NCBI GenBank assembly: GCA_044892525.1
Contig: CM097885.1
Span: 267,902,001-267,966,000 of the forward strand
DNA: 64,000 nucleotides
DNA from: Schmidtea polychroa
Taxonomy: Eukaryota
Direction: 5' to 3'
Part shown: piece by piece, positions 1 through 64,000 of the stretch
Layout of the letters: each line of letters opens with the position of its first letter
Numbering within the stretch: the first letter of the stretch is position 1
Program-made: the position numbers and the translations under genes
Notes under the pieces: generated by a model
Seen by the model: only the letters and a program-made list of their open reading frames with translations
What the model was told of the DNA's origin: nothing
The model's database searches: none

Positions 1-10
1 TTATTATATC

Positions 11-51
11 TCACCTGATGATGACAGAAAAACTGTCGAAATATATCGTGA
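11..51 (+). ncRNA. Minimal type I hammerhead ribozyme (Penelope-associated)
   Basis: TCAC-CTGATGA-T-GACAG(AAAAA)CTGTC-GAAA-TATA-TC^GTGA: catalytic cores CUGAUGA and GAAA, 5-bp stem II, TCAC/GTGA stem I, palindromic mini stem III. Lies upstream of a Penelope GIY-YIG remnant. Confidence 0.8.
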
Positions 52-229
52 AAAGAATATTTGTTTTAATCATATAAAAATTATTTTAATTTTAAAAAAA
101 CACAAAATTGTTAACAGTCTTAAAGAAAATTTTTTTAAAATTAATATAAATGGATGTTGAATACTCATGATCCTTGCGCAGGTTTATCTAAAAGTAATGA
201 TCCTATTTTTGATATTGAAGTTAATATGC

Positions 230-553
230 TTTCAAGTTCAGAAGATGAAAAAATTCAGATCTAAGCACACTGATCACAAATATTTGTTGGGATTTCCTTA
301 TTCTGAAGGTTTCAGAGAATTCAAGCATAAAATCCTTAAACATGTAGATAAGACTAAATTTAGGATTGTTTCAACGTCTTACAAGGTTAGTAGCATGTTT
401 ACTAATAAGTTTCCAACTTCAGTTGGTCTGTCTTCAGAACTCGTGTATCAATTCACATATAATGGGTGTAATGCCACATACAGTGAAGAAACTGCCCGTC
501 AGTTTTGCACTATCTTAAAGTCGAAAATATATTATTCGCACCAAAAGTCTTAA
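230..553 (+). mobile_element. Penelope-like element C-terminal (GIY-YIG) remnant, degenerate
   Basis: FPYSEG...SSELVYQFTYNGCNATYSEETARQF resembles the PLE LPY...VY.f.C..C...YiGeT.R motif; adjacent hammerhead. Confidence 0.65.
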
Positions 554-581
554 ATTATCATTTAATAGCTTAAAATACTAT

Positions 582-603
582 TAATAATAATAATAATAAT
601 AAT

Positions 604-642
<39 letters not shown>

Positions 643-656
643 TATAATAATAATAT
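582..656. repeat. (AAT)n microsatellite
   Basis: Direct AAT/TAA tandem run. Confidence 0.95.
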
Positions 657-993
657 TAGATCCTCAGCATTATTAAATCAAAAAATAAAAACTCCAGGAA
701 ATAAGAACAGTTCTCATAACAAATAGATCATTATCTATGACCCTAAGGTCCTCTAAGTGTCACGACCGAGTGACATGGAATGCAATATGATTATCGTGTC
801 ACTAAATGATTTATTGCTGCCGTTATGCATATTTAAATATCTCAATATTTCTCAAGATACTTCCTCAATCTACTAGTCCCGTTACTAATTGCATTGGCCG
901 GCGTCTGGCAAAAGGACATATCGTTACGATACTCTAATCGCAAGAACAAAACCAAAATTTTCCAACAGAATGCAAATAATAGGAAAATAATTT

Positions 994-1064
<71 letters not shown>
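994..1064. repeat. (AT)n microsatellite
   Basis: Direct AT dinucleotide run. Confidence 0.95.
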
Positions 1065-1071
<7 letters not shown>

Positions 1072-1108
1072 ACATTACAAGTTTTCTGATACCCAGTGCA
1101 AATCCCAG

Positions 1109-1148
1109 TAGTAGACTTGTTTCGAGCATTTGGCTCTCATCAGTACTA
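1109..1148 (-). ncRNA. Minimal type I hammerhead ribozyme
   Basis: Minus strand TAGTA-CTGATGA-GAGC(CAAAT)GCTC-GAAA-CAAG-TC^TACTA: canonical cores, stem II with G-C closing pair, 5-bp stem I. Confidence 0.8.
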
Positions 1149-1159
1149 TGTAGGAGACG

Positions 1160-1235
1160 CGAAGATTCGACTCTACTGCATCCTTTACCTGCTACACTGG
1201 AAATCACATCACTTGCAAATTAGCTAAATCACAGA
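1160..1235 (-). mobile_element. Possible Penelope GIY-YIG remnant
   Basis: Minus strand VI*LICK*CDFQ resembles VIY.i.C..C..QY; lies just upstream of the minus-strand hammerhead. Confidence 0.35.
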
Positions 1236-1358
1236 AAACAAATATCTGCAAACTTGTAAACATGGCGTGTGAAAAATCATATTCGCCTCTGGAGACACCG
1301 TCATACACAGTAACTGTTTACAAGTGCATCCGTAAACATTTAGCATTTTTAACTTGTA

Positions 1359-1445
1359 ATGGAGTAAAATATTTTTTTACGGATGTCTAACATTAAAATA
1401 GTATTATTTTAATGTTAGACATCCGTAAAAAATATTTTATTCCAT
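1359..1445. repeat. Near-perfect inverted repeat (~41-bp arms, 4-nt loop)
   Basis: ...TTTTACGGATGTCTAACATTAAAATA gtat TATTTTAATGTTAGACATCCGTAAAA...; one mismatch and one 1-nt indel. Confidence 0.9.
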
Positions 1446-2484
1446 ATATATATATATATATTAATTTTTTCAATATTAATTTTGATAACTGGTTTTAAAT
1501 TATTTATTTTAATAAATATATGAGTTGCGTTTAAAATTACTTAATTTATCAAATCATTTAATTTTCATCATACATATTCTGTCCATATATCTTGACAAAA
1601 CCAGGGCGGTATAACGTTTCCTAATGGGCTCTTGAAAGAAATTCCATACAAGAAACAATAATTTAATCACTTTCACATAAAAATTTGTCATAAGTAGAAT
1701 CAAAAATCGTTGTTTGAGTTTTACTATATAGATATATTGATATTACACTAGAAAATCTTGTGTTAATATAATTAATTATTATTATAAAGTTATTTATGGA
1801 AATTTTTTCAAAAACAAAAGATAAAAATAATTTATTAAAAAAAATATTTTGACTGGAATGACTCAACGCCTTGTGTGGTTGCACCGTTTGCACCGGGCTA
1901 CGTCCGGCCCTTGACCAATACATCCATTTATGATGGACCGTAATACTTATTTACCACTGTTTATATAAAACTGACACTACTTTTCCAGGTTATGCAGAAT
2001 ACATATAAAAATAACATTGATGATCACCGCATTGGTGAAACGGGTCCTCTGCTATGAAAATAACTGTAACACAGGCATATCTACTGATTTTTGTGAATGG
2101 TATATTAAATAAAAAAACATGTGAAATTAAAGAAGGGAATAATTGATTAAAAAGGTAATTAATCTAATACTATAATATAATAATATAATAATGGTGTGTT
2201 CTAAATGACAAATTCTTTAATAAAAATTCATTATTTACTGACAATTAATTAGAAATGCCTTTCAACAGTTAATGTACAACGCGCGGGAATTTAAACAGAT
2301 TATTTATGACAGATCTGATTAGGGTTTATACAACAACCGACTTCTTCAAAAACCGGGTTTAGATTTCTAAAAAAATAGAATAGCGAAAAATATTTGGTAG
2401 GCCCGAGTTTTGGAAGGACAACATAAATAAAAACATTAGACATAGGAAAATTGATTATTTTACTTATATTTTAAATACCTTACA

Positions 2485-2760
2485 ATGAATATTTTTGAGT
2501 TGACCGAAATTACAATGAATGAAAAGGATACACTCGAATTTATACTAGAAGAGGGGCTGATACGACGTGTAAGTTACTGTGACGTTTGTGGAAGAAACAG
2601 GAATAAATGGGAGATGACGCTGTAGTAGTAGAAGTTGCCGCGCATCAGAATCTATTTTTAAGAATAGTATTTTTGAAGGAAATCACATGCCATTAAGCAA
2701 ATGCCTACTAATCATGTATTTAGGGGCTATGCTACTGCCAATTGCACAGATATCATTGCA
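2485..2760 (+). mobile_element. Merlin (IS1595-like) transposase N-terminal remnant
   Basis: LEFILEEGLIRRVSYCDVCG...CRASESI/KNSIFEGNHMPLSKCLLIMYL matches the Merlin zinc ribbon plus SIFE.s.l.L motif; broken by stops and frameshifts. Confidence 0.55.
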
Positions 2761-4139
2761 CGTACGGCAATGTGATTATGGCTATATACATCGTACCATA
2801 TATGTCATTCAGTTGCCTTAGTCGATTATCTACATCCTCATATTCATACCCAAAGTATTCGTTGCCTCAAATAATGAAAATTCGGTTTTCAGTGTCTTTG
2901 GATTCGCAAGTGTTTCTTCAAGGTCTTCAATAAACTTATGAACTGAAACGTTATTTTTACCATAACATCTTTATATTTTTGTTTCCAGTTTTCACTTTAC
3001 AATATTAGGCGAACCTGCCTAAAATAAGTCGGTTAGACAGGTCTTTTCCACATGCACAGTGAACAATGCACAAAGTCAAGCAATGGTTAACGCAACTCGC
3101 AACGTCGAAAAATGTATCTGCTGCCCGTTGCATAGAATGTATAGAAAATCGAATAACTTAAAATTTAATTTTTACATTAATTTGAATTCTTTCAACCCGG
3201 GTTTCTTAATTTAAAAACCGTCAAACCCTAGACCTGATAAATTGTTTAATCAAAATGATCTGCAAAACCCAGGAAACTCCTAGTTCAGTACTCAGTACAC
3301 TTTATAATAGCGGCAAGTAAGCATGAATTTGTCGCTACCTTGGTACGGACAGACTAGTGATTTACTTCACTATCAAGTTCTAAAATAAACACAAGAGCCA
3401 TTCCCACTTAATAATTAGATGCTTTAGTAGCAGTTTCGAATAGGTGTGAATGAATATCTACTTTGACATAACACTCTACCTTATTTCATTTTTTTATCCT
3501 TGCTTCCCTTAAGCTTCTTAGTGGGCATTAATCACCAAAATTTGTCCCTTTTTAACTAAAACTTAATATATTGTTTAATTTACAGTGAATAAGGCATAAT
3601 TCTAAATAAAATATTTTAAAATTACTATATTCATTATTTATTATTTCTCATGAGTTAATAAAGACTCATAGACTCATAAAAAATATTCAAATTCACTGCC
3701 AGATCCAATAGTGCGAATTTTTTTCGCGGGATCCCTCAAAACTTTAAATAAAAAATCAATTAACAGTTAGAATTTACATTTTGATATATAAATATAAATA
3801 TTTATTTAAAAGCAAATCCAATTATAAAAACAAAAGTCATGATCCAGAAGGTAGACAAATTTCTACATTATCAAATCTGTGTTTCAATATTTCTAGATTT
3901 TTAAATGAATATAACTACATAAATGTTTGCCATCAAAATCTTCTAAAATGTTGATGAATAAATATAACTTGTCTGCCGAAAATATACCTACTAAAAGCAC
4001 AAGCTAAAATGTTATTTAAATGGAGATGACTGTAAAAACGACTTGTTTTAATAGGCACTGGTCTTTTTTTAACTTTTTAAGAACAAAATTTGGATCATGT
4101 AAAAAAAATACCACTGAGTAACAACCACTAACAGCATAG

Positions 4140-5885
4140 AAAATGAATCAACTCACAATGAATCCAACGCTAGCCAACCAGAAACATTGATTGGAGGAGG
4201 ACCTACTCAAACATTGCCAATAGAAAATGAGAATTTCCAAATCCATATTAACAATGAATTTACATTTAGCTGTTCTCTCATCGGATGCCAGACAAAATCA
4301 GATTCCGTAGCAGGAATACAACAACACCTAAAGAGAACTCACAAAACAAACCTGATATATGCCAAATGTGCTCAATGTCCCAATAAAATCCAACAGAATG
4401 AGATCATTGAACACGTAAAATCCCATAAAGAAATAACAAAACAATATAAAGACCAGAAGATGGAGATAACAATCCCAATAACACAAGATACCCCATCTAG
4501 CACCACATGACTATCACAGTCTGCCATTGAAACCCAGATTAGATCACTAACAAATGAGCCTAATAACAAAGATAATATAATATGCTACCTAAACCCGCAA
4601 TGCGCAAATGATCTAATATCCAATAATAAGACTGGCCTATTCAAAAGAATCAAAATCTTGTTGTATGGGCCAAACGATCTGGTTGATACGCTAGAATGGA
4701 CAGTTTACCTAGCCCAAAGGAAAAACAAAATATCCATAATAATGGATCCAGATAGAAAGTAATCAAAAAGAAAATGGACAATATCCTCAACATAACAACA
4801 ACAGAAGAGGATATTGAATTCCAATTATCCAATACATCTATTCCAATACATCTACCTACCCAAAACAAAACAACAACTACGATTGTGGAGTATTTGTAAT
4901 TCAGTACATAAACGACTTCCTGAAGAATCCAGAAAGCCCAATATTTAATGTGCCTACTCCAGATGAAATAAATAAAGAAATAAATATCATCAACGATATG
5001 AAGAAATACAACAAATGCACAACTGAAGAAAAAAATCTTGATATTGAGGAAGCAATAAACAAATTCAGACTCCATCAACTATCAATAAATGAAATTCTGA
5101 ACTGGTTCAAGAATAAATATGAACAAAATTTAAAACCCAAAAGAGCACACAGAACAGAAAACAAAAAAACTAACTCTCTGTTCATATCAGATCCAAAGAC
5201 AATACTCACTAAACTCTATAAAAGAAATAATAAAAGAAATCCATCAAGACTCCAATAAAGTCAAACCTGACACCTACATCAATGGACTCACACCTTACCA
5301 GAATATTACATCCAAAGCCACAAAAAGCCGGAATGGGATTCGTGTAAATTATATCAAATAATGATATAATGATAGCAATCATAAAAAGCAAAGATTCAGC
5401 TCCCGGGGAGGATGGAATACCAATCAGAGCACTACGCTAGATTACTAAGATTAAATGTCAGAAGAGCCCATGATTCCAATATACAATCGAATAATGGATA
5501 CAAAGAAAATTCCTGACTCCTAGAAAACGTACACCACCAAATAAATAATAAAACCATGAAAGAACAATCAATCACAAAATTCTGCTAACTGGAGGCCAAT
5601 AACACTGATGCCTACCAGTTACAGAATCTTCATAAAAATCCTAAAATAAAGAAACTTCCAATGGATCTATGAACACAGGTTGATATCAAAATGACAAAAA
5701 GCAGTCAACATTGCCAATGGATGCGATGAACATAATTATATCATCCAAGTGCAGAACGATAAGGCAAATAGAAAGAGATACAAAGGCCAAAAATGTCACC
5801 TGGTGATCCTAGATCTTTAGGATGCTTTCGGCATTATCCCACATGAGGTGATATGGCACATCCTCCAACAAAAAAATCTAAATAT
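4140..5885 (+). mobile_element. NeSL-like REL non-LTR retrotransposon, copy A (zinc fingers, Ulp1-like protease, RT N-half), degenerate and 3'-truncated
   Basis: C2H2-like fingers (CSLIGC...HLKRTH; CAQC...HVKSH), TGA-CTA at 4508, protease NNNYDCGVFVIQY, RT motifs NWRPI.LMPTSYRIF and DAFG; homologous to 17.8-21.9 kb. Confidence 0.85.
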
Positions 5886-6224
5886 GTGAGGTGCTTTCAG
5901 CTGAGAATTAAATATTTCAATAATTTATTAAAATAATTTTAAATGATAAATAATTGACTATTTAAAATAACTTTTAAAAACATTTTTAAATTGAAATTCT
6001 TAAATTTTTAAATTAGAAGAGCTTTTCAATAGTAAATCATTTTTAAATAAATATATTTTAAATATCGAAATTTTAGTAAATGGTTTTTGAAAATATTTTA
6101 TTCAACGCTGAAAATTTGTTTGGAAATTATACAATATTTCATTAAATAAATACTTGGAATTATGTCGTTATCCTGTGAAGCTGATTTAAAAAAAAATTAG
6201 AAGATGTTTTAGCAGCTTCTAATA

Positions 6225-6475
6225 TGGCGACCACGTCTATGGATTTCTTCATAAAGAATCTATATATATATATATATACATACAGGAGTTGACCAAAATA
6301 TCAAATGTTATATGGATTACGGAAAGCATTCGTCAAGAAAACAACGCTGGCTGAGGATTTACAATCAGCTATGTCCTATAGACAGATAAGTGAGGAGCCC
6401 GAAAAATCTTTTACTATCATAGACGAGTTAGTCAATAAAATATTGGGGCATGAGTTAAACAAAGAAAGTTTAATG
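6225..6475 (+). mobile_element. Gypsy internal remnant: primer-binding site plus gag fragment
   Basis: TGGCGACCACG, identical to the PBS of the Gypsy element at ~52.1 kb, followed by GLRKAFVKKTTLAEDLQSAMSYRQISEE, which resembles that element's gag. Confidence 0.55.
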
Positions 6476-6617
6476 TAATATCTGCTGGTACACTGAGCAG
6501 CCGAGAAGATGAATTATCGTGACATTAATATGATTTCCTTCCGTAAAATTCTTTACTCTGTCATCTTAATTTTTTAAATCTACATTGCTTTTTAATTAAT
6601 TTTTAAATTTTGCTTAG

Positions 6618-7284
6618 ATGGATTGGCCTTATTTCACGATTATCTCAAATCCGAATACAGCGAAGAGAATATAGAATTTTGGATCGCGTGTGAAGAATTC
6701 AAAACTATCACAAATCCAAAGAAAATGGCATCGAGAGCTCAGAAAATTATCAAAGACTTTGTGACTACGCAGGCTCCTAAAGAAGTACAATTTAAATAAT
6801 TGGAAGAATGATTCCATTATAATCCTAGGTGAACATCGATTCAAAAACACGACAAATAACGCTAGAGAGCATCCAACACCCAAATCCAAACATGTTCGAC
6901 ATGGCCCAGAAAAGGATTCAATCTCTAATGGAAATAGATTCTTATCAGCGCTTCTTACGTTCCGAAATGTATCAAGCTTTAATGCAAGACATAAAAAAAG
7001 CAAGTATCCCTGAACCAATTCCAAACTCATTACCTTCTGCAAAACCGTCTAGTAAGATACATTCTGCTCAGAGCAGTGTAGACGTTCCAGACTCAGATAG
7101 CCTACTCTCTTTAAGAGACATTCGTTCTTCGTGTTCTTTCAGAAAGAGTAACAAGTCTGAGTCAACAACGACGACGTCAATTATCAGAATAAGCTCTGTC
7201 AGATCAACAAGATCAGACACAGTGACTGAAGCAAACATTCCTCCGAGTTCGTCCGAGAATTGTCTGAAGCATAGCATTAGATAA
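6618..7284 (+). CDS. Regulator of G-protein signalling (RGS domain) gene, exons 6618-6784 and 6829-7284; 5' part unresolved
   Basis: [28 protein letters not shown]...APKE|VNIDSKTR...[26 protein letters not shown]; 44-nt GT-AG intron 6785-6828. Confidence 0.9.
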
Positions 7285-7844
7285 TGACTAGCGGGAATAC
7301 TATTCCTATTATCAGTTATTATGTACTCGAATTTTGAAGACTTGTTTTCGTTCGAAATCGGTATTGAATTATAAAAGTTAAGTTCGAGTTTAGTTTCATA
7401 ATGATGCTACAGATTAAGTAACCGATAAAGCCACCCCCCCTTATGGGCCCCATTGAGCGCGAGAATGTAAACTGCTGCCAAAACATAAAGGAACCTTTTC
7501 ACTGTCTCGTGAATTATTTCGCAAAATGTTTGAATAATTTCCATATAAAATATATTATGGTGTAATAAACGAATAATAATTTCTCATCAATGACATTACA
7601 ATTACACACCAATTGTTTTGTTTAAATGTATTCAAGTTATTAAATTAGTAACAACATATTATTCCTAATCAAAATTACATATTAATTTTGAACATCATAC
7701 TGTAAAAATTTACTGAAAAATTTTTATATTTTGTTTTAATGAAACGATCATTATCCTATTGTCAGTACCCCGGTGACTAAACTTAGTGACTAACGTTCCT
7801 CAGTAAAATCCTATAACATTATATATTGGCAAATGCGTTATAAT

Positions 7845-7876
<32 letters not shown>

Positions 7877-8626
7877 CAAATATTTTCTCTCTGATGTGAC
7901 AACTGAAAAGCAGCATTCAAATATTTATCAAATCAATAAATACCATCTGATTTCAAGGCTGTTTTATTCAATAATAACAATTTATTAAAAAAATAACTTT
8001 ATTGAATACCACAAATGATTATAGCGATTACAATGGCAATATTTACTCAATGCAACTTAAACGTATTCGAGTGCTTATTACAACTCTTCGAAAGGAATAT
8101 CACTTTTGGGAACACTTAACTTCTGTTAGTGGCTGACACTTTGCACAATCGATCCGGTTGCTTTCCTGCCTTGACTTAGGACTTTAACAATTTCTGCTTG
8201 TTAATTTGATTATCACTAACGTATTGATTTAAGAGTATTGATATTACCCTTTCCACTTCTCTGTGGCTGTTTCATTTTAATTTTTATTAACAATGGTTTT
8301 GTTTTCACTTCTCTTTTCAATTTCTCAATATTCAGTCTTCTTTAATCACCTCTCTAATTCTGCTTCTCCCAATAAATTTTCTTCTGTCTCTTACAATTGG
8401 ACTCTCTCTTTTATACATTTCAATCGAGATTATCTTCTTGTTTTCCAGCATATTCCTTTGGGCATTCCTAATTCCCGCATTATCTCTGACATCTGTCAAG
8501 ATATATCATTTTTTTCATTTCTTCCTTTTTATTTTCCCGACTGTAAATTCTCAAGATAAGGGATTTTCATTCCCAAATTGTTTTGTCTTCATTTTCATTT
8601 GCACTTATTAATTAAGATCGACCTCG

Positions 8627-10250
8627 TCACGTTTCATTATTCGATTTCATTGATTTTTTTGTTATTTCTTTTTCTTTTTTAAATTTCTTAACTTCAATAG
8701 TTTTTCCCACAATTTCGCGAGTGAATTTTTTACTTCTGACACCAATTATATTGTGGTTTTTTGTTGTGGAAATAGCAGTAATTTTGTTTGGAGATTGACT
8801 GCGGCTATAGTTTTGCCTGGTGTTTTCGTCTGATGATTGGTTGTAGTTTTGTCTTTTACGTTTGTCTGGTGGTTGGTTTGCGTAATAGTTGTGTTTATTG
8901 AGCCCATCTGGTGATTGGTTTATGTTAAAATTTTGTTTGTTGCATATTTCTTTAATTTCGACCAATTCCGCTTTTATTATTTTGTTTTCAACTATAACCT
9001 CATCGAATTTGTTGATTATTCCATTGTTCATTAGTTTATTCGACAGTTCGTTTGGTTCATAGTTTTTGTTGTTTGGGGGTGTGGTTGAAGTTTGTTTTGC
9101 TCTTGTTATAATTTTGGATACTGCATAGTTTGATAAAATTCTTCGTTGATTTTATCCGCTATGTCTGCTAGTGTTTCTACGTCCGTATTACTGCTGGATG
9201 TGAGAATGCGTCTTATTTCTGATGGCATTAATTGCATAAAAAATTCTTTTACTAATTCGTTCGATCCGGAATTTGTGATATTTAGCTGGAGGCACTCCAA
9301 TTTTTGTTTTAGTTGACGGATGAAATCTGTGGGTTTGTTGTCATATCAAAAACCTCAATTAATTTTTTTATAAGATGATTCAATAAGAAAGCCGTACACA
9401 GATATATAAACATACAAATATATAAAATTGTTTTTATTGCTTGTTATTGTTGCGTGTGGTATTTTCTTTACGTATAAGAAGGCATTGTTTACATTTACGA
9501 CAGATTTATAGTAATTTGTGATTGATTACTCATTATGGGCAAATATTTTTTGTCAGTGTTCCGCGTAAAAAAAAATCATATGAATGGTGTTACGCGCTTT
9601 TATATTAATTGAGAACCACTGGGTTATAGTAATAGTTGGTATTTTCCATTATGTGGATTTTTTCGTTGTTGTTGGGTGTATGTGGAATATCTGTTGGGAT
9701 TCTTTGATTTGATGCCATTTGTTTTGTTCTTTTGTAAAAAAAAATTAGTTTGCTTAAGGATATGGCTTACTGTGTTCAGCCTAAAGTGTCATGATTCTTT
9801 ATACCTACATATTAGGTATACTAAAAGAAAAAGTGGTTCAAGTAAAAAAACTTTCACGAGTGTTTTTCTTACTTCTGACACCAATTATATTGTCTTTTTT
9901 GTGATTTTGTCTTTGTGGAGAATCTGTAGAGCCCGACAGATTGTGGCGGGACAGCCCATGTGCGTGTATCTAGGCTAATAAATAATGTACGACAACGATA
10001 ATGATATTTGTCCTATCGGTAAATCTTCAGTTATATATTTCATCTTCTTTATACTCTTCTCGTATTCTGTAGTCAGTAAAAGATAATTTATTTTGTTGGA
10101 AAGGTTTTGTGGATTACAATCAAAGTCGATCTTATTCCAACTTATAGTGTCCTAAATTATCGCCACGGACCTTATCGTAAATCTCGATAACTTTGAGGTC
10201 AGTTCAATGGCTATTAGATAATATAATTTTATATGAAGTTGGAAATTAGT
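8627..10250 (-). mobile_element. LTR-retrotransposon gag-like remnant(s), fragmented
   Basis: DNKPTDFIRQLKQ...LVKEFFMQLMPSEIRRIL...LADIADKI resembles the D.KPS..L...F.Q.LP..vR.iL...LA..ADKI gag motif; short duplicated segment at ~8720 and ~9850. Confidence 0.5.
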
Positions 10251-10760
10251 TTTTTCTAATTACTCTTCGGAATTAGATAATATTCTAATTTAATGAGATC
10301 GGAAATTATTTTTTCCCTGATCATTCTTCGGGATATTTTCGGATTAACTTTCTTCTGAAGTTTCTGTTGTTAGGTATTTTTGATTAGAATTTTTGAAGCT
10401 ATTGATTTTTTTGAAATTTGTAAATCTGTTTAGTAATTATTTACCATAGGGAATTACGCTATATAGTTCTATTTAACCTGTCTACGCAAAAACCACAAAT
10501 TTACCGAAAATAATTATACACTGTAATTCCTATTCAGAATTACTTAATTACCAAAAATATATATGATATAACAGTACACTACCGCTGTTATTCATAATTA
10601 CAATGAGAAACATTCACAAAGAATTCAAACCGAGTCAACTTAACTGGCCTTCGCCCTTTTCAAATGAATATCAAAAAAGAAAATAATTCAAACATTTTAT
10701 GAACATATTTCGATTTGCGATTAACTAAAATAATTGAATTTAGAATGTTATTTATAAATA

Positions 10761-10987
10761 CACTCATACCTCGCTATACGGCTGCTCTTTATACGGCTTT
10801 TCGCTATAACGGCCTACTTTAATTACGGCACTTTTTCGATTTACGGCCTAAAATGTTTCGTTATACGGCCAAAAAGTGTGAAATTTATATGGAATTGTAT
10901 CAAAATGTATTTGATTCGTTATGCGGCGTTTCGCTTTGCGGCCAACTTTCCTGGAACGTATCTAGGCCGTAAAGCGAGGTATGAGTG
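10761..10987. mobile_element. Tc1/mariner (pogo/Tigger-like) MITE, 227 bp
   Basis: TIRs CACTCATACCTCGCT(A/T)TACGGC with 1 mismatch, TA target-site duplication on both sides, internal TACGGC repeats. Confidence 0.9.
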
Positions 10988-11761
10988 TAATGTGTAAAAA
11001 GTTGCTAAATTTTTAATCTTAGTTTGAAAATTTTAAATTCCAGTTTAAATTTTAAAAACAAGAAAATTGTCGGTTTCCTGTGATATATAAAATAATAAAT
11101 TCTTTGGATTTCTACTTTATTGAGCTGCAACATATTAGAATTTTTCTTTAAGTGTTATTCTCATTTTTTTGGATTGATTCCATAATACCTTGGTTCTCAA
11201 AGCGTGTTCCGCGAAAAAAATCAAATGTACAATTCAATTAAAAATCAAATCAATCAACACGTACCATTAGGCTTTGTATGACTAAAAATATCTTTTCGGT
11301 TAAAATTACTTCTTGGAAACATAAAATATTATTGCAGGTATCAAAATTCTGCTTAAGCCGATTGTAGATTAATTGTAGATTCCACAAAGTTTGGAGTCGT
11401 TACGGATGTCGGGCGTATGGGTGTTACTCTACTCTTTCGCTAGGGAGAAACCCTTTCAGTGAATTAGTTGAGAAACCCGCCCGACATCGTAACTACACTT
11501 TAATTGTAGAATAGGCTTTAGACTAAAATCTTTCAACATATAATTTAATTAAAGCTATAAATATATTCGCGTTTTAATGTGACTCATATGCAGTTCAAAT
11601 TTTAGCTCTCTTAATTTGCATTTTTTGAATTAAATAAATTTAGTTAGTCAAATATGTAATTATTTGAAAATAAATAATAACTTAAGATTTAACAATGACT
11701 TCTGAATGTAATAATGTATTCATAATTCGCAGGCAAAACATTTAATTAATGCTGCTACCAA

Positions 11762-11901
11762 NNNNNNNNNNNNNNNNNNNNNNNNNNNNNNNNNNNNNNN
11801 NNNNNNNNNNNNNNNNNNNNNNNNNNNNNNNNNNNNNNNNNNNNNNNNNNNNNNNNNNNNNNNNNNNNNNNNNNNNNNNNNNNNNNNNNNNNNNNNNNNN
11901 N
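11762..11901. other. Assembly gap (140 N)
   Basis: Run of N. Confidence 1.
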
Positions 11902-12059
11902 AACTACCAACAACTCGTTAGTAACAAGCAAGTACCAATATCCAGTTACAAAAAACTAGAAGCCAACAACTAACAATTGTTGGTAACAACTAATAATTGT
12001 TGTAGGTTATCGCTAATCTTATCCCTCATCTTAAAGCTAAATCCAGAATTATATGCTTT

Positions 12060-12250
12060 CTGAATGGAAAGATCAATGATATTGTTGAGCAAAACGGGTG
12101 AAAGCGGGTCGCCGTTTTACCCCTCTGCAAAAGTTGCTTCAATGCTATCACCTGTTGTTGGGGCATTATTAAAACTCTTATTAACATACCTTAATAGCAA
12201 ATCAGGACAACCTGCTAATTTCGATACTGCCATAATTTACAGAATCTAAG
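12060..12250 (-). mobile_element. Non-LTR retrotransposon RT fragment
   Basis: GCPDLLLRYVNKSF...AEG*NGDPLSPVLLNNIID corresponds to the GV.QGDPLSP.LFN motif. Confidence 0.6.
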
Positions 12251-12379
12251 GCATTTTATATCAATGAAAGCTATTGCTATATTACGACAATGAGTTATAG
12301 CATCAACGAGGATACAATCCAGTAGGGTTATATTTTCAAGATAACCGTTAACTGCTTGAATCATTTCTGTGCATCAAAA

Positions 12380-13020
12380 CCCCAGGGGTAACTGCTCACT
12401 CGTACCGCTAGTATTTAGTATCCTAAGGCCCTAGTTAACCAATTTGTTGCAGAAATCTCAAACCTATCTCTCTCCACATTATCAGAGCAACAATACTTAT
12501 GGGGATCTCTTGACGTTTCAAATCTTTATGGTTACATCCCTCTCACTGGAGAATAAAACGTCTTTACAATGGCACATTATTTCTTTGGAAACTTCAAACC
12601 GGAAAAAATTATCGAACTAGCTATAAACTCAGACACTATATTAATTAAAGAAAACCCGTCTAAACAAATTCATGGTTTAGCCATGGGCAAACACCTACCA
12701 CCGATTTCAGCCATTTTTATATGGACCATATAGAATCTAGAATTTGATCATTTTGCAGAAAAAATATTTATATATTGATGACATTTTCATAATTTCCACG
12801 GTACCTCTCAACATCATCTTATCACATGCTAACTCTACAAATACAAATATACAAATCTCATTTTTAGATACCGTGATAACTTCATCTGAAGGCCCAGACA
12901 CAGATTAATTTACTAAAAGTCTACACAGTGGACACATTCGTCTTTGGGAAATTCATGTTCCACTTCAACAAAAAATCGCTCTATTATTAGGAGAAAAAGA
13001 GCAGTAAGAGTTGCCCCTCA
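12380..13020 (+). mobile_element. Penelope-like reverse transcriptase remnant
   Basis: SLDVSNLYGYIPL, KQIHGLAMG, YIDDIFII and ISFLDTVI in PLE order, with frameshifts. Confidence 0.75.
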
Positions 13021-14156
13021 TAGTCAGTCAGTCCACAGAATCAAAACACCAGATCGTACCGTCAATTCCTGATATTAAGGTAAGTAACAGGCTAATGAGC
13101 GTAGATATTGAGTGTAAGGGCTGGTGAAGCCATTTCTCTTAACAGAAGAATCTGAAGATTTATTAAAGAATCAGTTAGACGTAGCCATTTTGAAATAAAA
13201 AATTTTAAAATCGGAAAACTAGCAGAAAGCGAAGGGGATGCAACCAAATGCATAAAAAAAGAAATGAGACTGTTTGAGGATAAAGGTGTGCAGGGAAAAT
13301 ATCTCTAACAGATTTACGAAATTCTTTTAACGGTTCGCCAAACCAGCGTTTAATCCAAAAGGGCTTTTCCTGCGGCCGGTGTAATTTTAAATAAGTTGCG
13401 ATGCAGAATGGATGAATTAACTTTGGATGCTCTTTGTTTTTTAAGAAAGTATTTCAAAGGAGATAAATAACGATTCGATAAGTATTCTACAAAATAGACC
13501 AACAAAATTTTTATTGAAATATATTTATTTTCATGAATTGTGATTATTAAGTTCCTTAATTTATTATTTTAATGAATTATTTTTATTAATTTATATTGCA
13601 AAATAAATAAATGTAAATTTTTATACATTACCAATAAAAATATGAATAATTTTTGAAAATCGTGTGATTTAATTAATTTCTTCGAATACCGGCTTTAATA
13701 CCGGCATACCGGTATTATAATTCTTTAATACCGAAACACTGGTATTGAATTCCTTAAGGGGCACTTTAGAATTTTCATGTCACAAATTATTCAAGTATAT
13801 TATGTTTTGACAAAGTTAGAAACGAAAAACTCAAATTACAGAGAACTTTGATTCAAATATCGGAGAACAGTTAGTCAATATTAACAAAGAAAAAGGCCCT
13901 GTAATCTCTAAATATGGCAGAACACCAGCTGAACAACTAACTAATCCTTGGCAGGTCCTGGCCAATCAGAAATTTTGGAATAGGGAATTCTTCAAATCAC
14001 TAGGTTCCGTTTGGTTTGCCGAAAAATATTCAGATACAAAAAAGTTATTCAACTTTATGTTTTTTTTATTATGTAACTTTATGTTGGCCTAATTTCCCCG
14101 CCAGCAACGTAATTTTTTAAACCAATTTCGACTGAAATACTTTTTATGTATAACCA

Positions 14157-15160
14157 TTGATAAGAACTTCTGTCATTTTCCTTGACGGATTTCATCTTAC
14201 AAACAAATCAACTATTGATGAAATCAATCAACACCTTACCAAAAACATCTCCTTAATACTCTTAATCCAGAAAAGTGGGTTATATGTCATTGCGGATATA
14301 CAGCTAACATTGCGAATACTGCATTCCACTTTGAATCACACAATAACACATTACGTGATAACCAACTGCCCCCCCCCACAATCATATATAATATCCCAAT
14401 CACTTTCAAAGACATTGCATCCGATTGACTAGACCAACACCATATTGCAATATACATGCATGCCCATGTCCTTAAACACACTTCCACATTTGTCTGCAAT
14501 CTCATTGTACTCTCCTCTATCAATCACAAATTCAAGACCTTTTCTCATCTTTCCCATTTCATTTCTATCCTTACTGGAATAAGATTTATGGCCAATGAAC
14601 TGGACAATTTTCTATATTAACAAACACAACCAACTGGCAACATCTGTTGACCCATCGTCCGACAACAGCATTGCGAAAATGGAGAAATAGCAAATAAAAT
14701 ACTCCGAGCACCTCTCAGCTTTCAGAGTATCATTTTTCTGTCTTTGCTATTTGCCACCTTGCGGAGTGCCTTAATCATAATCGACAAATTACAACCCCTG
14801 CAATTCCACGAATCAAAAAAGATCTCACCATTGTCATCACTAACTACCTTGTGAACCATAAACCTTCTAATCACATTACCAAATATAACACACGATTAAC
14901 CGACTTCAAATATGCTTAAACACAGACTCTATAAGCCTTGATACTTGTCTTCTAGAACTCGAAAGGATTCATGAAACCCTCTTTCCTAACCGATATACTA
15001 AGCGTTTTGGAATGGTGAACATCAGACCTCCATCCATTAAATATAAATTAACATTTCAACTACGCCTAGACTTTGATGTTAAAGACAAGATCGCAATCGA
15101 CCACATTCTAACACGAAATATACCTCATGTAATCCTCAACACTTATCATCTAGGCTCATA
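14157..15160 (+). mobile_element. NeSL-like retrotransposon, divergent subfamily copy D (zinc fingers, TGA-CTAG, Ulp1-like region, pre-RT)
   Basis: WVICHCGY...HFESH; NIPITFKDIASD*LDQHHIAIYM; WTIFYINK...VDP aligns with WTVYLA...MDP (copy A) and H*SIYLA...LDP (copy B); SVFAICHL aligns with CGVFV; downstream QLRLDF..KDKIAIDHIL. Confidence 0.7.
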
Positions 15161-15649
15161 CTAAACATCTAATTCATCACTTACTACAAATTAGATGAGA
15201 TTGGACTGGTAGTTATTGTAATAGTAATTAGCCACACAAATAAACACGTAGCTGCTGCGGATGAAATATGTTTGTAAACCTCTGGAGATGACTCCAGTCT
15301 AGTAGTTAATAACATCACTTAGTTGCTTTAGTGAAATATACTGAATTTTTCAGTTCAACGCGAACCACTAATAACTGAAATTTCCGAAGCACAGGGTTTA
15401 GCGTATCTAAAATTGACACAACAGCAAATTGAAGGTAACATTATTAATATATCAATCATCACCCGATTGTTTAAAATATTTATTGGAAACTGTTAAATCA
15501 AATTTCAGAACTCTTCGTATATAGATTGCAAGGAAATTTTGAAAAATAATTATTTATCTCACAAACAAAGAAAATTCGCTTGGATTAAATAAGTAATGTT
15601 TTATTTGTTGACAATAAGAATGATATGTAATTTGTTGCTCTCAAATTAC

Positions 15650-15850
15650 ATGTCTATTTATGCTGGAGTATCTCATGTGGCTGGCTACCAATTCTGTGGA
15701 CCAGGCATAAACACGGATGTTAGATTAGACAAGACAAAGGAGATAAATCTAGAGCCTGGTTCTCAACTAATCAATGTAATTGATACTTTTACAGCATGAA
15801 TAAATTCACCCGGTGCCACATGAATCAGACTTGCTGCAGATTTACAATTT
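15650..15850 (+). pseudogene. Viral-type phospholipase A2 domain remnant (Polinton/adintovirus-like or parvoviral VP1u-like)
   Basis: HVAGYQFCGPG...RL...IN.ID and downstream RLAADL match the GY..xGPG / N.lD..(HD) / R..AD layout; catalytic HD not intact. Confidence 0.6.
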
Positions 15851-16279
15851 AGTCATTGATCATTCACTTAATATTAAACAAAAATTCGTTAAGTATTTAG
15901 TTATTTTCTGTCAATTTAAAAATGACATTAGAAAAATTATTTTTAAGTAAACAATATTTTAATGAATTTAGTAAGAAATAATTTTAGAAATAATTTTATC
16001 CATTTCATAGAAATTTAGGTGGAAATGATAAATTTGATGATTCAATGAGATTTTTTAAGAACACAATACGAATATTTTAGATTTAAAGTTTATCTGAATT
16101 AATAACGAAAAAATACGATGTTCATAATGCGTGGTCTTTATATCTGAATTGAACCCTTTAGATGCGAGATGCGGATAAGACCATTATTTCTAATTTTAAC
16201 AACCTTTCGAAGGAAAATTTTTTTTAATATATACTGAATGTATTATGTTTACTTACTCAAATCAATAAATAATCCTTGC

Positions 16280-16740
16280 ACATGTATAAATCAGAACATT
16301 TGGTTTATCGCCGAGCAAAAATCCATTGAGGGTGAACCTACTTGGATACAATTTTTTTGACGTTCATAAATTACGAATTTTAATGAATTCCACATGTGTA
16401 TTTTTGGATATATATAGTGAATATGCAATGTGGTATTGGTAATTGGATATATCTGTTACAATATACAAAATTTCTCAAAGATTTCGCGAGCAGGTGATTG
16501 AAGGCTTGTTAGTTGAATTTTATAAAAAGCCGGTTACAAGAAGAGGACGAAAAGTTTCTTACCAAACTAAAACTCGCATATTGAGTAACGGGCATTTTCA
16601 AAAAAAAGTATGTAGCACAATGCCCTCATCGCTCAAGAAAAAAGGAAAAGGACTTTGCAAAAGAAACAAACAACTTATTTTTGTGACAAATGTATAGGGA
16701 AACCTGTATTATGTGAATATCTTGTTTCGAGAACTACCAA
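16280..16740 (+). mobile_element. Possible piggyBac transposase C-terminal remnant
   Basis: QRFREQVIEGLL...RRGRK...RILSNGHF followed by a decayed Cys-rich tail. Confidence 0.4.
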
Positions 16741-17479
16741 ACAAAATTCAATCAAAAAAAATATTGTCAATGTTAAACTCGAGATTATACGTAAACGAAA
16801 TGGTAAATGGTAAAAGTCATATTGACAAAGCCAAATATAGAAAGAGAAACCAAAAGGGAATTCTCAAAGATAGATTTCGCAAACTTAAGAAGATTCTTTA
16901 TGATTACGGTCATATATAATGAATCTACCCCAGAGAACAACTCCAGATTCATCCATCTCACGGAGTCTGTGATGAGGAAGTCTTCTCCGGATCTCAAGGA
17001 CCTTAATTGTGTTGAGTTTTTACTTGTAAGTCGGTCCTTTCTCTGACTCCTCGTGTCCTTATTTTACCAAATCAATGAAAACTCAACACAGAATAACTTT
17101 ATTCGCTTTTTATCACAATTACAATTTGTCACTATTTGCACCTTTCTCTCAATTTAAATTTGGTTCGCTAAGGTAAGAAACCCAAGGGGCAATTACATTT
17201 TCTTGTACTATTCTGGCTTCTTTAAAATTCACAAATTTCCTCTTTTGACTTGTCCTGGCTGGATTTTCTGTTTAGCTTTTTCCTTTTTCTCTTCGACCAA
17301 ATGGCGGCTTGCTCATTTCTAAGCTCTCCTTTTATAATGTGTTTAAGAGGCCAGTTATCTAGCAAAATGAAATTAATTGTTTCCCCGGGCACCCTAAGTA
17401 AATTTTGAACGGTTCGACAATTATTTTAATTTATTTACCCTGCAATTATAATTCGAATTGTTATTCCCTTATCTGGTGT

Positions 17480-17580
17480 CTCGGGTCTCACTGCGCATCG
17501 GGTTTTCTTCATTGCTCGGGTTTCCCATGGGCTCGGGCTTCCCATTGGCCCGGGCTTTCCATTACAGATTAATTAATTTG
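17480..17580 (+). repeat. Dispersed repeat with CTCGGG(T/C)TTCCCAT subrepeats
   Basis: CGGGTTTTCTTCAT..CTCGGGTTTCCCAT.GGCTCGGGCTTCC; inverted homolog at ~36310-36400. Confidence 0.7.
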
Positions 17581-17733
17581 TTTTTCCTTATTAACTTTTT
17601 CTATGGTCACCCTATTACATTTTTATTATGCTTTCTAACCTCGTCTAACTATTTGGCATTCAATCATACCCGATACCCCCGTTCAATATTGATTTTTAAT
17701 TTTCGTTAAATTTTAATTAATTCTGTACTTATA

Positions 17734-18891
17734 TTGATTTTACCAATTTTGTTCTGCTTTCTGGTACCATGTGAAAATTTATTTTGTTTTTGCTCTAACC
17801 CCAACAATTGGAATAACTTTATTGACCAATATAAAGTCCCAGAACCTTGGCTCAAAAAGCTGAAGGATAGACCAAAATACCCACAACTGAGGAAAGAAGA
17901 TGAATACCTCAACATCATAATAAATACTCTCCGGTCGTATAGATTCGATTGTCAGAGAGATCAGACAGACTCTATTTCATTCTTTCAATTCATGATGAAT
18001 ATAACCATAGTAGGACTCACGAAATGGTTCTCACTCAGAAAGAGAATTGAACCATATAGAAAGGAAATTGCCGCAGCAAGTGTCATGGAGGCAGATGGTG
18101 ATGATGTTCAAATAGTGAGTGAGAATGAGATGGAGGAAATTGATGCAGTAGAAAATCAAGAAATCCATGAAGCAGGTGTAATAGAGGCAGGCATGGTGGA
18201 AGAACCTAATGAAGAGGAAGAAAATCACGGTGATGTAACGCCCTCCTCTGATATGGTAGCCGCTGTCGTTGAGGAGCCTGCAGATGCAACAAAAGACTCG
18301 GACGCTGTGGAGCTATCAAATCCAATAGAGTCAACAGTTGTCGAGGAACCATGTACAATCGCAATCTCTATAGTAAACAGCGAAAACGTAGAAATTGACG
18401 GAAAAAATCAAGGATTAATGGAAAAACCCATTACACCTGTACTGATATCAAACAACGAATCAAGAAAACAATCAAAAAATATCAGGTCCAAGAGTCAGAA
18501 GAAAAAAAGACAAATAAACGACTCTGAATGCCAAGAAAACACAAAAGAAAACAAAAAAATACGTACCGGTGGAGGACCGTCAACGGCAAATACTCCACCA
18601 AGCATTCGTCATAAACCAAACATGAAAATAAACTGTGATCTGAGAATTCAGTGTATATGTAACAAAAAATACACCTACTCCACAGAAATTAATGCGGCCA
18701 AACACTATGAGGAGTCGCATCCACCTTTTGAAAAGCTGATGGTGGAATGCGAACAATGCAACACCACCATCACACTCAGAGAGGCAATTGAGCACATAAA
18801 AGTGGATAAGGAGAACAGAGCCAGAGAGAGGAGCGAACAGCAACCCGCCGCCAAACCAACAAAGGAGGACATCCCTACGGAGATCAGCTGA
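17734..18891 (+). CDS. Retrotransposon ORF1: N-terminal domain, acidic linker and two zinc fingers, ending at the TGA-CTA putative readthrough site
   Basis: 385-aa ORF (true start uncertain); CICNKKY...KHYEESH and CEQC...EH; N-domain homologous to 25315-25686. Confidence 0.75.
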   Translation: MILPILFCFLVPCENLFCFCSNPNNWNNFIDQYKVPEPWLKKLKDRPKYPQLRKEDEYLNIIINTLRSYRFDCQRDQTDSISFFQFMMNITIVGLTKWFSLRKRIEPYRKEIAAASVMEADGDDVQIVSENEMEEIDAVENQEIHEAGVIEAGMVEEPNEEEENHGDVTPSSDMVAAVVEEPADATKDSDAVELSNPIESTVVEEPCTIAISIVNSENVEIDGKNQGLMEKPITPVLISNNESRKQSKNIRSKSQKKKRQINDSECQENTKENKKIRTGGGPSTANTPPSIRHKPNMKINCDLRIQCICNKKYTYSTEINAAKHYEESHPPFEKLMVECEQCNTTITLREAIEHIKVDKENRARERSEQQPAAKPTKEDIPTEIS

Positions 18892-21873
18892 CTATCACAG
18901 ACAGCAATCGAATATTACATAGATTTTCTATCAGGTAATATAGCCACACCAAACACCGTGGCCTATATTAAACCAACATGTGCCACGGACCTGATAGAAA
19001 ATAATAAAGCTGGGCTATACAGAAACATCCATATGGACACAATCGTAGGCTCTGATAAGGTCGTATGGCTGATCCGTTTGAAACTCTGTCACTGATCAAT
19101 ATACCTTGCGGATAAGGAAAACAGAGAATCAATAATACTAGATCCTGACAACCAAATCTCCGAACCAGAAAAAAAACGCAATGAAGATTAACATGGATGA
19201 AATCCTGAAAATGACTATGCAGGATCAATCTCCATTCGGCGGAATAACAGTTGGCGAATACCCCAAACAAGATAACGATTATGACTGTGGGGTATTCGTA
19301 CTCCAATACAAAACGGATTTCCTATCCAGTGATAGAGGGATCAAATTTGCGACCCCAGACTCAATTGCAATCAGAGAGCAAATAAAGAATATTATCATGG
19401 AGAACATCGATAAATATGACAGCCTATTCTCAATCAAGAAAAATGAGGCAATTGAAGGCATCATAAAGAGTTTCCACCTACACCAGACCAACATCGATCA
19501 AATACTCAGATGGTTCGCTGATCTCTATAATAAAAATCTCAAACCACAGAGAAAATATAGAGAGAAAGGCTACACAATTACAAAATGCTCCTACCAGATA
19601 CAGAGAATATTCACGATGGCACCTGGTAGGGCAATCAAAGAGATAGACAAAATCCTGGAACCGGCTACTGATCTAACAACAGCAGTAATGGACACATACT
19701 TCGAAAGATCCACTCCTCCTAAAATGAGAGAAAGACCAGCACCCATTAAAAGTGCTCCAGAATGGGAAACAAACCAACCAATAACCAGGGCAGACATCGA
19801 TGAAGCAATAAGAAACAGCAAAGATGCTGCACCTGGTATGGACCAAATCCCACTTAGACAATGGAAGGAGTGGATGGAATTTGATGCACTAACACCAATC
19901 TTCAATAAACTCCTGGAGACGCATCAAATTCCCGAAGTATGGAAGAAATACTCAACCAAATTAATAATAAAGCCGGGGAAAGGTAACCAACCGGAGAACC
20001 CATCAAATTGGAGACCTATAGCAGTTATGCCAACAAGCTATAGGATCTTCATGAAAGTATTAAATCAAAGATTGTTAAAATGGGTACACAAAAATAAGTT
20101 AATCTCCGGTTGGCAGAAAGCCGTAAACAGAGGAAATGGCTGTGATGAACACAGCTATATTATACAAGTCCAAAAGGAAAAATCCAACAGAGCCAGATAC
20201 AGAAACCAGCAGTACCACCTGGTATTCCTCGATCTGGCAGATGCTTTCGGAACATCATCACCATAAATGGCCAGAACATCAGACACATAAATGAAGAGAA
20301 CCTGTACACCTACCTAGGAGTACGGGTTGAGCAGAAAAATAAGTGTGACTTGGGCGAGGTTTTCAAAGAGGTCGAGACAAAAGCTAACAACATATTCAAC
20401 TCCCTCTTAAGAGCCCACCAGAAAATCGAGGCCTATAACACATTCCAAGTTCATATTTCCACTACAAGCGGAGGAAATATCCAAATCCCACACAGACAAA
20501 TTCGATGAGACAATACGGAAAATGCTAAAAGACAAAAACGTCCTTGATCTGCCAAATAAAAGCCCTCTCATGGACACTGTAATATATTCATCAAAAGAGA
20601 GGGGAGGGCTTGGAATCACAAAAGTTAGTGACGAATACCTAATCCAAGCCCTCAACCGATTCCTAAAGCTCATGAACAGCGGTCACCTCCCCATAGTCAA
20701 AATCCTGAGGGAGGAGCTAACGGATGTCGCACAGCCTGCAAATGGTTGGACGGAAGCTATGAGCACAAAAGACAGAAAGACGCAAAGAAGTCATGGCTGG
20801 ACAAGACTAGAGAGTCAATTAAAGCCCTAAAGACAACCCACGGAATCGAAATAACATTCATACATAAAGGAGACTCCGTGGGATGTTCAATAAAATGCAG
20901 CACAGACAACAAGCCAGATTGGATCCTACCTCCAAACTTGGATCAAATATCCAAAACCCTTCATTGGATGATCAAAGATGCATACTTTAAGATATGGTTG
21001 GCTGCAAAATGCCAAGGATATATTATAAACCTTCCGACATCCGACGAAATGGAATGGAAGATGCCCCGGGTCCTAAAAGACCCTGAATGGAAATACATTA
21101 TAAAGGCCCGGGCAAACATGCTGGATGTCGGAATGAAGCAGTCCAACCAAGGAGGTAGGATCGTTCCAACCAATTGCCGGCATTGTGATTGCCAACAAGA
21201 ATCGGCATCACATGTCATAAACATGTGCAGAAAAGGCGACAGATCAAGGATGGCCAAACACAATGAAATCCAGAAGGCCTTAGAAGATCTATTAAAGTCC
21301 AAAAACATCAATTTTGAGACCGAGACAATTCCAGCAGAGGCAAAAGAGGCCCTAAAACCAGATATAGTGGTCCGCACAAAGAAGCAAATATTCGTAATAG
21401 ACATCAAGTGCCCTTTCGACAACAAAGAAACTGTAGAGCTGGCAAGGGCAAAAAACATGGACAAATACAGAAAACTAGCACAGGACATAAAGGAGCAGAC
21501 AGGAATACATACCTCAGTCGAAACCTTCATAGTCTGCTCCCTAGGCACATGGATAAAGGATAACAACACAATATTCAGAAAACTTGGCTTCAAGTACATC
21601 AAATACAGACAAACCAAAGAAAAAATGATTGACAGAGTAATAAAAGGATCAAGGAAAACATACGAACATCACAGAGGGTTTTACATATAAACATAAAGAG
21701 CCAGGACAAGGATGATTGCACCCGCATCCATAAAAAGGTGCACTTGGTGTCTATTACTAGTCATGGAAGGACCCGGAAGAGTTTGACCATCCCTGTGTGT
21801 TGCACTTAATTGTGCACTTGTTTATTTTTTGTAATGAAATATATGTTTGCCTCTTTATACGTACATAAAAAAA
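17790..21873 (+). mobile_element. NeSL-like REL non-LTR retrotransposon, copy B (most complete; internal RT deletion)
   Basis: Zinc-finger ORF1, Ulp1-like protease (QDNDYDCGVF), RT (NWRPIAVMPTSYRIF, FLDLADAFG), CCHC knuckle (CRHC...SASHVINMC), REL (RHNEIQ-like, KPDIV, IDIK, K..KY), short 3' UTR ending in an A-run. Confidence 0.92.
20746..21690 (+). CDS. Zinc knuckle plus restriction-like endonuclease region of copy B
   Basis: CRHCDCQQESASHVINMC, KHNEIQ, LKPDIVV, FVIDIKCPF, KNMDKYRKLA. Confidence 0.9.
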   Translation: MDGSYEHKRQKDAKKSWLDKTRESIKALKTTHGIEITFIHKGDSVGCSIKCSTDNKPDWILPPNLDQISKTLHWMIKDAYFKIWLAAKCQGYIINLPTSDEMEWKMPRVLKDPEWKYIIKARANMLDVGMKQSNQGGRIVPTNCRHCDCQQESASHVINMCRKGDRSRMAKHNEIQKALEDLLKSKNINFETETIPAEAKEALKPDIVVRTKKQIFVIDIKCPFDNKETVELARAKNMDKYRKLAQDIKEQTGIHTSVETFIVCSLGTWIKDNNTIFRKLGFKYIKYRQTKEKMIDRVIKGSRKTYEHHRGFYI

Positions 21874-22581
21874 TTTTTAATTTAATTTTTTTATTTATAT
21901 TCAGATAAAACCAGAATAATTGTTGCATTATTTTTTTCATGTGTTAACTAATTTGTATTAAATTGCATTAAGTTTTTTCCTTTTCCCCTCATTTTGTCTT
22001 TACATTTTGGAATTTAATTCTGAAAGTGAATAAAGATGCAGGAGAAAATGATTATAAACATAAAAAATCACAAATAACTTTTTTGACGGATAATTGACTT
22101 TCTTTTAATATTTCCTGACTTTTTATGAAATCCAATTACGCACTTAAAGGTTAAAACAATATTTGGTGGTAATTTTGGGACTTGTGGATTATTAAATAAT
22201 TATCCTGGAATGATTGAGCAATATGTTAGAAGTTCGGAAGGTAATTTAACCAAGCTATTAATCAATATATATCATCAGTAATATGTATAATAATTTAGCA
22301 CCTCAAGGGTATCAATATAGCAGTTGAAAATGAATAAAATATTATTATAGAAATAAAGATCATAACAGTGCAGAACACGGTGACTGGAAGGTCGCGACAA
22401 AACAGCAATTAGACCAATATGCTAAAGGTATGCCGAAAATGTTTCACATGAAGTAGAAAAATTGTATATACCACACTGATTGATCAATCATATATTAAAG
22501 AGTCATTACAAACATGTTGTTTCTAGTAGTGGTAGTTTAAACGCTATAAAAGGGTTAACAGAATTAGAATTAAACATAAAT

Positions 22582-23075
22582 ATGATATCTACAACTCAAA
22601 ATACAAACACCGCAAATGACCCTACCGTGCCACCACCTGGAATGCTAAGCAGTGCCGGAGGTAATGGACTATTACGATCTTCACAAGGACATTTCAGACC
22701 GTCACTTGACGGAGATAGGCTTACATTTACCACAACCAAATACGGGGCTAGTTGCATTGAAACTAGAAATACTGGGGAATTGTACCAAATGCCAGTCGAA
22801 AACTACTACCACCATGTCATGAATGGAAACCCAGACATCTGGACAGCTATGCAAAGATATCTTTGGTGGAAACCTATAAAAATGGATTTTGAAATCATAA
22901 ATATTCAAGTGACCCATGAAACATCTCCACAGAACTTTTCTGCTTTACAAAACCAAGTGGAATTATTGGTTCTCAGGGACAAGGCTAATGTCTATAGTCC
23001 ATGCACTATGTCAGAGAAAAAAGGCTAAACCTTTCAAAGACATCTTTCTAAAGGAGGCTGGTCTATATAATGTAG
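22582..23075 (+). pseudogene. Endogenous parvovirus-like capsid (VP) fragment 1
   Basis: GGNGLLRSSQGH...DGDRLTFTTTKY and DIW.AMQRYLWWKPIKMDFEIINIQVTHE align by eye with the parvoviral betaA/betaB and alphaA/betaD motifs (AAV GADGVGNSSGNW...[40 protein letters not shown]); frameshift near 23025. Confidence 0.72.
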
Positions 23076-23839
23076 TGTAGAATGTAATGTATTATCGAGT
23101 TTTGTTGATAATATTATATTTTTTGTTTTAATAATGTTTTAAATTTAGTAATTTTCTGTGTGGCCTTTCACAAGTCTAAAAATGTCACTGTGGCCCACGA
23201 CATGGTTTGATTTTGACACGCATATTTTAGATGATGAATTAAATAATATTTTTCCAAATGATTTGTTCGTGTTATCCGCAAATGAATGATTGAGCCCGCA
23301 TTTATAATAATGATTTATTAATATTTTTATTAATTTTGTTATTTTAGTGAGTTTCCCCACTGTCTCGAAAAGAAAAAAGCCAACGAAATGAGAACGAACC
23401 ACTGGCCGTATTCGGAGTCACGGATATTGATTGTTATTTATATTTTGAATGTGTATTGGTTCTCTTTAGGGCTACAAATAATAATTTTTGGGAAAAATCT
23501 ATTTTTATTAAAATTTTAGTGCGAGAAAATTGAAATCGTTATGTGAAGGTATTTTTGAGTTCGAATCTGACTGGTATTGCAAGAATTCAATTCTCAGACC
23601 TACTATCAAATACATCTTAACTTCCATCAACTCAACATTTAAGGTTAAAATTGATGATCGTTTGCATCCGAATCAGTACAATATCCCCGGGATAATTAAT
23701 TTAATTAGAATAATAAACATTAAAATTTTAATAAAATAACATTGTAGGATTATATATTTCTTTGCATTATATTATTATTATTGATTTTAATTTGTTTTAT
23801 AATATTAATTTTATATGATTAATTTTAAAAATATAAAAC

Positions 23840-24870
23840 CATGGAATATGTTAAGTCTGAAAAGGGACAAGATAAACTGCTGTTCGAAGGATATGTTTAC
23901 GTAAAAAAAGAAATCTAACAAAAGGGGTTGCTTCCTTTGAAAGTTCTAAAGTGAAAGTTCTTTGTAATGATTTTGTAGGTTGAGTTCGCGAGCATACACT
24001 TGAATCCAATCCAACCAAAAGAGAAGTTGATAAGATAACGCAAGCAATGAAGACACGACATACTTGCATAATTTCATTCGGCACTAAATTGTATAGGGCC
24101 CCAGAATTGCTTTACGCAAATAAAAGTTACGCGACAGCCATTAACTCGTGGAGTGCGGGATGCGTTATTGCGCTTATGATTCTCCAAGAAAATTCTATTA
24201 AAACTACTTTCAAATTAATCGGAGTTCCCCTAATAGACAAATCAACATATTCTTTAAAAAACGATCCAGAAGGGAAAATAAGTTATCAGGAATTATTAAA
24301 AATTTGTTTTTTGCAGAGATGTTGTCAGCAATATTTGATTACGATGATAAAAACAGAATAACTGCAGAAGGAGTTTTAGAGATTTTAAAAAATAAAATGG
24401 TTTAATTATATAATTCATTTTTAATAACTCCGAACACTAAAATAAAGGCTCTACGGGTCGATATAACAAAGCTTATCAACCAAATTCAAAATAAACCCCT
24501 AATTTGTTTTATAATAATAATTTTATTTGATTAATTTAAAAAATTTAAAAAATGTTAAAAAAATATGTTAAGTCTAAATAAATTGCTGTTCGAAAGATGT
24601 GTTTACGTAAAAAAAAGAAATCTAGCAAAAGGGGTTGTTTCCTTTGAATGTGAGAAACGTCAATATTAAAAATATTTGAAGCTTAAGTGAAAGTCCTTGG
24701 TAATCAGCTTGTAGGTCGATTTCGCGATGACAATTAATGGGCACTTGAATCCAGTTTCGATAATGGCTGGTTTTGAGCAAGTTATGATCTCGTGTATACA
24801 GCAAGTCTTACCCAAAACCGCCATCAAAGGGTGCTTCTTCCACTTCAGCCATTATATATATTATATTGAT
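23840..24870 (+). mobile_element. MULE (Mutator-like) transposase remnants, two FLYWCH-like starts
   Basis: YVKSEKGQDKLLFEGYVYVK at ~23845, near-duplicate at ~24565, then MISCIQQVLPKTAIKGCFFHFSH (MULE GC.FHF motif). Confidence 0.7.
24070..24400 (+). pseudogene. CMGC-type (GSK3/CDK-like) protein kinase fragment, subdomains VIII-XI
   Basis: TKLYRAPELLYANKSYATAINSWSAGCVIA and EMLSAIFDYDDKNRITAEGVL. Confidence 0.7.
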
Positions 24871-25993
24871 ATGGACGTAGATATAGATAAGGAAGTCACT
24901 GTTGAGAAACCTCCATATCACACCTAATCAAATCCCAAATGCAAAATCCAAACTCCTAACACGAAAATATAAGTTTCAGTCAGAAGCAATGTTAGATTGG
25001 AACAAGAAGATAATAAAGGCTCCACCGGTTGATATAACAAAGGTTATCAACCAAATGCAAAATAAACCCTACAAAAGAACAATTTTTACAAAGTTTGCTA
25101 CGGAGAAAACACTCAAAAATAAAATATCAAAAGAATCCTTCGTGCAAATTAATAGCTTTGTCTTTGGAACTCATAAGTACAACTTTAAAAACAACCATAC
25201 TAGGTTTATCTCATATAGAATAATAAATGCCTATATTAAATAACATACCCAAGATTTCAAGGAAGCAGATTTTGACATGGCAAAATTTGCAAAAAACTTC
25301 ACTGTGCCTGAAGATTGGCTAAAATGCCTAAACCCAAATCCAAAAAAACAATTTTAATGGATAACGATAAAGAAAAAATCAATAAGTTGTCATGCCTATT
25401 GAATAAATATATCTTTAAAAACCAGGAGGAGCAAACCATGGTTGCCAATTTTTTCCACTTCTTTCTACAAAGAACTATATTGGGAATTACAAGGCCATTC
25501 AAATTTCCAAAGTACATAAAATTATTTGGTAAGAAGAATACCGAGAACGTTGTGGAGACGGCTATTACAGTAACAGAAAAAGAAAACAATGTTATTATAA
25601 ATGAATTTGCAGTAACAATGCAAGAAACTGTTCCTGTGACAGTAAATGAAAATGCAAATAATAATGAAGAAACCTCCACCGCTTGAAAAACGAATGAAAA
25701 ATTAAAGGAGATAACACATTTATCACAGTATCATCAGACAAAGAAGAATCGACACTAAAAAGAAGATAAACTACCTTTTTAAGAAAAAGCAAAAGAACCT
25801 GATAGGGGCAGAAAATATAATGACAAAACCAGACCTCGAAATTCATCTAATAATCAACAACGAATACCAAATTGAGTGCAACGCCTGTGATAAAATATCT
25901 GAAAATTACAAGAATGCAATGAATCACTACCGGCAAAAGCACAATTTCCCAAGCAAAACTGTGAACCCTATTTAAATGTAATGAATGTGATGC

Positions 25994-26986
25994 TCACTTT
26001 GGTATTATTGCAACAGAATATTTAATGTTTACACAATTTTCAAATGCTAGATCAGCTAGACTTAAAAACTCAGACGAGCTAAATTTATTGAAGTATAGGT
26101 CGTCGAAGACAATGCCATCAGTTTTCGTGATATCGCTATTGACTCTACCAAGCATTTGCATATGTTTAACATGAATCGGAACTTTAAAATGACTCAGCGC
26201 AAAGTTGGTCTTTCCAATGCCAGTCTGACCAAGGAATATATGAGAACGCATATCGTAAATGTTAATTGGATGCTCAATAAAATCCACAAAATTGGGCAGT
26301 GTAGGCTTGCCGTACTCATTCAGCAATGACTCTACAATTACTTTCCTTTTAGTGATATAATGGAAAAGTTCTTTATCTTTAATATGTTGGACCTTAAAAT
26401 TATTTTCAAAGAATTTCTTACTCTGTTCTCCATAAACGATCGACAGACCATCTGGCTGGCGAATCTCGAGTTTGGTTGCATACTGAAAGACGTGAGCTCT
26501 CTCTGAAGTCAGATGCCCTTTAACAAATGGTATTTTAAATTGTGACCGTACAGCTGTGATTGTAAAGTTTCTTGCAGTTTCCAACATACACTGCATATGC
26601 CGATAACCATTATCCCCAATTTCCTCCTGCGTTGTAAAGAACTTTGTGAGTTTAGAATCACTCCATAGTCCACACAGAACGGCCTTATGCTGCTTGAAAT
26701 ATTGCATTGCGATATTAAAGGACCATAGGTAATATCGATTTCGAAACACATTATCGTTTGTAGAACTTCCCAAGTCAGCAGCAGAATCCCTATTAATCTG
26801 TGCCACCAATTCACGCGTTTCCATCTCTCTACATTTGTCAAGGTGCTCTCTAACTTCATCGACTGTAGAATACGCAGTGCGCTTCGGAGACTGATGCATA
26901 TCGTGCATCGATCCTGTTGACACATCGGTAAAAGACGGGGACTTGTCTCGTGAAGCATTTTCTTCCTTTTGAATACGTTTATGCAT
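25994..26986 (-). CDS. rep: Endogenous CRESS-DNA-virus-like Rep (HUH endonuclease plus SF3 helicase), truncated before motif C
   Basis: Uninterrupted 330-aa ORF: motif I WSFN, motif II QEEIGDNGYRHMQ, motif III YATK, Walker A GQTGIGKT, Walker B IVFDD, then NIKYSVAIIPK. Confidence 0.88.
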   Translation of the reverse strand: MHKRIQKEENASRDKSPSFTDVSTGSMHDMHQSPKRTAYSTVDEVREHLDKCREMETRELVAQINRDSAADLGSSTNDNVFRNRYYLWSFNIAMQYFKQHKAVLCGLWSDSKLTKFFTTQEEIGDNGYRHMQCMLETARNFTITAVRSQFKIPFVKGHLTSERAHVFQYATKLEIRQPDGLSIVYGEQSKKFFENNFKVQHIKDKELFHYITKRKVIVESLLNEYGKPTLPNFVDFIEHPINIYDMRSHIFLGQTGIGKTNFALSHFKVPIHVKHMQMLGRVNSDITKTDGIVFDDLYFNKFSSSEFLSLADLAFENCVNIKYSVAIIPK

Positions 26987-29408
26987 TTGAGAGGTAAGAC
27001 TCTATCAGCTCTCAATAAATGAAATCCTCAACTGGTTCAAAAACAGATATCAAAAATATCAGAAGCCGAGAAGGGCATGCAGAACAGAGAACAAAAAGAT
27101 TAATCTATGCTCATATCAAATACAGAGACTCTATTCATTGAACTCTGGCAGAGCAATAAACGAAATACATCATGATTAAAAACAAAGTTATTGACGTATC
27201 TTCAACGTCAATGGACCTACATTTCACAAGACCAAAACCTCCCAAAATACAAAATATGATCATAATCATTGATAAAAAACCGGAATGGGAATCCTCAAAA
27301 GCAATTACTGAAAAAGATATATTCATAGCAATAAAAAAAAGTAAAGATTCAGCACCAGGAGATGACGGAATACCAGTCAGAGCGTGGAAAGAATGGATGC
27401 CTGAGGACCCATTGACACCAATATTCAACAGAATAATGGAAACTAGGACAATACCAGACTGTTGGAAGACATATATAACAAAATTAATAATAAAACCGGG
27501 AAAAAATAATCAAGCCCAGAATCCTGCAAACTGGAGGCCAATAGCATTGATGCCAACTAGTTACAGAATCTTTATGAAGATACTAAACAGAGGAATTCTC
27601 CAAAGGATCCACGAACACAGACCAATATCAGAATGGCAAAAAGCAGTAAATATCGTCAATGGATGTGATGAACATAATTACATCATAACTGTTCAAAAGG
27701 AAAAACATAACAGAAAAAGATATAGAGGACAACAGTGCCACCTTGTGTTCTTGGATCTTGCGGATGCCTTTGGCAGTATTCCACATAAAGTTATTTGGCA
27801 TACTCTCCAACAAAAAGGCCTATATAAAAACACAATAAACCTTCTACAGGAATGCTACAAGGACTGTCACACTATATACCAAAGTGGAGACACTAGATCC
27901 AGTGAAATCAAGCAGGAGAAAGGTGTTAGACAGGGATGCCCACTATCCATGACTATCTTCAGCCTCTGTATTGAATACTTAATACAGGCGGCAATGAATA
28001 GTGGATAAGGAGTTGAGATAGCGGGAGAAAAAATAAGCATACTAGCCTACGCAGACGACCTTGTTCTGATGGCACCACAACACCATTTAATCCACGAAAT
28101 GCTTGAAAAATAGTCGAACAAGCTAAACTGGCTCACCTGATATTCAAGCCGTGAAAAATGCGGATACTACATCAATAAAAATGACAATGTTGGATGGGAA
28201 AACAACACCTATCTTAATGGCACCAAGATCAAAAAGATTAATGAAGAAAATCTGTATACTTATTTGGGGGTTACAGTTGGAAGTACAAAGAAAAACGACC
28301 TCAACGTGATCTTCAAAGAAGAAGAAGCCAAAGCAAACAGTATTTTCAAATCATCATTAAGAGCTCATCAAAAGATAGAAGCATACAACACCTTCTGTCA
28401 CTCAAAATTTATATTCATATTACAAGCTGAAAAATTCGACGACAAAATAAGAATGTTGATAAAGGATAACGAGGTGCTAAATCTACAACATAAGATCCCT
28501 CTGATGGATACAATCTTCTACTCTCCTACAGAAAAAGGAGGAATAGGCATTACCAAAATCGTAGACGAGCAAATGATCCAAACAATTGCTAGGTTCTTGA
28601 AGCTAATGAACAGCAGCCACTCGGCAATAGTAAATATAATAACCGAAGAATTGATCGATGTAGCCGAGACAAGAACGGAAATCCCATCAACTCAATATCA
28701 GATGCACTAAAGTGGTTAGATGGGACATATGAGCATAAAAGATCAAACTCAGCCAAACTATCCTGGCTTGATAGAGTGAAAAATGCAATCTCACAACTGT
28801 ACAAGGACCATGACATAAAGCTAACATTCCTAACACGAAATATTGGTACCGGGTGCAGCATAAAATGCAATTCGCAAGAAAAACCAGAGGAAGTCTTTCC
28901 ACCATTTTTGGACGAGGCCTCAAAAAAGTTACATTGGATGATCCGGGAGGCATACTTCCAAAAATGGAAACAGGCAAACTGCCAAGGTCACATTCTTAGA
29001 TTGCCACAATCTGAATAACCAGAGTGGAAAATGCCGAAAGTGCAGAAAAGTGCAGAAATTGCGAAAATCCTCATGAGTCATCAATCCATGTCCTGAATAT
29101 GTGTGTAAGAGGAACTAGAATGAGGACCAACAAACACAATGAGGTACAAAAAGCACTAGATGAGATTCTAAAGAAAAAGGAAATCAGCTATGAAGTGGAG
29201 AAGAAACCAAAAGAAGCAAAAGAAATGTTAAAGCCAGACATTGTAGTCAGATTAAAAGAACACATTATGATCATAGACATAAAATGCCCATTCGATGACC
29301 ATGCAACAATAGAAGCATCAAGGACAACAAATCAAAATAAATACAGAAAACTTGCACAAGATATACATGAAGCAACAAACATATACACAACAATCGAAAC
29401 ATTCGTGG

Positions 29409-32400
29409 TGTTGGGCTGATGATCAAAAATAAATAATAATATTCAAATTTATAATTAAGAAAAAATAGAGGGGGAGAACTAGCCTAGAGAAAGGAAAACC
29501 GGGAAAATAAGGGAGAAATAGTAAAAATAATTATCGAACAAAATAGAAAAATTAAATAATAAAAAGATAGCACAGGAAATTAGAATAAAAACATAAAAAC
29601 CTAAAATAACCATAATAATTACGGAAAATCGATAAAATACGACAAATTACCTAAAAATTGATTAAAGAAAGGAAATTAAGAATAAAAAATAAATTAATAA
29701 GAAAACCACCGAAAAACAATAGAAAAATATAGGAAAAGAGTAAAAAACAGAAAAAACGAATAAAATTAAAATACTACAACCGCGCAGAATTCTGATTGGT
29801 CGGAATTCAGTATATAAGGAAAGTTGAACAATTAGTTTACAGTTTTAAAATTTATTCGATAGACGCGAATCATCAGCCAAACCACTCATTACTCATTCTA
29901 TTATCAATCAAACGAATCAAAGAGAATGTAAGGAATTATTTTTAGATTTTAATGCACTACTATGTAAATGATTTTTGAATTTCATATTTGTTATTATACG
30001 TTTCTAAACTTTAATCTGAGTTACAGTACGGTTCCCTATTTTTTCGACGACGATTAAATATGCTTTTTAGGAAAATGAGTAGTATTGGATTTAGGAGTGA
30101 TGCATTTATTCATGAAATTTGTTTATGCGTGAAGAATTTGAATATGAAGATTTCGAAGGGATGTGAGATGATTTATGTCGGAATTGAATTCAATGTTGAT
30201 AACATGTGAATATGTAGAAATAAATTATTTCAGATCATGCGAAGCGTTGTCTATTTGATTTTTAAACAAGGAGATATTTTAATTTTATCATGGCATATTA
30301 TGATTTTGACCTTATTTATATGATATTTTGGGATTGATTAGCTGGGAGGACGTCCGGAATTTGTCGATGTTCGCATTGACGAGGTACGGAGTGTCTTGCT
30401 GGATGATTGATCCCGGTAGAAGGATGCAGGGTATTGTCATTAAAATCGCTACTTTATTCTCCAACTCGGTAGCGGAACTTTGTCCAATTAGTATTCTAAT
30501 CTGAACAAAAATTAACCTTATGAAATAGGAGATTTTAGGCGCCAAACTCGTCCGAAGTATGACTCTCTTCGACAGGTGTAGAAGCCAACTGACTGGAATT
30601 GTGACTATAAAAGCGAAATGCACAGGCGGTATGGGAAGCGATATCTGGCTTATTTGAATAAACTAAAACAATCTGACCAAGTGATTACCTGCCACGTTAT
30701 TCATTGTCATTCTCACCATAATCATTCTGAAGGCTTCGATTCACTCAGTGTAAGTAGATAAGCAGCAGTTGCGATCTAATTCACGCGCTACACCTCTGAT
30801 AAGCTATACTTATCTAAATTCCCGGCAGTATTCGACACCCAGTGGCATGAGTGCTTATCATTTCTCTTTCGAGTTATCTAAAGTTACAACTATTCTGGAT
30901 TGACGGTAAATCCACGCATGCACTTTTAATAAATACAATAATTAACTTAACGGTTTGATAATTAAACCAATTTTCTATTTCGATAACCAACCACTGACGA
31001 ATAACTTATGTTCACAAATCTAAGAACAAATCATAGTGAGTTCTTTAGGGAAGAATGGTCAGGCGAAATGTGTCAGTTACACTTCTAACGAGCATCGGTA
31101 ACTAAATAACTCGCAAGTAAATCAGCGTGTAGATAAACCTATCACATTTTTATCATTTCTATTTTAAGTAATAAATTTTATGAGGCAAGTAATCGAATTT
31201 CAGTGTTTTTCGCGATCGGAGCCCTGCCACCCTTTTGCTAAAATAGAGGCGAACCACATAAATAATTTTGCGTGTATTAAGCATATGTTTGAACCGGATG
31301 AAGTATGATGAATGGGGGAATGAGTGCAGTAGCGAATTTACGAGGAACGAAATAGAAAGAGACTCGATTTCTTCCTTCCTCCAACCGACCCGAGACCGTG
31401 CTTCTCGTGCGCCGACAAAAACGCCCTTTTAAAGAAATCCACCGAATATATAGGGTCGTTGAAACGGAAAATCGATACGCTGGAGGGAACATGGTTTACC
31501 CCTGCCAGTATGAAGGAGGCTCGCATGAAAATTCTCCGTCTTGAACATTGCCGCGACAGCTTGTTGCAAGAGAATCTGAGCCAGAGACTCACCATCAAGG
31601 CACAATCAGCTGCCCTTCATCGCATATACTCAGACGCTGAACTGAAAGCGAGAGTAGCAGAATACCCAATAACGGACAAAGGAAATCTTTTTCCCACGCA
31701 TCATGATTTAACTCTCCTAAGACTTGATCAATCTCTTTGTTGCGGTGCTCACGGTCCACCTCCGGCATCTCCAATTCTCATCGACATCGTTAAGGCCTCT
31801 ACGTCAACAACTGTACCGCCCGTCACTACTTCATCGAATCCGTCAACGTCGCAGCCAGTCGTTTTGCCTGGAAAACAGAAGAGGAAGAAACGGCTAACAC
31901 GGGCCGAGAAAACGAAGAAACGTCGAGAGGAGATGGCAGCCCTCGAGGCGACATTATTTGCAGCCACTCAGGCGAAGGAAGTACCATCGACCAAGATCGT
32001 CGCACCTGTCAAAGTCGCGCCTGTCTCCACCTCTCAGCCACCTTTCGACCCTCCTTTGGAGTGCGACATCGATGCGATGTTAGCGGAGGGAAAAATGATT
32101 TAGAAAGCAACTAACCTCAAGTGTCACATCGTCACAATCCCCTCCAGCAATGCCACACCCAACATCATGACAGACAATATTCAAATTTCCGTGATTTGAT
32201 GCGACTTCCTTACGGATTTGTGCTTGTTTAATTGTTAATTCGAGTTTTGTTTGGAAATTATATTTTTACTTTGTTTTTGCTAATTGTTGGAATGTTGAGT
32301 TTGTCACTATGGGTACAACGATATAATAGCCTAAGCAGATTAAAAGACCTCACTTGGACCAGAGGCAGATTTTTCCTTTACTGATGTAAGTCCTCCTAAG

Positions 32401-32618
32401 GCATTCCGAACCCGAACCGCGAATGCTGTAAGGAGTAGTTTTGGTAACAGAGCTCACCTGCTCACAGGTTCCGACCGCAGCACCAACATGACTCGTAGTC
32501 ATGGGTACCCAGGAGGGAATATCTTTTCAACAAATCATTTGGGCATCTGGGATGAATGAATCACAACGATAACCCCTAGTCATACCAACCGACAAATGCC
32601 CTCCCCAGGTGCCCAACA
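29409..32618. mobile_element. Unclassified 3.2-kb insertion, TGTTGGGC...GCCCAACA termini, 4-bp TSD GTGG
   Basis: GTGG at 29405-29408 and 32619-32622; removal rejoins the REL domain (TFVV|CSLGTW); contains an unassigned 214-aa ORF at 31459-32103. Confidence 0.85.
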
Positions 32619-32811
32619 GTGGTATGCTCTCTCGGAACATGGGACAAAAGAAACGGCGACATATTCAGAAAGCTCGGAATCAGATACGAGGAGTACATGC
32701 CAATAAAGAGCAAAATGATTGAAAGGGTAATAAAGGGCTCCAGAAAGACATACGAGAACCACAGAGGATTCTACCAATAACCCAAGTATATAGACAGAAA
32801 ATGGATGATAG

Positions 32812-33036
32812 CCGGACTTTTGGCAAGCGATTAACCGTTACCTTTGGTGGAAACCCATTGATATGCACTACGAAATCTTTAATATGCAGGTTATCGGGGA
32901 AACTAGCGCCAATAATTTGAACGGTCTACAGCAACAGGCGGAGTTTTTAGTGTACAAGGATGAAAAACATTTATTTGGACCTTGTGCTAACCCCCCAGGT
33001 GGAACAAAATCATTCAAGGATATGTGGTTAAATTAA
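32812..33036 (+). pseudogene. Endogenous parvovirus-like capsid fragment 2
   Basis: PDFWQAINRYLWWKPIDMHYEIFNMQVIGETSANNLNGLQQQAEFLVYKD; 31/58 aa identical to fragment 1. Confidence 0.72.
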
Positions 33037-33407
33037 GCAACTCTTTTATACATTTCAAGTTTGGGAAAGTAATTTATTAAAGTTAAATAAAATGCATATA
33101 AAGAGTTAATATGTATAACTGATTTACATAATATCAACTCCACGTCAATAATTATGGCGTGCTTGATGGATTTAGTACACTGCCAAGGCCGATGGTCCGA
33201 TATTTAATTATTTTATAGTTCTTTTATTTATGTTCTTCTATCATTGAGGATTCCACAAATGAAAATTCAGTAGAAATAAATCAATAAATTTTATTTTTGA
33301 TCTCTTTATTTTATTTCATTTGTTTAAAAGTTTATTCAAAATTTTTATATAAAAAATTTATACTCATTTTACAGAAGAAAGCTGGAATTACATTAGGATT
33401 TACCACT

Positions 33408-33760
33408 TCAAATATACCATACCACAAATTTTAAATCCACCCATAGAAACTCGGATAATGTACGGATATCATCTGAAATTATTGTAAACCCGTTCTTTAA
33501 CATGGTAAGGCCCACAAGCAATCTCATAATTAACTTTGTCAATATAACACTCCACAATGATTCACGCAATGACACTCCATCTAAGTACCAACGCATTGTC
33601 CTGATCTCTTCTAATATCCCAATCTTTCTCGATGACATCAGTTCAGAATGACTAGGCCAGCGCCATATTGCCATCTTCATGTAAACCCATGTTCTCAAAC
33701 ACACCTCAATATTTGTAGACAACTTCAATCACAACTTTTGACTTTTAAAAACCACACCAA
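33408..33760 (+). mobile_element. NeSL-like fragment E (same subfamily as copy D) spanning the TGA-CTAG junction
   Basis: NIPIFLDDISSE*LGQRHIAIFM; nucleotide homology to 14390-14520. Confidence 0.7.
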
Positions 33761-34477
33761 ATCGAATTCTTCGGACATAATAATATAAGGTAAAAGTTGA
33801 AGACGAAGGGTTACAAATAGATAGCAAGATGATGGGTGGACAGGAGAAAAAAAGGGCGCTACACCTTCTACGGTATGAACATGAAACCAGATTAAATGAC
33901 GAAAATGTTTATTGGAAATTTAATTATTATGAATTCAGAAATCAGTAATTGCAACTTCATTTCGCCAAAATTATGTCATTTATCCGTTAAATTGATTTCT
34001 CTGAAAATTCAGGATACCATGCCTAAACCAATCCAAATTCCAAACTAAATAAGTTTCGGTCGACTATTGAACATCTGAACTAAACGTTTTCTGCGATTGT
34101 ATCTTAAATAAATGTGACATATACGAAAGTCTAATGCTCCGCAAGGGTAGATTTGGTTGGATTAGATATATCCCAGTAAAGAGGTGAGATTTGGCATCAA
34201 TTATTATATACCAAGTGAATCGCAATCTATTTATAATTGGTCATTTATAATTTATACCGAAAAGGGAACAATACGTAATAATAAATATAGATAATAACCT
34301 TATAGATAATAAAAATTATAGATAATAATCGTGATAATAACAGACACCGGCCTCTATACTACCCCAGAAAGTTTTTTTGAGTTTAAATATAAGAAAAATA
34401 TGTTGAAAGGATTGGTTTATCGATCATGATGGTTTTTTAAAAATCTCTAATAACTCTCATTCCGTTGAGACAATAAA

Positions 34478-34548
34478 AGGAGTGGATAGAATTTGATGAT
34501 TTAACACCAATCTTCAACCGAATTATGGAGACGCATCAAATTCCCTAA
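34478..34548 (+). mobile_element. NeSL-like RT micro-fragment
   Basis: AAGGAGTGGATAGAATTTGATGATTTAACACCAATCTTCAA..GGAGACGCATCAAATTCCC closely matches 19865-19935. Confidence 0.75.
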
Positions 34549-34839
34549 ATCCTCCACTGACAGCAAGCTATCTCTTCTCAGCTTGTCCATTTGCCAGCTA
34601 AATCCCAGTCACAAGCGATATTTGTGCTACAAATCAGTGGGTGGCCGTCAGCATGAGGTGAGCCAAATCGCAATGACTGCCAATGCTCTGATGTGCCTCT
34701 GGGTTCATGTGCTTACCTTAGCGCTGTATCATACCCATCTCAGTGACTGCCAATGCCCTGATGGTGCCTCCAGATTTAGATGAGATTTCGAAGACACTCC
34801 ATTGGATGATAAAGGAGGCGAAGTATGTTGGATTGTTTT

Positions 34840-34973
34840 CGGATCTCGTTTATCAATTCACATGTAATGGGTGTTTGTAAATTATCAATATAGTATAGTT
34901 ATTCATCCCTCGTGTATATCATCAGGTAACCTGATGATGATGATGATAGTAATGCTATCGAAATATATTGTGA
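34840..34973 (+). mobile_element. Penelope fragment with degenerate hammerhead (34927-34973)
   Basis: SDLVYQFTCNGC matches 430-470; CTGATGA...GATAG(TAATG)CTATC-GAAA-TATA-TT-GTGA is a mutated homolog of 11-51. Confidence 0.7.
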
Positions 34974-36309
34974 AAAAGATGTACAAATGATGATTTTTAA
35001 TAATTATTAAAATCATGCAATAGAATCACAAATTGTAATGGCATCGAAAACAAATTTATGACAGCCTCACTGCGGAAAGTTTGTATACATATCCCGCCTG
35101 TGACATGTTGGTAGCATATAACGCCATTCATCTTTCAAAACAAAATTTTACATAAAATATAGCAATCATTGTGAAAAACTCTCAAAATTTCTGAAAGCAA
35201 ATTGAAATTTATTGCTTGGTAAATTTTATTAATAAAAATGTATGTACAAAGTCTTTGATCTGAATATATAATCATCTATAAATGGTAACCAGTGTGTGTT
35301 GAAATCTCAATATAACCCTTATCAGACCAGATAGCGATAATGAAATGTGTTTTGTCATAAAAGCTTTAATATATAGTGAAAATAGTAACAGAAAATAATA
35401 TTCAAATTCAAAAATTAAATGATGCATTAACTGCAATTGAACAAAAATCCAAGCTCAAGGTTGACAATTTTTGATAAAATTTGAAATATTATAGCAAGGC
35501 ATTATGAATAAATCAAAATTTCAAATAAATAATTTACTAACCTTTCACCATTTAAGAATATATTAAATTATAATTGAATCACATTGAGAATTCAAAAAGT
35601 GCATACGAATTCAAAAATTATAATTTATAATTACAATAGCTTTTCTCACTGATTTTCACAATGTTGCTACCATTCTTTTGATCACATCACTTTATAAGTC
35701 TATTTAAATAAAGCTAAATTTAAACAAATCGTTATAATAACAAAATATATATAAAATATATATAAATATATAAAAGCATTTTTGAATTTTCACAGTCGCA
35801 TTTTAAATTTAAATTTAATTATTGATAACAATAGAACATTATTTTAAGTGGATGACACAAAATAAAATATATAAATTAGTTTTTCAAATGATATTGGTAA
35901 TGAAAATTAAATTAGATACCATACAAAGAGATTATGTATATAAAATTAAATGTAGAGGCAAATTTAAAAACAATTTAAGAAAATTCTGATTTTAGACTTG
36001 TTGAGGTTTTAAAAGTAAATTATTAAATTATATAGTTCAGATTAAAAGGAATACTGAAATTGAATGGCGGTCAAGCAGAGAAGTAATGGCAAAGAAAGAT
36101 ATCATAAAAACAGAACTATAAAAGGGAACAATGAAATGGGAAAATGCGCAAACCTGAGGAAGTGGAATAAAGTGAAGTTATCGAAATTGAAGCTGGGAAA
36201 CGGGAGAGGGGTAGATTAGGGGATGGTGAAGAAGACAGTGAGCAAGAAATTGTTAGAAAATGTGTAGAAAGGGTCGTAAAACAGACAAATGAGAAAAAAC
36301 GTAAAATAT

Positions 36310-36400
36310 TAATTAATTGGCTAATGGGAAACCCGAGTTAATAGGAAGCCCGAGCCAATGGAGAACCCGAGAGATGAAGAAAACCCGAGCGCGGCAATTT
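36310..36400 (-). repeat. Inverted homolog of the 17480-17580 repeat
   Basis: GGGAAACCCGAG..GGAAGCCCGAGCCAATGGAGAACCCGAG..ATGAAGAAAACCCG. Confidence 0.7.
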
Positions 36401-39400
36401 GGAAGGGTAAGCAAACGAGGAATTCAGAGGGCAATTATCCAAACAACCGGATAAACAAGGGTAAACAAAAGAAGGGGAATTACGAAGAGGGTCAACAGAA
36501 ATAGCTAATTAAGGAATGATAACCAAAGAAGTCAAAACCAACTAGGTTAAAAATAGGGCAATTACAATGATTATGGGAGTATATAAGGGAACTAAAAATT
36601 CACAAAATCAGCGGTAGCCTTATGTAGGGAAGAAGAAATCGACAGTAGGCGTTAGAGGAAAAATTTAAAGGAAGAAAAGGATTATAAGAAAAATTGAAGA
36701 GTTACACAAGGAGTCTTGAAAAGAGATTGGATCGGAGAGCGGAACCAAATAGAAAGGTGAACTTATTTTTAAAATCGTACAAGGACGAGACGTTCCAGAG
36801 CGGAGTTTGATCAGAAATTGTGTGAGAATTGTGATTAATCAACAGAGTAATTAATTGTTGAAAGTTGTAAATTTTTTATAAAACAAATATACGTTAGGAG
36901 TTTGTGTTTATTGATTTTGAAACACATGGAGTCAGAGTAAACAACGGTTGATTTTGATATCATAAAACACAACAGACTGAATTGTTAAATCATAAAAATT
37001 ACTTTTAAAAAATTTATTTATTAGAAATTTTTGGACTAATGTTGGTAAGCAAAACTCGGAAAATAGTCGGTCGTCGACTCAGGGCTCCATCGCCCATCAT
37101 TTATGAAGATCTCGATCAATGTGCCCATGACAACTGTATTGTTTGAACTGCTGACTATTAATGAAAAAGTAAAGTTCAAGTAAGCTTGCATCTTATAACG
37201 AATCCCCTACCCCTTTCCAGCGGGTTCTTGACTACCGTTTGTGGGACTTACTCATGTGGATTACTTGCTCCCCTGATGATGTTACTCTACATACGGGTTT
37301 TGGCTATATCCACAGTGCAGGTCATTTACCTCTTTACTTGAATCCTTCAATAAATATCCTGGTATGACAACAAAACAAAAACATAAACCACTATAGAAAT
37401 GAAATCATTATTATTTCAACTACGAAAAACAGGTAAAGCCAGAATAACAAAGGAAATGTGGATATTAACATTTCAGAGAATTTGAAGTTGCCGAGTCAGT
37501 CTTTACCAGCCATTGCGCCTGATGTCTGCTAGGAGAGCAATAAAGCTCAAACTCATTTTTGCAAATGGGAAACAAATTGTAAACTTCGGTGGACCGATGA
37601 TGTTTTTGAGTTGGGCCAGGGGTGCCGCTTTCCGTGCGTGCTCTTTCTAGGTGTTTCTTTTAGCCAGGGGAGGCGCGCTTAGGTCGACAATTGGTGCAAC
37701 CTCTGGTGGAAAGTTTGTAACTTCTGGAAGTGGAGTTTAATCTTGTACATTTAGGAGAGAGTAGAAGGTCTGATACTAGATGATGTACATAAACAACTGT
37801 GTTGTTGAGCATGGTTTTTTACCCCGAGACGTGAGACTCTAGTTTCTTCGCAGTATACGCCTGGTACAGAGCATGGGATTACTACTGTACTAGGGCCTTT
37901 TGTGATCGATTATCCGTAATGAGACTGTCACTGAAAACATTATTGTTATACAATGAAAAAGAATGTCGGAATGATAGAAATGATCTATGAGCATTTCGTA
38001 ATTGTAGAAATTTTATTGTTCCAGGAGAATCAAAAATATTCTATTGACATCAACAGCTTTCAAAGAAAAATTGTTTGAAGAATACTTATTAAACGAAAAC
38101 TACTAACTATCAAGGGGTTATCCTAGTGCTTGACAAAAGTGCACTAAACGTATATCGATAGACATTAATTAGCGAAAGAATTCAATGAATTTTAAGAAGA
38201 AAGATCCTGAAAGTAAACTTAAAGTTGGAAGAGTTTATGTGCAAGCCCGTGGATAACTCCATACGATAGACGATAAATTAGATTTGATGTAGAAAATCAA
38301 ATCGAATTTGTTCTTCATTTTATTATCTTTATATTGTTTATTATTACGATTTCGTAAGCATTATTATTGTTTAATGTTCAATCATTCAAATAATTTTGTT
38401 ATATTAATGAAGGTGATGTGTTTGTCAGTTTCATCCAACGCAAAGGATATCGCGGATGCGGAACAATGATCCTCTTTGAAGGGTTGTAGAATGAATTATT
38501 TAATCTCTATATAGATTTCTTAACTGAAATTAAATTGTTATTACGACAGCTCTCAAGAAATTAAAAAGAAATTTAAAAGATTTAGTAAAATATTTATTAG
38601 TAACACCAAAAAAGTGGAATATCAAGAATGTGTCAACCAGCTGAAGTTATTTTGTTTAGAGTTAGAGTCCAGGTTCCTCATGTCATTAGAGATGAAATAG
38701 AAAAAATGTACTTACCAGATATTATAATAGAAGGTGGCGCTGGATTATATTGAACTTCGATCCCATGAATGATATGAAAGACTAAAGTAACTCCAGATTA
38801 GAACAACGCAGAATTTATTCTACCACTAACCCAACGAGAGAATTCCATAGACTATTCTCAATAAAATAAGTCGCCCTAGTGAACTATAAATTCAGAATCA
38901 GCTTTCACTTTATATTAAGTGCAAATACAAACTTAGAAGTGATGACAAATTTTATTTATTATAATTCAACGTTGAATTTATCTAAGATTCGATTTTTTTT
39001 CATTATTCATAAAATGAAGGCAATTAGTAGAACCATAAAATTCGGATTATTAAAGACATTTATCTAGAAATTTAAAACAAGACAGACCATGCAGAGTTAA
39101 AGTCCGGAATTGCCTTTTCATAAGTAATCCGTGAAACCATAGTATAATCAGACAAAATCAGTTCCCAGAAAGTTAATTTTGACTCATAACCAACATTGCC
39201 TAGCAATTGATGTCAAGTCTGTGAGAATAGTACTATATGAAAATGAGAAGGAAAAGTTAGTACATCAACCGTTTACCAACCAACCAAAAATGTAAGCCAA
39301 AATGATATTTTTCACTTGACATTGATCCGTTAACTTACCAAAGATTGTGTCGAAATTAATAATTTTGTTTAGTAAATTTTGATAAATGAAGAAAAGAAAC

Positions 39401-39877
39401 TTCGATGTGGTGGTGAGGAGCTGAAACATAAAGAAATGAATCGTCATCGACAAATAAATCAAATCACCAAGTTTCTGATATGTGGATGGAATGTTGGTTA
39501 ATTAACCCTAATAAGACAAATTTAAAAGATTTATCAAGGTAAATGCGAATTTATAACCGGTGTAAATATTAAATAATTAAGTGCGACAAATGTCAAAATT
39601 TTGTACGCAGCTCTTCCAGCTGAACTGTCCATAATTTGTGAGTGTCCGACAGACACTCATATCTATATGTAAATATTGGGACCAGTGTGAATGTGTGTAA
39701 TATTTATAATTTGTGCTATCAATAAGAATTACGATGCTGCGTCACGCAAGCCGTTCCCAAGGAAACAATAATGAAAATAGAGGATAAAATTGCGCTCTGT
39801 CAGCTACATGTGAATAGAGACGAGCCAACACAAGTGAAAGACGATCAACCATTTATTTACAACATCATAAAATCTGG

Positions 39878-42596
<2,719 letters not shown>

Positions 42597-42957
42597 AATA
42601 AGAAATCTAAAACCTTATTTATTTATTATTATAGTCTAAATGTTTCAAAGTATAAATTAAAATGAATTATATAAAAATTATTATCATTAATATCACTAAT
42701 TTAAATTTAAAAAAAATTATTAATTAAACAAAACAATAATTATTTAATATTGAAACACAAATTATTATAAAGAATATTTTAATTATAAATTTTAAAAAGC
42801 ATTTACTAAATTATTTTTAACAAACTATTGATTGATCATTTAAAAAATTAAACAGATTTATTATTTCATACATTGTTAAAGATACTCATATTTAAATTAA
42901 TAATAAATGAAAATTAAATAAATACAGCCACAATTTACTTGAAAACGTAATTATAAT

Positions 42958-45130
42958 AATAGGCAATTATAATAATATTCATATCCATTATCATAAGTTG
43001 TATTGAATCTTTCAATTTTATTGAATCTAAGTATTTAAATATGGTTTGGTATTGTTTTTTCCGAAAGTTATAAATCTCACTTGCATTGAAGTCTGTGTTC
43101 TGATGTAGCTAATGGAGTCCCCCGTGATAAATATAGTCTTATTATCATTGGCGAGACTACATTTCGGCTCAACTTAATTCATGAACATCGTCAATCTAGT
43201 GAAATAAAAATTATTTTTGAGCAAAAATAATTCGGGAAGTCTGTTATAAAATATTGTTAAAAACTTAAGAAACTATTAAGAAAGAGTAATTTGTGTAATA
43301 TTGATGATATGATCCTGAAATTATAAAAAAATATCTAGAGTTTTATTAAAGTTAGAACAAGAATAAGGTCTTATACGTTAAGTCTAACGAAAACTACAAA
43401 GGATTCCATCTGGAAGCGTTTAATAAATTAAAACACTAATCATAGAATATAAATGAAGTTTTAGGAGGAAATAAATTTATTAATTAAAATTTATGGCAAA
43501 TTTGAAATAATGATTATTTTAAAATCAAAAGTTCTATTGCGCTAGAACTGATTTCTAAACCCAAAGTTAGGATTGATACGAAATTTGTAAGTACATAACA
43601 CGCATACCAAGCATTAAGTTTACTTAAATTAAAATATATAAAAACACCAAGTAAATAAAATAAAACACGAGCAAGAAGTATCACACGAAAACTTACTCAT
43701 TTATAACCGAAAGACATAAAATAACAAAAACAAATTCGAACAAAGGTGATTAGTAAAAATTAAAAAGAAAATTAAATAAAATCTTCATAAAATTTTACGT
43801 AAAAAAATTATATCAAAATTTTGAATGAAAATCCAGAACAATCCATAACAAATGGCGAAATTCATTAATATTTTAGAAAAGAATTCACAAAAGTCAATTT
43901 ACAAATAAGAAATAGACTAAATTTAGCATGGAATGTTGTGGGAATGCCGAAATCCATCATGGAGGCAAATTAATTAAAAGGTAATTGAAAAATAAAATTT
44001 CAAAAATAAAAACAAAAATTCTTCGGAAAAATCACCATCATGTTCTAGAATTAAAATTAATCGAATTTGTTTTACTGCATCAATGCACGCATGCATACTT
44101 GTCCACCAAAAATAAAATATATAAACTAACACATTTCGTTACTTTCAATGCTTACACTTACAAATCAAATTAAAAATGTTTAAAAATATAAAATAAATAT
44201 TTCATGTATAAAATGAGAATGAAAAATTTCAAAAATTCTGAAACTTGAATTTAATTGGATAGATAAAAAATGAAATAAAAAATCATGAGCAACAATAAAA
44301 ATAGATCAACAAATTCTCCACAATATTCATTAATTGATCCAAATTGATATCAATATTTATTTGATTATTATTGATTTATCATTTCATCAATTATCCAATC
44401 AATTTATTCAGCGCAATTTACAAAAAAAATTTATTAACAGAATCAAATTATAAATTTAACATTTCAAGCAGCACAAAGCATAAATTAAAATCAGATCGAT
44501 AACACAAATAAATCAATTTTTATTCAAATGTTTGTTTAAATTTGTCATAATTTATCCATTTTGCACCTGAGCAGCAATTTATCATTTTTGGCTGTAAAAT
44601 TTTAAATCGAGTAGATAGCAAGCCGATTATAAATGACAATTGGATCATTTATGTCATGTGACAGCCTCCTACATCCAGAATCATCAGGGAAATCTGAATA
44701 TTTGATTGATTCACTCATCCAATTGATGCCATTTGCTGGATCGATCACATCAACATTTAACGCATGCTTGAATGGCAAATCCAATTGCTCATCATTAGCC
44801 ACACGCATCAAACAAAAACCAGCCACAACCGAATTATCCATAATCCTTACTGCAAAGCACATTTTATAACCGATTGGCCCGGAATAAAATGCCTTACTGT
44901 AAATCCATTGATTTCTCTCTTTTTGTGATAATTTATCGATTTGCTATTCCTAAAATTCGTAATTTATACATATATCATTTCTTAATTTTGTTTCGATCTG
45001 CCGAATTTCATTGGCGCATTCCGACATTTCAAGCTGCAACTAAATCTCAAATTCAAACATTACAATAAATCAATAAACCACCTTTGCATTCTCCTGCTGT
45101 TGCAGCCGCTGCTTACATTTCTGTCATCTT
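42958..45130 (-). repeat. Left arm of a ~2.1-kb inverted segmental duplication
   Basis: Reverse complement of ~46540-48552, e.g. GAAGTCTGTGTTCTGATGTAGCT vs AGCTACATCAGAACACAGACTTC; ~150-bp extra segment at ~43130-43280. Confidence 0.9.
44545..45130 (-). pseudogene. TRAF MATH-domain fragment (3' exons only, with deletions)
   Basis: DEQLDLPFKHALNVDVIDPANG..W.SESIKYSD; frameshifted, no 5' exons. Confidence 0.85.
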
Positions 45131-45625
45131 TTATTAATTCTACAAATTATGAGCAGCACAAAAAAATTTTACAATTATTTTTTATTTCTGTCTAATTTGT
45201 CACATTATTACATTTTAATTTCCTCTCAATTGTTACTGATTCTTTATAAATTTAGATTTAAATGCTGAATTAAGATTTCTTGGTTATTTGATATTCTACT
45301 TTTTATTCAAATATTAATAAATTATTGTAACAAATAACAGAGAAAATCAATGAAAACTAACATTAAACTGCAAATGAAAATCTAATCTGATATAAATTAT
45401 TTATAAATTGCTTGTCTACATCAAAAAGCAAATTGTATAAACTTGACATTTTAAATGTAACAGGAAATAATTAATATAATAATTATGATTTATGAAAATT
45501 GTGAAACGTTTTTGATATTTAGATAATTGCATAATGTGAAATATGAAAATGGAATATTTTATTGATTTATTTTTATATTAATAATTATTTAGCATTTAAT
45601 CAATATTTTGATAATTTTAGATAAA

Positions 45626-47117
45626 ATGTTTGCAAGCGTATGGAAATTGATGCAAGAAAATAAATTGGAATTTGATAATGAAATCAGCAGTGAATTGATA
45701 TGCAGCATTTGCAAATGTTTAATGATAAAGGCTTGCAGTGCTCCTTGTGGCTGTCGCTTTTGTTCTGCCCAGAAGCAACAAAATATTGTCAAAGTCAAAA
45801 GATTTATTACAATGAAAATGTTTCCCAAGATTCGGCAATTAACAGAAGAATATCAGAAGTTAATGTTAAATGCATAAGGCAAAATTGTGGATTCCAAACT
45901 GAGTTAGGCATGATGGAGAGCCACATGATGACATGCAATAAGCACGCAATCAGCTTCCAATTCAATGTAATTGGTTGTTAAACTATTGAAGTTGCGCATG
46001 ACGAGATGAAAGGTCATCTCTTTGACAACAATTGCATCCACAGCAATTTGTTGATTGATCTGATCTATAAGTTACGCTATGACATAGATTTATTGAAGCA
46101 TGCCTTAATTAGTCAACAAGTAGATATAATAATTGAAATATATATATATATATATACATACATTTGTGATTGCAGCAGAAAATGGACGAGATGGAAATGC
46201 AATTGATTGACCACAGGAGTATGAAGAATGAAAGCGATCAACTTAAACCCCAAATAGATAATATCAATGTCAATTTTTATTTTAAATTAATTTTATTGAT
46301 ATTTGTGATTGCAGGAGGAAATGTGCGGGATGGCAATGAAATTGATTGATAGCAGAGAGGAAATCGATGAATTGAATGATGAAATGATGGCAGTGAAGGA
46401 TGAGAATCACTCATTGAGAAGGGAGATGGAAACAAATATTGGATCAATCAATCAAGTTTGATTATGGATTTGATTTGTTATTGATGTTTAAATGCAAAGC
46501 AGCTCAGTCGACCAATTGATGAGATAAAAGAGACATGCGAGCAGCCGCTGCAACTGGAGAATGCAACGGTGATTTATTGATTTATTGTAATGTTTGAATT
46601 TGAGATTCAGTTGCCGCTTGATATGGAGAAATGCGCCAATGAAATTCGGCCGATTGAAAATGAATTAGGAAATGAAAAGTCTATCAATTACGGATTTTTT
46701 GAATGGGAAATCGATAAATTTTCACAACAAAAGAGAGGTCAAAGGATTTACAGCAATGATTTTTATTCAGAGCCAACCAGTTACAAAATGTGCTTGGCGG
46801 TGATGATTAGAAGTTTAGGGGGTATTGGGACAATTTGGATTGCTTTCCAGTTTAGGCTTGGGAAAAATGATAAACAATTGGATTGGCCATTCAAACATGC
46901 GGTAAATGTTGATGTGATCGATCCAGCAAATGGCAACATTTGGATGAGTGAATCAATCAAATATTCAGATTGCCCTGATGATGCCGTATGGAGGAGGCCG
47001 TCAAGTGACCGAAATGATCTAATTGTCATTTATAATCCGCCTGCTATCTACTCAATTTATAAATTAGCAGCCAAAAATGATAAATTGCTGCTCAGGTGCA
47101 AAATTGAAAAATTATGA
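45626..47117 (+). pseudogene. TRAF-family gene, disrupted
   Basis: Homologous to the intact copy at 60589-62144, with a frameshifting deletion inside the RING (~45765) and in-frame TAA at 45979-45981; MATH exon still open. Confidence 0.85.
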
Positions 47118-48552
47118 CAAATTTAAACAAACATTTGAATAAAAAATTGATTTATTTCTGTTATCGATCTGATTTTAATTTATGCTTTGTGCTGCTTGAA
47201 ATGTTAAATTTATAATTTGATTCTGTTAATAAATTTTATTTATAAATTGCGCTGAATAAATTGATTGGATAATTGATGAAATGATAAATCAATAATAATC
47301 AAAAAATTATTGATATCAATTTGGATCAATTAATGAATATTGTGGAGAATTTATTGATCTATTTTTATTGTTGCTCATGATTTTTAATTTCATTTTTTAT
47401 CTATCCAATCAAATTCCAGTTTCAGAATTTTTGAAATTTTTCATTCTCATTTTATACATGAAATATTTATTTTATATTTTTAAACATTTTTAATTTGATT
47501 TGTAAGTGTAAGCATTGAAAGTAACGAAATGTGTTAGTTTATATATTTTATTTTTGGTGGACAAGTATGCATGCGTGCATTGATGCAGTAAAACAAATTC
47601 GATTAATTTTAATTCTAGAACATGATGGTGATTTTTGCCGTAAGAATCTTTGTTTTTATTTTTGAAATTTTATTTTTCAATTACTTTTTAATTAATTTGC
47701 CTCCATGATGGATTTCGGCATTCCCACAACATTCCATGCTAAATTTAGTCTATTTCTTATTTGTAAATTGACTTTTGTGAATTCTTTTCTAAAATATTAA
47801 TGAATTTCGCCATTTGTTATGGATTGTTCTGGATTTTCATTCAAAATTTTGATATAATTTTTTTACGTAAAATTTTATGAAGATTTTATTTAATTTTCTT
47901 TTTAATTTTTACTAATCACCTTTGTTCGAATTTGTTTTTGTTATTTTATGTCTTTCGGTTATAAATGAGTAAGTTTTCGTGTGATACTTCTTGCTCGTGT
48001 TTTATTTTATTTACTTGGTGTTTTTATATATTTTAATTTAAGTAAACTTAATGCTTGGTATGCGTGTTATGTACTTACAAATTTCGTATCAATCCTAACT
48101 TTGGGTTTAGAAATCAGTTCTAGCGCAATAGAACTTTTGATTTTAAAATAATCATTATTTCAAATTTGCCATAAATTTTAATTAATAAATTTATTTCCTC
48201 CTAAAACTTCATTTATATTCTATGATTAGTGTTTTAATTTATTAAACGCTTCCAGATGGAATCCTTTGTAGTTTTCGTTAGACTTAACGTATAAGACCTT
48301 ATTCTTGTTCTAACTTTAATAAAACTCTAGATATTTTTTTATAATTTCAGGATCATATCATCAATATTACACAAATTACATATTCATCATGGGGGACTCC
48401 ATAAGCTACATCAGAACACAGACTTCAATGCAAGTGAGATTTATAACTTTCGGAAAAGACAATACCAAACCATATTTAAATACTTAGATTCAATAAAATT
48501 GAAAAATTCATCATAACTTATTATAATGGATATGAATAATTAATCTGCCTAT
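46540..48552 (+). repeat. Right arm of the inverted duplication
   Basis: Reverse complement of 42958-45130. Confidence 0.9.
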
Positions 48553-50905
48553 ATATATGGACATCATGAATATTGTGGAGAATTTGTTGATCTATTGTTA
48601 TTGTTGCTCATGATTTTGAATTCTATTTTTTATCTATATAATTAAATTCCAGTTTCAGAAATTTAAATATCATTTATAATAAAATAAAGTAATAAGTTTT
48701 AATTAAATAATTTAAAATTAATATTAATAAAATATAATTAAATTTTAAAAAATAAAAATAATTTAAAATATAATCAAAAGAATATAAAATAAATAAATTT
48801 TAGTAAAATAGTGAAAATTTTTGTAATTTTGAAAATTTGTTGTAATATTTTTATTATTTTATTATTATTTGATAAATATTTTAGAAATTGATTTAAGTTT
48901 ACCGAAATATGTTATTTGTTGCAATTTAATGAGAATGAATTGATTATAATTTGTATATATGTCGTTTTGAATGTTTTTCACGCATGTTTTATACTAAATT
49001 TGATTTTTTTCATCAATTTAGCATAGTTTTAAAGAATTTTGCAGTATAATGATGAACAGATAGAATTTGATTCTATATATAATTCAAAATATAATTTTAT
49101 TTTTGCACTTTATTTGTTTAAATTATTGAATTTTTCTCTATTTTACTGTTTTGATAAATATAAATGAATAGTTATAATTTTCTAGAAAATTTATCAGTCA
49201 AATATCTAATATATTCTGTATGCCATATATTTTGTTTTAATTATTGAATCTTTAATCTATTAATTTTAGTTTTATTATGTCTTTGTTAAATAAGTCAACT
49301 TTAGCTTCAAAATGTGTTTTTAAAATATACCTAAATTTTAAAATCACTCAACGTAATATATTAATTTTTTCCTACCCCTTCCTTGATTTTGATTGGTCAG
49401 AATGTGTTCGTGTTTATTATCTTCAGTCTATAAACAAAATTCTAACATTAGTCACATCTAACAAATAGTTAACCGTTAAAATGAATTCTTTAATAAAAGA
49501 CGTTATGAATATCAGAGGAAAAATTCAGAAATTTCGTAAATTTTAATTTATTGATTAATTAATTTGTTAATTAATTTAGATAATATTAATGAAGACAATT
49601 TGAAATCGAAGATTAAACGAAATTTGAAAAAAAAAGTAAACATAATTTTTAATTTATTGATTTAATTAATTAATAAATTATGTAATACGAATAAAGAGAA
49701 AAATTATGTCAATATGTGAATAAATCGAAATGAAAATTTACAATGTAAGTATTGATTACTTTTTATGATTTTTTATTTAAGTAAAAATTTAATATTTTTA
49801 ATTTAGTAAATATTTTTAGCAATAAAATTTGTAAATATTTCTTGTAATAAATAATAATAATTTGCAACTTTTTGAGTAAACATTAATTTAATCAGATTTC
49901 TTTAACATTATTTAGTAATAATAATGTTTTGTGTAATAATTACAATTATATATCGAATTTCTTTTATTTTATGATATTTAAAAAACCTTTGAATAATTTT
50001 AATGGCATTTTATAATTAAAGTAATCTTTACTCGAATTATTGTCAATGTGAAGTCCACGATGACCGCAAATGCCATAAAATAATGAAAAAATACTATCGA
50101 CACATGAATAAACGAGTCACTCTTTTTATATGTCACATTTGTAAGAGTTACAACAATTGGTTCCATCTAAAGATTTTATTAATATTAACACAGAGTGATC
50201 ACTCTTAAATAGTAATGTATATTGTGTAATAACTAACACATTGTATTGAATTACGCAATATACTCTGAGCTGCTTCACATTTGGTCTTTGCCCTCTAATG
50301 TAATATCATTACTCTCCCCTTCATAAGATTGATGCCATCTCTTTAACCATTCGATTCGTCGGTACCGCGTCGTATCTGGATATTGCAATTCAACTTGATG
50401 ATCTGAAACAAATCTAAGAATTTTATATGGACCATCATATTGAATATCATTTTTGTTTCTTCTATGTGGTTCTCGTCTTACTAGTACCTCCTCCCCCACA
50501 TCAAAATGTCTTCTCTCGTCATCAGTATAATTGCTAATCTTTGTCTCGGATTCGATATTGTTAATTTCCATCAACTGCACTCCAAATTCTTTCAAAGTAT
50601 CTATCCTACCAATAAAACCTGGAAATATATTTTTAATAACAATTATTTCGATAGTCCTCATCTTATTGTTCCAATAAACATTTACTTCTGTACATCCCTG
50701 TGGTTTTTGAGATCCTGGAAAAACTCCACATATTTTGATTTCACTGCTGCTTAAACGTGGACTGCCAATTTTATTCCATGTTTCCTCATTCATCACTGTA
50801 ATTAAAGCTCCAGAATCCTACAACATCTCAATCTCAACATCATTTATCATCATCTTGCTCCATTCTCTTCCATCTGATGTCGCATACCTCATTCTCTCTG
50901 TTCTG

Positions 50906-52114
50906 TCATTCCGATTTTCTTCCTTTACAACCCCATGCAATTGAGTTCCTCGTGTTTTTTTCAGTTTCCACATCATGAATTGCATAATCATTAATTGATT
51001 CTCTTGTTTCTGCATCATCCGAGTAATTTCTTCCGTTTTCTTCGTCATGCACACTAGCTATCATTTTCTTGTTCTCATAGTTCTGTTGTTCTTTCTTTCT
51101 TAATAAATAACAATCACGAAAATTATGCCCTCCCTTACCACATATCAAACATTTATCTTTTAGTGGACATTCAAATCTTCTATGCCCATATTCGCCACAG
51201 CAAAAAAATTGACCTGACTGTAATTCGCCGTTTCTTGGATCAGGAAGGCCTCTAGATCGATTGTATAATCTCTTGGCAATGTGTGTTAGCGAAACCGTCG
51301 GCGTCCTTCTCTGCACATTCCGTTCGACTATATGATTCATTTCGTTATTTCTGTTATACGAATTATCTAGTAAATTCTCTCTTCTGTAATTTCCTTGGCT
51401 TCTTAATACATTGGTGTTACTTCCATTTGTTTCTCTTGTAAACGTTTCTGAATTTCTTCTCCTTGTTGCTTCCGCGTAACTACTCTTCTTTATTACCATA
51501 ATTTCTTTCGTCTTTTCTTTTGATTCCACTTTTTCGTAAATTTTGGCCAGTTGATTTTGTTCTTCTGCTGTCATCGATGGTTTCATTGTTAGAGCATCCT
51601 TTAATCTTCTGTCTCTGACTCGTCCAGTTATAATTTCATTGGCAATCTCCTCTACCCTCATTCCTGAATTAATAACTTCACTCACTAATTTCAATACCCT
51701 GATTTCGAAGGTTGCATATCTCTCATTTTCCTCTTGTCTAATTGCAGCAAGTTCTTTAATCTTGTCTATAATAGTCAATTTAATAGTAAATGTTTCGGAA
51801 AACCATTCTTTAGCTGCTTTATCTGTTGTTTTTTCTGTTTTGAAATTTTTCCACAGAGTAGCCGCTTCATCGCAAAGAAAAAAATCGAATGTTTCTGTCC
51901 TCTTCAAATTATTCCTAGCGATCCAATGATCAATTGCCTGTATCCATTTTTCAGCTTCCTTGGTACATCTGCCGTCGTATCTTCTAATTTCCATATCCAA
52001 GAGTTCTTGCGCACGTTTCGGTAGCGCGTCTCTTGCAGACTTTTTCCCTTCTCCTCGAGTCGTCATTGTGTGAACATTTTCGGCGTGGTCGCCAGTTACA
52101 ACAATTGGTTCCAT
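50906..52114 (-). CDS. gag: Gypsy Gag with two CCHC zinc knuckles
   Basis: 402-aa ORF; FCCGEYGHRRFEC and CLICGKGGHNFRDC. Confidence 0.85.
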   Translation of the reverse strand: MEPIVVTGDHAENVHTMTTRGEGKKSARDALPKRAQELLDMEIRRYDGRCTKEAEKWIQAIDHWIARNNLKRTETFDFFLCDEAATLWKNFKTEKTTDKAAKEWFSETFTIKLTIIDKIKELAAIRQEENERYATFEIRVLKLVSEVINSGMRVEEIANEIITGRVRDRRLKDALTMKPSMTAEEQNQLAKIYEKVESKEKTKEIMVIKKSSYAEATRRRNSETFTRETNGSNTNVLRSQGNYRRENLLDNSYNRNNEMNHIVERNVQRRTPTVSLTHIAKRLYNRSRGLPDPRNGELQSGQFFCCGEYGHRRFECPLKDKCLICGKGGHNFRDCYLLRKKEQQNYENKKMIASVHDEENGRNYSDDAETRESINDYAIHDVETEKNTRNSIAWGCKGRKSE

Positions 52115-52164
52115 CTAAAGATTTTATTAATATTAACACAGAGTGATCACTCTTAAATAGTAAT

Positions 52165-55100
52165 CAGATCCGATGACAACGCTAAACATTTTGGTAAAAG
52201 TCCTCAGAGCTTAGTAGAATTACTTCATATAACATTCGCTAACACTGGGGCAGAAATCAATGAGTTTTTTATTGCTTTTCAGCTTTTTAACTATTTTTCA
52301 GGAACCATTGAAATGTCGAAGGATCTCCGAAATGCATGCTGGGATTGTATTGGCTCCAATATTCGGGAAATAAGCCAAAATACGTTTAGATATGCTGACA
52401 ATCTTATCTCTGGATGTTTTATTATTGAAAACTTGGTCCGAGAGCAGCATATAGACTTCCTAGATGCATTCGAAGCAGCTATAAAAATATGGCAATCAAA
52501 CTTAAATTATGATCAAAATTACCATAATTATTAACCATACTTTTATGAATAACGATTCTTCCGAAAAACATGCTTTTTTAAAGAAAAATGTTAATTTTAA
52601 AGAAAATCTTAATTTTAAAGAAAACCTTAATAATTTTAAAAACACCCTTTATAAAATTAATAAAAGTAATGAAATTTTTATTAAAAAACACGTTTTAAAA
52701 AATAATAAAGTGAAAACATTTTTCGAAAAAAAGCATGTTAATTGGTTCTTTAATGATTTTATAAATAAATCTAAAAATAAAAAATCTAGAAATTAAAACG
52801 TAAAAAATTAAAGAAAAAACAAATTCAAAGTAATTTGTTTAAATATTCTAGCAATTTCAGATCCGATGACTCACGGCCGACTCACAGCAAACGTAAGCCT
52901 TGAGACCGTAATACTCAAACGCAGATCGCCGGCCTACGGCCGAATCCCAGTAAACTTTACCACCATTACTAACTATCCAATGCTCAGCTCGTCGGCCTCC
53001 GGCCGACTCACGGAAAATGTCAAAATGCCTTCCAATAGTAAAAACGTCAATATCAATATCCAGAACCTTAAACATATAGAAAATAGATATAGAAGCCATC
53101 ATTTTCAACTTAAAATACAACCCAATCGCTATCAGCAACATCTATGAAACTTTCTTTAATGACCTAAATCAAAAATATATTCAGTTAATTAATATTCTGA
53201 ACCCCTCTAACGAACCTATACCTTCTCCTTTTCCTGATAATACCAAACTTTACAAACCAACGAACCACTGTCAACTCTATAACTTAAGTAAAACGTTTTC
53301 TTAGATATCCATAAAACTCTAAAAAACAATCCGAATCCTACTAACCTTTATATTATCAAAGACTTTTTTCTAATTTTAAGACTTAAAGAAAAATCCCTTA
53401 GAAACTCCATACTTGTTCCTCGTACGACTAAGTACCACCCTAATAAACACGCCAATAGTTACAAAAATCTCCACGTTGTCGCCTTTCAACCAGCACCACC
53501 AACTTATGATGCACAAACACCTTTATCATCAACAAACCCAATCTGGAAAACCTGATCAACTTAACGAGGACTATCCAACTTCCATATCGAATACTACGAA
53601 TCCGAGCAATGAAATGAAAGCCAATATAAATGAACTTATGAACTCTATTGGCTCAACCTATCCAGACCTTTCCGAACCCCTAACTCCTGAACATTTGAAT
53701 CAAATATCCTTAATTATTAATTCGACTCTCAATGATCACAACGAAAATATTTCGAAACTGCCAAAATCCCATGCGATTGCCTTCGATTTAATGTTCAAGC
53801 CAGAAAAACCTGACAATGATACGTATAGCAATATCAGCAACCTTATTTTATCAATCAAAACCGCCTATCCAGAACGATCCGAAAACCTTACTCATGATGA
53901 CTTGAATCACTTGGTCGAGACGGTTAGTTCAACTTTCAATGCCAACTCAGACTTCGACAACACTGACAATCCGATCAACCCACCTGTCCAGAAATATCAG
54001 AAAATCTTACTCCTGATGACATGATAGCTGAATTGAATATGATTGTTAATTTAGCTATCAATTCCAATTCCGTCTCTGAAAACATTGTGAACCCGATTAT
54101 TGAAATCAATAGAATTATAAAGTTGATATCCTCAGTTCCACACCTATCCGGACCTCTAACTCCTGAACATCTGAATCAAATAGCTCAACTTATATCTACT
54201 ATCAATAATCACAAAGATTATTCGACATCACCAAACTCACAATTGAATACCTCCGAATCTATGTTTATTTTTAATAAAGAAAACCCAAAAACAATCAATG
54301 CCAATATTACCAAACTTATTTCATCTATCAACACCACCTATCCTGACTTATCCGAAAATCTAACTCCTGATGACATGGATCAATTGACTCTGATTGTTAA
54401 TTCAGCTATCAATGCTAATTCCGATCTTATAAATTTGCCCCTAACTGAACCTGAAAAACCCAAGAAAAATGGTAAAAAGAAGAAAAAAAGGCGACATTAG
54501 GCCTTCTTACACAACTGTCAATGGGTATCTGTAGGGATCCTTGTATGGATCATGCCCATTGATTGTTAATTCTTTTTATCTAGTGTCTTATTAATTATAT
54601 TATATCTCTCTCTGACAATTGACACTCTATATATATTATATTATTTTACTAGTATATAAACTATCTAACGCTACAAATATCGCCAATGAAGTCTTCATAC
54701 TTTGAAAAAACTAACCATTTCTCTAGAAAAACTTCTACTAATCAGACAGAGGCTGGAACTACTAAGACAACAGCTTCTCCTAACCAAACTATACTACTCC
54801 ATCTGCTAAAAAAAAATCCGTCCTGACCTGCTTGGAATACCTCAGAATTCAATTGGATCCGGCGGACACCGAAACTCATCGGACAGAAGATGGACTAGCT
54901 CTGCCTCTCCTAATCAACTAAACTTCGAATGAATGCCAGGTGCATCTATATGAGCCATGGCTGATCATGTTTATGATTAGCTGTGTTTTTCCCCTACTCT
55001 GCTCAATGATGCTTACCAGGAAAATAAATGTGAATGAGCCAATGCCAGGAGCTTCAGAAAGGATCCCCGATACCAAACCTTACTGAAGTTTTCAGGGAAA

Positions 55101-55242
55101 ACCACGTTCTGATACGGGAGTTTTTAACTCTAGTATCCATAGACTATTGGAATAAAAGCTGCAGATTAGATAAGGGTGAGAATTGATCTCCCCTTCTTGG
55201 CCATGTGGCCCGTGAATTGTCTAAAATAAAATTTGATTTTTT
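52165..55242. mobile_element. Unclassified ~3.1-kb insertion within the Gypsy LTR
   Basis: Splits the LTR at TAGTAAT|GTATATTG; TCAGATCCGATGAC occurs at its left end and again at ~52857; no clear TSD or TIR. Confidence 0.7.
53413..54500 (+). CDS. Unknown protein with five internal repeats, frameshifted near 53970
   Basis: Units YPDLSEPLTPEHLNQI, YPERSENLTHDDLNHL, CPEISENLTPDDM, VPHLSGPLTPEHLNQI, YPDLSENLTPDDMDQL; basic C-terminus KPKKNGKKKKKRRH. Confidence 0.55.
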
Positions 55243-55770
55243 TATATTGCGTAATAACTAACACATTGTATTGAATTACGCAATATACTCTGAGCTGCTT
55301 CACATTTGGTCCTTGGCCTCTAATGTAATATCATTACTGTAAGAATTCCCAAAATATAACTTTTTCTGACTTTTATAGGCAACACTGTGAACATTTAAAT
55401 CAATTTTCTTGTACAAATAATAATACTTTGCATCTATTAATCTAAATGAAAGACGAATTGTTACTGTTTTTCAACAACCAGCGAAACTAATCGTAATTTC
55501 TGATGATGAAGATGTTCATTCATCAAATGACGAAAATATTGTTCAATATGGTGGTTCTAATGAACCTTTAATTAAATTTAATTTGAATAAGGCACATGCT
55601 ATTGTTAAAATGGTTTCTTTAAATTTAAATAAATTAATTATTCCTGCACCATTATTAATTAAATTCTGTTATATCCGAAATGGGATGTTAAAATTCAATC
55701 CTGCATTGATGTAGAATTTGAAAAAGATGGACAATTTCAGACTTTTATAATATCTAATTCGGCAAAACCC

Positions 55771-57484
55771 ATGAGTGATATCTTTTTAGATGTCAGTATT
55801 GCTCTTTTGAATGAAAAAATAACTCAAGTCTGTGAAAATGGTAACAACTGCTCAATTAATAAAATTAAGGAAATTAGTTTTAAATTGACAAAATATTCAC
55901 AAATAAGTAGGTTGAGTGGTCACAGAGGTATTGATACTCCTCCAAAATTATCCTTAAAATATTGTACAGTTAATGTGAAAAACACTGACGATATGTGTTT
56001 CATCTATAGTAATTTATCTATTATAAAATATGATGAGGTTAGTAGACATGACAGAAATATAGCATCTAGCTATAATCCATCAGATCTCGTCTTCGACTCT
56101 TCTGATTTGCCAATGAAATTGTGTAATATCCCGAAACTTGAGGCTAAAAATCCTGGATATGCGATTAATGTTCTTTTGTATGATGGATTTGACTTAATAA
56201 ATGTTAATGATAAGGAAGTTTTGAAACATCCTTTTGTAGATGTTATACATAGGTCTAAAGTTGTAAGTGGAATTCCCATTATTTTAATTTTCTTGAAGGA
56301 AAGTGATTCTTTTCATTACATAGCAGTTACTAATCTTGACAGGCTCTTGAATTGTAATACTGTTTCAAATGTTAGAATTCGGAGTATTTGGTGTAAACGA
56401 TGCTTGAATGGATTCAGATTGGCTGAAACTTTTAAGAAACATCAGGCATTATGTGAGAAAAACCAACTAGGTACAACTTTGTATAGTTTACCTTCAGATA
56501 AGAACTTGATATTTAAAGATTGGTCTAAGATTGTGACTCCTCCTTTTGTTGTATATGCTGATTTTGAGGCTGTTTTACCTAAGGACGATAAATATTTTCA
56601 GCTCCACTTGCGAATTTCAGCCGGACTATTATTAATTAATAATTTTACTGGTGAAAAGGTAATTATGAGTTTTTATGGTTTAAACTGTATTGAACAGTTT
56701 TTGACTGAAATAAATGACATTCGTGAAAAAATAGTTTTACCTTGCTTCTTAAATAATTCCAAAAAGGAAATGGAATTTCTTTCTTCTGATCAGAAAAGAT
56801 CCTTTCGTTCTTCAACCATTTGTTACTTGTGCAATAAACTATTAACCACTTGCGCTATATTGACGTGCCAGTCACGTCTTGATGATTTTTTTCAGAACTG
56901 CAAGTGACGTGTATACCACGTCGATAGTATTTGTCGCAAAAACAAAAACGACGTGTTTGCAACGTCGGCTGACAGGCGGAACGTCATTGTTGTTGTGAAT
57001 AATTATTTATATTCGTGTAAATCTTTTATGTAAGACCCTACCCTCGCGCTAAACACTGGTCAAACCTCTGAGGTCGCTGACGCGGTGAGGCGTCGATGCC
57101 TTACAATACTTTATATAGTAGAGCGCGGCTCAGCTACCAAAAATTAAATCATAGCGCAAGTGGTTAAAAAATCCAGTTAAAAATCATGATCATTACACGG
57201 GTAAATATTTAGGGGCTGCTTGTTCCAAATGTAATATTTCAAGACAAATTTGGTTTATCATGCCTGGAATTTTTCATAGTTTACGTGTATATGATTTACA
57301 TCCTATTCTTAAATATGGTTTAAATGAAATGGAAAATTGGGATATTAGTTGTATTCCTACCAGCAGCGAAAAGGTTTTGACTTTAACGGCAAGAGTTGAT
57401 AGTTTAAGCATTAAATTTATCGATTCTTGTCAATTTGTTAGTCAACACACCCTTCAATTAATTAGTATTAATATCCTTCATTGA
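55771..57484 (+). mobile_element. Polinton/Maverick-type protein-primed DNA polymerase B, N-terminal/exonuclease part
   Basis: VNVKNTDDMCF, NP.YAINV, HY..VTNLDRLL, WCKRCL, PPFVVYADFE (Exo I), CYLC...HDHYTGKYLGAACSKCN, FH...YD, FIDS.QF; truncated after ~57480. Confidence 0.85.
56846..57163. mobile_element. TTAA-specific (piggyBac-type) MITE, 318 bp
   Basis: TTAA TSD at 56842-56845 and 57164-57167; perfect 13-bp TIR CCACTTGCGCTAT. Confidence 0.9.
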
Positions 57485-59914
57485 TCTAAGTATATGAAAG
57501 TATAAACTTTCAATCTTATGTTGAGGATACCTAAATGGAAAATAACATAATAAATAATTAAATGACCTGGGGGAAGATCGTCATGACAAACGGGACGATC
57601 TATGGGAACTCAGAAAAGAAAGTATAAGCAAAAAGAAATGAGAAATGAAGAAGAGGAAGGAAACAAAAGAAATCAAACATGAAAATAAAAACCAAGGTCA
57701 GTACTAATTAATTAGTAATAAAAAGGAAAAGGTATTTCGAAATCGGGAAAACAGAAAAACAACAATATTCTTATCTCGACAGCTTGTCAGAGATAAGGGA
57801 AACAAAATAAAAACAGGCCGGAGCCGCAAAAGGAAACAATTATAAACATTGCGACAGCTATTAAAGATAACTCGGTCGCATGGAAAACTGAAAAATAATG
57901 TTGGGAAAAATGTTGGAATTAGAGATAAACTGAAGTGCCACAAATTGACAAGGTATAAAAGTAGGTGGCACAGCAGAAGCAGGCATAAGAAAAGATAGAG
58001 GAGAAAATTGATAGAGCACGTGGGAGAATTGTAATAGCGAAACAGTTTGGAGAAGCCACTGAGAAAACAATTTAGAAGAAATACTTGAATAAAATTGAAG
58101 CAGAGAAACTAAAAAGAAAACAGAAATAAAAGAGAATCAGCAAAGAGTTTATTCAGTTGAGTAAAGTTAGACGAGTAAAGCCAAGCCAAATCAGAGAACA
58201 ACCAGTTAAAATTACCAATTATCACACTACTCAGTTGTGAGAGGTTTAACAAATCAAAGTTATACGAGTGTGCCATTCCTCACCATAGTGTTGTATTAAG
58301 CACGGTATAATAGTAAGCTTGTAGAGTCAATTGTATCAATGTGAAAATATTTGTGATATTCAATAAAGTTTCCTGTGTTAATTGTTATTTGTGTGGCAGT
58401 CAAAAACACGCTTAGAGTCAGAGTAAGAGTTCTAATTCTATCACCAACTCGATAACCTAACACTTAGTACATAATTTTGTTTCATCAATTCTTTTTTTAA
58501 TGGAATGATTGGGACCAAATTTCAGAATACGCTCCTCCTCTTTACACAAAACAACTTTCCTCATGTTTATTAATGTATTCTCTAATGTATTTTATCAATT
58601 TCTTCTAATCTAATTTTAAAGTTTTATTGGGTGAGTTTAATAGTTATGATGGAGTAAAATTTCCATTTGCTAAGTATCAGGAGAAATTCTCTGTCTTCTC
58701 ATCCTGCGGATAAAGTGTAGTTCCAGACACTCACCTGAATTCGATTCTTCAAGGAGGGCCTTCGTCGAATCGATCGCTGACACCTTTTTATGTATTATAG
58801 TGGGTTAGGTTAATAATGAGGAAAGGAAGATCGATTGTAGGTAGAGAAAACTTAGTTTTGGGTGATATCAGAGAATTTTCGAGTAACTAGGATTAAAAAT
58901 AGGTCAGAATTGTAAATATAGGTAAATCTCTGCTCATATTTTTCGAATGTTGGGCCAGAACGACAACAGTCTCGATAATTAGCTTCATAGGTAGATAGGT
59001 AGGTAGCACGCTATTTATTTGTTTTAATAAGGACATCTGGATAGGAGAATCAACCAAGAAAAAAGGAAAAGTAAATTAAAATGCTTAGGAAAACAATAAA
59101 TAAGATTAATAAAAATAGCCCCCAAATTAAAAAACGGAAATAAAACGAGTTACATTTCTAGGAATTATTTTTTGATTTGAGAATAATCGTATACTACCAA
59201 TGACGTTGTGTTGTTGATGCTTCCTAAAATTACTAAAATAAACGTCGTCAACCAAGAATATATTATTTTTCCCTTTTTTAACTCATACACCTATTTTGAA
59301 TTCATCGGTTTTAGTACAAAATTTTCCCATCCACCATTATATCTAATCCAACTTGTCACATTTGTATTTGGCACTTTTGTGGTTTTTTCGATCCACTTTC
59401 CAATTTTTTCGAATCCAAACAACCACAGGTGCCAATTTTCAAGACAATATAAGCAACCACCGTCAACACTACGTCTCTGTTCAAACCATTTTTAATTAAC
59501 TTCTTCATTACTGTTTCATCACAAAACACATTTCCTTTAACGCTATGATTGGAAATCTTCTTTTAAGTTGTTTATAAAGTTGTTACATAAATTCATTTTC
59601 AAATACATTCTCTTCATTTAGTGCATATATTTCCATTACTAACCCCTTTAAAATCGATTTTGTTTCAATCAAATCATTTAAATCTGTTTCTAAATCGTTT
59701 AAATCGTCATTCTGTTAACTCACACTTTTTCAGGTTATGGTTATTTGATTTATCAGTCTTAGCAATTTCAACAAAATTCAATTCGCATTTTATTTCTTCC
59801 GTTTTTATCAGCTTGTCATTTGTATTATAAACTTCTTGACTTACTGAATCCGTTTCAATAACATCATCAGTTACATTTCCATTTTGCACTTCATTTAAAA
59901 TATTGTCTTTTGAC

Positions 59915-60235
59915 CCAAAATTTTCAATGCAATTGATTGACCACAGGAGTGAAATTGATCAATTGAAGCATGAAAACGATCAACTCAAACAACAAATAGA
60001 TAATATCAATGTGAATTTTTATTTTGTGTTAATTTTATTGATATTTGTGATTGCAGGAGGAGATGTGCGGGATGGCAATGAAATTGATTGATAGCAGAGG
60101 GGAAATGGATGAATTGCATGAGGAAATGGCGGCAGTGAAGGATGAGAATCGCTCATTGAGAAGGGAGATGGAGACAAATATTGGATCAATCAATCAGCTT
60201 TGATTATTGATTTGATCTGTTATTGATGTGTATAT
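59915..60235 (+). pseudogene. Partial TRAF duplicate (coiled-coil exons 2-3)
   Basis: QLIDHRSEIDQLKHENDQLKQQIDNIN...; inverted copy of ~61230-61545. Confidence 0.85.
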
Positions 60236-60588
60236 GCAAAGCATTATATTAAAAATGTTTATTATAAATTACTTTTAATTTCTGAAGCTCGAATTTAATT
60301 GGATAGATAAAAATGGAATTCAAAATGGTGAGCAACAATAAAAATAGATCAATAAATTCTACACAAAGTTCATTAAATGATCCAATTTGATATCAATAAT
60401 GATTTGACTATTATTGATTTATCATTTCATCAATTATCCAATCAAATTATTCAGCGCAATTTATAAATAAAATTTATTAACAGAATCAAATGATAAATTT
60501 AACATATCAAGCAGCGCAAAGCATAAATTAAAATCAGATCGATAACAGAAATAAATCAATTTTTTATTCAAATGTTTGTTTAAATTTG

Positions 60589-62144
60589 TCATAATTTTTC
60601 AATTTTGCACCTGAGCAGCAATTTATTATTTTTGGCTGCAAATTTATAGATTGGGATGGCAGCAGCGTAATTATCATAAATGCCCATTGGATCAATTCTG
60701 TCACCTGACGGCCTCCCCCACCCAGCATCATCAGGGCAATCTGAATATTTTATTGATTTACTCCTCCAAATGCTGGCATCTGCTGGATCGATCACATCAA
60801 CATTTACTGCATGCTTGAACGGCCAATCCAATTGCTCATCATTTGCCCCACGCATCAAATTGAAAACAACCTCAATTGCATCACCAATTTCATCACCCCC
60901 AATCCAAATACTATCAATCCACACACCCAAGCACATTTTGTAACCGAATGGCCCTGAATAAAATGCCTTGCTGTAAATCCATCGATCTCTCTTTTGTTGT
61001 GATAATTTATCGATTTGCCATTCCAAAAATCCATAATTTATATATTTTACATTTCCTAATTTTGTTTCAATTAGCCGAATTTCATTGGCGCATTCCGCCA
61101 TTTCAAGCTGCAACTGAATCTCAAATTCAAACATTTCAATAAATCAATAAATCACCTTTGCAATCTCCTGCTGTTGCAGCGGCTGCTCGCATTTCCCTTT
61201 CACCTCATCAATTGGTTGTCTGAGCTGCTTTGCATTTACACATCAATAACAAATCAAATCAATAATCAAACCTGATTGATTGATCCAGTATTTGTCTCCC
61301 TCTCCCTTCTCAATGAGCGATTCTCATCCTTCATTGCCGCCATTTCCTCATGGAATTCATCAATTTCCCCACTGCTATCAATCAATTTCATTGCCATCCC
61401 GCACATTTCCTCCTGCAATCACAAATATCAATAAAATTAACTCAAAATAAAAATTTACATTTATATTATCTATTTGTTGTTTGAGTTGATCGTTTTCATG
61501 CTTCAATTGGTCAATTTCACTCCTGTGGTCAATCAATTGCATTCCCATCTCGCCCATTTGCTGCTGCAATCAAAAATATATATATTCAATATTTCAATCA
61601 ATAAATCTACTTGTTGACTAATTGATTCATGCTTCAATAAATCCATATCATAGCGTAACTTATCGATCAGATCAATCAACAAATTGCTATGCATATAATT
61701 ATCTTCATACAGATGCCCTTTCATCTCGTCATGTACAACTTCATTGATTGCACAGCCAACTGCATTGAACGGGCAGCTGATTGGGCGCTTATTGCATGTC
61801 CTCATGTGGCTCTCCATCACCTCTAATTCATCTTTGAATTGACAATTTGGCCTTGGGCATTTCACCCGAATTTCTGCTATTCGACAGTTAACCTGATTGT
61901 CTATTGCAATATCATTTGCAAAATTGATCGTTTCCTTTTGACAGCGCCTTCTTGCTCCTGGACAGAATTTATCGTTTCCATCCAAATAATGCTCAATGCA
62001 ATCAGAACAAAAGCGACAACCGCAAGGAGCACTGCAAGCCTTTATCATTAAACATTTGCAAATGCTGCATATCAATTCACTGCTGATTTCATTATCAAAT
62101 TCCAATTTATTTTCTTGCATCAATTTCCATACGCTTGCAAACAT
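60589..62144 (-). CDS. TRAF-family E3 ligase (RING, Zn finger, coiled coil, MATH), intact, 5 exons, 460 aa
   Basis: Exons 62144-61611, 61563-61459, 61412-61272, 61227-61156 and 61119-60589 join in frame via phase-0 GT-AG introns of 47, 46, 44 and 36 nt; CSIC..PCGCRFC..C...CP; MATH motifs FYSGPFGYKMCL and D..L.WPF. Confidence 0.9.
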
Positions 62145-63249
62145 TTTATCTAAAATTATCAAAATCATTGATTAAATGATAAATAATTATTAATGTAAAA
62201 ATAAATCAATAAAATATTCCATTTTCATAAATCATAATTATTATATTAATTATTTCCTGTTACATTTAAAATGTCAAGTTTATACAATTTGTTTTTTGAT
62301 GCAGATAAACAAGCAATTTATAAATAATTTATATCAGATTAGATTTTCATTTGTAGTTTAATGTTAGTTTTCATTGATTTTCTCTGTTATTTGTCACAGC
62401 AATTTATCAATATTTGATAAAATAGAAAATCAAATAACCTTGAAATATTTATTCAGTATTTAAATCTAAATCTATAAAAAATGAGTAACAATTGAGAGGA
62501 AATTTAAATGCAAAAATGTGACAAATAGGACAGAAAATAGAAAATAATTGTAAACATAAAGTTTTTGTGCTTCACATATTTTGTACAATTAATAAAAGTA
62601 TTTGTACAATTTGTATTAAATTAATTAATATGTCACTTTCAATGTAATTGCGCAAATATCAAAACCAATTCCAGGTCAAATTGTATAAATAAATTTATAT
62701 TCAATCGAGTTATTCCATTCAAATGTGTAACGCCACAGTTGTAATATCTGAGCACATTTATTTGAGCTCATCAAAAACAGTCCAAACAAACAGCAGATGA
62801 GTATAGCAATAATAAAAGGTCACAATTTATAGAAGGAAATCTTTTGCATTGCAATAAAATTAAATAATAATTTAAATCAATTAAAAAAAAATCAGCAAAA
62901 ATTTCTTGTTAGAATTGAATAGATAAATAACATGAGCGGTAATTTAAATTCACCTTATCTAAACAAATGAAGTTTTGACAACACTCACTCTTCCTAACTT
63001 TTCACATACATTACGAATTTAAAATAAATAAATGTTGACGGATAATGAGGAGGATTTTTAGGTACTTTGAACCTTTCTATTTCAATTTTGAGGAAAAATA
63101 AAATTTAATTTTTTAATTATAACTTGCAAATTAAATTGAATAGCTCTGGAATCTGCCAAACTGGAACCTTTATTTGCATCGACAAAATAACACGGAAATC
63201 GTTAAAAGGAAAAATGTTTTTGAGCCCTTAATTAGCTTTAATTTTAAAA

Positions 63250-63680
63250 TTTGAACCTTAAATCACTTATTTGAACCCATTGATTACTTTAATTCAATTA
63301 TTAAACCCATCATTTACCTTTATTTCATAATTTGAACCCATAATTTACTGTAATTCAATTTTTAGACCCATAATATGCTTTATTTTAAAATTTACCACGT
63401 TTTTTAGTGTAGACCATTTTTTGTATTGAAATTCTCAGGACCAAGAAGACCCACCTTAATTTATTTTGAATATTATATGCTTTTTTGTGGTAATCGGATT
63501 TTTGTATTGAAAATCCCTGGACCATCGAGATCACTATAGTCTGAATAATTCATGCTTTTTTAGTGGTAATTGAATTTTGTATTGAAAAAAAAATTTTGTA
63601 TTGAAAATCCCAGGATCAATCGAGACCCCTCACTACAGTTTGATAAAAAAAATTTTGTAATAAAAATCCCTGAAAGCAAA
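63250..63680. repeat. Degenerate tandem repeats (TTTGAACCCAT x~5; TTTTGTATTGAAA..CC.GGA x~3)
   Basis: Recurring motifs visible by eye. Confidence 0.6.
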
Positions 63681-63804
63681 AAAAGGTGAGTTGGAACAAT
63701 TGCGTAATCAAATGTTAAAAAATTTTACCCTCCCCCAGGGGTAATTGTTCCAGGGCACCCCTTAACTACCTACTAAGGTTATTTGATTTTCTACTTTTTA
63801 TCAA

Positions 63805-64000
63805 ATATTGATAAATTGCTGTCACAAATAAATAATAATATCAATGAAAACTTACATCAAACTGCAAATAAAAATCTAATCTGATAAACAATATTTATAA
63901 ATTGCTTGTTTATCTGCATCAAAAAACAAATTGTATAAACTTGACATTTTAAAAGTAACAGGAAATAATTAATATAATAATTATGATTTATGAAAATGGA
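63805..64000 (+). repeat. Duplicated TRAF 5' flank; another plus-strand TRAF copy probably begins beyond the window
   Basis: Matches 45320-45500 directly and 62215-62410 inverted. Confidence 0.8.

What the first reader, a model, noticed from the sequence alone, without database searches (positions are those of the whole stretch)
18880..18910. Conserved in-frame UGA-CUA: putative programmed readthrough in an NeSL-like non-LTR retrotransposon
Seen: all four copies retaining this junction have TGA then CTA at the homologous codon (4508 TGACTAT, 14426 TGACTAG, 18889 TGACTAT, 33649 TGACTAG), in frame between the zinc-finger ORF and *LSQSAIE / *LDQHHIAIY / *LSQTAIEYY / *LGQRHIAIF, although flanking protein is poorly conserved. 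Known: UGA-CUA(G) is the canonical leaky-stop context (alphaviruses, metazoan readthrough genes); UGA readthrough often inserts Trp; Ulp1-type proteases have a W-L..-.-I..Y motif here; R2/NeSL-group elements are normally described as single-ORF. Inference: the element makes abundant zinc-finger ORF1 protein and a rarer protease-RT-endonuclease fusion, a gag/gag-pol-like control. I do not recall this being described for this group, but could not check the literature.
Basis: partly seen in the sequence, partly recalled or inferred. Interest (0 to 1): 0.88.

Follow-up and report, generated by a model that had tools for sequence, protein, structure and literature searches.

The report
Leaky stop codon in flatworm retrotransposons
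A broad family of jumping genes keeps one in-frame UGA stop codon in front of its protease, reverse transcriptase and endonuclease, so ribosomes likely have to read through that stop now and then to make the copying enzyme, a trick well known from viruses but not found in print for this class of element.

Summary
Confirmed and wider than reported. The four window copies are decayed, but intact relatives in G000 read ORF1 (498-1094 aa), one in-frame TGA, then an open ORF2 of about 1080-1140 aa (Ulp1-like protease, RT, RLE): the planarian R5/LIN lineage of the NeSL clade. TGA stands at the same protease codon in 13 of 16 lineages examined, two of them from unrelated metagenome contigs; Ulp1 proteases and nematode NeSL have Trp there. 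It is not decay: 80 of 90 distinct copies have TGA and none TGG, whereas nearby Trp columns are 255 of 271 TGG. CTA follows in 8 of 10 Leu lineages (P about 2e-4). One lineage lost the stop (CGA) and carries a new upstream TGA-CAA-CCA, matching the other classic readthrough motif. No conserved AUG, SECIS or stem-loop was found. Against a single signal: one large clade has TGA-TGG. Best reading: programmed readthrough (0.8); main rival: non-AUG reinitiation. Translation was not measured and no RNA run was listed. Not found in ten literature searches; the original R5 paper could not be read. The scan noted the same feature earlier in this genome (e1-7879953).

The parts
18889..18891 (+). In-frame TGA at the Trp codon that opens the Ulp1-like protease domain (ORF1/ORF2 junction), A-type copy
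   Evidence: column = Trp of WLNDTIIEFF in yeast Ulp1 1euv
18892..18900 (+). 3' context CTA TCA CAG (type II UGA-CUA hexamer)
   Evidence: (30 of 30 loci); motif definition in PMC13517186
17809..18888 (+). 3' part of ORF1: conserved helical domain, acidic low-complexity stretch, two Cys/His fingers; a further ORF1 piece lies at 16817-17009
   Evidence: tblastn/blastn to intact copies; AlphaFold model of the helical domain of lineage C, pLDDT 83
18892..19400 (+). Ulp1-like (Peptidase_C48) domain; in this copy broken by a Trp-to-TGA change at 19093 and a frameshift near 19170
19592..20254 (+). Reverse transcriptase, N-terminal part; about 140 codons of the RT are deleted at 20254
20245..21687 (+). 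Thumb/linker, zinc knuckle and restriction-like endonuclease, frameshifted in this copy
21688..21852 (+). 3' UTR, alignable to the intact A-type element; no SECIS found in relatives
4174..5884 (+). Decayed B-type copy; junction TGA CTA TCA CAG at 4508
14279..15119 (+). Decayed G3-like copy; junction TGA CTA GAC CAA at 14426
33612..33716 (+). Short G-type remnant; junction TGA CTA GGC CAG at 33649
26973..32811 (+). 5'-truncated, interrupted B-type copy (26973-29410 and 32619-32811) that does not include the junction

Best explanation
These R5/LIN-type non-LTR retrotransposons carry ORF1 and a protease-RT-endonuclease ORF2 in one reading frame split by a single conserved UGA, and ORF2 is likely made by programmed stop-codon readthrough as an ORF1-ORF2 fusion. 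Shown: the layout, the identity and position of the stop, its context, purifying selection on both sides, absence of a conserved AUG. Inferred: most ribosomes would stop and release an ORF1 protein (helical domain plus zinc fingers); a few percent would insert Trp, Arg or Cys at the UGA, helped by a short 3' context (CUA, or CAA-CCA in lineage E) rather than by an RNA structure, and make a fusion of about 1600-2300 aa; the ratio of the two products would be what selection keeps. Whether the protease then cuts the fusion is untested, and the G clade has lost the catalytic His and Cys.
For: (1) TGA at the same codon in 13 of 16 lineage seeds: 11 in G000 (A, B, C, D, G1, G2, G3, G4a-c, I) and metagenome contigs L131, L132; A and G clades are about 2.7 substitutions per site apart in RT-RLE. 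Lineage I was found afterwards with the L132 query and had TGA CTA as predicted. (2) Never TAA or TAG, while the true ends of 13 complete ORF2s are 7 TAA, 4 TGA, 2 TAG. (3) 80 of 90 distinct copies TGA, 0 TGG; Trp columns 255 of 271 TGG, 5 TGA. (4) CTA in 8 of 10 lineages with Leu at +1, P 1.9e-4 from each lineage's own codon use, 4 of 6 and P 0.015 in a stricter set; synonymous sites between lineages are saturated (0.21-0.39 identity). (5) Lineage E, sister to C+D, has CGA/CGT at the site and an in-frame TGA CAA CCA CA 169 codons upstream between open frames of 1034 and 1252 aa; the motif is kept in the 9 loci visible (70-100% DNA identity) and in 8 of 8 more. CAR-YYA and UGA-CUA/CGG are the type I and type II readthrough contexts (PMC13517186 passages). 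(6) First Met of ORF2 is scattered (6 to 476); it lies behind the catalytic His in A and inside the RT in G2. (7) dN/dS 0.07-0.36 upstream (5 of 7 pairs computable) and 0.04-0.18 downstream (6 of 7). (8) The codon is Trp in single-ORF relatives.
Against: No translation or RNA data. The G4 clade (17 distinct contexts) has TGA-TGG, not a recognised leaky context, and C has TGA-CTC. Lineages F (Tyr) and H (Leu) have no stop at the site; F's upstream part is chimeric in all 4 copies seen, and H's upstream TGA-CGG rests on one tandemly amplified dead copy and could be a CGA-to-TGA mutation. Two decayed D-like copies have TCA and one G4 copy lacks the TGA codon. The +4 C alone is weakly significant (P 0.03; 0.17 in the stricter set). 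No shared stimulatory stem-loop: z at or below -2 in 2 of 15 sites, and no excess synonymous conservation beyond codon +1. R2-group proteins are known to be translated by a noncanonical route without a Met start (PMC13580325 passage), which keeps a reinitiation rival alive.
Confidence: 0.8

Rival explanations
1. Ribosomes terminate at the UGA and ORF2 is made as a separate protein by AUG-independent reinitiation or internal initiation right behind the stop, as proposed for LINE-1 ORF2 and for R2.
For: The stop sits at the start of a domain; termination-reinitiation is described for LINE-1 and SART1 (PMC5972666 passage) and non-Met initiation for R2. It would tolerate the G4 context TGA-TGG.
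Against: It does not require TGA rather than TAA/TAG, a shared frame, or CTA/CAA-CCA; the relocation in E kept all three. The AUG that overlaps the stop in B and G4 is in another frame. It would cut off the protease's conserved Trp codon.
Confidence: 0.11
2. ADAR edits UGA to UGI (read as UGG, Trp) in part of the RNA.
For: One A-to-I change restores the Trp of Ulp1; lineage A has a stable local fold (z -3.9).
Against: An edited RNA that is reverse-transcribed would leave TGG copies: 0 of 90 and 0 of 88 contexts. No hairpin shared across lineages. A 5' G neighbour is disfavoured by ADAR (recalled). It does not explain the CTA bias or the CAA-CCA site.
Confidence: 0.03
3. The UGA encodes selenocysteine.
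For: Always UGA, always in frame.
Against: No Rfam SECIS hit in 11 loci that include 3' UTRs and no hit of a crude SECIS pattern in 16 of 16 downstream stretches (no positive control). The position is a non-catalytic Trp, replaced by Arg, Tyr or Leu in three lineages, and the stop has moved in E.
Confidence: 0.02
4. Splicing or trans-splicing at the CAG nine bases behind the stop removes it.
For: TGACTA..CAG resembles a branch point plus acceptor in A, B, C and G1-G3.
Against: No CAG there in D, I, L131, L132 and variable CAG/CAA in G3/G4; the codon is Gln and behaves as a protein constraint; no family of copies lacking the stop by a clean excision was seen.
Confidence: 0.02
5. Mutational decay of a Trp codon, or a host code with TGA as Trp.
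For: TGG-to-TGA does occur in dead copies, including this window copy at 19093 (5 of 271).
Against: 33 of 34 intact ORF2s have the TGA and use TGG for all 512 Trp codons; TGA also ends 4 of 13 ORF2s.
Confidence: 0.01

Closest known systems
R5/LIN lineage of the NeSL clade in planarians (R5 of Girardia tigrina; LIN9_SM, LIN15_SM, LIN24-26_SM; PMC4640811 passages and S6 passages, PMC5035012 passages; Burke et al. 2003 recalled only)
   Same: RT plus RLE element; lineage A sits at the same 28S rDNA position as LIN9_SM, in opposite orientation to the rRNA; other lineages lie at 28S (C, E, F) or beside a tRNA-Lys array (I). R5 is recalled as having two ORFs.
   Different: In the passages read, no stop codon, readthrough or ORF junction is mentioned (0 hits for 'stop codon' in both papers), and the published Ulp1 alignment holds no planarian family. 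Whether the R5 paper or Repbase entries already remark on the in-frame TGA could not be checked.
NeSL-1 of Caenorhabditis and Utopia-1_TSP (PMC4640811, text passages and S5 Fig)
   Same: N-terminal Ulp1-like protease before RT and RLE; same motif.
   Different: They have a sense codon at the position (Trp in 10 of 11 NeSL rows); Utopia families are described as generally encoding one protein.
Alphavirus opal readthrough (type II UGA-CUA/CGG) and tobamovirus type I CAR-YYA (PMC13517186 passages)
   Same: Same hexamers; a polymerase lies behind the stop; CHIKV has an Arg codon CGA-CUA in place of the opal, as lineage E does.
   Different: Host retrotransposon, not an RNA virus; no shared downstream stem-loop; CAR-YYA follows UGA here, UAG in TMV.
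Gammaretrovirus gag-pol UAG readthrough (MoMLV) and SIRE1 env-like readthrough (recalled)
   Same: Retroelement in which a leaky stop would set the ratio of an upstream protein to a protease-RT fusion.
   Different: LTR elements; UAG plus pseudoknot in MoMLV; ORF1 here shows no capsid-like fold match.
Other non-LTR routes to ORF2: LINE-1 reinitiation, SART1 UAAUG coupling, L1Tc 2A StopGo (PMC5972666 passages), R2 non-Met initiation (PMC13580325 passage; bypass of a conserved stop before the Drosophila R2 ORF is recalled from George and Eickbush 1999, only its title seen)
   Same: Non-canonical expression of the RT ORF.
   Different: None of these is described as decoding of an in-frame UGA inside a protein domain with virus-type context.

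Membership tests
NeSL clade, R5/LIN lineage | Non-LTR RT followed by zinc knuckle and restriction-like endonuclease | tested here: met
   RVT_1 at E 1e-26 to 1e-32 in 7 of 7 ORF2s scanned; CxxC..H..C and PD..D motifs in translations
NeSL clade, R5/LIN lineage | Ulp1-like protease domain before the RT | tested here: met
   Peptidase_C48 above cut-off in A, E, I, L131, L132; profile hits Ulp1/SENP structures, best E 9.5e-12. G clade aligns but lacks His/Cys and has no Pfam hit
NeSL clade, R5/LIN lineage | Target specificity for 28S rDNA or tRNA genes | tested here: met
   L031 3' junction equals the LIN9_SM 28S site; C, E, F beside 28S; I beside tRNA-Lys array. The window copies and B and G copies are dispersed
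NeSL clade, R5/LIN lineage | RT phylogeny grouping with named R5/LIN sequences | not testable with these tools
   No named R5 or LIN protein was returned by the searches; trees show one well-supported clade apart from named outgroups
Programmed stop-codon readthrough | Single conserved in-frame stop with coding constraint on both sides | tested here: met
Programmed stop-codon readthrough | Leaky context (type II UGA-CUA/CGG or type I CAR-YYA) | tested here: met
   CTA in 46 of 74 distinct TGA contexts and 8 of 10 Leu lineages; CAA-CCA in E; not met in G4 (17 contexts TGA-TGG)
Programmed stop-codon readthrough | Downstream stimulatory RNA structure (optional) | tested here: not met
   z at or below -2 in 2 of 15 sites; no synonymous dip; long-range pairing not tested
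Programmed stop-codon readthrough | Measured fusion product or ribosome density past the stop | not testable with these tools
   needs reporter, ribosome profiling or mass spectrometry
Selenoprotein | SECIS in the 3' UTR | tested here: not met
   (pattern search without positive control)
Gag-like ORF1 | Capsid-like fold | tested here: inconclusive
   confident helical model, best Z 5.4 and no Foldseek match at E 0.001

The most novel reading that the evidence does not exclude
A deep branch of RLE-type LINEs, reaching beyond this genome, evolved a gag/gag-pol-like readthrough switch by turning the protease's conserved Trp codon into UGA, and has since swapped between readthrough signals: type II UGA-CUA in most lineages, a relocated type I UGA-CAA-CCA in one, and UGA-UGG-UC, an unrecognised leaky context, in another. 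It would be the first non-LTR retrotransposon group expressed by stop-codon readthrough and a natural library of readthrough signals.
Probability: 0.55. Interest if true: 0.82.

Novelty: new variant of a known kind. Interest (0 to 1): 0.68.

Why it matters
How non-LTR retrotransposons translate their RT frame is a long-standing open question, above all for the R2/NeSL group, where no Met start can be assigned. Here the junction is pinned to one codon with a dozen natural, synonymously saturated variants, so the mechanism can be tested directly with short reporters. It also matters in practice: gene callers start these proteins inside the protease (11 of the 15 best database hits), so surveys of site-specific retrotransposons for genome engineering probably take the wrong N-terminus and miss the ORF1 zinc fingers. 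In planarians, readthrough efficiency could be a control point for element activity in stem cells.

Tried and rejected
RNA evidence: no RNA holder listed; four runs laid as contigs could not show strand, editing or splicing, three looked like DNA and one covered 2 of 30 bins; not used for or against. Viral contigs: 14 pattern matches, no relative. Search for a fused ORF1-ORF2 protein of 899-2863 aa with the lineage I junction: 910 candidates, none at E 0.001; this is no evidence of absence. ORF1 helical domain: no Pfam family, no Atlas hit, no clear fold match. Names for ten related proteins: none on record. Downstream stem-loop and extended synonymous conservation: not found. SART1-like stop-start overlap: the overlapping AUGs in B and G4 are out of frame. 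Lineage H's upstream TGA-CGG: no independent copy among 40 DNA and 150 protein matches, so it is not counted as support. Lineage F: upstream part not recoverable. Four of 88 mapped contexts (L039 twice, L043, L058) are mis-mapped, truncated or chimeric ends and one (L127) is cut at the junction; they are left in the denominators. Literature: ten full-text searches gave no paper describing readthrough in NeSL/R5/LIN or another non-LTR element; Burke 2003, George and Eickbush 1999, Kojima 2005 and three Eickbush reviews were not held; Repbase cannot be searched.
Full report
1. Observation. The four sites are as described. The window holds 16 TGACTA[GT] heptamers, so the word itself is ordinary; the question is position. 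The copy at 17.8-21.9 kb carries Peptidase_C48 and RVT_1 remnants and is decayed: a second TGA in the protease His-Trp motif, frameshifts and an RT deletion.

2. What the element is. The window lies in G000, 781 Mb. A DNA search scored 40 of 382 candidates; all 30 loci fetched end ORF1 with TGA CTA TCA CAG. Full-length copies read ORF1, TGA, then 1089 open codons and sit in 28S rDNA in the opposite orientation, at the position published for the planarian family LIN9_SM. Kojima and Jurka place R5/LIN of flatworms in the NeSL clade and report Ulp1-like domains in nematode NeSL and Utopia-1_TSP (PMC4640811, passages; S5 and S6). The host is therefore inferred to be a planarian-type flatworm.

3. 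Breadth. Protein searches with divergent queries (each scored 150 of 687-1689 candidates) and stretches chosen by me for diversity, not as a census, gave 14 lineages in G000. Eleven have TGA at the same codon: A, B, D, G1, G2, G3, I with CTA, C with CTC, G4a-c with TGG. Across the junction block A-type and G-type lineages are 14-24% identical and about 2.7 substitutions per site apart in RT-RLE. A metagenome scan returned two contigs covering the protease; both have the stop at the homologous codon, TGA CTA G in L132 (253 open codons before, 1152 after) and TGA CTT in L131 (55 before to the contig end, 1108 after). Lineage I was found only afterwards, with L132 as query, and had ORF1 498 aa, TGA CTA, ORF2 1137 aa. 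On the tree the TGA state spans all three deep branches, so it is likely ancestral to the group. Among the 15 best hits of the junction profile in the protein library, 11 begin within seven residues at profile positions 67-112, just behind the junction at 61 (one of them is L131), which is what a stop there would cause, though contig ends can do the same.

4. Decay control. Of 159 mapped sites, 88 distinct contexts: 74 TGA, 0 TGG, 14 other (E 3, F 2, H 1, D-like TCA 2, one truncation, one deleted codon, four mis-mapped ends). Of 34 distinct intact ORF2s, 33 follow TGA and one CGA; their 512 Trp are all TGG. In 90 distinct copies the junction is TGA in 80, while neighbouring Trp columns are TGG in 255 of 271 and TGA in 5. 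True ORF2 ends vary: 7 TAA, 4 TGA, 2 TAG of 13 (D, F, H end early and are left out). Both sides of the stop are under purifying selection.

5. The codon. It aligns with the Trp of WLNDTIIEFF in yeast Ulp1, is Trp in 63 of 88 alignable Ulp1-like hits of 152 examined, in one related element fragment with finger and protease in one frame (P0028), and in 10 of 11 nematode NeSL rows. This Trp is recalled to form part of the substrate tunnel. Trp is not obligatory in this group: E has Arg, F Tyr, H Leu with intact catalytic residues, and the G clade has lost His and Cys but keeps the stop. So the stop, not the residue, is what is conserved.

6. Signal. After TGA: CTA 46, TGG 17, CTC 3, CTT 2, CTG 2, CCA 2, CAT 1, TTA 1. 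Synonymous sites between lineages are saturated, and CTA in 8 of 10 Leu lineages has P 1.9e-4 (4 of 6, P 0.015, in a stricter set); +4 C alone is weak. Lineage E is the natural experiment: nested beside C and D, it reads CGA CTA or CGT TTA at the old site and has TGA CAA CCA CA in frame 169 codons upstream, between 1034 and 1252 open codons; the motif is unchanged in the nine loci visible and in 8 of 8 further loci whose flanks are 43-78% identical in protein. CAR-YYA and UGA-CUA/CGG are the type I and II readthrough contexts, type I needing no structure, and CHIKV shows the same opal/Arg exchange before CUA (PMC13517186, passages). No shared stem-loop, extended synonymous constraint or SECIS was found. 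The first Met of ORF2 ranges from 6 to 476, behind the catalytic His in A and inside the RT in G2.

7. Mechanism. Shown: one frame, one conserved UGA, leaky-type context, no usable AUG. Inferred: most ribosomes would release ORF1 protein, a few would read through to a 1600-2300 aa fusion that brings the zinc fingers together with protease, RT and RLE. Not shown: any protein, ratio or cleavage. The ORF1 helical domain folds with confidence (pLDDT 83) but has no clear match, so 'gag-like' is an analogy of logic only. Results against: G4 has UGA-UGG; F and H lack the stop at this site without a proven replacement; two decayed D-like copies have TCA. Non-AUG reinitiation, known or proposed for LINE-1, SART1 and R2 (PMC5972666 and PMC13580325, passages), is the main rival but explains neither the fixed UGA nor the relocation with a second motif. 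Editing is made unlikely by the absence of TGG copies in an element that copies its own RNA.

8. Novelty. Readthrough into a polymerase is established for gammaretroviruses and alphaviruses. Ten searches found no report for a non-LTR element, but the library lacks most subscription papers, the R5 paper (recalled: two ORFs), the Drosophila R2 5' end paper (recalled: bypass of a conserved stop) and Repbase, any of which may already note the stop. An earlier agent of this scan reported the same TGA from another window of this genome; that is not independent evidence, and its claim was tested here. Verdict: a real, lineage-wide feature; a new variant of a known recoding mechanism in a known element family; interest 0.68.

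Noticed in passing
L033:3320-3360, L040:2925, L077:166: In rDNA-inserted full-length copies of lineages A and C an ATG in the antisense strand of the 28S target, about 40 bases before the insertion point, is in frame with ORF1 and open to the junction TGA (714 and 1094 codons); L031 carries an internal copy of this target piece. The target may supply the start codon.
   Followed up: partly
L134:1262, L145:2437, L157:1575, L188:1828, L210:1832 (also L144, L153): APE-type LINEs in metagenome contigs show an upstream open frame of 245-506 codons, an in-frame TAG followed by G, then the endonuclease-RT frame of 1060-1225 codons: a type III-like readthrough layout in a different LINE group. Five clear cases among 28 long RT frames listed.
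   Followed up: partly
L133:495 and L140:598: Two related RT elements without a protease domain have an in-frame TGA at a shared position, TGA TGG TC and TGA CGA; the first equals the G4 context.
   Followed up: no
L091, L095, L097, L104-L107 (G clade); window 14426 and 33649: The Ulp1-like domain lacks the catalytic His and Cys yet is under purifying selection: a pseudo-protease kept in an active-looking clade.
   Followed up: partly
L231:379-2995 and 3181-8088: Lineage I begins right behind an array of seven tRNA-Lys(TTT) genes at 424-base spacing and recurs at about 7 kb steps on C4 and C232; tRNA-Lys is not among the targets in the passages read.
   Followed up: partly
G000:C19, C23, C37, C82, C88, C94, C99, C143, C173; C1 near 29.7 Mb and 271.5 Mb: Large tandem arrays with a unit of about 20 kb built from nested, chimeric and broken R5/LIN pieces (A/B chimeras, lineage H); they inflate copy counts.
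   Followed up: no
L078 (G000:C772): A lineage C copy with intact ORF2 abuts a long TTAGGG telomeric array directly at its 5' side.
   Followed up: no
window 60592-62171 (-), 44605-44943 (-), 46581-47114 (+): TRAF-like genes or pieces (RING, zf-TRAF, MATH); a further one lies beside L037.
   Followed up: no
window 52157-54497 (+): Frames resembling the ORF1-side sequence in L040:8167-10000, with an internally repeated helical motif; probably the 5' part of a G-type element, not tested.
   Followed up: no
window 50278-52114 (-) and 40744-41551: A 402-codon frame with a gag-like look followed by a protease-like frame, and a Cys/His/Met-rich tandem repeat open in several frames; no Pfam hit for the first.
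   Followed up: no

Follow-up and report, generated by a model that had tools for sequence, protein, structure and literature searches.

How did a piece of a viral replication gene come to lie in antisense orientation inside a retrotransposon? The question is raised by a locus in a 64-kb window, by which we mean the whole 64,000-nucleotide (nt) stretch of DNA analyzed here. The relevant features are as follows.

4118..5886, plus strand: retrotransposon copy A, with zinc fingers, a UGA-CUA stop at 4508, Ulp1 protease, and RT start; 3'-truncated, used as reference.
17818..21720, plus strand: copy B, with zinc fingers, a UGA-CUA stop at 18889, Ulp1, RT, RLE, and the start of the 3' UTR.
22582..23066, plus strand: capsid-like fragment 1, probably parvovirus-type, about 0.9 kb after the RLE stop of copy B.
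24887..25996, plus strand: 5' part of copy C, from the N-terminal region through zinc finger 1 into the start of zinc finger 2, bearing about 5 lesions.
25997..26996, minus strand: insert derived from a CRESS-virus Rep (ORF 26986-25997), retaining HUH motifs I-III as well as Walker A and B.
26987..27015, no strand: 7-bp perfect inverted repeat (26987-26993/27009-27015) straddling the right junction.
26997..29408, plus strand: 3' part of copy C, with RT (RVT_1, E 5e-18), thumb, CCHC finger, and RLE start; 7 lesions.
29409..32618, no strand: nested insertion of 3210 nt splitting the copy C RLE, bounded by inverted 8-bp termini (TG...CA) and flanked by a 4-bp duplication of the target.
32619..32811, plus strand: RLE end of copy C and about 30 nt of 3' UTR; stop near 32780.
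32812..33046, plus strand: capsid-like fragment 2, probably parvovirus-type, joined directly to the copy C 3' UTR.

The initial annotation had proposed a 1-kb CRESS Rep inserted antisense into a retrotransposon, and this identification was borne out. The minus-strand frame extends from stop to stop over 25994-27001 (335 codons without a stop), with its first ATG at 26986 and its stop codon at 25996-25994. It retrieved 547 proteins at E<=1e-3 (top identity 36%) and was assigned by Atlas to Cressdnaviricota clusters at 0.95. Its profile matched solved circovirus-type Reps (E 1.6e-11) and solved Rep endonuclease domains, and the top BFVD folds for its model (pLDDT about 90 across residues 81-180) were unclassified CRESS and crucivirus Reps at 18-25% identity. 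HUH motifs I, II, and III are present, with H130 and Y169 conserved (alignment A1), and the SF3 helicase Walker A (G258 K259 T260) and Walker B (D295 D296) residues are invariant in 20/20 alignment rows. Motif C and the arginine finger are missing, cut off at the left junction. As had been claimed, the frame ends before motif C: all 19 aligned homologues run on from Rep's last column into motif C and the arginine finger, and 97 of the 151 tblastn matches within the insert stop at 25997 or 26000. The frame is indeed free of stops, yet it is not pristine, with an in-frame deletion of about 14-27 residues in the linker. Thus, the insert is a nonworking fragment of a CRESS-DNA virus Rep. Because motif C and the arginine finger are absent, the helicase of any Rep made from it would be dead, with the nicking domain kept.

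In a quick tree of 65 rows, no supported group placed the Rep query; P0007 fell in the same unresolved group as P0004 and P0005, with P0006 just outside. P0004 has a 17-residue insert just before motif II that the Rep query does not have, and, judging by the proteins, P0004 and P0005 apparently read through, or start inside, an intron at that place. Intron loss was considered as proof of reverse transcription and dropped as not diagnostic, since P0007 and P0006 also have no intron. CpG depletion was likewise rejected as a clock: the values (flanks, 0.49-0.53; Rep, 0.94; window, 0.84) reflect the composition of the element. The AT skew of the insert is -0.05, versus +0.29 and +0.32 in the flanks.

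The host element contains N-terminal C2H2 zinc fingers, RT, a CCHC finger, and RLE, the last called from the translation and weak nuclease-fold Pfam matches. The Ulp1 protease (PF02902) was detected above the cut-off in copies A and B (E 4e-5 and 1e-5), is deleted in C, and is carried by 5 of 16 longer RT relatives, none of the 16 being a named reference element. By its predicted domains, the element is a NeSL-like RLE-type non-LTR retrotransposon. An identical 12-nt TGA-CTA context at the stops of A and B (4508 and 18889) suggests gag-pol-like readthrough control ahead of the protease. RNA structure 3' of these stops was inconsistent (z -1.2 in A, z -2.3 in B), and the 3' UTR of copy B gave z -0.3. 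The 64 kb yielded no Rfam match at gathering score, a threshold that short target remnants could escape, and the element ends are damaged.

Copy C, whose 5' boundary (24887) is approximate, was recognized in its 5' part by similarity to copy B (tblastx E 3e-8) and by its zinc-finger region (z 5.7 against A, z 3.2 against B). Its 3' end lies beyond the nested insertion, in which no Pfam domain was found (29900-32601). The segment starting at 32619 is contiguous with 29410 on the relative P0155, showing that copy C resumes there; its RLE end has 71% amino acid identity to B 21529-21684. With 12 lesions, the nested 3.2-kb insertion, and deletions, copy C is dead and unable to move.

Both junctions were placed close to where the initial annotation had put them. 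On the left, the second zinc-finger CxxC (25977-25988) is followed by the end of KCNECDA at 25994; the exact base was set from the viral side only, DNA similarity to A and B being too low there. On the right, homology to copy A begins at 26995-26997. The predicted loss of about 700 nt of element sequence was reproduced (680 nt relative to A, 707 nt relative to B), as was the replacement of the readthrough/protease module: the lost part comprises the remainder of zinc finger 2, the conserved UGA-CUA stop, and Ulp1. No TSD was found at the insert. The two junction flanks have no word longer than 6 nt in common. Direct repeats spanning either junction reach at most 4 nt, and repeats of at least 6 nt were found at 17% of random positions. 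Neither poly(A) nor another 3' tail was seen at the insert.

The annotation's absence of a linker is uncertain: of the 10 nt before the Rep ATG, 7 repeat the element sequence at 27009-27015 in inverted form and may be element-derived. The resulting 7-bp inverted repeat is possibly a fold-back or templated-insertion scar. Stems of at least 7 bp occurred at 1.1% of 1500 random positions (24900-29400), a value that becomes about 0.04 once two junctions and two repeat types are allowed for.

We compared the decay of the insert with that of its surroundings. No lesions were counted in the 990 nt of Rep, versus 12 in the 3681 nt of its flanks (conditional P 0.057); P rose to 0.10-0.12 with stricter counts and to 0.17 when in-frame deletions were counted. 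The flanks contain 12 times more homopolymer runs per kb than the Rep, and one flank stretch of 828 nt has no lesion at all. Thus, the open Rep frame is within chance (P 0.06-0.17), and the earlier argument that it implies recent capture or selection is not supported.

With a probability of roughly 0.5, we favor end-joining capture of CRESS-virus DNA into the dead copy C. A double-strand break would have occurred in the dead copy, about 0.7 kb would have been lost at the break, and 1.0 kb of CRESS-virus DNA, or cDNA of a Rep transcript, would have been joined in by end-joining repair. The antisense orientation of Rep would then be arbitrary and the product an endogenous viral fossil. In favor of this order of events are the two halves of copy C, which are colinear, lie on one strand, and are both nearer to A than to B (the left half weakly so). 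The missing TSD and poly(A) and the target loss also point to end joining; CRESS EVEs lacking a TSD are described as common in invertebrates in the relevant parts of PMC4231630 and PMC3198968. Rearrangement of dead copies appears routine here, as indicated by the nested insertion, an approximately 1.1-kb deletion ahead of the capsid piece, and smaller deletions in copy C, and by a deletion of about 140 RT codons (about 420 nt) near 20256 in copy B, which is accompanied by a 7-nt direct repeat. The fold-back repeat at the right junction fits as well, and the lower number of disabling lesions in Rep has the direction of a later arrival. Copies A, B, and C together cover about one-sixth of the window, so chance insertion into one of them is not unlikely. 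Against end joining into an already dead copy, the lesion contrast is not significant, and the fold-back repeat is marginal after multiple testing. Additional bases are likewise seen where TPRT has left a 5'-truncated junction, according to sections of PMC2718515 and PMC13586686.

Double template switching by the element's RT had been offered previously alongside recombination. Capture of viral sequence between colinear, same-strand halves of one element was supported, recombination in a broad sense fits, and template switching is possible but not favored. Under capture during retrotransposition, which we regard as unlikely, the RT would have left its template at 26997, copied the viral strand antisense to Rep (virion or replicative ssDNA), and returned to the element 0.7 kb farther on. 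The colinear flanks suit this route, equal age of insert and flanks was not rejected, and uptake of RNA-virus helicases by non-LTR elements is described in part of PMC6338049. A truncated, modified R2 RT jumps between single-stranded DNA about as well as between RNA templates (PMC8594491). However, two jumps and three broken templates would be needed, because R2-type RT, according to the same paper, jumps only from the template 5' end. Rep mRNA as first-strand template would place Rep in the sense of the element, the wrong orientation. If instead the RT had moved to Rep mRNA while making the second strand, a synthesis that R2 can perform in vitro (PMC13000458), the insert would be antisense and would end close to the start codon; the insert does start 10 nt before an in-frame ATG. 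However, with Met at 3%, about one random break in 8 should have an ATG within four codons, and the possibly element-derived leader bases weaken this point further. The search for further chimera copies proposed earlier was negative for the 64-kb window.

A second type of viral sequence was found behind copies B and C; the initial annotation had noticed neither this nor the continuation of copy C at 32619. The two capsid-like fragments match each other (tblastn E 8e-20, 53% identity over 58 amino acids) and both lose coding capacity at about 160 residues, no more than a few codons from a motif that they have in common. Fragment 1 has a TATA box at 22545 and an open frame at 22480-23028, with a frame break near 23010-23027; fragment 2 stops at about 33034, and approximately 1.1 kb is missing relative to copy B. 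Atlas placed fragment 1 in ssDNA-virus capsid clusters (0.94, with a low recognition score), and 3 of 8 PDB matches of a two-sequence profile were VP2/major capsid chains aligned to the same stretch (best E 0.022). No Pfam match was obtained for either piece, no homologue was found among 504 longer candidates or in other homologue searches, and a single-sequence fold model reached pLDDT 33. From these similarities, both are probably parvovirus-type capsid-like sequences. No other capsid remnants were found in the window. The sequence upstream of fragment 1, which we took to resemble NS1, was discarded as an NS1 remnant: it had no Pfam or PDB support, and no NS1 was found in six frames of 21992-22584. 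A common intron donor at the ends of the pieces was also rejected, the donor-like words lying in different phases and after the stops.

Each of the two element 3' ends in the window has a capsid-like piece behind it, on the element's own strand (rough chance 2e-4, calculated post hoc). The capsid pieces differ by dN 0.38, versus 0.24-0.45 for RT and RLE; synonymous sites are saturated in both cases (pS 0.73-0.85). Ancient segmental duplication was rejected as the source of the pairing, synonymous sites being saturated and dN only 0.24-0.45.

These data bear on a different reading, in which an ambisense ssDNA-virus genome with diverging Rep and capsid genes is either the target or the cargo of the element. 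The 3' half of copy C would be a 5'-truncated insertion lying next to where Rep begins, with the capsid gene behind it; its 5' half would come from a neighboring unit joined to Rep by deletion, and the flanks would be two insertions. Rep and capsid do diverge around the 3' half, all 6 mapped element pieces are on the plus strand, and the capsid divergence matches that of the element, with purifying selection. Ready target changes in NeSL-clade elements are described in PMC4640811, and parvoviruses with an auxiliary CRESS Rep in bioRxiv 10.1101/2024.03.25.586562. Nevertheless, we consider such composite units improbable. The Rep belongs to the CRESS type and the capsid resembles the parvovirus type; a single-virus origin of both is unsupported. 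A tandem array would be required, with a deletion that happened to leave colinear halves, and TSDs for copies B or C were not above chance under either boundary choice. No Rep remnant was found upstream of copy A or B. CRESS stem-loop origins carry a nonanucleotide, whose core had 21 matches in the window versus 17 expected, none near Rep and none between 22676 and 34274. No origin-type hairpin was found in the gap behind copy B, and a rolling-circle origin was found neither there nor near Rep. In a search for the gene neighborhood of the Rep clade, 1 of 14 candidate genome-contig stretches was confirmed, and this locus (L001, 976 nt) had no neighbor gene.

Retention of the insert by selection, as an antisense small-RNA source or a dominant-negative Rep, is very unlikely: 330 open codons and intact HUH and Walker motifs are compatible with it, and avipoxviruses have truncated captured Reps under purifying selection (PMC10193959), but the open frame is within chance and unnecessary for small-RNA use, the linker bears a deletion, and the ATG is preceded by element sequence in antisense. 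An assembly chimera with a contaminating virus, for which the single copy might speak, is hardly credible given that the sole N gap of the window is distant (11762-11901), the junctions have no common overlap usable by an assembler, the Rep is truncated and carries a deletion, and viral sequence of another type borders this element family at two places.

End-joining capture thus remains our preferred reading, with one observation against its partly chance nature: the only Rep in the 64 kb sits inside one of two capsid-linked copies. The physical linkage of this retrotransposon lineage to a parvovirus-type capsid-like gene, based on two copies (B and C) in one window, is on firmer ground than the mechanism, and it may mean that viral DNA was at hand for capture. 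The pairing may mark a retrotransposon tied to a virus. Tentatively, and short of considering it probable, we propose that these are remnants of an RLE lineage tied to ssDNA viruses, which either carries behind its 3' end a parvovirus-type capsid gene, maintained by purifying selection during the divergence of copies B and C, or inserts specifically into ssDNA-virus genomes at a point just upstream of the capsid gene. The Rep in copy C would then have arisen as a by-product of this association or would represent the remaining half of that virus. We found no literature report of such a lineage with a capsid gene or targeting ssDNA-virus sequence.

By itself, the Rep insert extends the fossil record of an AT-rich eukaryote, probably an animal, by one divergent CRESS lineage, and it is a clear example in which viral DNA has taken the place of part of a retrotransposon. 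The recurring association of element and capsid is of greater importance. Non-LTR retrotransposons are generally regarded as capsid-less and as moving mainly vertically. Capsid cargo or ssDNA-virus targeting, if true, would provide a concrete horizontal-transfer route for a non-LTR lineage. Targeting would add a new target class for site-specific RLE nucleases, and an ssDNA-virus-tied lineage would give a LINE-like element access to virions.

The locus resembles several known systems. Invertebrate endogenous CRESS Reps, as portrayed in parts of PMC3198968 and PMC4231630, are likewise partial, without TSD, and in repeat-rich settings; EVEs near non-LTR RTs, and cressvirus fragments fused to retrotransposon-like sequence, have also been reported. 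In contrast, the fragment described here exactly takes the place of a module inside one element, and no relative found exceeds 36% identity to the Rep. The NeSL clade (NeSL, Utopia-1_TSP, and R5/LIN; excerpts of PMC4640811) has the same zinc fingers, Ulp1, RT, CCHC finger, and RLE. Here, however, a conserved in-frame UGA-CUA stop separates the zinc fingers from the protease, the search revealed no rRNA, snRNA, or tRNA target, and a capsid-like gene follows both 3' ends. TRAS and Jockey elements with a viral SF1 helicase, for which passages of PMC6338049 propose an antiviral role, also contain viral sequence in a non-LTR element, and the insect virus-retrotransposon chimeric DNA cited there is a similar kind of chimera. 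Those helicases are RNA-virus domains fused in frame with intact motifs, whereas our insert is a DNA-virus Rep, antisense, truncated, and within a dead copy. Stable pairing of viral genes with mobile elements is likewise known, from portions of the respective articles, for geminivirus-like and parvovirus-like transposons (PMC3198968) and for Teratorn (PMC10175614). As characterized there, those composites are DNA elements, whereas here a TPRT retrotransposon is paired with a single-jelly-roll-type capsid fragment.

In the window, we found three RLE non-LTR retrotransposon copies, all on the plus strand; the third, copy C, holds a viral Rep fragment. These features and the sequences associated with them are as follows:

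4118-5886, plus strand: copy A, RLE non-LTR retrotransposon
17818-21720, plus strand: copy B, RLE non-LTR retrotransposon
22582-23066, plus strand: capsid-like piece 1, behind the 3' end of copy B
25997-26996, minus strand: Rep insert in copy C
29409-32618: nested insertion splitting the RLE of copy C (3210 nt, 8-bp inverted TG...CA ends, 4-bp target duplication)
32812-33046, plus strand: capsid-like piece 2, behind the 3' end of copy C

Copies A and B each contain two zinc fingers, a stop, a Ulp1 protease that passes the Pfam cut-off, and an RT, from which B has lost about 140 codons. The stop between zinc fingers and protease lies in an identical 12-nt TGA-CTA context (A, 4508-4519; B, 18889-18900; both plus strand), and elsewhere the two copies are about 57-66% alike. 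We take this context to resemble known leaky-stop signals. A homologous protein, P0154, starts just past the position equivalent to the stop. Further small pieces of the family lie at 34459-34548 and 34760-34819 (plus strand), and all six retrotransposon pieces mapped in the window are on the plus strand.

Judged by its sequence, the minus-strand frame at 25994-27001 is a CRESS-virus Rep. It is open over 335 codons; the initial annotation, too, had noted a Rep frame free of stops. A search of 1.84 billion representatives returned 547 matching proteins at E ≤ 1e-3 (best identity 36%), and the Atlas placed the frame with Cressdnaviricota clusters (0.95). Its alignment profile matched solved circovirus-type Reps, and the best fold matches of its structure model were unclassified CRESS and crucivirus Reps. 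Pfam was weak on the query alone (E 0.038); Viral_Rep was matched by 11 of the 20 alignment rows. The HUH motifs, Walker A and Walker B are all intact. That the frame ends before motif C was also borne out, with 19 of 19 aligned homologues running on from the query's stop column into motif C and the arginine finger. The motif III-Walker A spacing is 84 residues versus a homologue median of 97 (measurable by pattern in 98 of 126); it was shorter in only 1 of the 98 and was 98-111 in the five rows of the Rep's tree group. A quick tree of 65 rows, built from the query plus 64 hits of at least 240 aa among the homologues P0004-P0075, gave the query no starred group, and no family could be named. 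The nearest relatives, P0004 and P0005, have an apparent intron just before motif II, as read from protein only: P0004 carries a 17-residue insert, and P0005 begins inside it.

The left junction lies 20 nt beyond the first base of the second CxxC. On the right, Rep and element meet at 26996/26997, the point at which DNA homology to A sets in. Measured on A, 680 nt of element sequence are missing at the insert; measured on B, 707 nt. No TSD was found at the junctions. These values agree with the earlier placement just after the second zinc-finger CxxC and at ~26997, with a loss of ~700 nt and no TSD. The accompanying claim that there is no linker is uncertain: the Rep ATG lies 10 nt inside the right junction, and 7 of these 10 nt repeat, in inverted form, element sequence that lies 12-18 nt away. 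A comparable stem occurred at 1.1% of 1500 random positions. Both halves of C are nearer to A than to B (the evidence is weak for the left half), as expected of one copy.

Copy C has been dead for a long time: over 3681 nt, its coding flanks have accumulated 12 stops and frameshifts (hand count). The copy continues past 29410, and its interrupted RLE resumes at 32619. The nested insertion holds a 256-codon open frame (31333-32103) without a real Pfam match and presumably resembles a Ginger-like or LTR-derived non-autonomous element. Tested against the flanks of C, the clean Rep frame had a conditional P of 0.057, which became 0.10 with the right flank alone, 0.12 with three homopolymer-type frameshifts left out and 0.17 with in-frame deletions counted on both sides. 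Homopolymer runs number about 12 per kb in the flanks versus 1 per kb inside the Rep. Within C, one stretch of 828 nt is free of lesions. The open frame hints at a later arrival than the flanks; given these P values, the flank homopolymers and the 828-nt stretch, neither the recent capture nor the selection initially read from it is proven.

Other features were also mapped. A Pack-MULE-like mosaic of duplicated MULE/FLYWCH pieces (23788-24890) includes a captured piece of a protein kinase (23984-24361) along with 58 nt that duplicate C's 5' region at 91% identity (24441-24498). Inverted duplications at 43286-48379 and 59926-64000 (83-95% identical) carry TRAF-type RING, zinc-finger and MATH gene fragments. 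MYST (KAT5-like) acetyltransferase exons at 40400-42064 (minus) flank a degenerate tandem repeat (about 40908-41532), and an RGS-like exon was read by eye at 6829-7284. The TRAF and MYST genes hint at an animal as host. An internally deleted LTR-retrotransposon gag with zinc knuckles and a protease/integrase remnant lies at 50275-52114 (minus). Two overlapping frames at 53380-54500 (plus) share a repeated proline/asparagine-rich module and have no convincing Pfam match. A 414-codon frame at 55663-56907 (plus), without a Pfam match, resembles a Polinton/Maverick-type polymerase in its N-terminal part.

The Rep insert is most likely the fossil of an ordinary mechanism, and we put capture by end-joining repair at a probability of about 0.5. 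Such repair would have taken viral Rep DNA into copy C with loss of element DNA. We infer that end joining best suits the loss of target DNA, the lack of a TSD and of a tail, the possible fold-back scar and the many other rearrangements of C. The initial annotation had offered double template switching by the RT or recombination, and we rank repair above switching, which seems unlikely. Had the RT moved onto Rep mRNA during first-strand synthesis, the Rep would read in element sense, but it is antisense, so such a switch would need the opposite viral strand as template. According to excerpts of one study, an engineered R2 RT can jump onto ssDNA, but R2 RT makes its jumps solely at a template's 5' end, so three broken templates would be required (PMC8594491). 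Second-strand synthesis is described in vitro for R2 (excerpts of PMC13000458), and a second-strand switch onto mRNA would account for both the orientation and the nearby ATG. However, an ATG so near the junction is expected by chance in about 1 of 8 cases (Met 3%), and the intervening bases are mostly the inverted element copy, with its 1.1% stem frequency.

An open frame at 22480-23028, about 0.9 kb behind B's RLE stop, is probably a parvovirus-type ssDNA-virus capsid. Its homologue begins ~30 nt past C's RLE stop (53% over 58 residues, E 8e-20); the earlier account of the copies lacked both pieces. The Atlas gave the frame 0.94 with Cossaviricota-dominated clusters, at a low recognition score, and three of eight PDB matches of a two-sequence profile were VP2 or major capsid chains over the same stretch (best E 0.022). 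The frame had no Pfam or NCBIfam match and no homologue among 504 longer candidates. Only two such pieces occur in the 64 kb, each following one of the window's two element 3' ends on the same strand (rough post hoc chance 2e-4). When B and C are compared, dN is 0.38 and pS 0.85 for the capsid piece (58 codons); for four segments of the element, dN is 0.24-0.45 and pS 0.73-0.81. Piece and element diverged under purifying selection to similar depth, which excludes neutral duplication as the source of the pairing. The two pieces have a motif in common, and in both the coding sequence stops within a few codons of it, favouring common descent with the element. A separate viral gene, lying downstream of a target site, is favoured by a TATA box 37 nt ahead of piece 1's ATG and a T-rich 3' UTR behind B (AATAAA at 22029). 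As for evidence that could decide between the two, no NS1 turned up in six frames of 21992-22584, no origin near the Rep or behind B, and no TSD of B or C above chance. The pairing, supported by two copies, may mark a retrotransposon lineage tied to ssDNA viruses, a reading that we offer tentatively.

Rep and capsid might come from one ambisense virus, with C's 3' half a 5'-truncated insertion between them and its 5' half from a neighbouring unit. Excerpted sources describe variable extra bases as normal at 5'-truncated junctions (PMC2718515; PMC13586686), cruciviruses as mostly ambisense (10.1101/2020.02.27.967703) and one group of parvoviruses as having an auxiliary CRESS Rep (bioRxiv 10.1101/2024.03.25.586562). 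This origin is nevertheless quite unlikely: no link between Rep and capsid pieces was found, no Rep lies upstream of A or B, and a fortunate deletion would be required. By analogy with cases described in part in PMC6338049 and PMC10193959, the insert may have been kept for a selected antiviral role, which we consider improbable, and misassembly is more improbable still.

Among the literature covered, mostly titles and abstract starts, with subscription journals and Repbase outside, there was no report of a non-LTR element that pairs with a capsid or targets an ssDNA virus, nor of readthrough in NeSL. Densovirus NS1 EVEs (endogenous viral elements) of flatworms are described in an account that does not involve retrotransposons (PMC13055364, in part). 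The domain order of A and B matches that of NeSL and Utopia-1_TSP (excerpts of PMC4640811), which makes the copies candidate members of the NeSL clade. Excerpted reports describe EVEs that lack TSDs, some of them near non-LTR RTs (PMC4231630; PMC3198968; bioRxiv 10.1101/2024.03.25.586562).
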